Shown here piece after piece: positions 1-64,000 of a stretch of 64,000 nt of DNA. The translations under genes were made by a program, and so were the position numbers. The notes under the pieces are model-generated. The model worked only from the letters and a program-made list of their open reading frames with translations. It was not told the DNA's origin and ran no database searches. Origin of the DNA: Trypanosoma brucei (taxonomy: Eukaryota); the NCBI GenBank assembly GCA_000002445.1, contig CP000070.1, positions 1,216,001-1,280,000 on the forward strand, given 5' to 3'. Positions within the stretch are counted from its first letter, which is position 1; every line of letters starts with the position of its first letter.

Positions 1-208
1 ACACACTCACATATGTACTGGCGCGCGGTACAATTATTTATGGCATAGCAAAACTTTTGTGCCACATGCGATGATCAATAGGTCGAACATTAAAATTTAA
101 AAAATCGCTACATGTGCGACAAGACAACAAAGATGGCAAAGCTTTCCTTACAAACCAAATTCACGCGCGCGCAATCACCTCCGTCATCGGCACGACAGGC
201 CCCTTCGA

Positions 209-230
209 CCCCCCCCCAAAAAAAAAAAAA
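209..230. repeat. C9 A13 homopolymer pair
   Basis: Direct reading: ccccccccc aaaaaaaaaaaaa. Confidence 0.95.
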
Positions 231-1201
231 TGCGCCCTCAGCTCCAACACAATCACCTCATCACTCAGGTGACGCGGCGGATGACCCAACGACTTACCAA
301 CACACATTTTCATCAGCTCTGACTATTTGATTTTTTTCCCCTTCACACACAACTCCTCAATTGTCTCGATATGTTCCCTTTTTCCCCTCCAGACCACCTC
401 CATGCGTTATTAACCCAGCAGGCACTCAACGCCTCCACGTAACAAATGCTGAAGGCAGTGTTAAAACTGTAAGACATCTTCACAAATACCTGAAACAGTT
501 GATGATGGCCTCCGAATGGCACACAACTTTGACGGTGGTGGTGGGATGGTACTTGGAGGCGAAGACACAAAATATATGGTAACACAAAAGCGCCACTACG
601 TGCAGCTTCGGTGGGGAAGTGGTGGGTGAGTACTGCAACTCAAGCAACCAACGAAGGGAGCGCTCAAAGGGATACAAAAAGTTGTGCTCAAACTTTTTGC
701 GGATGCTCAGACTCCTAGCGGAAAGAAACCCAAAAGTAACACGCAGACGTGCACGTGCCACCGAAGTGGATACCATAACCTGAGGCGCCCTCCACAGCCC
801 CTCTAACGCTGCAGCACAGAACACATATTTACGTATCACCTCATTGGAATGCTTTCAATGCACATGACCCAATCAACAGACGCCACTGATGAAACTCACT
901 TTTATTACCAACGAATTAACGGTCACCTATTGCGTGGAGCACAAGAAATTCTCTTCAAAAAGTAAAACCGGTAAATAAGGGAGGAAATGCACTTCATAAA
1001 AGGGAAATAGCACGTTACGCATCGCTACTCTGCAAAACAAATCTAATCAAAACATACATATATGAAATTCTTGAGGTCTATGAGGCCAATGGCAAGAGGA
1101 GAGCAAAAAAAGTATGGGGTGTATAGTGCCTCTATAGAACCGACTTCTGCACCAGCACTAAGCACGTTATCGGTAACGATGGTGGACATATTCGACGTAT
1201 T

Positions 1202-2950
1202 CTAGTGCTGACGCCCTCTCATTCCACGCAAACGGTAGTTCTCGTACAAACACTCCTGCGGATACTTCCCGCCGTACCGCCAAAGAAGATAACCGCCGTC
1301 CGCCGACGATGGGCGCCTTTGGCCTTTGCGTGAAGCAGAAGCACCTCTCTTCTCATGCCTTGAAGTCCTTCTCTGCTCTTGAAGTACCTCCTGTATTTGT
1401 TCATACGTTGACTTTGGGAAATCTCTTGCCGCTATAGATGTTGACCTCTTTGTTGATTTTGGGGGATTCGGGGACCGGCGCTCCTCCACGTTAGATGGCG
1501 TACCAGCACGCGCAGCACGTAAAAACCTCTCCCTAGAGCGACAATCCGATCGATTAATTCTTTCCTTCGCATCCTCGACTGCACGCCGGTGCCTTGAGGG
1601 GTGCTGCAGTCCCTCAGCAAAGTTGTCTGTGCCGTAGTGCGGGGACTGGATAAACGTAAAAGTCGTTCCGTCCTCATTGGCAAGTAGTCCCACATCGTGA
1701 CGCCCAAGAGACTGCACGGAAGTCGCAACATTCGTCAACATTGTAGCCACGTCGCATCGGCTTAAGAAAAACAAACGACCCGCAAGCGTCTTCACCACCT
1801 CCTCAGGTTCTCGATTGTGGTCTCCTGAAGCACTGGCGAGTTCTCGAAGCGCGGCCCGCTCCAACTCCCGCTTCTGCTCCTCTGACAACTCAGGAGGCCG
1901 GGCCGCGCCCCCAGCAGGATGAAAACCGGACGGCAGGTACTGCGAAGGAAGCAAGCAAACCTTTGGTAATGGTACGCCCTGATGAAACAGGGGAGATGTT
2001 GCCTGAACAGTTCCCGCCGCCATTGGTGGTTGCGGGACTGCTGCCATTGGTGGTTGCGGGACTGCTGCCATTGGTGGTTGCGGGACTGCTGCCATTGGTG
2101 GTTGCGGGACTGCTGCCATTGGTGGTTGCGGGACTGCTGCCATTGGAGGTTGCGGGACTGCTGCCTTTGGTGGTTGTGGGACTGTTGCCATTGGAGGTTG
2201 CGGGACTGCTGCCATTGGTGGTTGTGGGACTGCTGCCATTGGTGGTTGCGGGACTGCTGCCATTGGTGGTTGCGGGACTGCTGCCATTGGAGGTTGCGGG
2301 ACTGCCGCCATTGGAGGTTGCGGGACTGCTGCCATTGGTGGTTGCGGGACTGTTGCCATTGGAGGTTGCGGGACTGCTGCCATTGGTGGTTGCGGGACTG
2401 TTGCCATTGGTGGTTGCGGGACTGCCGCCATTGGAGGTTGCGGGACTGCTGCCATTGGTGGTTGCGGGACTGCTGCCATTGGTGGTTGCGGGACTGTTGC
2501 CATTGGTGGTTGCGGGACTGCTGCCATTGGTGGTTGTGGGACTGCCGCCATTGGAGGTTGCGGGACTGCTGCCATTGGTGGTTGCGGGACTGCTGCCATT
2601 GGAGGTTGCGGGACTGCTGCCATTGGAGGTTGCGGGACTGCTGCCATTGGAGGTTGCGGGACTGCTGCCTTTGGTGGTTGTGGGACTGCTGCCATTGGTG
2701 GTTGTGGGACTGCTGCCATTGGAGGTTGCGGGACTGCTGCCTTTGGTGGTTGTGGAACTGCTGCCATTGGTGGTTGTGGGACTGCCGCCATTGGAGGTTG
2801 CGGGACTGCTGCCATTGGTGGTTGCGGGACTGTTGCCATTGGAGGTTGTGGAACTGCTGCCTTTGGTGGTTGTGGAACTGCTGCCATTGGTGGTTGTGGG
2901 ACTGCTGCCAACGGAGGGTCCGGCATTGTCACAAAAAATCTTAAGGACAC
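1202..2950 (-). CDS. Hypothetical repeat protein. The N-terminal ~300 aa are ~37 tandem copies of the octapeptide PQPPMAAV (variants K/M, T/A), followed by a unique C-terminal region
   Basis: 582-aa ORF. The repeat is encoded by a 24-bp DNA unit. The C-terminal 280 aa are non-repetitive, charged, and look like normal coding sequence. The upstream region is purine-rich on the plus strand, i.e. a polypyrimidine tract on the coding strand. Confidence 0.6.
2020..2912. repeat. 24-bp tandem repeat (consensus ccattggtggttgcgggactgctg on the plus strand), ~37 copies with point variants (ggtgg/ggagg, gcggg/gtggg, ctgctg/ctgttg/ccgccg)
   Basis: Direct reading shows unit-length periodicity through 2020-2912. 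All three plus-strand frames are open because of the repeat, which gives the spurious plus ORFs 1963-3024 and 1982-2944. Confidence 0.95.
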
Positions 2951-3175
2951 TCTATGACCCCTATGACGTACACAAGTATCAAGGTTGGAGTATATATATA
3001 TATATATTTACGGGAAGAAAGTAAATAAGAAGCCTCAGTAAATTCAACACGACAAAAAAGTGGGTACAAGGTCGATCAGATGGAAACAATACCGAGTACA
3101 AGCTGCGCAAGTAATTAAGCATATCGATATTGTGTGTTGTTAGCGCAAACGAATCCTGCTACGCGTGCTATAGGG

Positions 3176-4639
3176 TTATCCTCCTTCATCGTACTGGATA
3201 CTAGTCAGTTTCCCCGAGTCATACGCCTTTTTAGTGATGGGATCGCGAAGGATCTTATACGCAAGAATTATCTTTTGCATTCTACTCCTACTTATTTCAT
3301 CATTTTCACCTGTGTTAGACACATCCGGGTGGTGCCGCCTGGCCGCTTCGCGGAAAGCCACAGCTACGTCCTTTGAAGTTGCAGAAAACTCCCGACCACT
3401 CAAACCAAGTAACTTGTAGTATCCTAGTGGGTCAACATTCTCCAAATCAGTACGCCGCCTCTCCTTTGGGTTGACGTGTCGTCCACGGCGAGCTTCGTCA
3501 CGAGCAGCTTCTTCCTTCACCCTTTGCTCAAAACTCTCTTTTTTACGAGCTTGGCGCCGCAGTTCCTCCCGATACTCGTATTCCTCACGCTCCTCATCTT
3601 CAGGCGACCAACGGTAGCCTTGCTGATCAGAGGTGAAGTGCAACATCCCCGCCGTTTTCAACTCCGCCATCTGGTTTGTCTGCTCCCGAAGGAAACACAT
3701 CACCATCAAAAACTGTTGGACACGTAGTGATAGTGCAGCTGCGAAAATAGAGGCTGTAGTTGCAACACCAGGTTCGACCACTGTGGCGGAGGCTATTAGC
3801 GTAACAGCGCTAAAGAGCAGTGCTACGCCCGATTTTCCACGTTTTGTGAGGTGTAAGACGGGACCAGCAACTTTACCAGTAGCACCACACACAAAAGTGG
3901 GACACTGTGTAGATGAGTTTCCCGTTGTAACCGTAAACCGCAACATTGGGAGAAAAACAGGACGAATGGAAATACTTTCCTTGTAAATACCGGTAAGGGT
4001 TACATTGCTTCTTACGAATGAGCCGTGGAACTTGACCAGTTCCTGATCGATACGCCGAAGAACGGTATCTCTTGTCAGACGGGAGTCCAAAATGGTGAGC
4101 GCTGTGGCCGTCGACATCGCAAAGGGTATGATTTTGGGATGCACCTCCATTTCCTCTAGCTCTTTTAGCAACTCGAAACGTGAGATAAGCATGGAGGGAA
4201 CATGTGTTCCAACAACACAACGCTCCACCAGCGACAGTGGGTGAACGTACGACGCAGATACTTGATTGGATGGGTGGTGCTCACCAAACGGGTAGCTGAA
4301 CTGGTAATTCGGTCCCTCAACCCAAACAAGGCAATGCTGCTGCGTTAAGTACGCAGGATCCCTCTGTAGAATTTCAGCACGGAAACTCCCACCGGCTGCC
4401 GTCGCTGCGAGCCAGAAAGGCATCATGTACCGTTCGACACTGTGAACACGCACCGTAGCGCCATGGTGACGACATACAGCATCCAGAGCCTCTGCCTCGC
4501 CAATGTGAAACGGGATGCCACACGCCTTTTTAACGATGCGGGTGTTTTTTGCTTCTAATTGGTCCAGTGACCGAGCAAAAGTAGAAACTTTGTTTTCACC
4601 GGATCCAGGGGGGGCCTGCTCTTCAAAGAGCCCCATCAT
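3176..4639 (-). CDS. DnaJ (J-domain) protein with a C-terminal J domain and predicted transmembrane segments. The six-frame ORF extends to 4900 but the likely start is the ATGATG at 4639
   Basis: C-terminal region DPLGYYKLLGL...AFREAARRHHPDV...ILAYKILRDP carries the HPD motif of a J domain. Hydrophobic stretches lie mid-protein (GVALLFSAVTLIASATVV). The first ~87 codons of the long ORF are Cys/hydrophobic junk overlapping a polypyrimidine tract. Confidence 0.6.
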   Translation of the reverse strand: MMGLFEEQAPPGSGENKVSTFARSLDQLEAKNTRIVKKACGIPFHIGEAEALDAVCRHHGATVRVHSVERYMMPFWLAATAAGGSFRAEILQRDPAYLTQQHCLVWVEGPNYQFSYPFGEHHPSNQVSASYVHPLSLVERCVVGTHVPSMLISRFELLKELEEMEVHPKIIPFAMSTATALTILDSRLTRDTVLRRIDQELVKFHGSFVRSNVTLTGIYKESISIRPVFLPMLRFTVTTGNSSTQCPTFVCGATGKVAGPVLHLTKRGKSGVALLFSAVTLIASATVVEPGVATTASIFAAALSLRVQQFLMVMCFLREQTNQMAELKTAGMLHFTSDQQGYRWSPEDEEREEYEYREELRRQARKKESFEQRVKEEAARDEARRGRHVNPKERRRTDLENVDPLGYYKLLGLSGREFSATSKDVAVAFREAARRHHPDVSNTGENDEISRSRMQKIILAYKILRDPITKKAYDSGKLTSIQYDEGG

Positions 4640-5081
4640 CGTGCGCCGTTGGTTCACCTGCACATAACAAAGGGAGTATGAAACACACGACCGTAGTTGA
4701 AACATCCTAGTTTCAAAATGCCGCTCCCCTAACACAGTCCATGCACGCCCTATTCTATGATTGATGGGTTGAAAAGAAACGGCAGAATGAATTACAATAC
4801 ATACATCTGCGTGCATGAACCCAACGAGATTGAGCAACTGGAAAGAGGCAACATGGGAGAGCAACAAAACTGACACCACTTTACGGTATCGTGCAGACAC
4901 CTTCCTAACGCACTTGAAAGTCGTCGCGACCCACTAAGGGGAGGGTGCACGGTGGTTCGTATTCACTAGTCTTCCGTGCAGTTAACGCGGTAACAAAAGG
5001 TTAGATCACTTTAGCTAATACAAGTGTGTAAAACATTAATAAACAGTGTAAATATACAATGACATTTGGGGGAAGTGTCCG

Positions 5082-7913
5082 TTACGGAACACAACCAGCG
5101 TCCCCTTTCTCGACTGTGGGTGGTGGCAGTTCCCTTAGTATCAATGCGCTGCGCGAGTGCAATGTGCGCAACCTTTCTATCATATCAGTCAGAAAACAAG
5201 CGAGCTTCCGTGGGAAACTCACTTTGGGGTCCGGGCACCAGTACTGGCAGGCAATACCAAAAGATTCCAAGAACAGTGAGAAGCATAACTCCCCCTCTGG
5301 AAGCAGCAGAACGCGTTCGTGAAGCGCATTAAAGGTTTCTGTAATCTCCTCGACATCTGTGAACTTCACCTTCCGACAGTACCGATGCGGTTCGGTGCTC
5401 CCCCTCCGGGAGTTATTCTCTTTCTCCTTGTTGTCTGCGACAAAACCACAATCTGAGAACATACGAAGATAGGCATCAAAGCTAATTCGACCCACGAAGC
5501 GACCCGATGGTTGTTTTAACCCTTTCGATGACTTCCTTTGGTTTTCACTCTGCTGTTTTACGTAGAAGAAAAAAACACGCGCCAGGTCTTCCTGTAAATG
5601 ACGTATAACGCGCTGCGATTCCGGTCGATAGAAGTCCACTGTTGTTGGAGTCACCCCACAGAGTGTTGGGACACTCAAACCAGTGAGAAACCGCCCCGCC
5701 GCATCCAACAACGAGTCTCGAAAGCGCACAGCACCCATATGTAAAAGTATTTCCGTAAACTGCGCCGGCTTGACTCTGCGTATATTCATTTCTTCCTCCG
5801 CCGCCTCTAGCAAAGCAGCCTGCTTCTCCACACTTTTAGCTTGAAGCATTGCCATAAGCTTAGGAGAGATAACTGTGTCGAAAATTCGGGCTATGGTTTG
5901 TCTCGAAAGTGGTTCCACCATTAATCGGGAATCCTCTACGAACCGCCAAAACTGAACTTCGTCCATCTCGTGTGCATTCTCTCCGGCATAGTGATAAAAA
6001 ATTGAAGTAATCGTGTTTACATGTTTCCACAGCACCCTCTTAAGAGACTGCACAACGGACCTCCACACCTGGGGGGTACACGAACCGAACTTCTCGCGGA
6101 GGTCGTTCATTTTCCTCGCATTAAGACTCACAAAGTGGCGGGAGGCGTCGGCTGTCACTACATATCTCGGATGGCCTCTGCCTCGTTCCCATGTCAAACG
6201 TGCGGCTTCACGGGAGATGCACATGCCACTCTTTTGCAAGTCCATCTCACACCATACACCCAAGCGAAAGTTTTCCACCTGCTTGCTGAGCTCCTTATTC
6301 CATATCGACAGTTGCTTCTTTACATCCTCTTCAGTGGTCAGAAGGCTGACATCTTCCGAATCGGTAGCGATGCTGCTGTCAACTTGAAGGGGATCCTGTT
6401 CAACAACCAACCGGAAAGACTCGCTGACAGCGTCTGCCCTCTTCTTTTCCACGTAGTAAGCGAATATTTCAGCTACTGCTACTATGATCCTGTCCTCCCG
6501 TTTCATGTTGAAGTCTTCAACAGTTAGCGAAACGGCTAGGGGTATGTTTGTAGTGAAGTCGCACACCAGTCGAAGTCGGTCTGCCACAGACGAGTCCACG
6601 GATGTCGCAAACTCTTTTTTTTCAGGAAAAACGTAACGAATAATGCCGTGAAACACCTCCCCATCGGCGAAGTCGTCTGCAAAATTTCGCACTCGCCGCA
6701 ACACCCCGACCTCTCCACTGCGAAGGATGTGGTTACACCACCGGAGAAGGAATGAATGTCCCTGCAACGCCTCGTTCTCACCATGTTCAGGTTCTCTTTC
6801 CTGGTAGTCACCATCTTCTTTGTGGAGCCAGCCTGCAACTACTTCCTTAGCATCAAACTGAGTACCGACAATCTTCTTCAGCAGGATGTTTTGATGCTGA
6901 GCTAGGGTTAATATCTCAAGTAAACGAGCCCTAAGATTCGCCTCATGATTCCTCTCTTGGATCTTTAGTTGCTCTTTCAGCCTTTCCACCTCTAGTTGCA
7001 GCTCGTCTCGCTCGCACATTACCGCCTTTAGCTCTGAGTCCTTCTCCTCATTGCTTAGTTGTAACTTATCGGCCCTGAAGCATTCCATATGGAATTGATT
7101 CTTTGCGCTCTCCAATTGAAATGCCGCATCGTGCAACCTCTCGGTGAGAAACTGCACGCGAGACATTGCTGTGGCACTCTTCCAACGAAGGAACCCTAGT
7201 GCAACACACAAAAAGCGGCTATCGGCACCGTGCCGCGACACGACGTTGCGCCTAAGCTTATTAACGACGCGCTCCTTTTTCACATTATCCCGCCATGCAA
7301 TAAAAGCCCTCCTTTTTCTTTCACTTTGTACGTAAACAACAAGCATGTGTGCAATTCGCTTCCACTCGCTGCCTGTGAACGAGACCCGTTTGAGTTCCCC
7401 CGAAATGTTTTTCAGCTTTAATAGGCTGGCATCGTATTCATGCATATACGTAGAGTGGGAAAAAAAAGGGTTGTCGCGATGCAGGGCACGGTCGCACAAC
7501 AGCGCCTGTATCGCAGCTGGCGCGTAGTCTAACCGTTTTGCATCGTAATTGCAAAAAATAGCTGGTAGTAGGGCTTCGGTGATGTGCACCATGAACTGCT
7601 TAAAGGGTGAGTGGCAGCTCAAAAGTTTCATGGACCACACTGCAGCCATTGCTCTCGACTGGTTCGTAACGCCTTCACGGCCCGCAAGCTCTCGCAGCAT
7701 CGTCTCAACAAAGAAGCTTACAGAAGAGAATTCTCGGTAGCGTTCGGCATACTCCAAGAGTAACTTCGCATAGCGATGCCTTTCGATCTTATTGCGTGCG
7801 TCTAATGCGGCATCTTCCTTTTGGGAGAAAGCAGCATACGTGGCGCTCGGTCCCGAAGGAAAAACTATTGGAGGAAGTGATGAGGAGCAGGGATGCTTTG
7901 CTCGCGACACCAT
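5082..7913 (-). CDS. Large coiled-coil protein with a calponin-homology (CH)-like domain
   Basis: 943-aa ORF. LLRWCNHIL...VRNFADDFADGEVFHGIIRYVFPEK...LTVEDFNMKREDRIIVAVAEIFAYYV fits the CH-domain pattern. Heptad-rich segment ELQLEVERLKEQLKIQERNHEANLRARLLEIL. Confidence 0.5.
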   Translation of the reverse strand: MVSRAKHPCSSSLPPIVFPSGPSATYAAFSQKEDAALDARNKIERHRYAKLLLEYAERYREFSSVSFFVETMLRELAGREGVTNQSRAMAAVWSMKLLSCHSPFKQFMVHITEALLPAIFCNYDAKRLDYAPAAIQALLCDRALHRDNPFFSHSTYMHEYDASLLKLKNISGELKRVSFTGSEWKRIAHMLVVYVQSERKRRAFIAWRDNVKKERVVNKLRRNVVSRHGADSRFLCVALGFLRWKSATAMSRVQFLTERLHDAAFQLESAKNQFHMECFRADKLQLSNEEKDSELKAVMCERDELQLEVERLKEQLKIQERNHEANLRARLLEILTLAQHQNILLKKIVGTQFDAKEVVAGWLHKEDGDYQEREPEHGENEALQGHSFLLRWCNHILRSGEVGVLRRVRNFADDFADGEVFHGIIRYVFPEKKEFATSVDSSVADRLRLVCDFTTNIPLAVSLTVEDFNMKREDRIIVAVAEIFAYYVEKKRADAVSESFRLVVEQDPLQVDSSIATDSEDVSLLTTEEDVKKQLSIWNKELSKQVENFRLGVWCEMDLQKSGMCISREAARLTWERGRGHPRYVVTADASRHFVSLNARKMNDLREKFGSCTPQVWRSVVQSLKRVLWKHVNTITSIFYHYAGENAHEMDEVQFWRFVEDSRLMVEPLSRQTIARIFDTVISPKLMAMLQAKSVEKQAALLEAAEEEMNIRRVKPAQFTEILLHMGAVRFRDSLLDAAGRFLTGLSVPTLCGVTPTTVDFYRPESQRVIRHLQEDLARVFFFYVKQQSENQRKSSKGLKQPSGRFVGRISFDAYLRMFSDCGFVADNKEKENNSRRGSTEPHRYCRKVKFTDVEEITETFNALHERVLLLPEGELCFSLFLESFGIACQYWCPDPKVSFPRKLACFLTDMIERLRTLHSRSALILRELPPPTVEKGDAGCVP

Positions 7914-8230
7914 ACCTAAGACACTCTAAACTCCTACAGAATCTGCCAAATTTTGTGTGACTTTTCGTGCAGGAGGGATAAAATCTGAAGTGATTGAAAG
8001 ACACACAAACGGATATAATTCAAAACATTGTGCTAACTGCAACGAAAACTACACAATAGATGAGATGCAAGGAAGAACGAGAAATGGTGCTCCTTCATTG
8101 CTGGAGCAAGAACCCTGTCATAGGATAATAAAAAGTAAAAAGTTCCCGCAGAGAATACACCGGTACATGTAACATGAAAGTTATGGTGCTCTGGTAAGTA
8201 ACTGACATACCTAGAAGGTTGCCGAAATAT

Positions 8231-9598
8231 TCACGTTTCGTCGTTGCTTTGCACAGATGCCTCATTCACTTCCTTCTGTTTGTCGCGTGTATACGTGGCA
8301 AAGCTCAGGTCACAGTTTAACCGAATCGGATCCCTATTAATTTTCTTTTGAATGCCATCAAACAACTCTCTTATACCGAGCTTTGCTAACTCAACCAATG
8401 GTACATCTTCGTTAAAAGTCGTGGAATGCAATCCCTCCGACGAAGACGTATCACACGTTGAGTTTTGATTGCTCTGCTGAGTGAACTCTCCTGTACATGT
8501 CCCCTCTAACCTATCCACATGTTTTCCCCGCCGACGCGGCAGAGCATCCGGGTTCTGAATTCCCTTCGCAGGACCCTGGACCGAATCATCCGCCTCAAGA
8601 CTCACGCGCGATCCGTTGTCCACCTCTCCAACGTTTCTGTTGGTCGCATATTGCTGCATATGACCGCCAGCAGTTGGTAGTCCCAGTGGTTCCTCAGTGT
8701 TTTCCCCTTCTAAACCTTTACCACCCCTCACAACCTCATTTTGCTGAGGTGTTAACTCCGATAAGACATACGGGGCATCTGTCGCCCCCTCCGATGATCG
8801 CAACTGGGCTTCAATAGTTTGAGAGAGCCCCGGTTCACAAGCTGTATCCGCAGTACAACTTCGTGGCGAGGTTGGGATCGACTCGTCAAGAGAGGCCGAG
8901 CCGCCCTCCTGAGTTTCGGGCGTTGGAACACTGCCCTTCGTGTTGTTTGAATGATCTACACCGCCACGAGAACGCGCTCCTCCACCCGGGCGAAGAAACG
9001 CACTGAGAGGAGGTAGCTCGCTGTCATCTACATTCTTTCGCTTAAGTGACTTGAGGGTTACCTGCACCTTTTTCAATTCATATAGCGACATATCAATTTC
9101 GTCACCCAGTTGCGAGTGCTGATTGCTCTGGTTTGCCCTGTTGGCGGACCCATGACGTTTCGTGCACCTCTGGCGGTTTCTTACATTCCCTCGGCAACTC
9201 GATTTCGAGTTTACCCCACCCGCGTTGGGGGGACCTTCATCAACCGTCCCCATGGCGGCCGCCTTGAATGCAACCAAGCGGTTAAACGCGTCAGCTGCTT
9301 TAGGGTACGGATTCTTGTCGGGATGAACCAGAAGCGTCCACCCCTGGAATGCCTTCCGCACTACCGAGGGCGGTGCGTCGGTTCCAAATAAGGTTTGGTA
9401 TGTGACACACGGGTCCAGCAACGCCTCGACAACGTCAGCGTAGCGGTAGGGTAAAGGAACATCCAACGGGTTGGACAGTACCCTGCACATCCGCGCCATT
9501 TTGGTGTACTGAGGATACAGCACCATTAGGTTTGCGTAGAGGCACGCCGCACCCTTCAGGTCCCCCTCTTGAAAGCAGCGCTCGGCAGCAGCTTCCAT
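8231..9598 (-). CDS. J-domain protein with an N-terminal DnaJ domain (HPDKNP) and a low-complexity Ser/Gly/Pro-rich tail
   Basis: TYQTLFGTDAPPSVVRKAFQGWTLLVHPDKNPYPKAADAFNRLVAFKAA matches the J-domain helix II/III with HPD. A TPR-like helix lies upstream. Confidence 0.6.
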   Translation of the reverse strand: MEAAAERCFQEGDLKGAACLYANLMVLYPQYTKMARMCRVLSNPLDVPLPYRYADVVEALLDPCVTYQTLFGTDAPPSVVRKAFQGWTLLVHPDKNPYPKAADAFNRLVAFKAAAMGTVDEGPPNAGGVNSKSSCRGNVRNRQRCTKRHGSANRANQSNQHSQLGDEIDMSLYELKKVQVTLKSLKRKNVDDSELPPLSAFLRPGGGARSRGGVDHSNNTKGSVPTPETQEGGSASLDESIPTSPRSCTADTACEPGLSQTIEAQLRSSEGATDAPYVLSELTPQQNEVVRGGKGLEGENTEEPLGLPTAGGHMQQYATNRNVGEVDNGSRVSLEADDSVQGPAKGIQNPDALPRRRGKHVDRLEGTCTGEFTQQSNQNSTCDTSSSEGLHSTTFNEDVPLVELAKLGIRELFDGIQKKINRDPIRLNCDLSFATYTRDKQKEVNEASVQSNDET

Positions 9599-10039
9599 TT
9601 ATAACCCCGCCCACTACGGAGGGGTATAAGCGATGTTGTACAGAGGGGCACACAAGAAAGTGGAGAAAAACATGCACGCAACAAACCGCTCCCAAACCAA
9701 AGATTAGGTAGTGTATGTGGAGAAGGGAAATTCTCTCTTTTTCTTAGTAAGGTTACAAAAAAAAACACAAGAAAATAGATGCCCCACCCACAGTCGTAAC
9801 CCTGAACCTCGTGTAGCTGCTGTCAAACGCCAGATAGAATCCAAACACAATGTGCAAGACCGAAGGAGCGCCCCATGTGTATAACATTCCTTCGAAGCGA
9901 AACTGTATCAGGTTATATGCGTCCTTCAGTCTTTTCTTTGTCACACAGAGCGAACCTTCCCGCTTACAAGCTGAGTGGAAAAAGGAAGATACACCATTCG
10001 GTAAAAATCATGGTCCGCCTGTGGACAGTGAGCACTGTC

Positions 10040-10897
10040 TCAGAACCATTTCCTGGATCGGTCAAACTGTTTGCGCAAACTGGCAGCATCCTGTGCATCC
10101 TTTCCATAGCGGGTGCCGTCCTTTCTCATAATACCTACAATGATAAAATGGTGTGTGTTCGGCGACTGCACCCCGTCACCCAGTCGCACCTCGAAAACCG
10201 GGTATTCGCACACACTCTGCCATTCTTCATTATCACCCTTTCTCTCGCGAAACTCGCATTTGTACGTTATCTGCAACCAGTCCTCTTTGGACATTTGTCC
10301 CATGTAGCAATTCACGAGCTGAAACGAATCCAATTCAATCTGATAGGTGTTGCTGACCTCTTGCATCTTCAGAGACTTCCAACTCTTTTTGGCAAACTCG
10401 TCGTTCATCCTAGTTTTTATCTCTTTAGAGATCCGACTAGCTTCTCCGTGTGTTGTTAGACGTTGCAGCACCTTCAGATCTTCCAAGCTCCTGGAGTGAG
10501 AAATGGTTTTAAGTTGAATGAACAACTTCTTCAGGTCGTCCGTCTTGAAGTCGGGACGGCGGTCGATAAGCTTTCGCATTGTCATGAAGCGCCTGAGTAC
10601 CTTTTTCAGTCCCGTCACTGATGTGTACTTAATAGGTGTAATGTCTGGGTCCATTACGCAATCCATGGAGGCGAAACGCATCTGCTTGGACCACTGTTCC
10701 TTGTCGAAGTCGTAGTCCGTACGCTTCTGCGAGGCTACCTGATTATCCGACTCCCAACGAGTTTGCACGCTGCGATTCATGTTGAGATTCCGCACTTGTG
10801 TTAGTATTCGGCAGCAAGGTAAGCTTCCAGCAGGAGCGAAGGCGTCTAAACGCAGTCGGTACCTCATCGCCTGCTTAAGAAATGCACAATTACACAC
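10040..10897 (-). CDS. Hypothetical protein
   Basis: 285-aa ORF with normal composition on the same strand as its neighbours. No motif recognised. Alternative start MRYRL at 10867. Confidence 0.4.
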   Translation of the reverse strand: MCNCAFLKQAMRYRLRLDAFAPAGSLPCCRILTQVRNLNMNRSVQTRWESDNQVASQKRTDYDFDKEQWSKQMRFASMDCVMDPDITPIKYTSVTGLKKVLRRFMTMRKLIDRRPDFKTDDLKKLFIQLKTISHSRSLEDLKVLQRLTTHGEASRISKEIKTRMNDEFAKKSWKSLKMQEVSNTYQIELDSFQLVNCYMGQMSKEDWLQITYKCEFRERKGDNEEWQSVCEYPVFEVRLGDGVQSPNTHHFIIVGIMRKDGTRYGKDAQDAASLRKQFDRSRKWF

Positions 10898-11273
10898 ATT
10901 GTTATTTTTTAAAGTGCGGAAAGTAAGTAATGAACAAAAACACAGAAGGGAAAGAATGTGTTTTAGAGAAAATAATAAAGTGATGTGAACGTGCCCGTTC
11001 TAAGTCGGACAAGACAATAACAGTATACGCACCCGTATCTGCACGTCCACGTATAACATGGTATTGGGCGCTGAAACTGAAGGTGCCAACAGCGCTTTCG
11101 TACAGCAGTACAACTTTCGTCTCACGTATAATCAAATATATGTACGAAGCAAAAAAATGCCCCCGCTGAACCAGGGGGGGAAACATGGAGAAGACCATTC
11201 ACACACCGCTTTCTTGCCGGCGAGGAGAGTAAAAGAAAAGATCGAGGCACCAACACGCCGTACCGTATACCCC

Positions 11274-11846
11274 CTACGGCGGGAACGCAAAGCTTCGTAG
11301 CCACGTCATGACATCCATAAGACCCAGCCCATTCCAAGAATCAATAGCGAGGTATTTTATTCCCTCTATGGGAATCGCTGAAAGAAAAAACATTGCCTCC
11401 TTCGTTGTCACGGCGTTTCTGCCAGCAGCCTTGTTCAATAAAACAGCCACCGGCCAGTCTCTGCATAACCCTTCGCTTCCCTTTAACTTTGCGATGGTAA
11501 CTTGGGCCAATGGTAACAAGTGAGGGGCTAGTGAGTCGACAACCAACATCAGCCCAAACCGGTTGTTCATCTCCCTCCCCGTCGAGTTTAAACGTGCTTC
11601 AATAAACTTCTCCCACATTGGGGCCATGTCCCCGCCCAGTTCCCGCAACTCTACTGTGCGAGAGGTGTCTTTGCCCTTCGGTGATTCCACAATAATGGTA
11701 CGGAGCTCCTGGCCCTTCGTTGGAACCTGATGAGTACACTGTGTCAGCAGTGCGCCGGCCTCACTCATCGAAACAAGTTGTTGCACCAAACTTGTCTTCC
11801 CTGAAGAAGTAGGACCGAGCACATAAATGATAAGTCGCCCTGACAT
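11274..11846 (-). CDS. Small GTPase-like protein of Arf/ARL/SR-beta type with degenerate G3/G4 motifs
   Basis: P-loop GPTSSGKTS (GxxxxGKT/S). Switch-like ELGGD replaces DxxGQ. LLNKAA replaces NKxD. Size of 190 aa is typical of Arf-like GTPases. Confidence 0.5.
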   Translation of the reverse strand: MSGRLIIYVLGPTSSGKTSLVQQLVSMSEAGALLTQCTHQVPTKGQELRTIIVESPKGKDTSRTVELRELGGDMAPMWEKFIEARLNSTGREMNNRFGLMLVVDSLAPHLLPLAQVTIAKLKGSEGLCRDWPVAVLLNKAAGRNAVTTKEAMFFLSAIPIEGIKYLAIDSWNGLGLMDVMTWLRSFAFPP

Positions 11847-12172
11847 TTGCTACACGCACGAACGCATTGGTCTTGATACGGGGCCTTCCCCATGAGGTGG
11901 GGCGAGGAGGCGCACCAACAGCAAAGAAAAAAGGAAGAAAAGGGAAAATTTTTCATACGTACGATAAAATCGGAGAGACCACAACACATCAGGACATAAC
12001 ACTACTGCGAGGGTGATAGAGCTTATAATCACACATGTTGCACAGATGGGTGGACAACGAGTTAAGATGTCATCCATGCGAACGCGAACAACGGTCTAAA
12101 GCAACGCAAAGATAATCCAGAGGTCTAATGCCGTTCAAACTGTGCGTTCCCTACACCCTATGCGAGGCGATC

Positions 12173-14377
12173 TTACATGGCGCGATGCACGGTTGGACGC
12201 AACTTGGTCATCGGCAGTACACAATTGATCGGAAGGACAGATACGTTGTCAACTTTGTCCCCCAATATGTTCATCTCGCGTCTCAGCGCTAACACCCTAT
12301 GGGACGCCGGGCACTGACCAACAACGGCAGCCAGACCACTGGGGGGAGGGCACCGCAGCGCCACCGTGGAAGGACTCTGCTTTACATGTCTTGGTGGCCC
12401 ATTTCTCACCGCCTCATAAATTGCCAACGTCACCTCGGCGGGTGTGCAGCCCTTCGCAGCCACCTTCTTAACACCGCTCGTTGGTTGGGCACTTGGTTTT
12501 GTTTCTTTCTGGACAGCGCCGTCGCTGCTGAACTTAACGCAACCCTTTTCATCGACGGTGAAACACGACTTTGCACGGTAGTTTCCCTTCTGCTCGCCAT
12601 ACCGTGGGTTTCGAAAAACCAAATGCGAAGCGAGGTCATACTCTGAATGACTAACTTCGTGACCCCGAGTACTGGGGTTCAAATCACTCAACCGTACGAA
12701 AAGTGTTGAGAGTATCTTAGTATTCTGTTGCACCACCTGGTCAACATCAATATCCGACGTACAGCTGTCGAGCTCGGCAACTTTTGATTGACTTACCGAC
12801 CAGTTCACCTCGCTAGAACTAACTTCCCCGCGGTAGAGTAGCGGGTCCCGCGCTGCTCTTCTGCTTAGTGGTGTACCAGACTGATCACACGAACTACATG
12901 GTGTTCGTTGCACTACCCTAGATGTGCATCGTTTGAGAAACTTATCCTTGTCTTGCAGCGCCTCCAGTATGAGGTTACGTTCTAAGCAGAGGACTACAGA
13001 GTTAACCGCGGCACAAAGTCCATGCCTGAGCTTATTCCCCGTGATACATTCTTCAAACCCCACACTATGACCCTGGGTCACAGTTTTCACTCCTTTATCC
13101 CCAGCAAGTGGTCGATCATCGGACTCACAACTGGTGAAAGAGCATGCACCGGAAACAATGATAATGCCCTCTGATGGAACTTTTCCACCTACTAATATAT
13201 GCTCCTTCCGGCAAACGGCCCGCAACCCCAGATACTTTGCAAGTTGATCAAGCGTACTGTCGTCGAATTCCGAAAATGCGGAAATCCTCTTTAGCACTTC
13301 AGAACTTATTGTACGGCGCATTAGTTGGTAGGCTGTCTTCATGCACGCTTTCCATTCGCTCACACTCACTATCTGTAGTAGTATCTTCAGTGGAATACTC
13401 CACAGCAGTGAGACCTTCACCGCAACGGCGGGGTGCTTTTCCTGCAGTGAAGAAGCTAACTCTGTCGGCGTGAAACCGTGCAAACCAATAGAATTCCCAC
13501 AGTTTGTGACATACTTAGGAGAACTTAAAATATTGCGGGCAATCTTGACACACCCTGACTGAAGAATATAAACTGTTTCAGAGTTAAAGATGTCGTCACA
13601 TAGATACTCTCCGGCACAAACTACGACAGGGGATAATGCCATCCATATGACGTTAAGTGTCGCACTTTCCAAACTAGCCAACACCGCATTTGCACTCAAA
13701 ACACGTTGAATTGTGGGTTTTTCATTTCCCTCGAGCATCCTTTCTTGTTCGTTTTCTTTGGCAGCACTAACGGTAGCCTCCAGAGGAGCGCCAAACTCCC
13801 TTTGAATAAACATTATCTCCCTGAACGGGACCCGGAATGCCAAGACACTGCTCTCGCAACGGACTGTTCTTCGATAGTTGGAATCCAGAAACAGATAATC
13901 CGCAGGCACAAACTTACCAGTCCTAAAGAAAACAAAACTATTTTCCGCACCATTTCCAAATTGCTCACGCACATAGCCTTTTGATGAAGACCTCGCTGTC
14001 CCACACGCCACCAAAGGGGCTCCATACGTCCCCGCCCCGCGCAGTTCATGTTTTGGAGGAACTTCAGATATTCTCCCCGACACAATCCAAAAAAGAGACG
14101 AAATCGCTCTCGGTTCTTCACCGTACGCAAGAACCTCACCCTTTTGATACGCCTCTAACACCATCTTGTTGCATATTTCTACAAGAGCCGCTGTTGGCCA
14201 CCGACTAAAAAGGTTTGATAGGCGCAGCCGCTCAATATCTAAGTGCACATCTGTTGCCCGAACATTCCGTCTGAACAAACGCCTTCGTGCCTGGCGAAGT
14301 TTGTAGCGCAGCCGGTCTTCAATCATAGGAATAGGGGTCTTCACCTCAGATTCATTCTGTTGAATCCCCAATCGCAT
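12173..14377 (-). CDS. Protein with cyclic-nucleotide-binding-like domains
   Basis: 734 aa. Segments such as HSVGFEECITGNKLRHGLCAAVNSVVLCLERNLILEAL resemble the FGELAL...RAATVVA...L.R..F core of cNMP-binding domains. Several G-rich beta-roll-like repeats. Confidence 0.45.
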   Translation of the reverse strand: MRLGIQQNESEVKTPIPMIEDRLRYKLRQARRRLFRRNVRATDVHLDIERLRLSNLFSRWPTAALVEICNKMVLEAYQKGEVLAYGEEPRAISSLFWIVSGRISEVPPKHELRGAGTYGAPLVACGTARSSSKGYVREQFGNGAENSFVFFRTGKFVPADYLFLDSNYRRTVRCESSVLAFRVPFREIMFIQREFGAPLEATVSAAKENEQERMLEGNEKPTIQRVLSANAVLASLESATLNVIWMALSPVVVCAGEYLCDDIFNSETVYILQSGCVKIARNILSSPKYVTNCGNSIGLHGFTPTELASSLQEKHPAVAVKVSLLWSIPLKILLQIVSVSEWKACMKTAYQLMRRTISSEVLKRISAFSEFDDSTLDQLAKYLGLRAVCRKEHILVGGKVPSEGIIIVSGACSFTSCESDDRPLAGDKGVKTVTQGHSVGFEECITGNKLRHGLCAAVNSVVLCLERNLILEALQDKDKFLKRCTSRVVQRTPCSSCDQSGTPLSRRAARDPLLYRGEVSSSEVNWSVSQSKVAELDSCTSDIDVDQVVQQNTKILSTLFVRLSDLNPSTRGHEVSHSEYDLASHLVFRNPRYGEQKGNYRAKSCFTVDEKGCVKFSSDGAVQKETKPSAQPTSGVKKVAAKGCTPAEVTLAIYEAVRNGPPRHVKQSPSTVALRCPPPSGLAAVVGQCPASHRVLALRREMNILGDKVDNVSVLPINCVLPMTKLRPTVHRAM

Positions 14378-15909
14378 TCCTTCACAAACAGGTGGCGCCG
14401 GGGTCCTACTAAATCACTCGCCGCGCGCTCCACATTGGGGAGGAAAGCAAAAACAAGGGGGAAAGATAAAGAAAATTTAGCAAGTGTAAAAACCGGTTCA
14501 AGGGCATTTGCAAGCAGGGGGAAAAAACGACGTCCGTGGAGGTAAGTTTGGAATTAAAGGAAACGAAAGTCCCTAGCGGGTGCCTGAATATGCATAATGC
14601 TAGGAGTTCTTTCTCCTTAGAAATCTTGATTCGGTATTACACACGGCTATGGGGTCATTTGCATCGAAGCTCCTCTTGTTGGAGCTCCATTAACGCCTCT
14701 AGGTCATAACAGGTTCCTCCCAGTAACCAACAGCACCACCTTACCTCCTCACAACGGTTCACTGATACAAAGCTCCTCAATGATACATTGCCATCAAGAA
14801 AATTGACGAATACCGTTTCGGCGGTCCTATGGCATTGGGACGGTGCGGCTCTTTTCATTCTATACGTTGGCTACACGACACTATTAGGGTCATTTCCACC
14901 ATTTAACAGGCAGGAGCAAAAGAAAACAAGAGGAAAGAAGCGACACCTTTACCACTTCCGTAGGTAATGAATAAATTCAACCCAACACCCTGCGCATAAT
15001 TCCACACCCTAAAAATACGATGTTCCGAGCCACGTCAACCCACTGAACATCAACAGATTAATAATTTTTACAATAAAAACGAGCAAACAACAGGAAAGAG
15101 GACGGATATGCATGCAACAAACCTACATATAAAACCATACACTCACGTAATACATCCTAAACTACCCCGAAAGCCCCGCAGTCTACACCGACTGCCAGCG
15201 ACTCTACCCCGGAGCGTTTGTTCGGAGTGTCTTGGATATTGTGGTAAACGCTCCGTGTCACGGCCCAGCAATTTACGCAAGCAAACGAGCAAGGCCAATC
15301 AAAGCTGAACATCGAAAAAAAACAACAAAGACGCCCCAGGACCCACCTCAAGCACCGCACATGTTTCTCTCATTTGCGCTACCCGCAAATAGCGCTCAAA
15401 TATGCTCAAGGGAGAAGGAACTACACGTAGGATCGAGTACAGTTGCGTAGTCTGGGCAAGCTAGCGGAGCAAGTTAAAAAAAAAAAACATACACAAACAC
15501 GAACACAAACACACAAAATGGGTCCGCCAACACATACACAGTCGGACAAGATTCGTACGAGAGAGGAAAGACGTTGGCAATAAGAACAGCCATAACCCAA
15601 GAAGATAACAAAGTGTAGGGGATCCGAAACAACAAATCAAGGAACAACACTTACGGAAAAGCGCACAGAATAGTACTTACTTCAGATTTCCACAGACAAC
15701 TCAGCCCAATATCAAAATTATCAATACCACGGCAGTTGTACGAGAAATATAAGAGAAATAAAACACATTTGATCTGCACAGCTGTAGGGGTGATCACATG
15801 GAACAAATATTAAAAAATGAAAGGGTATAGGCGCAACAATAGCGTTATGTCACTAGAAGTGGAATTGACAAAAAAGTGTTATACTGTTTGACGGACGAGG
15901 CGGTGTACT

Positions 15910-18900
15910 TTATATCCACCGCTCGCTCTTTACAGTATCAATATTGCGAATGATCTTTGTTACAGCAGGTTTTCCCCCCTCAAGGGTACACGTTTTTAAG
16001 GTCTCCCATAGATGACGCCTATCATCATCTTCTTCGCTGCTTGTGTAGTCAACCAAATCGTGCCCAGGAACCACCTGTGAGGTTTCCTCGTTTATGAGGC
16101 ACTTGAACAGTGCCCTTTTTCTTGCTTGGGCTTTTAAAACTGTGGCGTCTTCGAATCCCGATGCTAATTTATAGGCAATAACAGCCTTTGACTGATTTTG
16201 TCTGTAGCACCGCGCAATTGCCTGTGACTCAACCTGAGGATTCCACCACGTGTCCCACAGAATAACGTGATTCGCCGCAGTTAAATCAAGACCGTACGCG
16301 CCAATCTGAGTGGACACAACCAAGCAGAGTACGTTCTTATCATCCCTGAACATCTCAACAACCCTTCGTCGACGTTGCTGGCAATCTTTTCCACGAATTG
16401 TAACTACACTAATCTTATAAGCCGTCAAGGTTCTTGCAATGAAGTCTTGCGACCCAATGTATTGTGAAAATATCACAGCCTTTTCCATCTTCTCGAAAAT
16501 GCTGTGTAAAATCGAAATGAGGGCTGTTAGCTTACCACTGAGCGCAACAAAGTCGGCCAGTTTCCCGTTTTCAAGCAAACTTGAACAATCCTTCGCTAAA
16601 GCGTCATCATCACGGCTAAGCCTGTACGTTCCCAACTCTTCGAACTCCCCTGGTTCTTCTTCGATATCAACTTGACCTGTTCTCCATATACCGGTCAAAA
16701 AACCCAAGAAACACAGTGGATGTGTTGAAAGGTGGTATGGCCGATGTTCGGACGCCTTCAGACACAATAGGTTATCTGTTGCATCGACTTTAATGCGCTC
16801 CTCGAACATTTTCTGCTGCACAGCGGAAAAGTTGCATATAATAATGTAGTCGTGCAGCGGTGGAAGATCAACCTTCATAACGGTAAAGACATAGGGGCTC
16901 ATCCACTCGTGGATATATCGTTGTGCGAAGAGAGCATCACAAAAAGCACTATCATCACCGTTAACATAGCGGTTGATAGAGTTTGAAAACTCGTTAAAAT
17001 CGCGTTGCGGCAATGTGGAATGAACCTTGTCATCCACCCACCCAACAAGACGGTAGAGTTCCTCAGCGTTATTCTGCACCGGCGTCCCAGTGAGTACTAC
17101 CCTTGCCGAGCAATACAAACTATCCAGTACCTCCCTCAGTTTACTTTCCTTCGACGATATGCAATGGCCTTCATCAACGACTATGAGAGCGGGGCGGAAC
17201 CCCTTTACCCTCGAAAGAAATGATTTGATGTAGCCAGGATTGATGACAAAGACGTAACTCTTCTTAGGGTTAGTAGTTGTGCCTTGTTGTTCATAGTTAC
17301 TGAGATCATCCTCGAAGGAGCTGGAGTCCACGTTGTTTAGTACAATAAACCCCGGGAATACGAGACCATAGTCCTTCCACTTTTTCGCCTCCTGCATCCA
17401 GTGTTGAAGCAGTGTCTTCGGCGCAACGATCAGAATGTCACACGGCCCATTGTTGTAAATATAAGAATAGCAGATCGTCAGTGAAACCAGTGTCTTCCCA
17501 AGTCCCATTGTTAACGCCAGCACACAACCGTCTCCTTCCTTGATACGACGTGAAACAAATCTAAGGGCCGCATGCTGAGTTAAGCTCAGGGTCTTTGCTA
17601 TTTTGAAAGGAATACACAAAGGTGGAAGGTGGCCGGTGACTCCGTTCAAATTGACCACGCTGTCTGCGCTGTCAGCATGCAGACGATCGCTCATGATCTG
17701 GTTCCGGAGTCTCATGCTCCGCTCCGTTTCACATGTGTGGGACATCAACCCACACCGCAGATAGCATACAATGCTGATTCGTCTCCAACTTCCTTCACGA
17801 TTGTGTACTTCCGTGTTTCCGTGTTCCAGAGAACTGTCGAAAAATAAGACATCACCAACCTGAAGACAGAAGGCCTTGCGCGCACTTTTTAAGGCTAGGT
17901 AGCACCCCTCGTAATTACCGTCAAGTACGCAGAGTGCAGTAAGACCACCGCGAAAGTCACCTTTGTCTCGATGAACGGCGGTTCGAAAGTTCTTGTTCAC
18001 ACTTACAGTACTGAAAACGGTGTTGAATAGCATGTACTCAGGCGGTATGACCCTGCGCTGAAGTTCGTAATGGTCTGGGGCGTTTTCCTTGTATAGTTGA
18101 TCTAACAACTGCAGTAACTCACCACACGGTCCGATAATCTTACCCCAGTTCCTGCGTGTGAACTCAGTCATGCGGCACTTACGCTTCGTTGGATTGTTGA
18201 GATAGTCGTAATAGCCAAGGATACCCGTGTCCGGATTTCTCACACCACCATTTGTCAATCTCCGCATATTTTGTTTGGTAGCCACTCCCTCCACATCAGC
18301 TGCGGCACGTCGACAGATATCTTTATCAATGCCACCACGTATAAAGATGGCCTGCACACGCTTTCCGGTTGGGTCCAGCAAAACACTATCCTCGGTCACC
18401 AGCTCAAAATCCTTTTCAGAGAGGTACTCTGAAACCTTGCCTGTAGGGATGTCAACCACCTCGGTACCGGTAACGTCAAAGCCTTCATAAATATCATCCA
18501 CTGCATCCAGAGCAACAGGCGCAATGTTTACAGCTGCTTCAGCAGCATTGCGAGGGAATGGATCCATCGAACCGTCTAGATGGACCACAGTCCTCTTGAA
18601 TTGAACGTCCACGCGCTGTCCGAGAGGAAGCCTCTGTGTGAGAGCACCAGCTCGGAACTGACGGCGAAGTTCTTCACATACATTTTGCACAGGTCTGATG
18701 TGCAGAAGCGGAACAATATCGTACGCTTTTTGATATTCCTCATCAGAAGCGGTAACCAGTTCCGCACAGAGGTGGACAATTCGACATATGTAATCGCGAG
18801 GGTGGTAAAGAAGGCGGCACGGTAAGGATACACCTGGAGCCGTCGGGAATGTCTCCTCCAGGTTGCTGAACAGGGCCAAACGCTCTGCATCAGTCTTTAA

Positions 18901-19143
18901 CCCGTAGTAGTCTTTGCATAGCCTGGTAAGAGAAGATTCTGACATCGGTATTGGTGGTAGAATCGTGATGCCACCTTTCGGGATACTCACTAACTTCATT
19001 CCATGATTTTTAGCCTCGTCAACGATAACATCAAGTTCACCCAAGAAGGAACCGGGTATAACGATCGCTGGCTCACTCGTTACTAAGACAGTTTGTAGCA
19101 CCTGCTGCAGCACTTGAGACGCCCCATCCATAAACATAGGCAT
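15910..19143 (-). CDS. JBP2: J-binding protein 2 (JBP2): thymidine hydroxylase (Fe/2OG dioxygenase, TET/JBP family) with a C-terminal SWI2/SNF2 ATPase
   Basis: N-terminal HxD...H dioxygenase core (TAVHRDKGDF...LEHGNTEVHNREGSWRRISIVCY). SNF2 motifs LALTMGLGKTLVSL (motif I), VVDEGHCISSK (DEGH, motif II), LTGTPVQNNAEELY (III), and C-terminal helicase motifs (VIFSQY...LVVSTQIGAYGLDLTAANHVILWDTWWNP..QAIARCYRQNQ). The six-frame ORF starts at 19290 but a polypyrimidine tract plus AG lies at 19150-19215 and MPMFMDG begins at 19143. That gives 1077 aa, which matches my recollection of the T. brucei JBP2 length. Confidence 0.9.
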   Translation of the reverse strand: MPMFMDGASQVLQQVLQTVLVTSEPAIVIPGSFLGELDVIVDEAKNHGMKLVSIPKGGITILPPIPMSESSLTRLCKDYYGLKTDAERLALFSNLEETFPTAPGVSLPCRLLYHPRDYICRIVHLCAELVTASDEEYQKAYDIVPLLHIRPVQNVCEELRRQFRAGALTQRLPLGQRVDVQFKRTVVHLDGSMDPFPRNAAEAAVNIAPVALDAVDDIYEGFDVTGTEVVDIPTGKVSEYLSEKDFELVTEDSVLLDPTGKRVQAIFIRGGIDKDICRRAAADVEGVATKQNMRRLTNGGVRNPDTGILGYYDYLNNPTKRKCRMTEFTRRNWGKIIGPCGELLQLLDQLYKENAPDHYELQRRVIPPEYMLFNTVFSTVSVNKNFRTAVHRDKGDFRGGLTALCVLDGNYEGCYLALKSARKAFCLQVGDVLFFDSSLEHGNTEVHNREGSWRRISIVCYLRCGLMSHTCETERSMRLRNQIMSDRLHADSADSVVNLNGVTGHLPPLCIPFKIAKTLSLTQHAALRFVSRRIKEGDGCVLALTMGLGKTLVSLTICYSYIYNNGPCDILIVAPKTLLQHWMQEAKKWKDYGLVFPGFIVLNNVDSSSFEDDLSNYEQQGTTTNPKKSYVFVINPGYIKSFLSRVKGFRPALIVVDEGHCISSKESKLREVLDSLYCSARVVLTGTPVQNNAEELYRLVGWVDDKVHSTLPQRDFNEFSNSINRYVNGDDSAFCDALFAQRYIHEWMSPYVFTVMKVDLPPLHDYIIICNFSAVQQKMFEERIKVDATDNLLCLKASEHRPYHLSTHPLCFLGFLTGIWRTGQVDIEEEPGEFEELGTYRLSRDDDALAKDCSSLLENGKLADFVALSGKLTALISILHSIFEKMEKAVIFSQYIGSQDFIARTLTAYKISVVTIRGKDCQQRRRRVVEMFRDDKNVLCLVVSTQIGAYGLDLTAANHVILWDTWWNPQVESQAIARCYRQNQSKAVIAYKLASGFEDATVLKAQARKRALFKCLINEETSQVVPGHDLVDYTSSEEDDDRRHLWETLKTCTLEGGKPAVTKIIRNIDTVKSERWI

Positions 19144-20304
19144 TGCCGTAACTGGTAGCGTAAAGAGGGGGTAAATAATGTAGTGAACAAAGAGGAGGAA
19201 GGAAAGAGTGAACGTCAGTGGTCTCGAGAATGACCGCAGGAATCTGCGTACTGAAAAGGTGCGAAAATGGAGTAACCGGGTAGCAAACACAACCCAAATG
19301 CAACATTCACAACTGCATATGCAAAGTAAACTACCTCCTTCACTACCTTCCGCAACACTTGTTGTGGTATTCAGTAGCAGAAAATTTGTCCCAAAACAAC
19401 ACTCCTACAACCCAAAACATGGAGGTAACAAGCCAGTTTAAGTCTACGCTAGTTTGCGGAATTTATCAGCATTGAGCCCTACACACGTGGATGGAAGACG
19501 CTTTCCTCTGTATTGCTTCACATATTCTCATCTCTGTTCGACAAAGAGTGAGCGCCCTGTACTGGCTTCATGTAAATAAGGGAAACATCATTTGTCTTCA
19601 TTCGCGTAGGTATTTTATCCAACAAAATCGGTTTCGTGTGTGTCCTATGGAAAAGGGTATAACTTTTCGCACAGATATTTTGAAATTATGCTTACCAAGG
19701 ATTCTAATGTGTATCTACATGAAAACAAGGAAAGAAAATCAAGCAGAACCAGGGGTACTTATTGTCCCATGAGCAACGCGGCTGCGGCCCAGGCACATCA
19801 TAAGAAATACACGATATGGTACACTCCCTCGTTTCTTTTGGGTAAGGGGGAGGTTTAATTTTTCGACATGTACACTTGTTGTGCAAATTACGCCACCCTT
19901 TAGCCCGCAACACCTGACATTATTTCCCCTTTGTCATAGAAGGATCCTCGCCACCTCTTACTGCGTGTGCTCATGGCGGCGTAGTAGGTGAGCCACCTTT
20001 GTGCCGTGTACACTGATACCCATTTCAAAGTACCCGTACCTACTGCTCCGACACCTCCTGTGCTCATCAGCGGCGCCGTACCAACGCCAGAAAGTAACTG
20101 GGAAGAGAAACGCTTACGAACAGTGGAGATGAAACGGGACGTAACAAACTCTAGCTCGATATAATTAGTTAAATCTTTGTCGCCAACTCGTATATTCGCA
20201 CACGTTGCCTTGGAAAAATAAATTAAAAAGTATCAACCCCCAAAGTCCGAGGGCGTGGATACGTCACGAATGAAATCCATTCCAACACACCAAACAAGGA
20301 ATGT

Positions 20305-21234
20305 TTACTTCCATGGAACACGCCGAGTGTCAATAAGTTCTGGCCCGCAGTGTTGTAAAAGCTGGCGAAGAGGGGGGCAGCTTACTAAATACGGTGGCAC
20401 TCGAAAATACGGATTGCGCTTAGACCTTGTTCTTCTTCCTGCATCACAGAGGTACATATCTTTAGATACAGAAGACAAAGCATTCTCATCGGTATAAGGC
20501 TTTGCCACCTGATAAGGCTGAAGATCTTCCACAAAAGGTTCAGCATCAGCGAAATCAAGTCCGACATAAGTGAATTTGTCAGCTGGAAAGCGTATTGCTT
20601 CTCTGTGGTACATTGTGAACCGCTCTGCCTTGTGCTTCCACCCAACAACAACAACCGATCCCGGAAAATGGCCTGTTACTTCATAGAACCGCGCAATACT
20701 AAATAAAAGGTTTTCGTATGAGTCTCTCGCAAACTCTTCGGTAAAAATTCTCCCATTCATAATATCCTTTGCCACATACTCAGGTTCAAATATGCCAAAG
20801 AGCTTTGACTCTTTTGCAACAATATAGTAACCCAAAGCTTCACTCCTCGGTCCCGCAATACCACACGTTTGACCACCTGAAAAAATTAGAATAGAAGTGT
20901 TTATTTGATCTCTAAGAATTTCCAATCCGCGTCGTATATGGGAGGCGAAACATAAAGGTAGAACAACGCCTGCTCGCAGTTGATGGGGTTCTAGGCACCA
21001 TTCGCTTTCGTTCTTCCATTCAGATGCATTTGGTGCATTCAGCACTCCGTGTCCAGGAACAATAATGAGTGTGTCCGTAGAAAGGTATTTAGGGTTAGCT
21101 TCCCTTTCTGCTGCACCACCCGGCGTGTCCGCTTGCAACAACAGTTTGGCACGTAGCAACGAAAACATTAAAACAATGAAGACAATTGCAATTAGTGGCC
21201 ACGTGCGACGCTTGTTTCTAAATCGTGTTCGCAT
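20305..21234 (-). CDS. DUF218 (YdcF/ElyC-like) domain protein with an N-terminal membrane anchor
   Basis: LIIVPGHGV...ILIFSGGQT...PRSEALGYYIV...EEFARDSYENLLFS match the DUF218 signature (GG..., sEA, E..S.nT.eN). N-terminal hydrophobic segment WPLIAIVFIVLMFSLL. Confidence 0.55.
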   Translation of the reverse strand: MRTRFRNKRRTWPLIAIVFIVLMFSLLRAKLLLQADTPGGAAEREANPKYLSTDTLIIVPGHGVLNAPNASEWKNESEWCLEPHQLRAGVVLPLCFASHIRRGLEILRDQINTSILIFSGGQTCGIAGPRSEALGYYIVAKESKLFGIFEPEYVAKDIMNGRIFTEEFARDSYENLLFSIARFYEVTGHFPGSVVVVGWKHKAERFTMYHREAIRFPADKFTYVGLDFADAEPFVEDLQPYQVAKPYTDENALSSVSKDMYLCDAGRRTRSKRNPYFRVPPYLVSCPPLRQLLQHCGPELIDTRRVPWK

Positions 21235-21467
21235 TACCTATTAGTCGTACAGTTGTTTGTGTATGCAGATGTTAACCACATCAAACCTTCGTATCTTCAC
21301 CATAGTTAGGAGGAATTAAAGGAAAGAGGGGTAGCGAAACCAATATGACACTGACAACGACATCATGCACATGCACAAATGGAATCTTATAGTGACTCTG
21401 TACGTCGCATTGTCACTTCACAAATATCATTACGTAGCACAACTCGCTGGCAGCATAAGTGTATTAT

Positions 21468-22373
21468 TCAATAAATTGTACGCTTACGGGTGTTTATAGT
21501 GTCCAGCACCGTGGTCGTTATCAAATTCTGATTTCCGGGATATAAAATTTCGAATGGGCCTAGAACAAAATCAATAGACGCCTTGACCGCTGCTTCGATA
21601 GACTTATCAAACACCGGGAAACGAGCATTCCCCATTACCCGGATGCAGTTTGCAACACGTGTAACAGCGCGCCTAATGTCTGCGTCAAACCTATCGTATG
21701 CAGATTTGGCCGACTCGGTAGCGGTAGTTGCTGTTGCTGGACTGACCCATATAGCACCATTTGTGCCAAGAACCAGATTTACGTGTATGAACTCCAAACA
21801 CATAAAGTGGTGCTTGACACGTTTAACAAGAGCTGGTGAAATTAGTACCAGTAAACCAAAGTCGGATAGCTTCCCATACTTCTCTCCTGATCGGGTGTGT
21901 AAGGATATCAGGCCATCTTGAGAAACGCGCTGCACCTCGGCAACGACCAACTCCCCTTCGTCAAATATGTTCCTCATAGTAAGTTCATCACTTCGGCCCC
22001 TCCTCCTCAGGATGCCACCGGGTTCAGTGACATTAGCCAAAGGCATCACTGCATCCTGAAAGGCCCCAACATCAACACGCCATCGGTTACCACATACTTC
22101 CTTAACGCGCCCGACCACAATATCACCAACCTCTGCGACGTACCGGGAAGACATACCTTTAACTGAGACAACTCTGTCTGTTACTTCAACCATCCCATTG
22201 ATTGAGGCAATAATTTCTCCACCACCCTCTTGTGCTGCAGCTGCACCGTTCGGGTTGTTGCCTTCGTAAGTGTTGTATCCTCGGAGGAAAACATGATCTT
22301 CAACGTAATCGAGTTTTGAGGGGCCCGCAGACCCACAAATGGTGTCACCTGTTATGCACGTCGGGACACTCAT
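21468..22373 (-). CDS. RRP4: Exosome complex component RRP4 (S1 + KH RNA-binding)
   Basis: RYVAEVGDIVVGRVKEVCGNRWRVD and EPGGILRRRGRSDELTMRNIFDEGELVVAEVQRVSQDGLISLHTRSGEKYGKL align closely with eukaryotic EXOSC2/Rrp4. The six-frame ORF runs to 22451 through a polypyrimidine tract. The likely start MSVPTCITGDT is at 22373, giving 302 aa. Confidence 0.85.
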   Translation of the reverse strand: MSVPTCITGDTICGSAGPSKLDYVEDHVFLRGYNTYEGNNPNGAAAAQEGGGEIIASINGMVEVTDRVVSVKGMSSRYVAEVGDIVVGRVKEVCGNRWRVDVGAFQDAVMPLANVTEPGGILRRRGRSDELTMRNIFDEGELVVAEVQRVSQDGLISLHTRSGEKYGKLSDFGLLVLISPALVKRVKHHFMCLEFIHVNLVLGTNGAIWVSPATATTATESAKSAYDRFDADIRRAVTRVANCIRVMGNARFPVFDKSIEAAVKASIDFVLGPFEILYPGNQNLITTTVLDTINTRKRTIY

Positions 22374-25300
22374 CACTACGAAGAGAGTAAACAAACAGTA
22401 GAGAAAACGATAGTAAAACAGAGGGGTTCGACAATGATGCATGATTTTCACAACAACGAATTAGCCGAACAACAGATTTGCGTGACAAAAAGGAAAAAAT
22501 ACGAACCACAGGCAAGTTAGAGGTCTAGGGGCTGTAAAGGGATGCAGGAAAATACAATTACGTGGCTGGATACGAAGCAGAGAGAAGAGTAGTGACCCAA
22601 AGTCGAAAGCAAAGTCAGAGAATACAGTATTTGCTAATGTTAATAACAAGGGAAAGAACGGCAGGAACGGACAAATTAAGTCGCGTTACTTCTTAAAGAA
22701 AAATGAGCTAAACCGACAACTTCAAGCATCTCCCCTGTGAACGCAACCCAGTTGCCGCAGTCAGACCCCAACCTCCAGTGGACAATGACAAGAAATACTT
22801 CTGCAAAAGAAGCTGTACAGACGGCAAAGGGGTACATTGGGGGTGTAGACGGAGAGAGAGACTTTTTACCCGCATGATCCTACTTGACAACGTGTCACAC
22901 CGTCAAGGGAACGCTTAAAAAATGCAGCGTATGCTATTTCAGTCGTGATTTACAATATCTATTTCCCCCTCCTTTCCAGCTCCTGCAGCAACGGACAATG
23001 AGTAAATATTACAAGGGCAGCCATCTTTGTCGAGATCGCACAGAACCCTTTAACGTCGGTGGTGCATAACACCCCACCCCTTCCTTCCCCACGAACTAGC
23101 GGATGCACACGTACCTCATTATACTGAACAGTTCAAGATCCACCACCTAAGAAGCGCTAAAACAAAAAGAAATGGGTGTGGGACCGCACCAATCGAAACG
23201 ATCTTTTCAAACTGAGAAAGGTGATTGAAAGGCCCCAATACATTACGAGTGCGGTTATCTGCACCAAGCTGCGTTGACGGGAACCGCTGGCGGCAAACGA
23301 CGAGGAAAGAAAGTGGCCAAAAGCACTAATGCATCGGGCATGAATAGGGAGGGGGTGATCCCACGAACCGATCACCAAAAAAGGGAACGACGTCACTTCG
23401 ACGTCGTTCTCTTTCGCCACACACGCCCACGCGCATCCCCGGATAAAAAATAAGATTGAACAAAAATGAAAGGGAAGGAGGGAAAAGGAGAAGGGCAACG
23501 ACGAGCCGCAGCGCATAGCAAAAGTGAGCCTCCATAAGACAGATGTGTGAAAAGGGGAGACCACCCAGTGGCCAATACTACCGTCCCCAAAACGAGGGCT
23601 GTACTGCCAGCACCACGCCACACTAGTGGGAGCTGACGGCACTCGGACACACCGCCATGCGCAGGTCCCGGGGCTAAGCCGGTTTTTAGGCCGCTTTCTG
23701 CAAAACCTGAACGAGTAGTGGGGGCTTAAGTCCACCCCTACCAGCAAAGGGCGGCGCTTTTGGTCACTTCGAGGCACCGGGAACCACCATTGGACATGTT
23801 ATTTCCGGCCCCCCGTCCATTAGCCTTCTGGGGCCTCAAAAATAGACAACAGCCGCCACCCCGGACGCGCGTTTTGGAATCTAAGCGCAAAGGGGCTGCC
23901 GCAGAAACCGGGTTGACATCGGTATTGGGGTCACAACGGTGGTTTAAAAGAGTGATCCCTCAGCGGGCCCTTGCCTAAATAAAAAGAAAACCGAATCGCG
24001 CCGGCGCTCGTCGAGCAAAGCTTCGCCTTTGCGGAGAGGCACCCGGCTGAACGAGTTGTTGTTGGGTTATATTCCGAGAATTTTGCAGGGGGTGGCTTCT
24101 TCGGGTCATAACATATGTACCCCACTTCCTCCTAGGATGGGTGTGTAATTTGACTGGAGAGTCGGGGAACATGAGCAGGGTGTTTTGTGTTCCACCGGTC
24201 AGGGGGCCGGGTTCTTTTTTTCATAAACGTCTATAGGTACGGGGTGTCTATTTTTGGGAGGAGTGCGTAGCCTGTTCCCTTATAGGCGTCCACGCAACTT
24301 CAGGCGAAAAATGCGGAAGAGAAAAAAAGAGGGTTGAACGACAGCGGCTTTTTACCTTTCGCTGAATATCGTTTCGTGAACTGTGTATAGTAGAGTTTCT
24401 GAATTTTTGGTCTCGCTACACTGTGTCATTTTAGCGAAATGAACTACGCAACGGTGTGGGCTTTGTTTTACATGCAGACGACAGCCGTGCCACCCGGCAT
24501 GTACCTGACGCACTTGACGGACCGCTGTCTCCTGGCCATTCCCTCATGTTACGGTGGCAACGTGTGGGGGAAAAGGTGGCGCTAGCCGTCGCGGCTCGCA
24601 CGGAGTTGAGATGTTGTGCAACTCGAAAACCAGCCACTTCCGTTTGTACAGCGTGGTTCTTGTAGGGGGACAAATGGTTGTTTATTTATACATTTAAGTG
24701 GCACATCAAAAGGATATGCGCGGCAGGGTTGTTCAGCCTCTTTGACAAGTACCCACAGCGGGAAACGCTTTTCGTTCCCCCTTTAAATGCGGTGCCTCCC
24801 AAAAACTGAGACGAAGGTCACTCGTGTGTGTGCATCCCTTCTCAATTTTCAAATGGTTAGCGGAAGTACGTCGCAGTCGAAAATGAGAACTGCTTCTGCC
24901 AACAAGAAACCCAACCGGGACACAAAATCGTACCACGAGTGAACGCTCAGTGGCCCGGGTAGTACTCAGCTTCTACCTTTTTATTTATGCGGGAAGGTTT
25001 AACGGCTGTGCTCCGTCTTTGCACCGCTGTTATTTCGTTGGGGGGAAAGTTTAAGGGGGGAAACTACAAAGTCTTTCAGAGAATAGGATGCTTTGGAACA
25101 CTTTCCTACCTTTGAACTATCTGTAATGGTAAGGATGTTGGGAAGAGGACTTGGGAGGGAATTTCGACCGTTTTGTTTGGAGAGCGCAGTGACGCTAAGA
25201 CAAAGGAGCCGTTGCAAAGGACGCGCCAAATAGCATTTAAATCCTGGGTGTAAAACGCGGGGTCATGTGCTTGCTCTGCTAAGTTTAATTTAATTTGTGC

Positions 25301-27974
25301 ACACACGCTCATGTGCATGACAATCCAATGGGTTTGAACCTTTCGGTTGATGTGAGAAGACAGAACAGAAAGTGCCGGGTGGAACCACCAATTTTTATAA
25401 CCAACGGCGCGCCACTGGGTCTACGGATGTGCCTGCAAGTTAGCAATCTGTAGAGTGTCCGTGGTGAAGTAGCAGCTGTCGTTTCAAAACTTTAAAATTC
25501 TCTGCTGAATATGTTGTACGATAGCGATGTGGAAACGTGTCATGTTATCTTGTGCCGTTTATCACACTGACAATGCAATAAGGTTCGCCAACAATTCACT
25601 GCGAAACTAAACTAGCACAACGTCATCAAAGGTGAAGCGCTAGGGGTACGTACGTGTTTTTCGTGGGAAACCATGTTTGCGTGAATTTCAGCAACACAAT
25701 TGGTGTGTTCGATGAAACAATTCCATTGAAGTTAGTAACTGTTGCCTCTTACAGATTTGTTGAGGGACACAAGACACGTCGTACCGTCCGAAATTACTAT
25801 GCCTTCAGCTGAGCTAAAGGGGACTTATGCGACGCTCCCTATATTATTGGTGATTTTTTCTTTAAAGTTTATGAAAGGTAAAATCTGTTACCTTTTGTTA
25901 ATTGGGGAGCTGGGGACAGAAATTTTGTGTGGGTTATACAAGTCGTTTTGACGGAGATGTTAAGCATTACTACAGCTTTGATATACGCACACTGCTGTTT
26001 TCGATTGACGTGTGAAAACAGAGTGGCATGGCGTTGGGCAGTATAGCAAGCAGTAACACATCAGTTCTCGTCGTGAAGCGGTTACTCGTCGCCGTTACTT
26101 GACATCCACCCACTGTATACACAACAGTCTACCCGTTATCCTTACAAGAGCAGTTGTTCTGACCTTATCATGTGACTGTGATAGGGGCATTCTGTTATTC
26201 ATCTTGCAAAATTTTCGGACCGCCGCCAAGTGACTTCTCCAAGAAATAATTGGAACACACCTCCACAGAAGTTGATGATCATTTATTTATTTATTTAAAA
26301 TCACGTCACAATCAGAGGAGATGTGCAGATGCGGCAGTAGGGTAGTTGAGTTTTATTTCATGTTGACACCGAGGCACTTCAACTGCGCGAGAAGAAAATA
26401 CTTAAGATGTAGTCTCGTGCTCCAAACTAGTTTGCATAATCAGTGAGAAGTATTGTGCAGATTGTGGTAGCGTTTTTTTTCTAATAAAAAAACCGCTGGG
26501 GTGCCCACTACTTGTGTGTACTTGATTTGATTTGGCAACTGCCAACACTGTTTGTGAAGATGGTGGCAGTTAGGAGTTGTTCGTGTACGATCAGCTCACT
26601 GAATTTTTAACGCGATACCCGTTGTGCACACCGATTCAAGTAGAAAATGGGTGACGGCAACACCAACACGTTGCGGAACCGACGTTTGTCGGTGATGGAC
26701 GATGGTTTTGCGATTCCACATGCCGTTAAACGTTACTACTCAATGCTTTGATAACAGAGGCATTGTCTTTGCTTGAAAGGTACCGCTACTGTTCTTAACC
26801 TTACATAACTAATTATCGGCCGTCTGTTTGTATTTGTTTTCAGCTTGTCCAAATCGGTTTTTGTGAGGGTGTCGTGCGATGTTGCACTCTAACACACTTG
26901 ATCTAACAACGGCTGCTGTTGTCGTTTCCGTTTTGGTGCCGATCCTGCACCTCTTCGAAAAATATGTTGAGGGGCAGACAACAGCGTAGACAAAGGCGTG
27001 GTTATGCCTGATATGTGCTTATATTTTAAAAAATGCCAGCAACTGTCGTCACCCCTTTAACTTGGTGGGCCGCCGGCGCCAAGTGGTTTAATACTCGTCT
27101 TGGCGTAGGTAATGCATATTGGTATTTGCTGCTCAATGTAAACGAGCACGTTGCTGTAAGCCGTTGTTACGACCAGCATCAGGGCATGACGACTAAATTC
27201 TGAATCCCCTCTCGCTGTGTAATTGATTTCCGTGCATTTGAGAGCCGGCGCAGCTTACCGTTAACAAACGTTCACATACTCAGCCTTCTTACAGCTGTAG
27301 AATAAGTCTAGTAACGAACACTAAAGTAACACGAAAGCACAAAAAAATGCTGGTGATATCTTTTCTTTTCGGTGCCGCGAGCAACTGACCTTAAGCCGCC
27401 AGTCGAGCTTTGAGTAAAGAAGGGCAGTCGCATGAACATTACAATTTGTCCGAATTTGTTTCCTTTGTTACCACAAGTTATTTGTTGCAGTGGTCACTTG
27501 GTGAGCGGTATTCGTTTTATGATGAATGCTGTTGTTGTTTTTTTTTTGTTACTTCTCTCGAAGCCTTTGCTCACGAAGAAAATACCCAAGCTTACTCGAA
27601 TTTTGTTTTGCCATTGGCGGTTACCGGGGCCACAAAGCTCGAAAGGCACAACGTGAAGGATATAGGGGGGGGGGCATATTTATGTCCGTGATGGAGTCCA
27701 TCAACGAACCAAGACCCGTTTGCATCCCTATTTTACTCAGCCTTCGGATTTGTTCGAGGTGCAGACTCAATGCGCCAGTTTATTTATTTATGCTTATTTA
27801 CTAGATTTCTTCTAAGACGTTGGGAGGGTGCCACTCCCGGAATGATACCTTTCAATATCTCCTGGCAATGGCATTGCATACAAGAACGAAGCTAACGCTA
27901 CTCTATACCCCACTTCTCTCTCATCAACTTTATTGTGTTCCACGTCTTGCGCAATTGCTGTTTGTAGGTGCAAG

Positions 27975-28241
27975 ATGGGAAAGCAAAAGAAGCGGCTTCC
28001 AAAGCAAAAGCGGAAAGTCCCTATGGCAGAGCGCTCCCGTAAGCTAACAAAAAAGGGAAAACTTAAACGCCGACGCGGTGACCTGAAAATGGTCCACAAT
28101 CTCGATGTCAGTTTCCCCGTGAAGCAAAAGAAAGGTGGAAAGTGGGTGAGAACGGGTGAGCGCCGCTGCAACGTACACACGGTTTGCAATTGTGTTAACC
28201 GCACGGATCCCACCAAAATGGCACGAGTGACGAATCGTTGA
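27975..28241 (+). CDS. Candidate small basic protein (88 aa) with a K/R-rich N-terminus and a C-terminal Cys/His cluster (C-x4-H-x3-C-x-C). It is the only plus-strand candidate gene in the window
   Basis: ORF 27933-28241 with internal start MGKQKKRLPKQKRKV at 27975. Immediately upstream lies a polypyrimidine tract (ccccacttctctctcatcaactttattgtgttccacgtcttgcg) followed by AG dinucleotides (gtAGgtgcaAGatg), the classic kinetoplastid trans-splice acceptor configuration. Codon composition is plausible but the region is purine-rich. Confidence 0.3.
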   Translation: MGKQKKRLPKQKRKVPMAERSRKLTKKGKLKRRRGDLKMVHNLDVSFPVKQKKGGKWVRTGERRCNVHTVCNCVNRTDPTKMARVTNR

Positions 28242-29992
28242 GGACCCACCCAACACACCTGGAGATAGCAGTAAAGTGTGTTTTCCCTGCAGTGTCAGAC
28301 GTGCGCCTTCCACCGCTCACGGAAAGCGTTATGTTCCCCACGTAAGGGAAGAGGCCGCGTACGCGTACGTGGCTCAGGTGCCGTCACCTCGTCGGCCATA
28401 CGCACAAAGCACCCGCAGTCACAACTCTGCGGTCAACCGTGCACCCCCGTACTAACCCATTGGCCAACCATCTCACCGCGTACCTTTTTACTTATTCAGT
28501 CCTTTTTTTTTTCTTGGTTTTAGAGTTCACTATGTAAAGGCGGTGCGCAAGCCAGTGTAGTATTCGGCGGGGATTCGAATGCGGGGAGGCTCCAAGACAG
28601 CAACCCAGCAGCAGCGGCTCGGCTGGAGGAGAACTGGAGAGGGGAAGGGAAGGGGGCGGCGCGGAAGCATCGCGGCAGCGTGGGTCTCCAAGGCTGACGT
28701 TTAGGAGGTCCGCCACGAACCCGGCACCTGTTCCCGACACACACGCGGGATTTAGAGGCAACACCCCCGCCCCGTGGATTTAGGAAGTATTGGGGAATAT
28801 GCTCTAACTGGTAAAATAAAAGGGGAGCAAGGAGGTAACCTCTGGAAAGGCGATGGAAACTGTTTTCCGGGTGGCATAACCGACGTTTGGACAGAAGGGG
28901 CGCCCAAAGAGGAAGGCGATACGGGACGAAGGAACGAAGAGATAAACCGCCCACGCGGCCACCCAGGGGAAAGGGAAACCTAACTCACTGAAAATTTATT
29001 TCAAGAAGCCAGCAGCCACGCGAGCACGGGCCCTCTGGACACATAAGTTTCTCGCTTTTAGAAACTGGCAACTGAGAAAACATTTCAACTCGCATGGAGA
29101 GTTTGTCTTTCCAAAGAGGCGCGAAATTTGGGGACTGTATATGGGGGAGGAGGGCTTGGGCGCAAGGCACCGGTGTAATAGAAGGTAGGAAAGCACAACC
29201 CGGACCGTGAGCAAGATTCGCCAAGCGCGGTTCAACTCCTCCGTTGTTTCCGCACTGAAAGCGGTCGGTCACAAGCTCTCGCCCCGGCGCGCGCCGGTGG
29301 CGGTTTGTGGCTGCTCTTGTGATCCGTCGGTGGTTTAGGTGATGCGTTTTACTTCTCAAACGCGCCGTCGCCCACATTTGAATCTACCTGCCTAAACAAT
29401 TGAAAGAACAGAAGGAAACGCGCAGATGGCAGCGAAGAGACCACCGGCTTAGCGCCTCGCAGTCCGCGCATCACCCCACTTCCGACCGCATTCAAAGTGG
29501 AATTTAGCAATTCTTCTTTCACACCCCTGCCGACACACAAAAAGAAAATAATAGTAATATTGACAATAATGATAATGATGAACAACCCGGGAATATAGTC
29601 AACGTGTGGCTAAAAAATAAATAAATAAAAGGGACCCTCGCACGAACACACAAGACAGCGCGTCCGAAGATTTTCGGCGACGGTTTGTGCGTCTGCGACC
29701 GAATATTCAATCCACTGTTAATCATCCTCCACACCCTCCTACTTTAACCACATCGTTTCTGTTTCAAAAGTCAACCCCTTTTTCGTTTCACATTTTTATC
29801 CATTACATGTTTCCCCCTTAATGCGCGGACCCTCACCTCGTAGCTCGGTTTACTTTAATTCATTTTACCCCCACGCACCTATTTTCCCCAGACGATCCCG
29901 TTTTCTTTCCTTCTTTTTATCCCCCCTCTTCCCGTTCCCCGCTCGCTCGTTAACGCTCGCTCCGTCGATAACATTAATTTTTCGCACGAGAC

Positions 29993-30244
29993 TCACTTTG
30001 TCGCTTCGTTTCGGACTTCCTTGACGGCCTTAAGGACGTTCTTCGGTAGTTTGGCGGTGGCAAATATGAGGTTGGTGCGGCGGTCCAACTCCGACTTCAA
30101 CTCATCCACCCTCCCCGATTCCTCCTTCTCGTCCCGCCTTCCACCGGCGCCTCCCGCTTGCGGTTTCGGAGCGCGACCCGCGTCCTGCGCATCTCCCCTG
30201 CTGCCGCCGGCTTGGGGCTTTGCTGCTCCGCCTCGTCCCTTCAT
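29993..30244 (-). CDS. Candidate small Gly/Ala/Lys-rich protein (83 aa) with an amphipathic C-terminal helix
   Basis: MKGRGGAAKPQAGG...VDELKSELDRRTNLIFATAKLPKNVLKAVKEVRNEATK. High GC3 and a coding-like composition. A strong polypyrimidine tract lies on the minus strand at ~30555-30590, upstream. Confidence 0.25.
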   Translation of the reverse strand: MKGRGGAAKPQAGGSRGDAQDAGRAPKPQAGGAGGRRDEKEESGRVDELKSELDRRTNLIFATAKLPKNVLKAVKEVRNEATK

Positions 30245-31230
30245 TTCTCCTTTGAATTGTAAATGGCACGCGGTTATTCAATTGATGTGTTTGGATAATG
30301 TGTCCGATACGCCCAATTAATTAATATTATAAGCTAGACGGTGTGAATTGCCGCGTATAACCAACTGGGCAGATGAAACTGCGCGCTTGCTTCCTTTTTC
30401 GGATGCGTGTATGTCTTAACTGACGCTTTTGCCTTCTCGATATAAAGATGATGGGCTCATGGTACAGCGCACGGGCGACAGGGAGGCCATGACAGTGTGA
30501 ACGGCCATGGATGGGTGTCAGCGGCGACACAAAAACAAAACAACAACAAGTGATTGGCAAAGAGGAAGGGGAGGGGACGGAAAGAAATACGGAATAAATT
30601 GTGAAAATCGTGAAGGCCCGCCGCTTTCACATCCATAATCCCAACGCATTTCCACAAAAAAGACCACAGTACTCGGTAACGCAGGGAACGTTCAGGCTTC
30701 AGCCGATGCAAGCAATACGAATTTAAAAACACAGAGAACCTCTTTCAGCAAGGTGAAAACGCGACGAGTCCACGTGAAGACAAAAAAAAGGGCAATAAAC
30801 CACACAACAAAGTGCAAGGGATGGTTTCGCACACGGTGAATCACCTTATCATTCGACTAGGGCGCAAAAATTAACAACAATACCAACTTTCCCCCCTTTA
30901 AAGAATGAGGGGGAAAAAAAAAGAAACACCCCTCCTCCCTCTTTTCCGCGCCTCTTTATTATGGGGCCAAAAAACACATATACCTCACCTCCGGTGTTGG
31001 TCAAAGCTTTTAAGACCCCCTGACGGGAGCAACAACGACTGCAAAGAGACGGTAAACACACAAGAAGAGTGAAGAAGAAATGACAAAAGGGGAAAGGGAG
31101 GAACAAAACGCACTAAACATGGGCATGTATGCCCCAAAATCTCCTCCCGCCCAGCCACCCGGAAAAGCACAGAAACTCGGGTGACGGCATGCACGTCGCG
31201 CGGAAGAAGAGGGAAGAAAAAGAGTCCTGT

Positions 31231-32223
31231 TCAAGAGTCCGCGAAAGCTTGAAGCTCCCGCTCACTGAAACCCGATGCAATACGTTTGTGGTAGCATATT
31301 GTCCTACAAAACTGCCTCAACGCCATTGACCCCAGAACAAACAACACAATGACCATCAACACTATGGAACTTAAGAGAATAATGTAGAAGGGTTTCTCAT
31401 TCCTTTCCGGTGGGACCGGGGGCGGTGGTGGCGTAGGGCCGGGTTCTGGTCCTGGTTTTGGCCCAGGTGGAGGTTGTAACCCCGAAATGGCAACCTTAGC
31501 CGCTTCATTTCCCGCCGCCACTGCCATCGGTACCTGCTGCGCTGCTCCCTGGCGGGCCTCACTCGCGGCGCCGACAATACCCTCCAACTCCCGTAATAAT
31601 TTCTCAGTCTCGGTGAGGTTCGCCCGTATGGTCGGGTCTTTCACAAACGGTAGCGCCCGTTGCATGGCGTCATTCAGCGAGTCTGCTGTGACGTTCTTTC
31701 TCTCCCTCTTGTTACATTTGTCAGTGACGTGCTGCCTAAACGAAACCTCCGCATCATCCACTAAGTGCTTGAGATACCCGTTCGCCACCTCAGCGCACTG
31801 CACAACACGCACTGCGGCATCCTTGAACTGCGACCACAGTCCTCGGACCCTTTGGATTTCTTCGTTACACAGAACGATTGCAGTTCTTACTTTGTTAAAC
31901 GCGGCCAAAACAACTTCAATAGCTTCAGCTGACTGTGAGGAAGCCGCCCGCAGCACGGCGGCGTAGGCCTTTCGTACTTCCATCTCCGCTATTGCCCCGC
32001 TTTGTGACGCCACAGTGGCGTTTCGGCGCACATGCACCTTCATAGAATCAACAGCATCCCACGGCACTCCATTCAATTGTTTGATTAATTCACACACGGC
32101 CTCGTCACCGTCATTCTCGGTGAGTGCCGTCCTCCCAAGCACACTCCCAAACAAGAGGAAGCTAAGATATACGTAATAAATCAAGATCATTACCTCGTTG
32201 GTCACACGATGCGCAATTAACAC
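31231..32223 (-). CDS. Predicted type I membrane protein: signal peptide, helical ectodomain with N-glycosylation sites, Pro-rich stalk, single TM, short cytoplasmic tail
   Basis: N-terminal MILIYYVYLSFLLFGSVLG. NATV/NVTA/NLTE sequons. Stalk QPPPGPKPGPEPGPTPPPPPVPP. TM FYIILLSSIVLMVIVLFVLGSMAL. Tail RQFCRTICYHKRIASGFSERELQAFADS. Confidence 0.55.
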   Translation of the reverse strand: MLIAHRVTNEVMILIYYVYLSFLLFGSVLGRTALTENDGDEAVCELIKQLNGVPWDAVDSMKVHVRRNATVASQSGAIAEMEVRKAYAAVLRAASSQSAEAIEVVLAAFNKVRTAIVLCNEEIQRVRGLWSQFKDAAVRVVQCAEVANGYLKHLVDDAEVSFRQHVTDKCNKRERKNVTADSLNDAMQRALPFVKDPTIRANLTETEKLLRELEGIVGAASEARQGAAQQVPMAVAAGNEAAKVAISGLQPPPGPKPGPEPGPTPPPPPVPPERNEKPFYIILLSSIVLMVIVLFVLGSMALRQFCRTICYHKRIASGFSERELQAFADS

Positions 32224-32894
32224 CGTCGCAGCGGAGACTTCCTTTCCAAATTAGCAAGCCATTCGCCACGGGAACGCACGGGTGGTACGACGAAAAGGGA
32301 GAGAAGAGGAAAGAACAAGAGGAGGGAACAAAAGTGAACCTCATGGGGCGTGTGTGTGTGTGAGGAGGTTTCTAGTGGCCACGAGCAACATGCCACACAT
32401 TTAAATATTTCGCGCGCATCTGCGGCTGGTGGTCGGGAAAATTGGGGAAGAAAAAAAGAAAGGAAAAGAGCCGCCGCATCTGTATCACCTCTTGGGCTCT
32501 TTTTTTTCCCCCTCCCTCCTCGGTGCGTGACATTGTTCTGCAGCCAACCAAATCCCGTTAACACAACTTGCGCTGCTACCACCAGATGTGCCCGATAATT
32601 ACTTGTGCTGACATCTAGAAAACAATAAGAAAGAGCAGGATGAAAGGGGAAGTGTTCATACGCATCGTTGAATACAATGCCACGCATATGCAAGCAAGCA
32701 TACCCCATCGTAAGTGGACAGAAACTTGTGTACGGTTAAGCAAATGCGACAAAGCAAAAAAAAAAAAAGACAAGAGAAACCTAGCGGTACGGAGAAGGGG
32801 GCACACACATACACACCCCGGCAATAAATAACATTGTGTGACATAATTTCTTCACTTTCCCCTCTTCCATCCCTCCCTCCCTCTCCCTCCCAAA

Positions 32895-32951
32895 ACACAC
32901 ACACACACACACCATCACATTCAAAACGCGCATATATATATATATATATAT
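32895..32951. repeat. (AC)9 followed by (TA)10 compound microsatellite
   Basis: Direct reading. Confidence 0.9.
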
Positions 32952-34045
32952 AATCTTCAGCCCGGCCACATCCAATTTGTTCACCAACGTACGCCAGCGA
33001 ACCGTCTCCAGGCAATGAATCAGAGACGAAGGAAAGAGGACGGAGTTGAATTCAATCGGTTACCGGACGAAAAATAAAACAAGTGGGTGGAATTCGGCGG
33101 GAAGCGCGGGACATAAAAACAAAAAAAAATCTGTTACTGACTCTTCTTTTTGTTTCTGATGCTTCAATTTCTCGGCGTACCCGCATTTGCAAACAACAAC
33201 AAATCCCTTACATTCACTTCATAAACTTACTACAACCACACACGAAAAAAATTCCGCGATGTTGGCGTTGCAGCTCCTCGAACACGGCCTACTACCACGC
33301 ACGCCACCAGGCCCCTAACCGTTGTCGCTTGTTGCATTAGCACTGTTAAATTCATTTACCCTCTCCCCCTTCCCACCTGTTTAATCCCTAAACTCATCTG
33401 TTTGAACCGTAGCGAAAAGATTCAAGAAGTCATTACAGTGATAATGATTGTAATAATTATTATTATAGTAATATCATATGGCAGGCAGCGGTGAGTTTAA
33501 AACACAAAAACAAAAGGGAACACATACGTCCGTTCCAAACTTTCGTCTCAGTTTCAAATGCGCTGGCGAGACGGAGGCGGTAGTTAAGAGGAGGGAAGTA
33601 TACGTTTGGGGGGATGGAGAAAGATCAGCAAAGAAACTAAAGTCATCTCAGCTTTTGTTTGCTTCTGCCTTTTCGTGCCTATTAACGTTGGGGGGAGGGA
33701 AGAGAGGGAAGAGGGAAGAAAATCGTTGTGAGCACACTGTGGCCGAAAACAGTTAATGCTCAAACGCAATATTCCTTGCGATGCTGTGATTGCCTTTCAC
33801 AACCCCATTAGGGTGTAATATGATAGCAAGTAGATTCTCTCGCTTCTTCTATCCCCTTTAATACCACCTTTATAATTTAGTTACGTGTTCCCTTCTGCTC
33901 CCTCTCCAGCACTCCTTCACGTGCACTCAAACACACGCACCTCTATATTTTCTTCCATCTCAAGCCCCCCCCCTGCTCATTTCAGCCAGCATTTGCCGCT
34001 GCTGCCCCACCCCTACTTCCACCTTCCTTAATATATCTTTCACAA

Positions 34046-36142
34046 TTAATCCTCATTCACGGACCACAGTTTAAGATGATCGTCTAGCGAAGAAGTAATA
34101 AGTTTGTTGCCGCACATATCCATGTGATAGACAGTGCTGTGATGTCCCACTAAAGTCTCGCAGTGCTCCCCTGTCTGAGCGTCCCAAATCATGACGCTCC
34201 AATCGCGAGCACATGTGTAAATGTACTTGTCGCTTGTAGAGAACATTGCCTGGTGAATGGGAACCTGGTGTCCCCTCCACGATAACACGCAGCTGTTGTT
34301 GCACCAGTCCCAAACCCTAACCTCGTGGTTCATTGCCGCAGATACAATACGCGTGTCGTCATGGGAGAACTGGCAGGACCACACCGTATCGGTGTGGCCA
34401 TCAAGTGAAACCTGTTCCTCATCCCTTTCCCATTCCCACACCTTGATAACCCTGTCGTCCCCACCAGACACAACGTACTTCCCTGAATCGGTGTTGCTGA
34501 AGCAGCAGTAGAATACAGCCAATGTATGGCCGCGGTACGTGCCCACCTTTGTCCCCGTGTTTCCGTTCCACACCCGAACGGTGTGATCGCATGAGCATGA
34601 CACGATGTAGTCGCCATTGGAATTGTACTTCACACAGTAAACCTTGTCTTCGTGACCCTTCAATGTATACACCTTGCCGCATGTCGCGACGTTCCAAACT
34701 TTGATTGTGCGGTCGTCTGATGACGATACCACGCGATTCCCACGCGGGGAGAAGTCGCACGAAAGTACAAAACCATTATGGCCACCCTTCATCACACTGC
34801 TGGTTCCACTAGAAGTGTTCCACACACGCACGGAGCGGTCGCGGCTCGCTGTGCAGAAGCGGTCGCCTTTAGGGGCGAAAGCACAGCAATACACGGCTGA
34901 AGTGTGGCCGGTATACGTCTTGAGCTCTCGAACCTCCACGCGACCATTAGAGAACGGCTTCACCTTGAACCCGGTGGTGGTCCCGGCGGTGTCAGCGGTT
35001 ACCGTTTCCGCCTTCACCTCGGTGATAGCATCATCTGCCACCACCGGACGCTTTTCTGGTGGAACACAAATGAGTTTCATGCGCTTGCCTTCTTGGGCTT
35101 GAGCCTGGCTCATCTCCACAAACATGCAGAACACGTCATCGTCATCCATGTCAATGATGTCCTCACCTTCATAAAAGGACATCGCCATCTTCCTCCCAAA
35201 CTTCTTTTCCACCATCCCGGTGAACTCTTCGAAGGTTGTGCCAGGAGCAATGTGTAGCACCTTGTTCGCTGTGTTGTTCTCCTCCTGGCAGTAGACGGCA
35301 ACCTTTCCACGCATCGTGCGGGACCCCGCCTGCAACCCGTCGTCATCGGTACCAGCGACCCCGCCTGTTGTATTGGGTTTTGGTACTGATACGCCTGTGC
35401 CTGTACCGGGCTCGCTTCGCAGCCTCGTGCTAAGATCCAGATCTGGTTGCTCCAGCACTTGCTTGATGAAGTTACTTATGGAATCCCGCTCCTCTAATGT
35501 CATGCTGGTATACTCTTCAATTGCCTCCATAGCGGCTGCACGCGGACGAGACGGCTGTTGCTGCTGCTCGGCCGTCTGACGGGACTCATGCCGTCCAGCG
35601 TCCCCGGCATCTTTCATCTTTGCTGCCTTGCGGGCTGCCTTCGCCTCCTTTGCCGCAACCAACATCGACCATATCTCATCCCCACTCAAAGATGAATTTG
35701 GTAAGTTTTTTTTAAACGTCTCCACCGCTACCTCCAGCGACGCGTCGTGCTTGACAAGTAGCTCAATAACAGCATGTTGCTTACCACTGGGAAGCCCCTG
35801 ATAGCTGAGTTGTTTCCCCTGAAAGGTTAGTGTCATTGTCTGCGGTTTCTCATCCACGGGTTTTTCCTCCACCGGCTTCTCAGCGGCGGCAGATTCGCTC
35901 TGTTTCTTTTTCTGTTTCTTTTCCATATAAGCCCGCTTGGCGTCGCTATATCGCTGTAATATGTCTGCACTGGGCGTATTCTGGCCCCCCTCAATGTTGT
36001 CACGAAAGGCCTGAACCACCACGTTATTATCAGCATCCAACTTGACGAGGATGTCCATGAGGTCTTTGGGTCGGTTTTCGGGGCGACCCTCATAAACAAC
36101 GGGTTTACCGCCTATGACGAAGCGTAGCTTCTCCTTGCTCAT
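34046..36142 (-). CDS. WD40-repeat protein (seven C-terminal WD repeats) with a duplicated ~45-aa N-terminal module and a PB1/ubiquitin-like segment
   Basis: Repeated GH...WD-like units (GHTSAVYCCAFAPKGDRFCTASRDRSVRVWN, GHNGFVLSCDFSPRGNRVVSSSDDRTIKVWN, GHEDKVYCVKYNSNGDYIVSCSCDHTVRVWN, and others). Internal duplication RFVIGGKPVVYEGRPENRPKDLMDILVKLDADNNVVVQAFRDN / LTFQGKQLSYQGLPSGKQHAVIELLVKHDASLEVAVETFKKN. Confidence 0.85.
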   Translation of the reverse strand: MSKEKLRFVIGGKPVVYEGRPENRPKDLMDILVKLDADNNVVVQAFRDNIEGGQNTPSADILQRYSDAKRAYMEKKQKKKQSESAAAEKPVEEKPVDEKPQTMTLTFQGKQLSYQGLPSGKQHAVIELLVKHDASLEVAVETFKKNLPNSSLSGDEIWSMLVAAKEAKAARKAAKMKDAGDAGRHESRQTAEQQQQPSRPRAAAMEAIEEYTSMTLEERDSISNFIKQVLEQPDLDLSTRLRSEPGTGTGVSVPKPNTTGGVAGTDDDGLQAGSRTMRGKVAVYCQEENNTANKVLHIAPGTTFEEFTGMVEKKFGRKMAMSFYEGEDIIDMDDDDVFCMFVEMSQAQAQEGKRMKLICVPPEKRPVVADDAITEVKAETVTADTAGTTTGFKVKPFSNGRVEVRELKTYTGHTSAVYCCAFAPKGDRFCTASRDRSVRVWNTSSGTSSVMKGGHNGFVLSCDFSPRGNRVVSSSDDRTIKVWNVATCGKVYTLKGHEDKVYCVKYNSNGDYIVSCSCDHTVRVWNGNTGTKVGTYRGHTLAVFYCCFSNTDSGKYVVSGGDDRVIKVWEWERDEEQVSLDGHTDTVWSCQFSHDDTRIVSAAMNHEVRVWDWCNNSCVLSWRGHQVPIHQAMFSTSDKYIYTCARDWSVMIWDAQTGEHCETLVGHHSTVYHMDMCGNKLITSSLDDHLKLWSVNED

Positions 36143-36702
36143 TGTTGAAGAAAGCTGTGTGCTGCCTTTCTATCTTTTTTTTTATTAATTCTTTTCCGTT
36201 GAAATGACGAATTAAAACTATACGTATATATATATATAAGCAGGTACGCGTGGCCTTGGTTACTTTTTCTTTTTGTGTTCGCTGTATTCAAAGAGGAAAA
36301 AATACAAATACACCAAGAGTCATTTTTTTAAAAAAAAAACCTTCGTTACCCAATGGTTCAAGTGGTGATGACAGCCAAAATCGTACAGTTCGGTATATTA
36401 AAACACTTATCAATGTGCGACCAACCCCCTCACACCAATGGCGACAAGGAGGGAAAATGAGTGGTGAGAAAAAAGACGTCAGAGGGAATCCAAGTTCCCT
36501 TTTAAACAACAGGCTGTACACCTTACAAAACATAGTATCCAACGTTGTAGCTTGCCTACTTGTGACAACACGCCGTGTGCACAATTTACACCACACGTTT
36601 TCATTCCCTCTGTGCCACATAACATAACGACCCCCATACTGCTCCGCTCCGCACACGCACACACGCTCTCCCTGTTGGCCGCGTATGCATATGCATGGTG
36701 TC

Positions 36703-37608
36703 TCAACTCTCAAATGTGCTGTCAGCCGATATGTCAAGCAGAACCCTCACCAGTTCCGGGCTCTGAAAATTTTCCTCATATTGCATCATCTCGTGCCGCG
36801 TGACCCATGCGTGGTCGATAGTCTTCGGCCTAAACTCTGAAAATTTCGGTCGTCCACTTAAATACGTAGCAACGTAAATAAAGAGCCAGCACCCATCGTT
36901 TGCGTTTGGCACCGTTGCCTGCGGTGCATTGGACCATACATAACAATCCAAACCCTCGCCGTTGTCCGTTGCAATCGCTCTCTCGGCCGCCATGCGCAGC
37001 GTTTCGCGTTCACGAAGCACCGTTTGGGGCACGGTCCACTTTCCAGAGGCCTCGTCGCGCACAATAAGGTGCAAATAGTCGTCGAGTTTACGGTGCAACG
37101 AATGACGTGTCGGAGGCGAGCTTGCGTTACTATTGGCGTTGCTGCTGCCATACGTGGCGGGGTCCCAAAGATCACGCGGGGTCACCCGGCGCTCCGGTTT
37201 GTACCGCTGCAGCACAACCCGCATGGCGTCTTGATAGAGCTCCAGTCCGAAGAAATTCGACTGGATTTGCCGCGGGTCCGTACGGTTTAGTGCGTCGATG
37301 GACTGGCCACGCTGCGCCATGAAGTGAGTTGCTGACTCGGATGACTCATGTCTGCTGTACCGCTGGTGTTCTCGTTGGAGAAGGAACGCCATTTCCATTT
37401 CCAGGGGATGCGGTGTGGGTTTTACAACGGGTTGACGATGAAGAAGATAAGCAACGCGCACCTTCGACTCACTTGCAGCCTGTTGGACCTCAGCCGCTGG
37501 CACCTGCGGTAACACAGGCGTGCGGTGCTGCGAATGAAATCCACGACACCCTGACAAAACTCGCGAAAGAGGAAGACGTGCTACCGGACGCATTTGCCTT
37601 CCTTCCAC
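36703..37608 (-). CDS. Mitochondrial-type protein with a degenerate Nudix-like box. Possibly mitoribosomal mL46-like
   Basis: N-terminal presequence-like MRPVARLPLSRVLSGCRGFHS. SGKWTVPQTVLRERETLRMAAERAI resembles a degenerate GX5EX7REUXEEXGU Nudix motif, as seen in mL46. Confidence 0.3.
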   Translation of the reverse strand: MEGRQMRPVARLPLSRVLSGCRGFHSQHRTPVLPQVPAAEVQQAASESKVRVAYLLHRQPVVKPTPHPLEMEMAFLLQREHQRYSRHESSESATHFMAQRGQSIDALNRTDPRQIQSNFFGLELYQDAMRVVLQRYKPERRVTPRDLWDPATYGSSNANSNASSPPTRHSLHRKLDDYLHLIVRDEASGKWTVPQTVLRERETLRMAAERAIATDNGEGLDCYVWSNAPQATVPNANDGCWLFIYVATYLSGRPKFSEFRPKTIDHAWVTRHEMMQYEENFQSPELVRVLLDISADSTFES

Positions 37609-37849
37609 CGTCGAAAATGGTACGGAGGACCCACTCCTTTAACTACAGCAAGGAATAAAACGAGGGGAAAGAAGTGGGCAGATTTCATGTGTATAAACCA
37701 AGTAGGGATCATTCCGCAGAGGTCTCAGCATCTACACGCAGAGCAAACTCCTGCACTCCAGGTGCCCTGGTCCACGGCCGTGACGCGAAGCAGGATTTAT
37801 TAGGTTCGATATGAGAACGGGGCGCAGATGCCACGCGGCATAGGCACCG

Positions 37850-38635
37850 TTACTCGTTTGCCCGCTCCTCCAGTGCGGCCACCCGCGCCTCCACGTCATT
37901 CAATCGTCGCATCACCGTCCCCACCATCATTCGCACCATCATCTCAAGCTCTTGCAATCGGGTTTCGAGCGCCGCCGTTTGACCGCTGGTTCCAGCTCCG
38001 TAATTAGAGTTATCGGAATACCCACCAGTTGGGGTCAGCTCTGGCAGTGGCGTCTCTTCGACTCCTGAAACACATATTGCGACGATATGGATCGCGTCCT
38101 TCGGTTTCCTTGCGAAGAACTTCAACTGCACCCGCTCACCAGGAACCACACAACAGTCGATGAAATGGAAATAGCGCGCGTCGCGGCTCAACCCCCCGAC
38201 AACAGCAGTTACAGCAACCTCACCACTGGCAACGGCGCTAGCTCCTTCATGTGTCTGGACTTCCGAGCCGTCCGTATGCAACTCTACAACCCTGGCATTA
38301 CTCACGATTGCAATGTGCGTCAAGCGCCTCTGCTCCCGCAACTCAACCCACGGCGCCTTTCCATCAGTCAACGCAACCACCTGTCCAGATCCCCTCGTAT
38401 CCGCACTATTCGCGTTCTTTTCATTACACGTGCCTTCGGTGCCACCGGTGGAAGCAGACGCTGCAGCAGCAGTTGCACCGGCCTGCGCGGCCTCTACACT
38501 ATCAAATACCAAAAGCGGTGGTGCTGGTGTCCCCCAACTGCACTGGCAGGCGCCACGCACAGTCATCAGAGCGGCTGCAAACAGGCGGAAGCAGCGGCAA
38601 ACCCAAGAATCTTCCCCAAACCCTAGCACGCACAC
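37850..38635 (-). CDS. Hypothetical protein
   Basis: 261-aa ORF. Upstream, the minus strand is pyrimidine-rich (plus-strand purine-rich 38640-39060). A coiled-coil end ETRLQELEMMVRMMVGTVMRRLNDVEARVAALEE. Confidence 0.4.
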   Translation of the reverse strand: MCVLGFGEDSWVCRCFRLFAAALMTVRGACQCSWGTPAPPLLVFDSVEAAQAGATAAAASASTGGTEGTCNEKNANSADTRGSGQVVALTDGKAPWVELREQRRLTHIAIVSNARVVELHTDGSEVQTHEGASAVASGEVAVTAVVGGLSRDARYFHFIDCCVVPGERVQLKFFARKPKDAIHIVAICVSGVEETPLPELTPTGGYSDNSNYGAGTSGQTAALETRLQELEMMVRMMVGTVMRRLNDVEARVAALEERANE

Positions 38636-38699
38636 ACACGCCGCTGCAGAACAGCAATAATAATGCAGGAGAGAAGAGGAATTAAAGAGAGAAGACTGT

Positions 38700-39514
38700 G
38701 CACATAAGAAAATCGAGAGACATCAAGGAAGAAAATAAGCAGTGAAACAACGGAAGAACACCCTCCACAAGTTAAAGCACAAATGATGATTTGATTAAAT
38801 TGTCACATGCGAAGTTCCGGTCCGCTAGTCTTGTGTGACGCCCCTCTGCGGCCAACGATAAAAGTAATGACAGTAGCATTAACAGTGGGAATGGAAACCA
38901 AAAAAAAAAAGCAAGAACAAAAACAACAACAACATTTGAACTAAACAAATAAAGCAACTGACCGAAGCGCGGGGCAGTTGGGTAAGGAAAAAAGTAAAAA
39001 GAAAAGAAAGGGAAAAGCATTGGAAAAGAAGTAAACGGGGAAAAGTATGAAACCCACACTTACACACACATATGTATATATTTCCGCATATAAATCCCCC
39101 CTTTCCCCCTTTTCAGGTATTTTATATGTTCACGTATAAAACATGAACACCCACGAGGAACCCCATGCAAACACATGTGCGTTGTATATATATATATATA
39201 TATGCATATATAGATAGAAACATACACACACATAAATAATATATATAACATGGTGTAGCATATATAATGTATCTAATGCAAGTACACATCATATAAATTA
39301 ATATAAATAAATAAATAAATAAATATATATATATATATATATATATAAATATATATATGAGCGTCCGTACTCACTTTACAAAAAAGACAAAGGAACGAGA
39401 ATGAACACAAACCTCACGTGAATCTTGGCGAACATATACATCTTCTAGTTGTGTGTACAGGTGCTCGCCTAGCGCATAGGAATGAAACCAAACTGCTCGC
39501 AGAAGTAAATTAAA

Positions 39515-39558
<44 letters not shown>

Positions 39559-41200
39559 TTATTTATTTATTTATTTATATTTAAAGTAATGCCAACGTGA
39601 TTACACAGACATACGCGCACACATGAAACCTCCCATCTCTTCTTTTTCTCAACTTCACTTCACTTCATTTCATATTTCCTTTTTCATTTCACCGCATCGC
39701 AACCACTTCCCTTTTCATGCTTTTAATTATCTATTCATTTATTTTATTTCAACACCAACAGCAACAAGAGTGGCAATTGTGACAATAACGGACGTTATAA
39801 TTTATCAACATTATTTACAGTTCCCTTCGCCGATGCAATCTTTCATCGGCTTCAAAGCCCGTCATTTTTTAGTGCTTCCCTCCATGGCGACATTTTCCCC
39901 GTTTCCCTTTCCCTTTCTCTCTTCTTGTTCTTCTTCCTCTTTGTCACTTGGTTTTACTTCTCTATTTTTTATTTTTAAACATTTAATATGTCATTCGGAC
40001 TCTTCAACCCTTTTCTCGACACTTCTTCCTTATATGTTGAATGATGACATGAGTTCTTTCCAAAACAAAACAAAACAAATAAGTAAATAAACAAATAAAA
40101 CAAACATAGGCAGGTTGTAACAAGTAATAAATAAATAAATATAAAAATAAAAAGCAAACGCAATTGTGTACGTATAAAATAAAACAAAAGGAAAACAAAC
40201 ACACGCACGTGGAGACAAAAAGGAGAAATAAACTGAGGCATGCCGAAAAATAAAATAATTGTGGGCGACAGTTCTAACGTTCTAATACTGCAGGCACCAC
40301 GGAATCGGAAACGGTGAGAACAAAAATAAAATAAAAAAAAAAGGAAACATCACCCAAACATTTTGTTTCATGTCGTCCGTTTTTCATAATATTTTTATTT
40401 TCTCTACTCTTCGCACTTCATCCGATTTGTATATATATTTCTAACAAACGGTAAAATAAAAATAAAAATAAAAATAAATAAATTAAAGCAAAACAAAACA
40501 AAACAAGCGGATAATTTTAATAACAAAAACAACAACAACTTCTTCCCTTAAGGGAAAACGAAATAAAAAAGAAATAGAATACGCCGGAGTGAATAAATAC
40601 TCTATATAGTTATGTGACTTTAAATTTTTTTTCTCGTATATATTTTTTCCTCGTTTAATATATTTATTTGGATATTTCTTTTTTTTTCATTTATATCATT
40701 TTATTCCCCTTCGCTTGTTCCCTTCCCTTTTCCCCTCCATCCCGCACATGCCACAATCACCATTGTGTTCTTCACGCTTTTACATTTCTCCCATTTTCGC
40801 TCAGTGGAGGCACCGCGGGGGATATGAAATGCCAGGGAGTTATGCAATAGAGGAAATGTGGCGTCTTATCGCTTGCCTTCGTTTTCCTTCTGCTATCGGT
40901 ATTGCTTTTGTTGTTATTCTTGTAGTGCTTCCAATCGCTATTGTTGAGAAAGTATAAAACAATTACGGCTTCCCCTAACACGCATTCACACGAAAAGAGG
41001 GGCACATGTCCCGTCGCTCCTTTCATGATCAACCGTTAATTGTCTCAACTTCTCGTACTTTTCACTGCTTCGTTTTTTTTTCTTCACTCTTTCATTCGCG
41101 ATCGCTTCCTCAACCTCACACATTCATCACCGTCATCGCAATGATCCCCTCGCACGTACGCACACACACACAAAAAAAAAAAGAAAAAAATATGCAAATG
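38700..41200. repeat. AT-rich low-complexity intergenic block with (TA)n, (ATAAATAA)n, (ATTT)n, (AAAATA)n microsatellites and poly-purine/poly-pyrimidine runs
   Basis: Direct reading, e.g. 39181-39200 (ta)n, 39291-39360 (ataa)n(ta)n, 39520-39575 (ta)n(attt)n, 40440-40480 (aaaata)n. No coherent ORF. Confidence 0.9.
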
Positions 41201-41204
41201 TGCC

Positions 41205-42497
41205 TCACTCACCGACTGCCCCGGCACGCGCCATGACACACTGCAGTTTGCTTTCAATTCTTCGCCCGTGTGAACTTGTGGGAAGAAGGGGTCGGATGCA
41301 CTGTGATATGGTGCGGAAGTCCACTTCACTTGTAGATGAGTCAATGATCGCCTGCAGCACAAAGTTACCGAAGCAATCGTTCATGAGGCGGCGGAGGTTG
41401 ACGGGATCACACACTGTTTCGGCAATGAGTGCTCGGCGCGCTGGGCCTTCAAGCACACGTACAACCTTCTCCACAACGTTTGAGGCAAACTTATTGCAAG
41501 AGAGGGCAACCCAGTGGCCAGCAAAGGCATGACAAACAACAACCGTCACAGCCTCAGGGTCCATGTGGTGCAGCACACACTGCACGACGTAGTTCCCGTA
41601 ACAATTCATTGTGAGTGCGGGAAGAGCGGGAAGCAGGCGGGAAATAATAAACCGCTGCTGGTGAGGTAGGGTGTTCTCAATAGTCCGGATGATGGTTATG
41701 CAACCCTGCTGTCGTTGTGCAAGTAGTTGGCTGTCCTGTGCAATGGCTTCAACAATAGGTGTGAGGGCATCGCTTTTATGCCGCTCGAAGACGCTCTGGA
41801 GAACACGGCGCGTGTATGGCGAACTCACAGCAAGATCTCGCACGAGACTTGGAGTGAAGTGTGGGACGAGCGTCGCCATCAAACCAGTGGGAATGAACTC
41901 AACGAGAGCACGCACGACGTGACAGCCATTCGAATCAAGCGCAACAGCGGGCAGGACCGGGCGAAACTCGTCCACAACAGTTCGCGTCATTTCCACGTGA
42001 TGCAGGCGCAACACCGACACTAACAAGTTGCGACCCGCCGACGTGCAGGCGGCACGAGGCAACTCCCCAACAATCGCACGAAATCTCTCAACGAGGCCAT
42101 TGGACAGATTGCCGGAGTCGAGTACGGCACTGTTGTACACATGACGAGGTGCCTCACAGTTTCCATCGCCGGAGCCGGAAACACATACGGGATCTGCGCC
42201 GTCATTATCGCTACGGGGAGCGGTAGATGCGTATGGGTTATGTGTGTAACGATGACTTCGATAACATCCCGCAGAGGCGGCAGCGTTTGTCGTGTTTGAT
42301 ACCGCTGGTTTTGGTGTCGCTGCCCCTTGTGCTGACAAGCTGGGTGATGAGTCGGAGGTCGTAAGCTCCCATGCGGAACGGCACTGTTGGGGGACTTGAA
42401 AGGGGTGTGTACACGCGCTTTGCGTTGCAACATTACTTTGTGGAACGTTGAGAGCTGGGACGGCCATCATTGTTAAGCGTTCACCCCTACGAAGCAT
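41205..42497 (-). CDS. Pumilio/PUF-family RNA-binding protein
   Basis: PUF repeat cores CFGNFVLQAIID, NCYGNYVVQCVLHH, NGCHVVRALVEF, FASNVVEKVV. Confidence 0.7.
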   Translation of the reverse strand: MLRRGERLTMMAVPALNVPQSNVATQSACTHPFQVPQQCRSAWELTTSDSSPSLSAQGAATPKPAVSNTTNAAASAGCYRSHRYTHNPYASTAPRSDNDGADPVCVSGSGDGNCEAPRHVYNSAVLDSGNLSNGLVERFRAIVGELPRAACTSAGRNLLVSVLRLHHVEMTRTVVDEFRPVLPAVALDSNGCHVVRALVEFIPTGLMATLVPHFTPSLVRDLAVSSPYTRRVLQSVFERHKSDALTPIVEAIAQDSQLLAQRQQGCITIIRTIENTLPHQQRFIISRLLPALPALTMNCYGNYVVQCVLHHMDPEAVTVVVCHAFAGHWVALSCNKFASNVVEKVVRVLEGPARRALIAETVCDPVNLRRLMNDCFGNFVLQAIIDSSTSEVDFRTISQCIRPLLPTSSHGRRIESKLQCVMARAGAVGE

Positions 42498-43242
42498 TAC
42501 CTACCACAACCGACAAGGCAACAGATAAACTTATATATGTATATATATATATGTGTGTGTCGCAAAGCCAGTAAGAAACAAACAAGGGAGAGAAGAAAAC
42601 AATGACCATCAAAAGGGTTGACAAACGAAGAGGAGTGCATCCAACAGCCGGTAATCTAAAGACGACCTGTCTGTGCATTAAGTTTAACATTTAAAAAAGA
42701 AAAAAAAGTGGTGCATGTATGCTTAGGCTCCCACGTGCAACAACATTGAATGACTTACGATGTACATGGAGGAAAAGATATAAGAGAGCATGGTTGAGGG
42801 AGCTTGGCACAACACTAGGGAGGAGCTGCAACAAGACCGAAAACAACCTGTACACGGAGAGTTTCATAATAATAACAATAATAACAACAGTGAGAATAAA
42901 TGGAAAGGAAGAAAATCACTTCACTCCCTTCGGCACAAACACCCACACACTTCTTCAGCAAACTCTATGTACACACGCTTTTGTATTGACTACTTTCCCT
43001 GCTAGCGCCACCAAGTACATGTAAGAGCCGCTAGCAGAGAGAACTCAGTTAACTGTGTCTAGGAGTGAGAAATAATTACTACGACAGCAGCAACGGCTAC
43101 AAATGAGTAAAATTGAACAATCGTCGTAGTTAGCTCAATGTGAGAGGGAAAAATAAAAAAGAAAAAAACATAACGAAAAATAAAAAAAAAGCCGCCGTTC
43201 AAACATACACATTCCGACGCCCGGGCGCGGCTCCTTCAGTCC

Positions 43243-44238
43243 TTATATGGGGGCGAGAAACCGATTTCCCTGTGAGCTTTGCGTCCGCCGCGAATTATTC
43301 CCCTGCAACCGTGACTTTTTTGAGGGATTGGCACATAACGTCGGCACATTACATATGTGATCGACCTCCACTGATAGCTGTTTTTGCCGTATCATGGACG
43401 GTTTCTGTAACTGTCCTTGAAGAGGAGAAGGGAGAGCGAACCCACCAATTCCCTGTGGAGTTACAGTTACAGTCACCGGCGAGGAGGAAACCGAGGTCCA
43501 TTGCCTGCCATCAATCAAGTCAAACAATTCATGAACGTCCAGGTCTGCGCTACTCGGGGCTCCCTTTCCGTTCGTGTTCCTGAAGCTGCTGGAGCCGTAT
43601 TCTTGACCACACATATCCACTTGTGAACTGCCGTTGCAGTCAATAGCACTAATGCGCCGCATGGCGTTCTTCCTCGACGTCTCGTCCAACCGATTCGCAA
43701 GCGAAATCGCCAGGGCCTTCCATCGCTCCCGCTCCGGTAAAGTGCCTTCCACCTTCTGTTCTAAGCGATGGCCACGCTGTTCCGCCTCTCTACATCGCGA
43801 CTCTACAAAACAGAGAGCCGAGCGCGCTGCCCTGTAGTTGTGATCTGCCCACTGAAGCTTAACACATTGTGCATGAGTTTGTTGCAACTCCTCCGTACAT
43901 TTTCGAACGACCGCGAGCAGATCCGTATATTTTTCTTTCAAATCATCGCGCTCTGTCTTTAGTGCTTCCATCTCACTCGTTAGCTTTTCGATCCTCTCCT
44001 CTTGCGCCAAACTCGCCTCTTTCGTGCATGCTTCGTTGTCCAACTGGATGGAGGAGCCACCAGTGTTGCTACAATCCCGTGCAGTCTTTGCGTTTAGCGC
44101 CCCTTCGAGGTTTGCGATGCGTGTTTTGAGTGCGGTGATAATCTCCCCAAGTGTCTTTATAATACCTTGCTGATCAGCAATTGTCTGCATCGTCAGCCTT
44201 GGATCAGCTTCAGCCAATGGAGGAACGCCATCACTCAT
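43243..44238 (-). CDS. Hypothetical coiled-coil protein
   Basis: 331 aa. Heptad-rich EERIEKLTSEMEALKTERDDLKEKYTDLLAVVRKCTEELQQT. Confidence 0.45.
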   Translation of the reverse strand: MSDGVPPLAEADPRLTMQTIADQQGIIKTLGEIITALKTRIANLEGALNAKTARDCSNTGGSSIQLDNEACTKEASLAQEERIEKLTSEMEALKTERDDLKEKYTDLLAVVRKCTEELQQTHAQCVKLQWADHNYRAARSALCFVESRCREAEQRGHRLEQKVEGTLPERERWKALAISLANRLDETSRKNAMRRISAIDCNGSSQVDMCGQEYGSSSFRNTNGKGAPSSADLDVHELFDLIDGRQWTSVSSSPVTVTVTPQGIGGFALPSPLQGQLQKPSMIRQKQLSVEVDHICNVPTLCANPSKKSRLQGNNSRRTQSSQGNRFLAPI

Positions 44239-44953
44239 TGTTATTCGTATTCAACTCTTAAGTTGCAACCGCTCCACACACACACACAAAAAGATTCCCA
44301 CACGCAGTCGCTTCCCTCCCCCTGACTCCTTTCTTTTTTTCCTGTAGTTTATTACTTGGTTTACTCTGTTACACTTGGTTGAACTTCTTGTACCTACGTG
44401 CACAGACTGAAAAAGATGGTTCCTGCTGAGTGCAGGGTATAAAGCGGTGCAGAAGAGAAGGAATGCGTCAGCGGTAACAAAATAAAACCGATTAATCACA
44501 ATGAAAACAAAAACTCACCGATTTTGTGGAGCAACGCAAAGCGAATAGAAGAAGTGTGGATGCACATATATATATATATGTGTGTGTGTGTGACTTATGT
44601 GACGCATTTTACATGTCGTGCAGACTTGCCACTGATAAGGACATATAACGATTCACAAGTGCCAAATAGAAAGGGAACTAAAAAGAACCAAGAGCAAGTA
44701 AACAACAGAAAAATGCCTTAAACCAGTAACGTAAGATTCTCCCTACTCCTTACCCTCACTGTTTTTTTTGTTGTTGGAGGGGAGGGAGACGGGATGAAGA
44801 ATAAACAAGGGGGAAAAGGACCCTCAGCATCCATTTATTTTCCACACCAAAGACTTTTTTTCAAAAAAAAAGGACATACACGAATAGTTGATGCCGCTGA
44901 TCGCCCCAACCTCTCAACTATTTTCAGTCAACAAACTGGTGGAAATAGATAAG

Positions 44954-46204
44954 TTATGCTCGCTTGCAGGGTTTAATAAGGCTCACTATCGTCTCCGTGC
45001 AAGCTGCAATGGTAGCTTCTCCCAGAAGGGCGACGTCAATAGGCCCCGATGAGATGGAACTGCTTTTTGACTTCGGATCCAGGTCGTCGCGGTATTTGAC
45101 GTGTTTCGAAGTCGTCTTCTCCTTCTTGGCGGGGTCCGTCTGCTGGGTGACGGTTACTTCAACGACCGGCACCGTGCGGCTGTTGTTGTACCGCAACACT
45201 ACGAGAGCAGAAGCTTGTGGCTCTTCGCAAACGTAACTAAATGTAGCAGTTCGCGAAACCTGAGCGCCTTGTGCACTTGTGGTATCCACACCCATGTTCA
45301 CATCCAGTGGCAAACCAAACAAAAATGTCAAGTGATCCACCAACTGGAGGAAGTGAAGTGGCTCCCAGAGGCAATTCAACAACGCGCTCTCTAGGAAAGG
45401 AATGAAATCCATCATGCAGACACTACTTCTTTGAAGTGTTTTTTGAAACTGCCCGGTGTGACGCGGTAGGCCTTGCAGAGAAATGACCCTACGGACGAGT
45501 TCAGCGATGGATATTTCAACCCATCCTTCCGTTCCTTTGGCTTCAATTTCAACTTCCTCTCTCAGTGCTTTTACATTTACAGAACTATGATCCACCATGA
45601 GCACCATGAGCAACGATATCTCCACTTTCGCCACAGATGGAGCACTGCCACCCCCCAACCCCGTAAGCTTTCCGTAGAGCTCAAGGATGCCTCCTAAATC
45701 TTCACAGATTTTCTCGTTCTTCTCCTGCAGCAGCGGAATGGATAAAGCAAGGCACGTGTGATCAATTGAATCTTGGACTACACCCTCAACACACCGACCG
45801 TCAGCTCCGCTGATCGTGCTCAGGTAGGAGTCGTAATCGAAGCTTAGTTTGCTATTGATATTCCCTAATGTACTTGACAGCTCGCCTGTGCACTTTTTAA
45901 TGTAGCTACGTTGGATCCATTCAACGAGACCTTGCACGCGTACAGTTAACGGGGTTTCCATGTCGAATTGTGGTTTTGTCCCAGCATCCAACCACGAGTA
46001 GTCTGCAAAGCGATTACGATCGGGATTAGCACTACTGCCATCAAAGTCGTTCGGCGTCGAGTTGGAATGGCACAGCACAAAGTCTAAATCGGGTGTATCT
46101 TCGCCCTTAAAAACGTACGCGTCGAATAAATGAAGGCTTAATGCTTTGATGGGATATGGGTTGTTAATGGTATCACTGGTTTTACAATGGTACATAGCCT
46201 GCAA
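44954..46204 (-). CDS. Hypothetical protein
   Basis: 416-aa ORF with normal composition. No motif recognised. Confidence 0.4.
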   Translation of the reverse strand: MQAMYHCKTSDTINNPYPIKALSLHLFDAYVFKGEDTPDLDFVLCHSNSTPNDFDGSSANPDRNRFADYSWLDAGTKPQFDMETPLTVRVQGLVEWIQRSYIKKCTGELSSTLGNINSKLSFDYDSYLSTISGADGRCVEGVVQDSIDHTCLALSIPLLQEKNEKICEDLGGILELYGKLTGLGGGSAPSVAKVEISLLMVLMVDHSSVNVKALREEVEIEAKGTEGWVEISIAELVRRVISLQGLPRHTGQFQKTLQRSSVCMMDFIPFLESALLNCLWEPLHFLQLVDHLTFLFGLPLDVNMGVDTTSAQGAQVSRTATFSYVCEEPQASALVVLRYNNSRTVPVVEVTVTQQTDPAKKEKTTSKHVKYRDDLDPKSKSSSISSGPIDVALLGEATIAACTETIVSLIKPCKRA

Positions 46205-46598
46205 TTGTGTAATATATCCTATTTTATATTACTTCCTGCACTTCCCTCCCTTTTCTACCCCACTCCGTGCTGCCACTCTTTCCTTCCCCACCACCAAAAT
46301 AAAATTGCAGTGACGATAATCAACAACAACAAGACAACAGAAAAGGAGGGAAGAGGAGAGGGACTTGAGGGAAAAAATCTAAACGCTCGAGGATCAGGGA
46401 AGGTGGCAAAAGAAGGGAGGACATAAGGTGAGTTTCATGTCACATTGCGGAACAGCAACCCAAAGTTTATACGCACGTGCATATACGTGAGTGGATGCAG
46501 AAAAATATAAGCATTAACAACAACTTTACCCCATACAATTCATCACCAAACAACTTCTCCCACCGCTGCACTCCTTTTCATATCATCCGCTCCCCTGC

Positions 46599-48218
46599 CT
46601 ACAAAACGTCCAACAGTCCTGAGCGCGACAAATCCATAACACCCCAAATGCCACCATACGAACCTCCATGATGCGTGCGCGCCACAGCAGAGAAGAGCAA
46701 CAACGCCTCAAACAGTGAATTGGGCCCCGGTTGTGTCGGGTAAGTTTTATCCACAGCTCCGGTGCGGTAACGTACATAAAAGTATGGCTCACCCGTATCG
46801 CCTACGACTAGCGCAAGGTGCTGCTGCGCGTTGAGCGGTTGGTGAGGGAACCTCACATAGTTGGTGAAGCCGGGTACACATGTGCGCAGAATGTGCGTTA
46901 GTAAGTGGGCATCTGTTGGGAAATCGTCGCGCCATGTGCTTATGTCCCCACAGTTGTGGTGGTACGACGCAAGCGACTTTTGAGATGCAAATGTCCGGAT
47001 CCGCCCCACCACATAGGTGCGTCGTGCTTGCTGCTCAGCAACAGATGCTGGTGAAGAGGGTGTGAACGTTGCGGTAGTGTCCAGTTTCATCTCCAGCTGT
47101 AGTCGTTGATCTATGTGCATAGTTACGTCAATGTTCTGCACATTCTGCCCTTGCGTAGCAATTTTGTTTCTTTCATCCATGAGGGCATCCATTTTCCTTA
47201 CAGATGGTGGGGACGAGACGGGCTGCGCTGGCACACCAAATCCCACTCTAGGGGCAGATGAAGGAGGAGGCACAACAATTGTCTCATCCAAGCTGTGGCC
47301 GCAGTCAAAATGCCTCAACTGTCGCTCGACGAACCAGCGGTTTGTTGAGTCCACCTCCTCCACAAGAGTCTGGCAAAGGTCCGACAGCCACTTGCGCACC
47401 TTCACTTGGGAACGCTCGGGGTCGACAATACCTAAGCCATTCCACATTGTCTCCGCTGGTCGATCGGCAGATGCTGCGGCGGAAGCCCTCTCGCCACCAC
47501 TGCCGTACTGCACGCGAATGCCTTCAGATGACACCGAACCAAACCCACCACCAGCTGCCAGCGGGGCGCTGATGGAGGTCGCAGCTGCGGGAGCTGTTGC
47601 CATGGAACCCGAAACGGTACCAGTGGCGTTAACAGAATTGTGTGCCGTCGGAAGCGACCCCTCCATTCTCTTGGGTAGTTCCTTTGCCGAGAGAAACTTA
47701 TCCAGTTCGGCACGTGTTCGTATGGCATACTCGCCCTCCAGGTCGTGGTGACCCTTCACACCAATAGGTTCGGTTAGTACTTCTGTGGCCCCCGCTGTTG
47801 TCGTTGATTGAACGGTTGCGGGTGAAAAGGGCACGGACAACCCCGGTGCTTTCCGGTAGGGGCCGCACGCACCAGCGAAAGGGCTCCGGTGCTTCTTCCC
47901 GTGACGGTCCTTGTCACTTGACTCCTTCAATAACGACATGCAGAGAAGCAGTACCAATGAGGCAACAAAAATACAACCCGAAACTCCACCCACTTGCTCT
48001 ATCATCGAATCCTCCAGAACTTCGACTAACACGTCGTCTATCCATACGTGTGTAACACCCCTGGGGTACAGCCAAGCCATCACATACAAGGTAGCGTAGA
48101 GCACTCCACTGATAGCAGCTATGATTTTCAGGTGAAAGCGCTTCGTCTCCCGTCCGTACACGATATTGCGCCTCTGCCGGTCAAGTTCGATAAGTTGATC
48201 CGCATATGAGAGTCGCAT
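46599..48218 (-). CDS. Hypothetical multi-pass membrane protein
   Basis: 539 aa. N-terminal TM helices (LKIIAAISGVLYATLYVMAWLY; GGVSGCIFVASLVLLLCMSLL). Low-complexity Ala/Ser/Thr middle. Conserved-looking C-terminal domain. Confidence 0.4.
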   Translation of the reverse strand: MRLSYADQLIELDRQRRNIVYGRETKRFHLKIIAAISGVLYATLYVMAWLYPRGVTHVWIDDVLVEVLEDSMIEQVGGVSGCIFVASLVLLLCMSLLKESSDKDRHGKKHRSPFAGACGPYRKAPGLSVPFSPATVQSTTTAGATEVLTEPIGVKGHHDLEGEYAIRTRAELDKFLSAKELPKRMEGSLPTAHNSVNATGTVSGSMATAPAAATSISAPLAAGGGFGSVSSEGIRVQYGSGGERASAAASADRPAETMWNGLGIVDPERSQVKVRKWLSDLCQTLVEEVDSTNRWFVERQLRHFDCGHSLDETIVVPPPSSAPRVGFGVPAQPVSSPPSVRKMDALMDERNKIATQGQNVQNIDVTMHIDQRLQLEMKLDTTATFTPSSPASVAEQQARRTYVVGRIRTFASQKSLASYHHNCGDISTWRDDFPTDAHLLTHILRTCVPGFTNYVRFPHQPLNAQQHLALVVGDTGEPYFYVRYRTGAVDKTYPTQPGPNSLFEALLLFSAVARTHHGGSYGGIWGVMDLSRSGLLDVL

Positions 48219-48535
48219 CTAATCGATTCAGTCGAACACAACTCCGAGCCGCTTCTAGTCCTGCTGAGACCTCTTTTTCGGCAATCAAAGTGACAGGCAA
48301 AAGGGGTAAGATAACGGACATACAGGACAATAACAGCACAATACGTGGGATTGAAAAGAACCTGCAGCGGCAAGTGGGTAGTAACAACCATAGTGGTGAT
48401 AAGTGGGGTATGCGCTTCTTTCAAATATATATATAAATAAAGCAAATAAAGAATGTACATACGCACATATATATGTATATATATGGTAGTACGTCGAGAC
48501 TGCAATAAGCGGGTAAGTACAGCCCCTCATTTCGC

Positions 48536-49132
48536 TTACAAGACACCGCAGTCGGAAATGCGGACAGGTGATGTTGGTTTATCCCCAGTACCAGTTTTTA
48601 CACCCTCCACTTTCCTCACCACGTCCATGCCCTCAAGTACCTTACCGAAGACAACATGGCGACCGTCAAGCCATGGTGTGTCCACGGTTGTAATGAAAAA
48701 TTGCGAGCCGTTTGTATTTGGTCCAGCATTCGCCATGGACAGGGCACCAATGAAGTGCTTCACGTTGAAGTTCTCATCATCAAAGCGCGCACCATAGATG
48801 GATTTGCCGCCGGTGCCGTCATGGTTAGTCATATCGCCTCCTTGAATCATGAAATTGCGGATTACACGGTGGAAAGTGGAGTCCTTGTAGCCGAAGCCAT
48901 TTACGCCAGTCGCGAGCTGTTTAAAGTTCTCCACTGTGCGGGGAGTTTCCTTGCCGAATAGCCCAATGACGATACGGCCGGCAGGTTCGGAGCCAATGGT
49001 GATGTCAAAAAACACCTTATCTGTAACTTCTGGTGAGGCCTTCACGCCTCCCGCCATGGAGAGGACAGCCACTGCCACCAACAAAGCTGGCATGAAGGCT
49101 GGGGTTTTCGCTGAAATGTCAAAAAAAAGCAT
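48536..49132 (-). CDS. Cyclophilin-type peptidyl-prolyl cis-trans isomerase with an N-terminal signal peptide (cyclophilin B-like)
   Basis: [27 protein letters not shown]...[19 protein letters not shown]...[19 protein letters not shown] is the canonical cyclophilin core. The likely start [16 protein letters not shown] at 49093 gives a signal peptide. Confidence 0.9.
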
Positions 49133-49665
49133 TTGTCAGTGCCTTTTCACTGGTTTCGTTTGCCTTGTGTAGGTTCTTTTCTTCGCTTTTTTTTTTAAAG
49201 TAGTGCGACGAGGTTTGCTAAAACAACTGCAGAAAGAGTGATAGTGACGGTTAGTTCAGCAACGGCACTGACACAGAAGCGCGTTGGGTAAGTCAAAGAC
49301 GAGGGAGGGGGAAAACCGGCCGTGTGCCCGTGGAAGAGTCCGCACATGGCAATGAGCTAATGGATGGTGATAAAGTTCCCGTTAACTTCTTTTTATCCAC
49401 ATCAAAAACGGAGGAACTTTCATCGAATACAACCTGTACGACATGACGTCGGTTTAAACTGAAGAGGACACATCTACATTGAAAGCAGCAAGAGCACACC
49501 GCATCAACCTGTGTGTGCGTGTATATGTTTGGATGGTCTGGTTTATTGACGAACCCAGAAATGGGATCGTACAACGTGGGCATGAGCAATAACAGGCAAG
49601 TAAACAAGTCACTTCTCAACACAAATTCCAGAGACTCGGTAAAAAATAAACGTGGGAGCACTGTT

Positions 49666-50148
49666 CTAAGCCCTTGCACGTGCCCTGGCCGAGGCCTCGC
49701 GATGCAAGCGGTCACGCACTGCCATCAGAATGACCCCAAGTAAATTGTGTCCCGTCCCATCGCCAGCGTCTCCCCAAAAATCGTCTTCCTCCGTGTGGTC
49801 GACAATCAGCCTGGTTCCGGTGTTCATCAGAATTTCCCGGGCGTTTTCATTTTGTTTGAACTTCATGTAGTTTCCTAACAACATCACATCTACTTTTAAT
49901 CTGTCCCAGTCGCCCCGCTGCCGACCCTCCCTCTCTGCAACGCGCACAAGGCGGTCTAACTCCCATACCGACGCCGCCGACTGAAATGGTGCCGCGTCGG
50001 GTAAACCTCCAAACCGCTCCGTCAGAAAATAATGATGCAACGAGGGGAACTGCGTGTGATGTATGGTCACTGGGTGAGGCGAAAGGGGACTGAAAACCCC
50101 ATACGGCTTCTCCCGTGAGTCGTGGAACCGCACAACTCCCTTACTCAT
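49666..50148 (-). CDS. NADAR (YbiA-like, DUF1768) domain protein
   Basis: PYGVFSPLSPHPV...FPSLHHYFLTERF...WDRLKVDVMLLGNYMKFKQNENAREILMNTGTRLIVDHTEEDDFWGDAGDGTGHNLLGVILMAVR follows the NADAR consensus. Confidence 0.7.
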   Translation of the reverse strand: MSKGVVRFHDSREKPYGVFSPLSPHPVTIHHTQFPSLHHYFLTERFGGLPDAAPFQSAASVWELDRLVRVAEREGRQRGDWDRLKVDVMLLGNYMKFKQNENAREILMNTGTRLIVDHTEEDDFWGDAGDGTGHNLLGVILMAVRDRLHREASARARARA

Positions 50149-50854
50149 CTTCTGCTGGTTACTGGCACGTCACTTATACAAGTACTTGTCCTTCAGCGCC
50201 ACCTCTATGCCCCCGCCACGTCTTGGCTGGTAAAATGTGCAGCTGAGACCTTCTCTCTTTCCCTTCTCTCTCCGGACGATCTATCACTCCTCTAAAACGG
50301 ATGCTTAATCTCCTCCTTCAATGAAACAAATCCTCGGGTTCCGCACCAGCACAAACACGCAAATATATATATATATATGTGTGTGTGTATTCAGCAAGTT
50401 GTGAACGGCAAGTTCGGGGGTTGAACAAGAGTAAAAAAGTTGGAAGGAAGCAAATTTAATTTTCCAGTTAAAAACGAAAGAAATGAATGGGTAAAAGAGG
50501 TTAGGGTTAGACAACAAAACAAAGGGAATAGACGAAGAATTTGGGTAAGGGGTGGGAGTTGCGAGCAAATTTACGCATATATATGTATATATTTATATAT
50601 GCGTGGCTTTGTGTGTGTAAAAGACTATCCAAACCAATCGGTGAGGTTGCAGAAGTAGCCACTCCTTCAGCACATCCTCCTCTTTAACATCGCGTACTTC
50701 TCCTTCCCTTTTTTTTTCACGTTTGACGTCTTCGCACGGACCGAAGCATACGCCTGTCGCGTTCTTCCCTCCTTTCCTCCCCTCCTCTTCTTTTCCCTTC
50801 GCCTTTATACTACTCTGCAAACGTCCACATACGACGCCACGCACGGGAGCGCGT

Positions 50855-51631
50855 TTAGTCTTTGCGGAGCTCAAACATTTCTGTACCCACTCCATCCGCA
50901 GTAACGATGTGGAAGCACACGGTGTCACCAGTGAATATGTCCCTCTCAGCTGCACCAGTGAAGGCATTTTTCAACATGCCCAGAGCCTCTTCCATCGTGA
51001 GGTCAGCCGGCGCCTGCGTAACCATGTGTTGTCGAGTAAGCAAACAGTCCAATAGTGGCTCCACAAAGCTGCTAGCGGAACCACATGTGCCATAACGAAA
51101 GGGTTCCGTCGAGCCAACAGGGTCGTAACTGTAGCACACACCTGCGCCCTTCTCGTCAATGCCAACGATCATATTGAATGTGTAGTATGGGAAAAAACGC
51201 CGTTGATAGAGCATTGTGGACGTAAGCTTTGCGATGGCCTTTGTTGACGGCACTTTCCCACCGTTATTGTATTGATACCATTGAATGCGATACTTAAGCA
51301 TCTGCTGCAACTGAAGACGGTCCGCTTGCATGCCCGACGACGCGAGGAAGATGCGGTCAGTGAGTTTAAACAACTTGGAAGTATCCGAGCGGGTGTGAAT
51401 GCAGAAGTCACCGTTCAAGCGTGTATCGGCGCCAAGCACAACGTAGTTGCTTCCTGCAATGGCAGCGATGGTGCCACCATTGTCTGTGTAGGGAGACCAG
51501 TGTTGCGGGTGTCCCTTGGCCCCTTGGCGTAGAGGAAGTGTTAACACAGAGTTTCCTAACTTTCTGGAGTAACCGTGATGCTGCAAGGTATTTGCTTCAC
51601 CTACGTGGTGCTCACTGAAGTCTTCAATCAT
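50855..51631 (-). CDS. 20S proteasome beta subunit, PSMB1/beta-6 (PRE7) type
   Basis: [41 protein letters not shown]...[35 protein letters not shown]...[13 protein letters not shown] aligns along its length with human PSMB1. Confidence 0.9.
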
Positions 51632-52039
51632 ATCTGCAACACAACGTTTATATTCCGCGCGGTTTCGTATAATGCTTGCTTTTAACTAAAACAAAATAGT
51701 AGATTTCCTGGTAAGTGAAGTGCAGTCGACGACAGTTTGAGAGACAAAAATCAAAATATTAAAATCGCTTCAGTTGGAGAACTAAAAAAAAAAAATACAA
51801 TGTGAACCTTTATTCGGGTCTTTCCCGACCGCTCTGCTTTTCCAGTACGATGGTGTATTGTATAACAAATTCACGCAAGCACGTATACATCACGAACTCT
51901 CAGAAAATGTACCGGATACTGCCAATGGAAACTTCAGAGACGCATAGGTGAACCAAGTGAGGCGACACACACCCTCACATGGCACACTTTTAATGCCACA
52001 CAACACTCGCACACACAATACCAAAATATACCAAACGGG

Positions 52040-52351
52040 CTACATGGGCCTCCCGCTACGAATTCCCTCCTGCATCTCAAATTCCTTCATTTCCAATCGT
52101 TTTTTGTAGTGCTCACGGGCTGCTTCACAAGCGGGACATGTGTCACCGCGCGCTAAGATGCGTCGCGCCTGCTGATAGACCTCGAAGAGCAGAAGTGCCG
52201 CACAGGTTGAAGCCGAGAGAATCCACATGCTGTAATTCTGTGAGCCCTCGCTGTAACCAAAATCACGTGTGTTAAATACTTCCCACGGCCTTTCGCGGGG
52301 TCGCCGCGCCTTCGGTAGGCGCACAAACAGCGAGGTCGTACGTTGCAACAT
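52040..52351 (-). CDS. Small (104 aa) mitochondrial-type single-TM protein with a CPAC motif
   Basis: Presequence-like MLQRTTSLFVRLPKARRPR, TM WILSASTCAALLLFEVY, then DTCPACEAAREHYKKRL. The six-frame ORF (to 52450) extends through an oligo-A/polypyrimidine acceptor region. Confidence 0.3.
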   Translation of the reverse strand: MLQRTTSLFVRLPKARRPRERPWEVFNTRDFGYSEGSQNYSMWILSASTCAALLLFEVYQQARRILARGDTCPACEAAREHYKKRLEMKEFEMQEGIRSGRPM

Positions 52352-52601
52352 TAACCACTTTTTTTTTTCGAAAACGAAAACAAAGGAAAAGGTGGTCCGT
52401 GATGCAGGAAGTAGCTTTATCTCGGAAAGGCTCCATATGGGACACAACAAAGACTCGAATCACAGAAACGAAAACAAGCAACCAAAAAAAGAAAAAAAAA
52501 ATCATCCAGTCGCAAAATAACGAAAGGATACAGCGAGCGACACGGAAAGAGGGGGAAGCTTCGCCACGGCACTGAACCAAAAAGTTTGCGTGGAACATAT
52601 T

Positions 52602-53978
52602 TTATGGAGTATTGTAGAAGGGAAGTGAGTCCACGAAGTACTTACTGTACTTTTCGTGACTAACGACAGCATCAGCAGCCTTCAGAACGGCACCTCCAGT
52701 ATCTCGGCACTCAAATATCATTAGTGTACGCTCCTCAAACGCAAAAGGTGTAAAAAGCGTACTGTGCCGTGAAGCGCTTGACGACATTTTGAAGTAGGAC
52801 TGGGAGGGGCGTTTAGGATTGAAAAACAGAACGCTTTGCAAGGGATCGCTGTTTCCTTTCCCGTGGTTAATAACCACCTGGTCAACGATGATGTCTTCTT
52901 TAGTAATCTTTGTGCTCTGTTTTTTTGAAACGGCGGCGACGATATCTTCTGCCACATCGTTGAGCCAGTTATCCGGCGGTGCGGCCTCAGACTTCAAGGC
53001 ACGGGAAAGGATAAAGCGATATATATCTCTCGAGCGTAAACGGGATATTATGTCTTGTGCAGGTTTTAGATTTGTATCTGCACTACTCTCTATGGCATCT
53101 AATACCCAGTCTCCCAACTTCAGGAACAACTCCTCGTGACAAACACACTCGAGAAGAGTGTGGCCGTGCACTAAGAAGTAGGGCGCAGCTGCACCCATAA
53201 TGTCACAAATCATATGATCTATAGCTTTGACCACGCGGTGCTGATACACATTTTTATGCAACTTGGTACGCAACACGAATAACTCCCGGAGCGAAAGGGC
53301 AACCTTCTCCTCAAAAGCGAGTTGCCACTGCCCCTCGTATTGTACCAGACGCGCAGAGTTGAATAGGCGACTCAAACGAACATCCACTGTTGGTTTACCA
53401 AAGCAACAGAGTGAGTCACGAAGGAAATAATCCAGTTTGTCAACATCGATACCATTTCGTTTGTTCGTCACTATCTCTGTGTAGACAAGATGCGAGGCAG
53501 GCTCACCTCGCATAACCCTCAAAACATCCTCCACATCATCTTTAGGGAGTAGGACCTTTAGTATGTTGCGGCCAATGGTTTGCGACATTTTGTCGTGGTC
53601 GAACAGCAAACCAAACTTGCGAGACATGACCTCCTCGAACAGATGGGAGAACGGTCCATGGCCAACATCGTGAAGCAGCCCGGCCAGCATCACCTTTTCT
53701 CTGTCCTTGTCATTAATTCGAAGGTCTGGCTGGCAGCGTTGAACTCGTCCCAGGAGGAGTTGCGCAATATGGGCCACACCAATACTGTGCTCAAATCGCG
53801 TATGTACGGCGGCGGGGTACAGGTAAGACGAGGAACCGAGTTGTTTCAGTGATCGCAGCCGCTGGAACGCGGTCGTGTCCACAGCCCGTGCAACGATTGG
53901 GGGAAGTGTTATGTGTTCGTGCACGCGGTCCATCACTGGCACATCGCGCAAGTATCGACAGATAATTCCATTTCTCAT
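52602..53978 (-). CDS. HD-domain protein of the SAMHD1/dGTPase-like dNTP triphosphohydrolase family
   Basis: FQRLRSLKQLGSSSYLYPAAVHTRFEHSIGVAHIA...LAGLLHDVGHGPFSHLFE is the H...HD...D metal-binding signature of this family. Confidence 0.85.
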   Translation of the reverse strand: MRNGIICRYLRDVPVMDRVHEHITLPPIVARAVDTTAFQRLRSLKQLGSSSYLYPAAVHTRFEHSIGVAHIAQLLLGRVQRCQPDLRINDKDREKVMLAGLLHDVGHGPFSHLFEEVMSRKFGLLFDHDKMSQTIGRNILKVLLPKDDVEDVLRVMRGEPASHLVYTEIVTNKRNGIDVDKLDYFLRDSLCCFGKPTVDVRLSRLFNSARLVQYEGQWQLAFEEKVALSLRELFVLRTKLHKNVYQHRVVKAIDHMICDIMGAAAPYFLVHGHTLLECVCHEELFLKLGDWVLDAIESSADTNLKPAQDIISRLRSRDIYRFILSRALKSEAAPPDNWLNDVAEDIVAAVSKKQSTKITKEDIIVDQVVINHGKGNSDPLQSVLFFNPKRPSQSYFKMSSSASRHSTLFTPFAFEERTLMIFECRDTGGAVLKAADAVVSHEKYSKYFVDSLPFYNTP

Positions 53979-54015
53979 TGTATCTATGTTTTCGCAGTTG
54001 CTTTTCTCTCAGTAT

Positions 54016-54018
<3 letters not shown>

Positions 54019-54049
<31 letters not shown>
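54019..54049. repeat. (CA)15 microsatellite
   Basis: Direct reading. Confidence 0.95.
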
Positions 54050-54050
<1 letters not shown>

Positions 54051-54544
54051 ACTCTTATGTCTGTTTATGGACATTACGGAGGGAAGGGGGCGGTGGAAAA
54101 AGAAAATGAGATGTTGGGGGTAACGTGGTTCACCACCGCAGGGACAGAAGGGAAAAACAAAATCTACTAACGGCGATTATAGCAGATGGGAAGTGCGAGA
54201 CTGGCTCGAACAACTAAACAGGCAGAAGCATATAACGATATGACAGTTCCACATACTGCATGACATCCACGCACAGCTACTAGGAAGGGGGAGCCAAAAA
54301 TCATAATGCCCCTCCATACTCAGTTAAAGACGGAGTTCTCCAAAAAGTAATGGTGATAATAGAATTAATTAATAGTAATAGGGAAAACATCCGTCTCACG
54401 GCGATCACCACTCAGTCTCCTAGCAGCAACTGACGGTACCAGTCACGGTTCCTGCAGCGTCCGTAAGAAGCGCAGAACTGCAAGACTCCATACGAAATGG
54501 ATGCAACGGATCAAGGGAAAGAGAACGCGATGGTACATTCCCTT

Positions 54545-54937
54545 CTAGTGTTCAGCAGCAATCATATCAGGAATAAACTCACGAATGGGATATTCCCGTT
54601 TGCATTGTGGGCAGCGCAGTGCTCCTTCACGGATGGCCACGTCTTGAATGGCGTAATGTACAGCCTTGAGGTCCCTTGAGTCATCGGAGAGATCCACGTC
54701 CTCTAATTTCTCCGGCAGGACATTACCGGCATCCACCTGGTCCTGCTTCTGAGAACGCAAGGAATTGAAAGCTTCCACAAGATAGGTGTAATCCATCCGT
54801 GCGAGCATTGTTCGAATGAATTCAGGGTTGTACTCAGATGCCAGTACCTCCAACTCAGTGGCCTGCAGCTGAAGCGGAAAAGATTGGCACTGGATGCAGC
54901 ATAGAAAATTATGAGTGAGCAGCCTCATCACCCTCAA
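54545..54937 (-). CDS. TRM112: Trm112-like methyltransferase activator subunit
   Basis: MRLLTHNFLCC...FPL N-terminus and C-terminal zinc-knuckle-like GALRCPQCKREYPIREFIPDMI match Trm112. Confidence 0.8.
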   Translation of the reverse strand: MRVMRLLTHNFLCCIQCQSFPLQLQATELEVLASEYNPEFIRTMLARMDYTYLVEAFNSLRSQKQDQVDAGNVLPEKLEDVDLSDDSRDLKAVHYAIQDVAIREGALRCPQCKREYPIREFIPDMIAAEH

Positions 54938-55198
54938 ACCAGTCGGTGAACCAGTAAGACTCCCTGTCGCACACCAAGAAGTAAAATAACTGCCACCAAA
55001 AAAAAGTGAAGGAAAATATCAAATAATAGAGGTTCCAATAGAATAAACACATATCTATATGAAGGAGTAACAATGAGCCCGAAACGCACGAATGACACAG
55101 CTTTGCTTAATATGACAAAGTTTGGCGTGAAAAGTTAACAACAACATTGCAATGCAAACACTCCAACTAAACGTGAGAAATAACCGTATGGTCGCTTT

Positions 55199-56749
55199 CT
55201 ATGAGGCTTGTGGCCCGAAAAGTCTATTCTTCTTTGGAATAATATGAAACCCTAAAGTCTTAGGTACGGGGGCTCGTTGCAAAAGGGGAAGTTTTTCCCG
55301 TGGTGGTATTTGCCTTTGTCCCACGAGATCAGTGCTGTTGGGGAGGCCCATGAGAATATCCAAGGCGGAGGATTTCGGCTCTGCATCACTACTCTGACAC
55401 CTACGCACTCCATCTCCGGGGCTCATCAATATTTCAAGTGGTCGCCCCTCTCGGAAAAGTTCTGTTGAGGAGGAAGGACCGGGGGATCGCCGAGACGCAT
55501 GCTTGGGAGCAGCAATTGGACGAGACTTCTCAACCTCGCCCGCTGGAGTGTGTGGATCAGGCCTGCCCGCATATAGCGCTGCAGGATCAATCGCCCCTGT
55601 TTCGGGCAGGTGAAGCGCTCGCCTAAGCAACAGGTTCTCTTCCCGGAGCCTGCGTATTTCCGTTTTCAGATCGTATACCTCCTTCTGGGCGGTGTCCACG
55701 CGCTCTACGGCCTTGAACTGAATTTTCTGCGCGCGTTGAGCGAAGTAAATGGTGCGGAGTGACTCCTCCACAAACCTCGAAGAGGGCGTGACACACGCCA
55801 GCAAAACGGTCCGGCAACCCCCATCAAGGCTATTCATTAGAAGCTGCGTCAATACACTGGAGCGGTACGGAATATGGTCGGCACGCTGGCCGGCTGAGCG
55901 ACCTTTTGAGAGCCGCTCGATGACGTTTCCTAAAGCAAAGAGTGAGCGGTTAATGGACTTTGTGTCCTCCCCTACACCTCCCGTGTCGCGCAGCCGCTCG
56001 GAGCCTGCAAGGTCCACGAAGGTAAGCTTACCGCGCCGCGCAGGTTTTTCTCCATCAATGACCTCCGCATATATGGTGAAGATAAGGTGTGAGCGGCTAC
56101 TGTCTTCGTTCAGCAAATGTGCTGCCCGCTTCCGCCTTGCCTGCCCCTCTCGGAGCACCAACATGAAGTCGTTAATGTCTAAGCACTCGACAATCATTAG
56201 ATCCTCAACAAAGAAGCATCCCGCGCCCTTAGACCAACGGCACTTGAGTCCCTCTGTTCCATTCAATAAATCGTTAATACGCTCGTTGAACAGTTCCAAG
56301 TACGATGCCCGCAATTTTATGGTCCTTCCCTCAACCTCTCCAGCAGACTGAGCCTTTTCACGGAATTCTGAGACATACCTTACAGCTTCGAACTGAATAC
56401 CATTCTCAGCTGTTCTGCCATCCTCCCCTTCCGTCGGACCGCTCATGGTGTACGTCTTGCCGCTGCCCGTTTGGCCAAAACACATAATGGTAGCGGCTTT
56501 CCCCTCAAAAGCAGCATCGCACATGGCGTGCAGGTCTAATGCGCGGAAGACCTCCTCTTGGCTCACATCAGGGCCTAAACAACAATCCATGTCGAAGGTG
56601 TGAATTTGGTCCTGTGCACCGCGTGTGCCGCGGGATGTGGCATTTACTTTTGTGCCACCAGATTGTACTACAATACACACCTCCTCGCCCTGAGCCTCCT
56701 CTCGCGGTAGCAGCGGTCTGACACGTAGAAAAGCACCTATGTGTTCCAT
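55199..56749 (-). CDS. Kinesin-like protein with an N-terminal motor domain
   Basis: P-loop FGQTGSGKTYTM. Switch I NEDSSRSHLIFTI. Switch II FVDLAGSER. Neck/coiled coil KEVYDLKTEIRRLREENLLLRRAL. Confidence 0.9.
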   Translation of the reverse strand: MEHIGAFLRVRPLLPREEAQGEEVCIVVQSGGTKVNATSRGTRGAQDQIHTFDMDCCLGPDVSQEEVFRALDLHAMCDAAFEGKAATIMCFGQTGSGKTYTMSGPTEGEDGRTAENGIQFEAVRYVSEFREKAQSAGEVEGRTIKLRASYLELFNERINDLLNGTEGLKCRWSKGAGCFFVEDLMIVECLDINDFMLVLREGQARRKRAAHLLNEDSSRSHLIFTIYAEVIDGEKPARRGKLTFVDLAGSERLRDTGGVGEDTKSINRSLFALGNVIERLSKGRSAGQRADHIPYRSSVLTQLLMNSLDGGCRTVLLACVTPSSRFVEESLRTIYFAQRAQKIQFKAVERVDTAQKEVYDLKTEIRRLREENLLLRRALHLPETGAIDPAALYAGRPDPHTPAGEVEKSRPIAAPKHASRRSPGPSSSTELFREGRPLEILMSPGDGVRRCQSSDAEPKSSALDILMGLPNSTDLVGQRQIPPREKLPLLQRAPVPKTLGFHIIPKKNRLFGPQAS

Positions 56750-58019
56750 TCCTTAGTTTATTGTGTGTTTGGAACGACGCTAATATCCAAACAAAACAGC
56801 CGAAGAGCCATCCAAACCAACGACAACCCCGCGCACGTTGTGAGGAAGCTTCCCTGACTTTCAATCAAGATTGTAACCGTGAAGTGCGTATATGTGTTTC
56901 ACGTGTGCGTGAGCGCATATTAAGAAAGATTTTAGGGAAGAGCCATAGTGCATCGCCTGTGAAAATTGAGAACAGTATAATTGACAATCAAAATTGACAT
57001 GATAATAAAGGCAGTTGCCGCTGGATACCATTAAAAGGGTTAATTTTCATCTGCCTTCTCCGCACACACACACACAAAAAAAACACGCTCACGCAAGTAT
57101 CGGTTGTTCCTCATACGCTGCAAGAAAGAAACAACACGAGGTGCGTCGATCAATAAAACACAGCGATTACCCGCACCCTTTTTTTACTTCTGATGCCTGA
57201 TAAACAAAACGGACGTATTACACCTTGACGATCCGTTAGTACAGACAATATTGTATTCACAAAATAATTAATAGCAACCCAAGTTGTACCTGCAATAGCA
57301 GAGAGACATAATATACAGCAACTACCGCACACAAGGCATTCATGGCAATCCTTATTACAAGGTAGAAGGAAAAAGTGCAGAGACTAACTGTTTTCTGTTA
57401 TTTTGCATGTAACACTATAGGTGAAGCCTCTACTGCCATCAGCCCATTTTCCATGATGAAAAGTACCTACAGAGCAGAATCTGAGCATGAATAACTCGTG
57501 ATTTGGCAACGACGCATACCCCCAACCCACTTGCAGAGCACATACGCTCCTTTTCCAGCGGGAATGCAAGGCCGCGGCATGTCTCCAATTCAACCTTAAA
57601 TTTACGGAAGGAGGAGAAAAAGAGGCAGTGAAAACAAGGGAAAACGTCGGTAAATTCAAAAAGGTTGGTGACATAAGGCACACTGTCAGCAGTAACACAC
57701 ACGGTCCACAGGAGTACGTGGTATGAAGAGGGGGAGGGATAAGCGCGGCACAAATACATCGAGCGCGTGATCTCTTTCGGGTCAGCACTCACCAAGACGA
57801 AGAGAAATGCAACACAAAACAAAAGAGAGATGAAAGTTCACGAGAGGTTGGTACACCACACCTAGAGACACTTTCTTCCTTCACTTCCTTTGACACCAAA
57901 TATACACGGCAGTGCGGAGTGTGAGACATCCCTCCAACAGCGAACAAGTGTGCGTGCTCAATGCTAAGCTACAGCACCTCACAATCCGTTTCTATCCTTA
58001 CAAGTGATTCAGACTGCAC

Positions 58020-59024
58020 TCACTGTGGTTGCACAAACGGGAAAATACCCAAGGCTTTCTCCGCTGCAGTAATGCGCTCTAAGATTTGTCTCTGTCGCTT
58101 TGATAAGTCCACCTGAAGACTCTCATATGTATCCTCCACAGCCCTCATTGAGCCCTCGTTCTCAATGAAAACTTTCATGTCTCTTTCGTTCTGAATAGTC
58201 TGTAATCGCAACTGCTCTAAAGCCATCGCCTCCTCATACTCCTTCTTATACGTTTCCAACTCAGATGCCCGCTGCTCCTCCACATCCTGCTGCGCTTTGG
58301 CGAGTGGCGGTTCTTGCGGAACACTCTCAGGTGCCAAGGCATTTCGAAGGGGAGGGGCCGACACGGGGACCTCCAGAAAATAATTGAACTCCTCGGGTTC
58401 CCCAACCATTCGAGCATGAGTGGCGACGTAGTGGTACAGCGAGGCGTGCTGAACGATCCCTTGAATAAGCCACGTACTAAAAGGACCGATATCCTCCCTT
58501 TGAAGATAAATATTTTCTTTGGGAACGGTGGAAACGGCTTCTGTTTCCTCCACCACCTTCTCTGCTGCCCGATGGCCCCTTCGTGCTGATGTTTTGGAAG
58601 AAGACTGAACTTCCCATAAGGCCTCCTCAGCCTGTAAAGCCCGCTTCCACTTCCACTCTTCCTCCACTTCAGAGGTAACAAAGGCGATCACTTCTTCCTG
58701 CATTTCTTGCGTGTTACAACCATCCTCTACCCTCTCTTGAAAAGTACACAACCATTTTAACAGATGGACTACTTTTGCCGCACAATAACCCTGCTTCGCG
58801 CAGAAATTGATGAAATCCAGACGGGCGTCCACAACTATCTGCTGACCGAGGTCCACCTGGTAGCATTCGGCACCGAGTGCAACCGCAGTCATCGTTAGGA
58901 GGGATACTTCGTCATTTGCCCCAACAAAATGCAGCAGTTGCTCTATAAATTTTTCATCTTGAAAGGAAGGTGTCGTATCAACGGCGTACGACGACAAACA
59001 CTCCGACTTGCGACGCGGAGGCAT
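58020..59024 (-). CDS. Hypothetical protein
   Basis: The ORF extends to 59162 through a polypyrimidine tract. The likely start MPPRRKSE is at 59024. Acidic/coiled C-terminal half. Confidence 0.4.
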   Translation of the reverse strand: MPPRRKSECLSSYAVDTTPSFQDEKFIEQLLHFVGANDEVSLLTMTAVALGAECYQVDLGQQIVVDARLDFINFCAKQGYCAAKVVHLLKWLCTFQERVEDGCNTQEMQEEVIAFVTSEVEEEWKWKRALQAEEALWEVQSSSKTSARRGHRAAEKVVEETEAVSTVPKENIYLQREDIGPFSTWLIQGIVQHASLYHYVATHARMVGEPEEFNYFLEVPVSAPPLRNALAPESVPQEPPLAKAQQDVEEQRASELETYKKEYEEAMALEQLRLQTIQNERDMKVFIENEGSMRAVEDTYESLQVDLSKRQRQILERITAAEKALGIFPFVQPQ

Positions 59025-59439
59025 TAGGACTAACGAATGATGCTTAGAGGTATGAAAAATGCAAAAGGGATAGGGGGAGAAAAGGGGTCTTAGGGTTTTG
59101 AAAAGAAAAAAAAACGCACAAACAAACAAACCGGTAGATGAAGGCACACAAATACCTGGCACACAGGAGAGAGTTTTCTGAACAAGTAAAGTACAAGCAC
59201 TGCATTTCGCAACACACTATCCAATGCATGCAGTGCCAACTAAACTTTACAATAAAAAAAAAGGAAAAAACTATCCACCCACACACGAAAAAAAATTCTT
59301 CACAAATATGGTAAAGCCTAGATGGGGAAAGTTGGTTCATTTGTCGTGAAAAAAACAAAAACAAACAACAGCCTCATCCCCGCAGTGAATTCTAAGGTGA
59401 CAAATGGTGAAGAAGGAAGGAACTTAAATAGTACAGGTT

Positions 59440-60126
59440 CTAAGCATGGTGAGGTGGGGGGGTCAACAGAACTACCATCTTCCGCGCATCCGTGGACTTT
59501 TTGAATCCGAAGGTAATCCTCGAGGGTCTAATAGATGTGTTTATAACCACTAAATATTCACCCAGTGGCGATCCTTCGGCATTAGCCATCTGAACACTGG
59601 TGATAACTGATGTGGAAGCACACATGCGATGAAAGCCACCTTTTGGTGACTGCTGATACCATTTGACAGACCCCTCGTATGTGTCGACGCTCACCAAAGT
59701 GTGGACATCCGTTTTAAATGTACCGATTAATGACCAAGCCGGCCGAAAGCACTGCGGAGGTGGTGCAAACTCCACGCCATGGAAAAGTTCATCGGGGACA
59801 TCAATACTGGCGAGGCCCTTTAGTCTGTGTGTGGGGTTCAGCATCTCTGCCGCCTCTCTCGTTAATGACGCCATCTCCTTTCTAGTGGACGTTTTTGAAG
59901 ATACCGATTGAACTAGCGACAATGAACGGGAGGGAATCTTGTGAATTGATGGTTTGACGGATTGGGAGCGGGACGTTTTGGCTGAGAGGGATGCACTGGA
60001 GGGAAATAACGAGACGTTATTTGTTGCTACTCCGCATGCGACTCGCGAAGTAGAGCTCGCCTCCCGCACCACAGGCTGGTGTGGTATCTTATGACGCTGT
60101 TCATATTGCCTAAGTCTTGCTACCAT
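59440..60126 (-). CDS. Hypothetical protein
   Basis: 228-aa ORF. Ser-rich N-terminus. No motif recognised. Confidence 0.35.
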   Translation of the reverse strand: MVARLRQYEQRHKIPHQPVVREASSTSRVACGVATNNVSLFPSSASLSAKTSRSQSVKPSIHKIPSRSLSLVQSVSSKTSTRKEMASLTREAAEMLNPTHRLKGLASIDVPDELFHGVEFAPPPQCFRPAWSLIGTFKTDVHTLVSVDTYEGSVKWYQQSPKGGFHRMCASTSVITSVQMANAEGSPLGEYLVVINTSIRPSRITFGFKKSTDARKMVVLLTPPPHHA

Positions 60127-60838
60127 CCTGCCGATATTCTCCTTTGCTTACCTGCGTTACACTCTTACAGAGAATATAAAGTACAAAAAAAAAGGAAAAG
60201 GAATCAGGCATAGATGCGCGAGCAACGCGTGAGAAGCAACAGGTATATGTGGAGTGGGATACGAACGAAGCAAAACAGCCTTTCACACATAAACATATAT
60301 GTTATTTTCACACATACACACAACAACCATTTTTCTACAAAAAAACAGGTATCAGTCACAACTATGGTCTCATGTGCACGAATGAAACAAAAAAAAATCA
60401 ATAAAAAAATCTAATCGGGACCTGCCACTCGTTGTGTGCACCCTCAAACTTCCTCTTTCCCTCTCCATTTCCACCAGCCTTAACAACACCGTGGCACAAC
60501 GCGCAAATGTGTTGTCGTTCGGCTTTGTCTGCCTTTATGGAGACGGAAATGACAAGGCAGCGAGCGATTATGGGTGAAGTGGGAGAAAACAGCACACGGG
60601 ATAAGAATAAAAAACAAACTATAAAAGAAGTGGCTGCCGAGCTCGCTATGCAGAACCCAGTAGGCCCCAATCTATGTGATTCACACACCTGTCGTCTCTA
60701 TGATGCTTCAAAAAAGCCTGCACGGCGCATTGCAGAGGGGCTATTGAAAATCTGCTCTTAACATATATTGGGTACCCGCGGACACACACTAACGCATACG
60801 CAAACTATCATAGTCACGTATATATACATATACATACG

Positions 60839-60860
60839 TGTGTGTGTGTGTGTGTGTGTG
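60839..60860. repeat. (TG)11 microsatellite
   Basis: Direct reading. Confidence 0.95.
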
Positions 60861-61239
60861 CGAATGTGTATCTATATACAAATGTATCAAAGTGCTCGTA
60901 CATGATGACAATTATTTCTCTGTTCTATACGCTGTATGAGATATAAAAAAACCCCATTAACACGTTTTCGATATGCGCAGCGATAAAAAAAGTCAATCAC
61001 AACTACCGGCACAACTGCAATTCTTGTTTATGGGTTCAGGCACCTGCCTATCAAAAAAGAAAAACATGCTGCATGGCGTCACTAGAGAGAGCCGGAAGGG
61101 AAAGAAGGTCCCTCGCTTGTTAGCGCAAATGTTTTTTTTTGTTTTACACCCCCTCATAACCTTCCCCATTCTCACACCCACACCGTACCCCCACGTTTGA
61201 TATACGCAGACATGCTCTTTCAATCTTGCTGTTGGGTGA

Positions 61240-61251
61240 GGGGGGGGGGGG
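61240..61251. repeat. G12 homopolymer
   Basis: Direct reading. Confidence 0.95.
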
Positions 61252-61696
61252 AACATCACTTTAACATCACCAAACATTGATTATTTACTAAGTTTGGGAA
61301 CTCAGTGATATCGTCAGAAGCATTGCGGCGCCCTACTCCCCACACTACCACCACTGACGATACTCCACGAGAGGAGATTATAACATCTGCAACGCGCTGC
61401 AAAAATCCCGCCCAGTTTATCCGCTGACACCCGCCTAAGCAAACACAACGAAGCGGTGCCTTCCTCCATCTCAGTAAATCCCAATGCTTTCGGTATACTT
61501 TTTCCCACTTTTTTGCCACACGGTAAGAGCAAACCTTACCCAGCTTCTCTACAGGACATGGGTCGCCAGAAGCGATAACGATAAGAAACCTTTACGCGCG
61601 TACTCCTTGTCTTTCCTTCCACTGACGTGCTTTCTGATGCAAATGTCCTCCGCTACGCGGTTAGCTTTTACAACCTGTACGGAAAGATGAAGAACT

Positions 61697-62716
61697 CTAT
61701 TGTACGGTTTCCCTGGCTACTGCAGGTGCAACCCGCGTTTCTCTGGCATCTTCCTTAGTTGGTTCGGCAAGTGCATCGGAGTTGCAATAACCCCTACTTG
61801 CGGTGGCTTTTGAGGAGGGGCACGGCAATCCGGTCGTGGAGGCGACGTCAGAAGAGGAATTCGTCGTGACTTCCCAGGCATTGGCTTCATTAGGGTCGAG
61901 GTATGCGGCGACGGTTCCGCTTCGTCTCGCCAACTCACCGCCACTACGATCTTCTCCAGACGGGTAACTCACTTCACGAATCCGACGTTTGGGAGTTACG
62001 TCGCCGTCGTCATAAAGTTTATTGCTCCCGGTCTCCTGCTCATGTCTCATCCTCTTCAAAGGCAACTTCAATGGGGAAGTGGTGGAAACTTTTGGATCAG
62101 GGCTATCCTGAAGTGCCCCCAGTGCTCGTTGCCTTGCCTGAGAAATAACAAACTCCATACTGAGAAAAACCGGCGGGGTAGCCACGAATCCGAATCCTTC
62201 TTCACTTTTGCCCTCCATAGCGACGCGCCAAGTGACAATCTCTAAAGGGAGGTCTTCCATGGGAAGTGATTTACCCACCTCTACATCGCGCATCCCTCCC
62301 AACACGATTACATCGCCATGGTGCAGAGGTGTCGGAGCGGAAGACGCGACTCGGATGCCGTTAACAAATGTTCCGTTACTGCTTCCCACATCAACAAGCC
62401 ACAGACTGTATTGCTCCTTCACCGGGATTTCCGTTTGACCCTCGCAGTCGACGTGCCGTCCTTCGCATCGGGACGGATCGCTGGCGGCTTCCCTTTCCTC
62501 AACCCTTTCGCTTGTTTCAGGCTCACACTTTTGTGCAAACATTTGGCAGTGCCACTGCGATGAAAAAATCAAATCCATTTCTAAAACCACGTCGTTATCG
62601 ATGGCCCGGCCGATGGTGATTGGTTTGCCGCTCAGGGGTAGTCGGACGGGCAAACGACGCTGAAGCCCCTCAGGGCCCCTGGTAAGGACCAGCGAAGCAC
62701 AGATATGCTCAGTCAT
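61697..62716 (-). CDS. FHA (forkhead-associated) domain protein
   Basis: PITIGRAIDNDVVLE ... LVDVGSSNGTFVNGIRV...HGDVIVLGG is the FHA core (G-R...S..H...N-G). Confidence 0.65.
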   Translation of the reverse strand: MTEHICASLVLTRGPEGLQRRLPVRLPLSGKPITIGRAIDNDVVLEMDLIFSSQWHCQMFAQKCEPETSERVEEREAASDPSRCEGRHVDCEGQTEIPVKEQYSLWLVDVGSSNGTFVNGIRVASSAPTPLHHGDVIVLGGMRDVEVGKSLPMEDLPLEIVTWRVAMEGKSEEGFGFVATPPVFLSMEFVISQARQRALGALQDSPDPKVSTTSPLKLPLKRMRHEQETGSNKLYDDGDVTPKRRIREVSYPSGEDRSGGELARRSGTVAAYLDPNEANAWEVTTNSSSDVASTTGLPCPSSKATASRGYCNSDALAEPTKEDARETRVAPAVARETVQ

Positions 62717-63340
62717 AGTCTATATACGGAATATATATATATATATATGTGTGTGTACAGATGTATACCAAAGCATAGAAGAAGCGAAGAGTGACATAAA
62801 ATGGTGGGCGAGTGCACACACACGTGGGGAAAAAAGAAAGGATCGGCAAAACCATGTTACGTATGGATAATGGGGAAACTGGAACGGGCTGTAACAAGCC
62901 TGTGCAGTGTCGAGGAAGGAAGAAAGCGAAGTCACTAGTGGTGCGCCCAACTGCTGCACAACAAGTGTAAAAAAAGAGGAGAGGAGTGCGTGTGGGGGCC
63001 TCTGATCCCTCAGTGGAGGCTGCTTCGGGGCGGTCACAGTTAATCCCAAAAGAAAGTGAACAAATTGCTTCACCATTTCCCCTCGCACGCCTGTAGCTAA
63101 AAACGAGGGTTTGCGGAGTACTCAACGTCACCTCCCACCAAGCTTCCGGCTCGCTTCTCACACACCATATGTTCTCATTCTTTTCACATAAAATACATGC
63201 GCTCCCGTGCTGATGCCGGTAACTTTTTTTAATGCGGGTCTTCAAAAATAACATAAACCGAGTAAAGGGGAAGGAAGTTTGTTGGAAGATGAGCGAAATG
63301 GGGGCTAACGCGCGATGGAGAACCCCTAGGCACTTTCTCG

Positions 63341-63991
63341 TCACATATTCATGGTGTTGGGTCCCATTGTGCACTGGCTCTGCAAATTTTTAGTGAAAGT
63401 GTACTTGCAGGCGAACTTGCCGTCGTATTTTACAGTCTCCCATCCCTTTCCGTAGTCTGATGATGATGCCTGGTATAGGGGATGCTGCTTGGTTCCGTGT
63501 ATGCTTTTGAGTCTGATATCAGTAGAGGCAGCTGAAGCCATTCGCTCTTCCAGGCTTACCTTCGGTCGATCCAGCGAAAAGCTGCGAATGCAGTGGAGCT
63601 CAAAGTCCTCATCACGTACCGTTTTGTGAGAGATACCAACAAGATATGCCGTTAGTTCCTCCACCGTGATACCACCGTCCGAATGGGCCTCCCAAAAGTC
63701 ATTAAGAAACATTCGTTCAAGCGCTTGGGCCTCCCACCCCAAAAGAAGTTTAGGGTGCCTTGCAGTGTCGTACACCTTCATTAATTCATCAAAGGTAATG
63801 AATCCAGAGCCATCCGTGGGGACACGCTTCAACGACAGCGACACGACGTACTGCCGCCGTGGCGACAGCGAAGGGAGAAACGAGCGTTTAAAAGTTTCGA
63901 CGTCAAAAGGAGCACTCTCATCAGTCACAGTTGTGACACCCCTCAATATCCCAACCCCACCGCAACGGCGGCCAAACTGAGAAGCGAGCAT
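63341..63991 (-). CDS. EF-hand-like domain protein
   Basis: Loops TDGSGFITFDEL and SDGGITVEEL resemble paired EF-hand calcium-binding loops. The ORF start is close to the window edge. Confidence 0.35.
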   Translation of the reverse strand: MLASQFGRRCGGVGILRGVTTVTDESAPFDVETFKRSFLPSLSPRRQYVVSLSLKRVPTDGSGFITFDELMKVYDTARHPKLLLGWEAQALERMFLNDFWEAHSDGGITVEELTAYLVGISHKTVRDEDFELHCIRSFSLDRPKVSLEERMASAASTDIRLKSIHGTKQHPLYQASSSDYGKGWETVKYDGKFACKYTFTKNLQSQCTMGPNTMNM

Positions 63992-64000
63992 CGCAAAATC

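What the first reader, a model, noticed from the sequence alone, without database searches (positions are those of the whole stretch)
22452..31230. An 8.8 kb ORF-free interval splits an otherwise uniform minus-strand gene array, a candidate Pol II unit boundary or strand-switch region
Every confident gene from 1.2 to 22.4 kb and from 31.2 to 64 kb is on the minus strand with 0.3-1.8 kb spacing. Between them lie 8.8 kb with no credible long ORF and a different composition: GC-rich islands at 23.15-24.7 and 28.25-29.5 kb, and GT-rich plus-strand tracts at 25.4-27.9 kb. In trypanosomatids such gaps between same-strand arrays are where Pol II terminates one polycistronic unit and starts the next. 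They are typically marked by base J and histone variants and sometimes house small-RNA genes. GT-rich elements have been reported to drive directional initiation in T. brucei. The plus-strand GT-rich tract sits just upstream of the only plus-strand candidate gene. That suggests a short divergent-start region (about 25-27.9 kb) followed by a convergent termination zone (28.2-30 kb).
Basis: partly seen in the sequence, partly recalled or inferred. Interest (0 to 1): 0.6.

Follow-up and report, generated by a model that had tools for sequence, protein, structure and literature searches.

The report
Known strand-switch region with lone gene
The 8.8 kb "empty" stretch is an already catalogued boundary on Trypanosoma brucei chromosome 7, where transcription starts in both directions, runs through one small conserved gene on the opposite strand, and then meets the incoming gene array head-on; it is an ordinary feature of this genome.

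Summary
The window is T. brucei TREU927 chromosome 7, 1,216,001-1,280,000. Eight of eight published splice-acceptor coordinates fall directly after an AG at that offset.

The gap is real. It measures 8,857 bp, against a median of 547 bp and a maximum of 2,569 bp for the other 24 gene spacers. It is not gene-free:
- 27975-28241 (+) is Tb927.7.4680, "phosphoprotein LEPP12". It is 88 aa, 75% identical in T. cruzi, with homologues in euglenids and a probable diplonemid.
- 29993-30244 (-) is an 83-aa ORF with gene-like codon usage. It lies inside the abundant mRNA Tb7.NT.52.

Kolev et al. 2010 (Table S14) list three Pol II units here: 4670→4250 (-), 4680 alone (+) and 4960→4690 (-). Reynolds et al. 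2016 list a convergent region at about the same chromosome 7 coordinates.

The sequence agrees. GT/AC strand bias flips at 24,019 and again near 28,000. I found no tRNA, Rfam family, repeat or Pfam remnant.

One modest addition concerns position. RRP4 sits at or near the head of its unit in every species examined. LEPP12 lies inside a long same-strand unit in T. cruzi and two other trypanosomatids, so its isolated position in T. brucei looks derived.

The parts
21468..22373 (-). RRP4 (Tb927.7.4670) coding sequence, first annotated gene of the minus-strand unit 4670->4250. The true start is the ATG at 22373 (301 aa).
   Evidence: Pfam RRP4_S1 and KH_6. 100% identical to TREU927 RRP4. The published splice acceptor at window 22375 lies inside the annotated ORF. 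Orthologues are 301-302 aa.
22519..23156 (-). Tb7.NT.50, a low-abundance spliced and polyadenylated transcript. It is the first processed RNA of the minus-strand unit.
   Evidence: Kolev 2010 Table S7, 1239156->1238519. An AG lies directly upstream of 23156.
22374..24019 (-). Minus-strand arm of the divergent start region. It is GT-rich on the minus strand (plus-strand GT fraction 0.429) and includes a GC-rich island.
   Evidence: Runs of C/A (4 or more) outnumber runs of G/T 35:17 on the plus strand. Cumulative GT-AC falls to its minimum at 24,019.
24020..27974 (+). Plus-strand arm of the divergent start region. It is GT-rich on the plus strand (0.542), strongest at 24.0-24.5 kb (0.58).
   Evidence: G/T runs outnumber C/A runs 53:27. 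All 15 500-nt windows in 23.9-28.0 kb have GT >= 0.516, against 0.473+-0.045 outside. No Pfam remnant in any of six frames.
27284..27856 (+). Tb7.NT.51, a low-abundance processed transcript upstream of LEPP12. It is the first processed RNA of the plus-strand unit.
   Evidence: Kolev 2010 Table S7, 1243284->1243856. An AG lies directly upstream of 27284. Its ORFs have non-coding codon usage.
27975..28416 (+). LEPP12 (Tb927.7.4680): coding sequence 27975-28241 (88 aa) plus a 175-nt 3'UTR to the mapped poly(A) site at 28416. It is the only gene of the plus-strand unit.
   Evidence: Annotated as phosphoprotein lepp12, Q57X84/XP_846091.1. 75% identical in T. cruzi, with 61-69% homologues in other, unnamed contigs. 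Homologues in Euglena and Rhabdomonas. Poly(A) site from Kolev Table S13. Codon LLR 0.128.
28417..29487 (.). Core of the convergent region, between the two facing poly(A) sites. It is GC-rich (0.555) with no strand bias (GT 0.489).
   Evidence: A cSSR is listed at chr7 1,242,271-1,248,969 with only 3.3 RPM of small RNA. No Pfam or Rfam match.
29488..30455 (-). Tb7.NT.52, an abundant 967-nt mRNA (29.45 in Kolev's abundance table). It carries an 83-aa ORF at 29993-30244 and is the last processed mRNA of the incoming minus-strand unit.
   Evidence: Kolev Tables S6, S7 and S13. AG and polypyrimidine tract upstream of 30455. ORF codon LLR 0.249. One synonymous change among T. brucei subspecies. Annotated only in T. 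equiperdum.
31231..32190 (-). Tb927.7.4690, a 319-aa membrane protein distantly related to GARP. It is the last annotated gene of the unit 4960->4690.
   Evidence: Pfam GARP at 33.9 bits. Called as 319 aa in T. b. gambiense and T. equiperdum. Table S14.

Best explanation
The interval is a compound boundary between RNA polymerase II polycistronic units on T. brucei chromosome 7.

A broad, promoter-motif-poor bidirectional start region lies between RRP4 and LEPP12, with its divergence point near 24.0 kb.
- Leftwards (minus strand) it fires into the long unit Tb927.7.4670->4250.
- Rightwards (plus strand) it fires into a roughly 4.4 kb unit whose only protein-coding gene is LEPP12 (Tb927.7.4680).

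That short unit ends about 1 kb before the end of the incoming minus-strand unit Tb927.7.4960->4690. The last mRNA of the incoming unit is Tb7.NT.52. The stretch 28,417-29,487 is therefore a convergent termination zone.

Shown here:
- gene content and orientation;
- the mapped RNA ends;
- the strand-composition switch;
- the published classification of the units.

Inferred from general knowledge of T. brucei, not seen for this locus:
- H2A.Z/H2B.V, acetylated histones and the SPARC complex over the start region;
- H3.V, H4.V and base J over the termination zone.
For: Locus identity:
- RRP4 is 100% identical to TREU927.
- Eight of eight published splice-acceptor coordinates land right after an AG at offset 1,216,000.

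The plus-strand gene is real:
- It is annotated as LEPP12.
- T. cruzi has a 75% identical 88-aa orthologue.
- Homologues occur in Euglena and Rhabdomonas, with invariant C65/H68/C71/C73.
- Its codon usage is gene-like and its poly(A) site is mapped.

Published classification:
- Kolev 2010 Table S14 lists the three units, with 4680 as a single-gene '+ Divergent' unit.
- The text states that 5'-triphosphate reads were enriched at every divergent unit.
- Reynolds 2016 S2 Table lists the cSSR.

Sequence features:
- The cumulative GT-AC minimum is at 24,019 and the maximum near 28,000.
- G/T-run asymmetry is mirror-image on the two arms, 53:27 against 17:35.
- This matches the coding-strand GT-rich elements of Wedel 2017.

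Synteny:
- RRP4 sits at or near the head of its unit in T. cruzi, T. vivax and T. melophagium, and is about 11.6 kb from a chromosome end in L. braziliensis.

Nothing else explains the gap:
- No tRNA, Rfam, repeat or Pfam signal.
Against: - No chromatin or nascent-RNA track was examined for this locus.
- Table S14 is headed 'putative' and comes from procyclic forms only.
- Initiation sites are not known to the nucleotide, and the 24.0 kb divergence point is inferred from composition.
- The cSSR coordinates of Reynolds 2016 are in the Lister 427 assembly and were matched only by their similar numbering.
- Read-through from the incoming minus-strand unit into the RRP4 unit is not excluded by anything seen here.
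Confidence: 0.93

Rival explanations
1. A head-to-tail ('internal') boundary. The incoming minus-strand unit terminates and a new minus-strand unit starts, with no functional plus-strand transcription in between.
For: The flanking arrays are on the same strand. T. brucei has many such internal starts (Table S14).
Against: A conserved plus-strand gene with a mapped poly(A) site, and a mapped plus-strand transcript (Tb7.NT.51), lie in between. Table S14 calls all three units 'Divergent', not 'Internal'. The composition flips to plus-strand GT-rich for 4 kb.
Confidence: 0.03
2. No boundary at all. The interval is one continuous minus-strand unit in which the 8.8 kb is long untranslated or intergenic sequence.
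For: T. brucei has multi-kilobase UTRs. Noncoding divergence in the gap (1.1-1.9% against T. b. gambiense) is the same as in other spacers.
Against: The evidence against the first rival applies here too. In addition, RRP4 is at or near the head of its unit in every other species examined. The gap is 3.4 times the next largest spacer.
Confidence: 0.02
3. The gap is a graveyard of a mobile element (ingi/RIME/DIRE) or a decayed gene, or it holds a small-RNA gene cluster. On this view the composition shifts are relics rather than transcription signals.
For: Synteny breaks in trypanosomatids often carry retroelements or RNA genes (general knowledge). This locus is a synteny break.
Against: No Pfam domain at E<=0.1 in six-frame translations of 22520-27974 and 28242-29992. 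No tRNA. No Rfam match at E<=1. No repeats shared with the rest of the window and no tandem arrays.
Confidence: 0.02

Closest known systems
Divergent strand-switch regions (bidirectional Pol II transcription start regions) of T. brucei (Siegel 2009; Kolev 2010; Wedel 2017; Staneva 2022)
   Same: Genes point away from each other. The region is broad (about 5.5 kb), with no focused promoter motif. GT/G-run enrichment sits on each coding strand and is strongest near the divergence point. Low-abundance first transcripts lie next to it. It is listed as 'Divergent' in Table S14.
   Different: Nothing material. One arm drives only a single small gene.
Single-gene Pol II units in T. brucei (e.g. Tb927.1.2040, Tb927.4.3750, Tb927.5.340, Tb927.8.1380; at least 16 in the part of Kolev Table S14 that was read)
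   Same: One annotated gene sits between a divergent and a convergent switch, on the strand opposite to both neighbours.
   Different: Here the lone gene is an ancient, conserved Euglenozoan gene. In T. cruzi and two other trypanosomatids it lies inside a long unit. I did not check whether the other single-gene units share that history.
Convergent strand-switch regions / termination regions marked by H3.V, H4.V and base J (Siegel 2009; Reynolds 2016)
   Same: Two facing poly(A) sites lie 1.07 kb apart. The region is catalogued as a cSSR on chromosome 7.
   Different: Small RNA is very low (3.3 RPM), so this is not one of the siRNA-producing convergent loci. The J and H3.V status of this particular site was not seen.

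Membership tests
Divergent strand-switch region / bidirectional Pol II start region (T. brucei) | Real genes on opposite strands pointing away from each other | tested here: met
   RRP4 (-) and LEPP12 (+) are both conserved coding genes.
Divergent strand-switch region / bidirectional Pol II start region (T. brucei) | Catalogued as the start of Pol II units from primary-transcript (5'-triphosphate) data | tested here: met
   Kolev 2010 Table S14 lists 4670->4250 (-) and 4680 (+) as 'Divergent'. The text says enrichment was seen at every divergent unit. This is a literature look-up; I did not see the raw tracks.
Divergent strand-switch region / bidirectional Pol II start region (T. brucei) | GT-rich / G- and T-run bias on the coding strand of each arm | tested here: met
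   The bias switches at 24,019. Run ratios are 53:27 (plus arm) and 17:35 (minus arm). The criterion comes from Wedel 2017.
Divergent strand-switch region / bidirectional Pol II start region (T. brucei) | H2A.Z/H2B.V, H4K10ac, H3K4me3 and SPARC/RPB1 enrichment | not testable with these tools
   No ChIP tracks are available. Siegel 2009 is not held.
Convergent strand-switch region / termination region | Transcripts on opposite strands ending face to face | tested here: met
   The LEPP12 poly(A) site is at 28416 (+) and the Tb7.NT.52 poly(A) site is at 29488 (-).
Convergent strand-switch region / termination region | Listed in a published cSSR catalogue | tested here: met
   Reynolds 2016 S2 Table lists chr7 1,242,271-1,248,969. 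The coordinates are from the Lister 427 assembly and were matched by position only.
Convergent strand-switch region / termination region | H3.V, H4.V and base J enrichment | not testable with these tools
   No tracks are available for this locus.
Head-to-tail internal start site | Same-strand units abut with no opposite-strand unit between them | tested here: not met
   The plus-strand LEPP12 unit lies between them.
PTU boundary associated with tRNA, snRNA or rRNA genes | A Pol III or Pol I gene at the boundary | tested here: not met
   ARAGORN found 0 genes. Rfam found 0 at gathering threshold and 0 at E<=1.
siRNA-producing convergent transcription unit | Abundant 21-27 nt small RNA from the overlap | tested here: not met
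   3.3 RPM in wild type, against hundreds to thousands at siRNA loci in the same table.

The most novel reading that the evidence does not exclude
The one-gene plus-strand unit is a T. brucei-lineage innovation. LEPP12 left its ancestral place inside a long unit, between a gene of about 600 aa and a DCN1-like gene. That arrangement is kept in T. cruzi and two other trypanosomatids. LEPP12 then landed at an ancient unit boundary just upstream of RRP4. RRP4 sits at or near the head of its unit in every species examined and lies next to a chromosome end in Leishmania. On this reading, the otherwise unproductive antisense arm of a bidirectional promoter was co-opted to express a single conserved gene at a former chromosome-end fusion point.
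Probability: 0.35. Interest if true: 0.35.

Novelty: already known. Interest (0 to 1): 0.15.

Why it matters
It mostly serves as a positive control. From raw sequence alone, a reader can correctly spot a trypanosome transcription-unit boundary using gene-strand layout, gap size and GT skew.

The locus itself has been catalogued since 2010.

The small extra value is evolutionary. The boundary upstream of RRP4 looks ancient, while what sits on its other side differs by lineage: LEPP12 in T. brucei, a trans-sialidase gene in T. cruzi, a duplicated 203-aa gene in T. vivax, and a chromosome end in Leishmania. This makes it a tidy case for asking how single-gene units arise.

The abundant Tb7.NT.52 mRNA, with its gene-like 83-aa ORF, may deserve annotation if the reference still lacks it.

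Tried and rejected
- Bacterial-type promoter/terminator scan: counts were at shuffle level, and the scan is irrelevant for a trypanosome.
- Spliced-leader remnant, as a sign that LEPP12 is a retrocopy: no match within 3 mismatches. There is no A-run after its poly(A) site. Homology to T. cruzi stops exactly at the coding sequence. Retroposition therefore has no support.
I repeated it with stops masked as X and found nothing.
- The gap and its ORFs against the RRP4 loci of T. vivax, T. cruzi, L. braziliensis and T. melophagium: blastn and tblastx gave no hits, and tblastn gave only chance-level hits.
- The 83-aa ORF: no homologue outside the T. brucei group, no Pfam match and no PDB match. AlphaFold gives a disordered N-terminus plus a helical hairpin, too generic to search.
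- LEPP12: no Pfam match and no PDB match even with a profile. The AlphaFold model is poor, at pLDDT 59.6, so I ran no fold search.
- Literature: Siegel 2009 and Cordon-Obras 2022 are not held. The Wedel 2017 supplements have no entry for this locus, and no supplementary files are held for the MCM-BP paper. Searches for the gene and transcript identifiers in main texts found nothing about the boundary itself.
- The TREU927 RRP4 protein is not on record in the contig index, so I used the T. b. gambiense and T. equiperdum loci instead.
Full report
**Where the window comes from.** The flanking ORFs are trypanosome genes. They include JBP2 (15910-19290, Tet_JBP plus SNF2), RRP4 (21468-22451), a GARP-like protein (31231-32223) and a WD40 protein. 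RRP4 is 100% identical to T. brucei brucei TREU927 RRP4. Kolev et al. 2010 (PMC2936537) give RRP4 (Tb927.7.4670) at Tb927_07_v4 1237468-1238442, so window coordinate = chromosome coordinate minus 1,216,000. I tested that offset against eight published splice-acceptor positions: Tb7.NT.50, 51, 52 and 53, RRP4, JBP2, Tb927.7.4660 and Tb927.7.4700. All eight fall directly after an AG, most of them after a polypyrimidine tract.

**The observation.**
- No ORF of 150 aa or more lies in 22452-31230 except a 206-aa one at 23157-23777. Its codon usage is non-coding, at -0.098 LLR per codon against 0.159+-0.036 for 27 real genes of the window.
- The mapped RRP4 splice site (22375) lies inside the annotated ORF. 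The real start is therefore the ATG at 22373, which gives 301 aa, as in the orthologues.
- The gap is then 8,857 bp. The other 24 spacers have median 547, mean 774+-604 and maximum 2,569 bp.
- GC is raised at 23.0-24.75 kb and 28.0-29.5 kb.
- The plus strand is GT-rich from 24,019 to about 28,000. The cumulative GT-AC curve has its minimum at 24,019 and its maximum at 27,830-28,000. The mean GT fraction is 0.539, against 0.473+-0.045 elsewhere.

**The interval is not empty.**

*LEPP12.* The plus-strand ORF 27975-28241 (88 aa) is the annotated gene 'phosphoprotein lepp12' (Q57X84, XP_846091.1), identified as Tb927.7.4680 by its position and poly(A) site.
- An exhaustive HMMER search found homologues about 40-54% identical. 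Those with a source name come from Euglena mutabilis, Rhabdomonas costata and a transcriptome labelled 'Hpha', which I take to be the diplonemid Hemistasia.
- The word-indexed search found an 88-aa T. cruzi orthologue at 75% identity and several others at 61-69%.
- Cys65, His68, Cys71 and Cys73 are invariant.
- Its poly(A) site is mapped at window 28416, giving a 175-nt 3'UTR.

*The 83-aa ORF.* The minus-strand ORF 29993-30244 (83 aa) lies inside Tb7.NT.52. This is a 967-nt spliced and polyadenylated mRNA (30455->29488) with abundance 29.45 in Kolev's tables, near mRNAs such as DHH1 and TCTP in the abundance list.
- Its codon usage is gene-like, at 0.249.
- It differs from T. b. gambiense and T. 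equiperdum by one synonymous change, while the flanking UTRs differ by 1.4-1.9%.
- It is annotated only in T. equiperdum and has no detectable homologue elsewhere.

*Two further transcripts.* Tb7.NT.50 (23156->22519, minus) and Tb7.NT.51 (27284->27856, plus) are low-abundance processed RNAs that flank the central 4.1 kb.

[quoted passage not shown] All three are typed 'Divergent'. The text says that 5'-triphosphate reads were enriched at every divergent unit, on both strands. Reynolds et al. 2016 (PMC4721609) list a convergent strand-switch region at chr7 1,242,271-1,248,969. It has only 3.3 RPM of small RNA, so it is not an siRNA locus.

The layout in window coordinates is:
- a divergent start region between RRP4 and LEPP12, with core 23,157-27,283 between the first processed RNAs;
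- a single-gene plus-strand unit;
- a convergent termination core at 28,417-29,487 between the two facing poly(A) sites.

**Sequence support for this mechanism.** Wedel et al. [quoted passage not shown] The enrichment is strongest at the 5' end, and such elements can drive directional initiation and H2A.Z deposition. Here the plus arm (24,020-27,974) has 53 G/T runs of 4 or more against 27 C/A runs. The minus arm (22,374-24,019) has the mirror image, 17 against 35. The GT fraction peaks at 0.58 right after the switch. The convergent core is GC-rich (0.555) without strand bias.

**Alternatives excluded.**
- No tRNA.
- No Rfam family at gathering threshold, or at E<=1 on the interval.
- No tandem or dispersed repeats involving the gap.
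- No Pfam domain in any frame of 22520-27974 or 28242-29992 with stops masked.
- No retroelement or decayed gene is therefore detectable.
- The gap is collinear, and 98.4-99.8% identical, in T. b. gambiense and two T. equiperdum-type assemblies. Its divergence is ordinary for noncoding sequence.

**Comparative context (the only part that goes beyond the literature I read).**
- In T. cruzi the next gene upstream of RRP4 is a trans-sialidase on the opposite strand, and the GT-AC switch lies about 370 bp before RRP4.
- In T. melophagium RRP4 is 1.3 kb from a contig end, with an opposite-strand fragment beyond it.
- In T. vivax an inverted pair of 203-aa ORFs with a switch between them lies upstream, so RRP4 is the second gene of its unit.
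- In L. braziliensis RRP4 is the first called gene, about 11.6 kb from the chromosome end.
- LEPP12 is not near RRP4 in any of these species.
- In T. cruzi, and in two other trypanosomatid assemblies (one with 55% GC and only 26-44% protein identity to T. cruzi), LEPP12 sits inside a long same-strand unit. There it lies between a gene of about 600 aa and a Cullin_binding (DCN1-like) gene.
- None of those neighbours is in the 64 kb window. Homology between T. brucei and T. cruzi stops at the coding sequence.
- The start upstream of RRP4 thus looks ancient, while the isolated, inverted position of LEPP12 looks derived in the T. brucei lineage.
- I found no spliced-leader remnant and no poly(A) relic, so nothing points to retroposition.

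**Limits.**
- I saw no histone-variant, base J or nascent-RNA track for this locus. Siegel 2009 is not held.
- The unit table is labelled 'putative' and derives from procyclic forms.
- The cSSR list uses Lister 427 coordinates.
- The exact initiation sites are unknown.

**Verdict.** The gap is real and far outside the spacer distribution, but it is not ORF-free. The feature is a textbook T. brucei strand-switch pair with a single-gene unit, and it has been in the literature since 2010. Interest is low.

Noticed in passing
window 29488-30455 (-), ORF 29993-30244: Tb7.NT.52 is an abundant mRNA (29.45 in Kolev's abundance table). It carries an 83-aa ORF with gene-like codon usage and is predicted as a disordered RGG-rich N-terminus plus a helical hairpin. 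The ORF is annotated only in T. equiperdum and has no homologue outside the T. brucei group. It may be an unannotated lineage-specific small protein.
   Followed up: partly
window 27975-28241 (+); loci L013-L019: LEPP12 is conserved in kinetoplastids and euglenids, with an invariant CX2HX2CXC motif and no Pfam or PDB match. In T. cruzi and two other trypanosomatids it lies between a gene of about 600 aa and a DCN1-like gene in a long unit. In T. brucei it stands alone on the opposite strand.
   Followed up: partly
window 22374-22451: The annotated RRP4 start (324 aa) lies upstream of the mapped splice acceptor at 22375. The ATG at 22373 gives 301 aa, matching the orthologues. Kolev 2010 Table S1 already lists this misannotation.
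   Followed up: yes
window 38636-41204: This is the second largest spacer (2.6 kb). It is very AT-rich (GC 0.32) and has (TA)n and (TAAA)n tracts. It also carries 65-nt inverted repeats at 39294-39358 and 39519-39583. It is probably a long UTR, but I did not examine it.
   Followed up: no
window 1896-2900 within ORF 1202-2950 (-): About 36-40 tandem copies of a 24-nt unit (an 8-residue repeat) at 92-96% identity lie inside a 582-aa ORF. They produce a strong local GT/GC-skew anomaly.
   Followed up: no
window 32217-32708 (-): This 163-aa ORF has non-coding codon usage (-0.011). It overlaps Tb7.NT.53 (32614->32407), which Kolev 2010 lists as a putative non-coding transcript. T. b. gambiense annotates a 125-aa gene here, which is probably spurious.
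   Followed up: partly
L008 (T. vivax) 2754-3365 (-) and 6139-6750 (+): An inverted pair of 203-aa ORFs flanks a GT-AC switch at 4287, upstream of T. vivax RRP4. Only one of the two was called as a gene in the assembly.
   Followed up: partly
L011 (L. braziliensis) 4300-7700: Weak protein hits recur at a spacing of about 1.5 kb in the 10 kb between RRP4 and the chromosome end. No genes are called there, which suggests subtelomeric tandem repeats.
   Followed up: no
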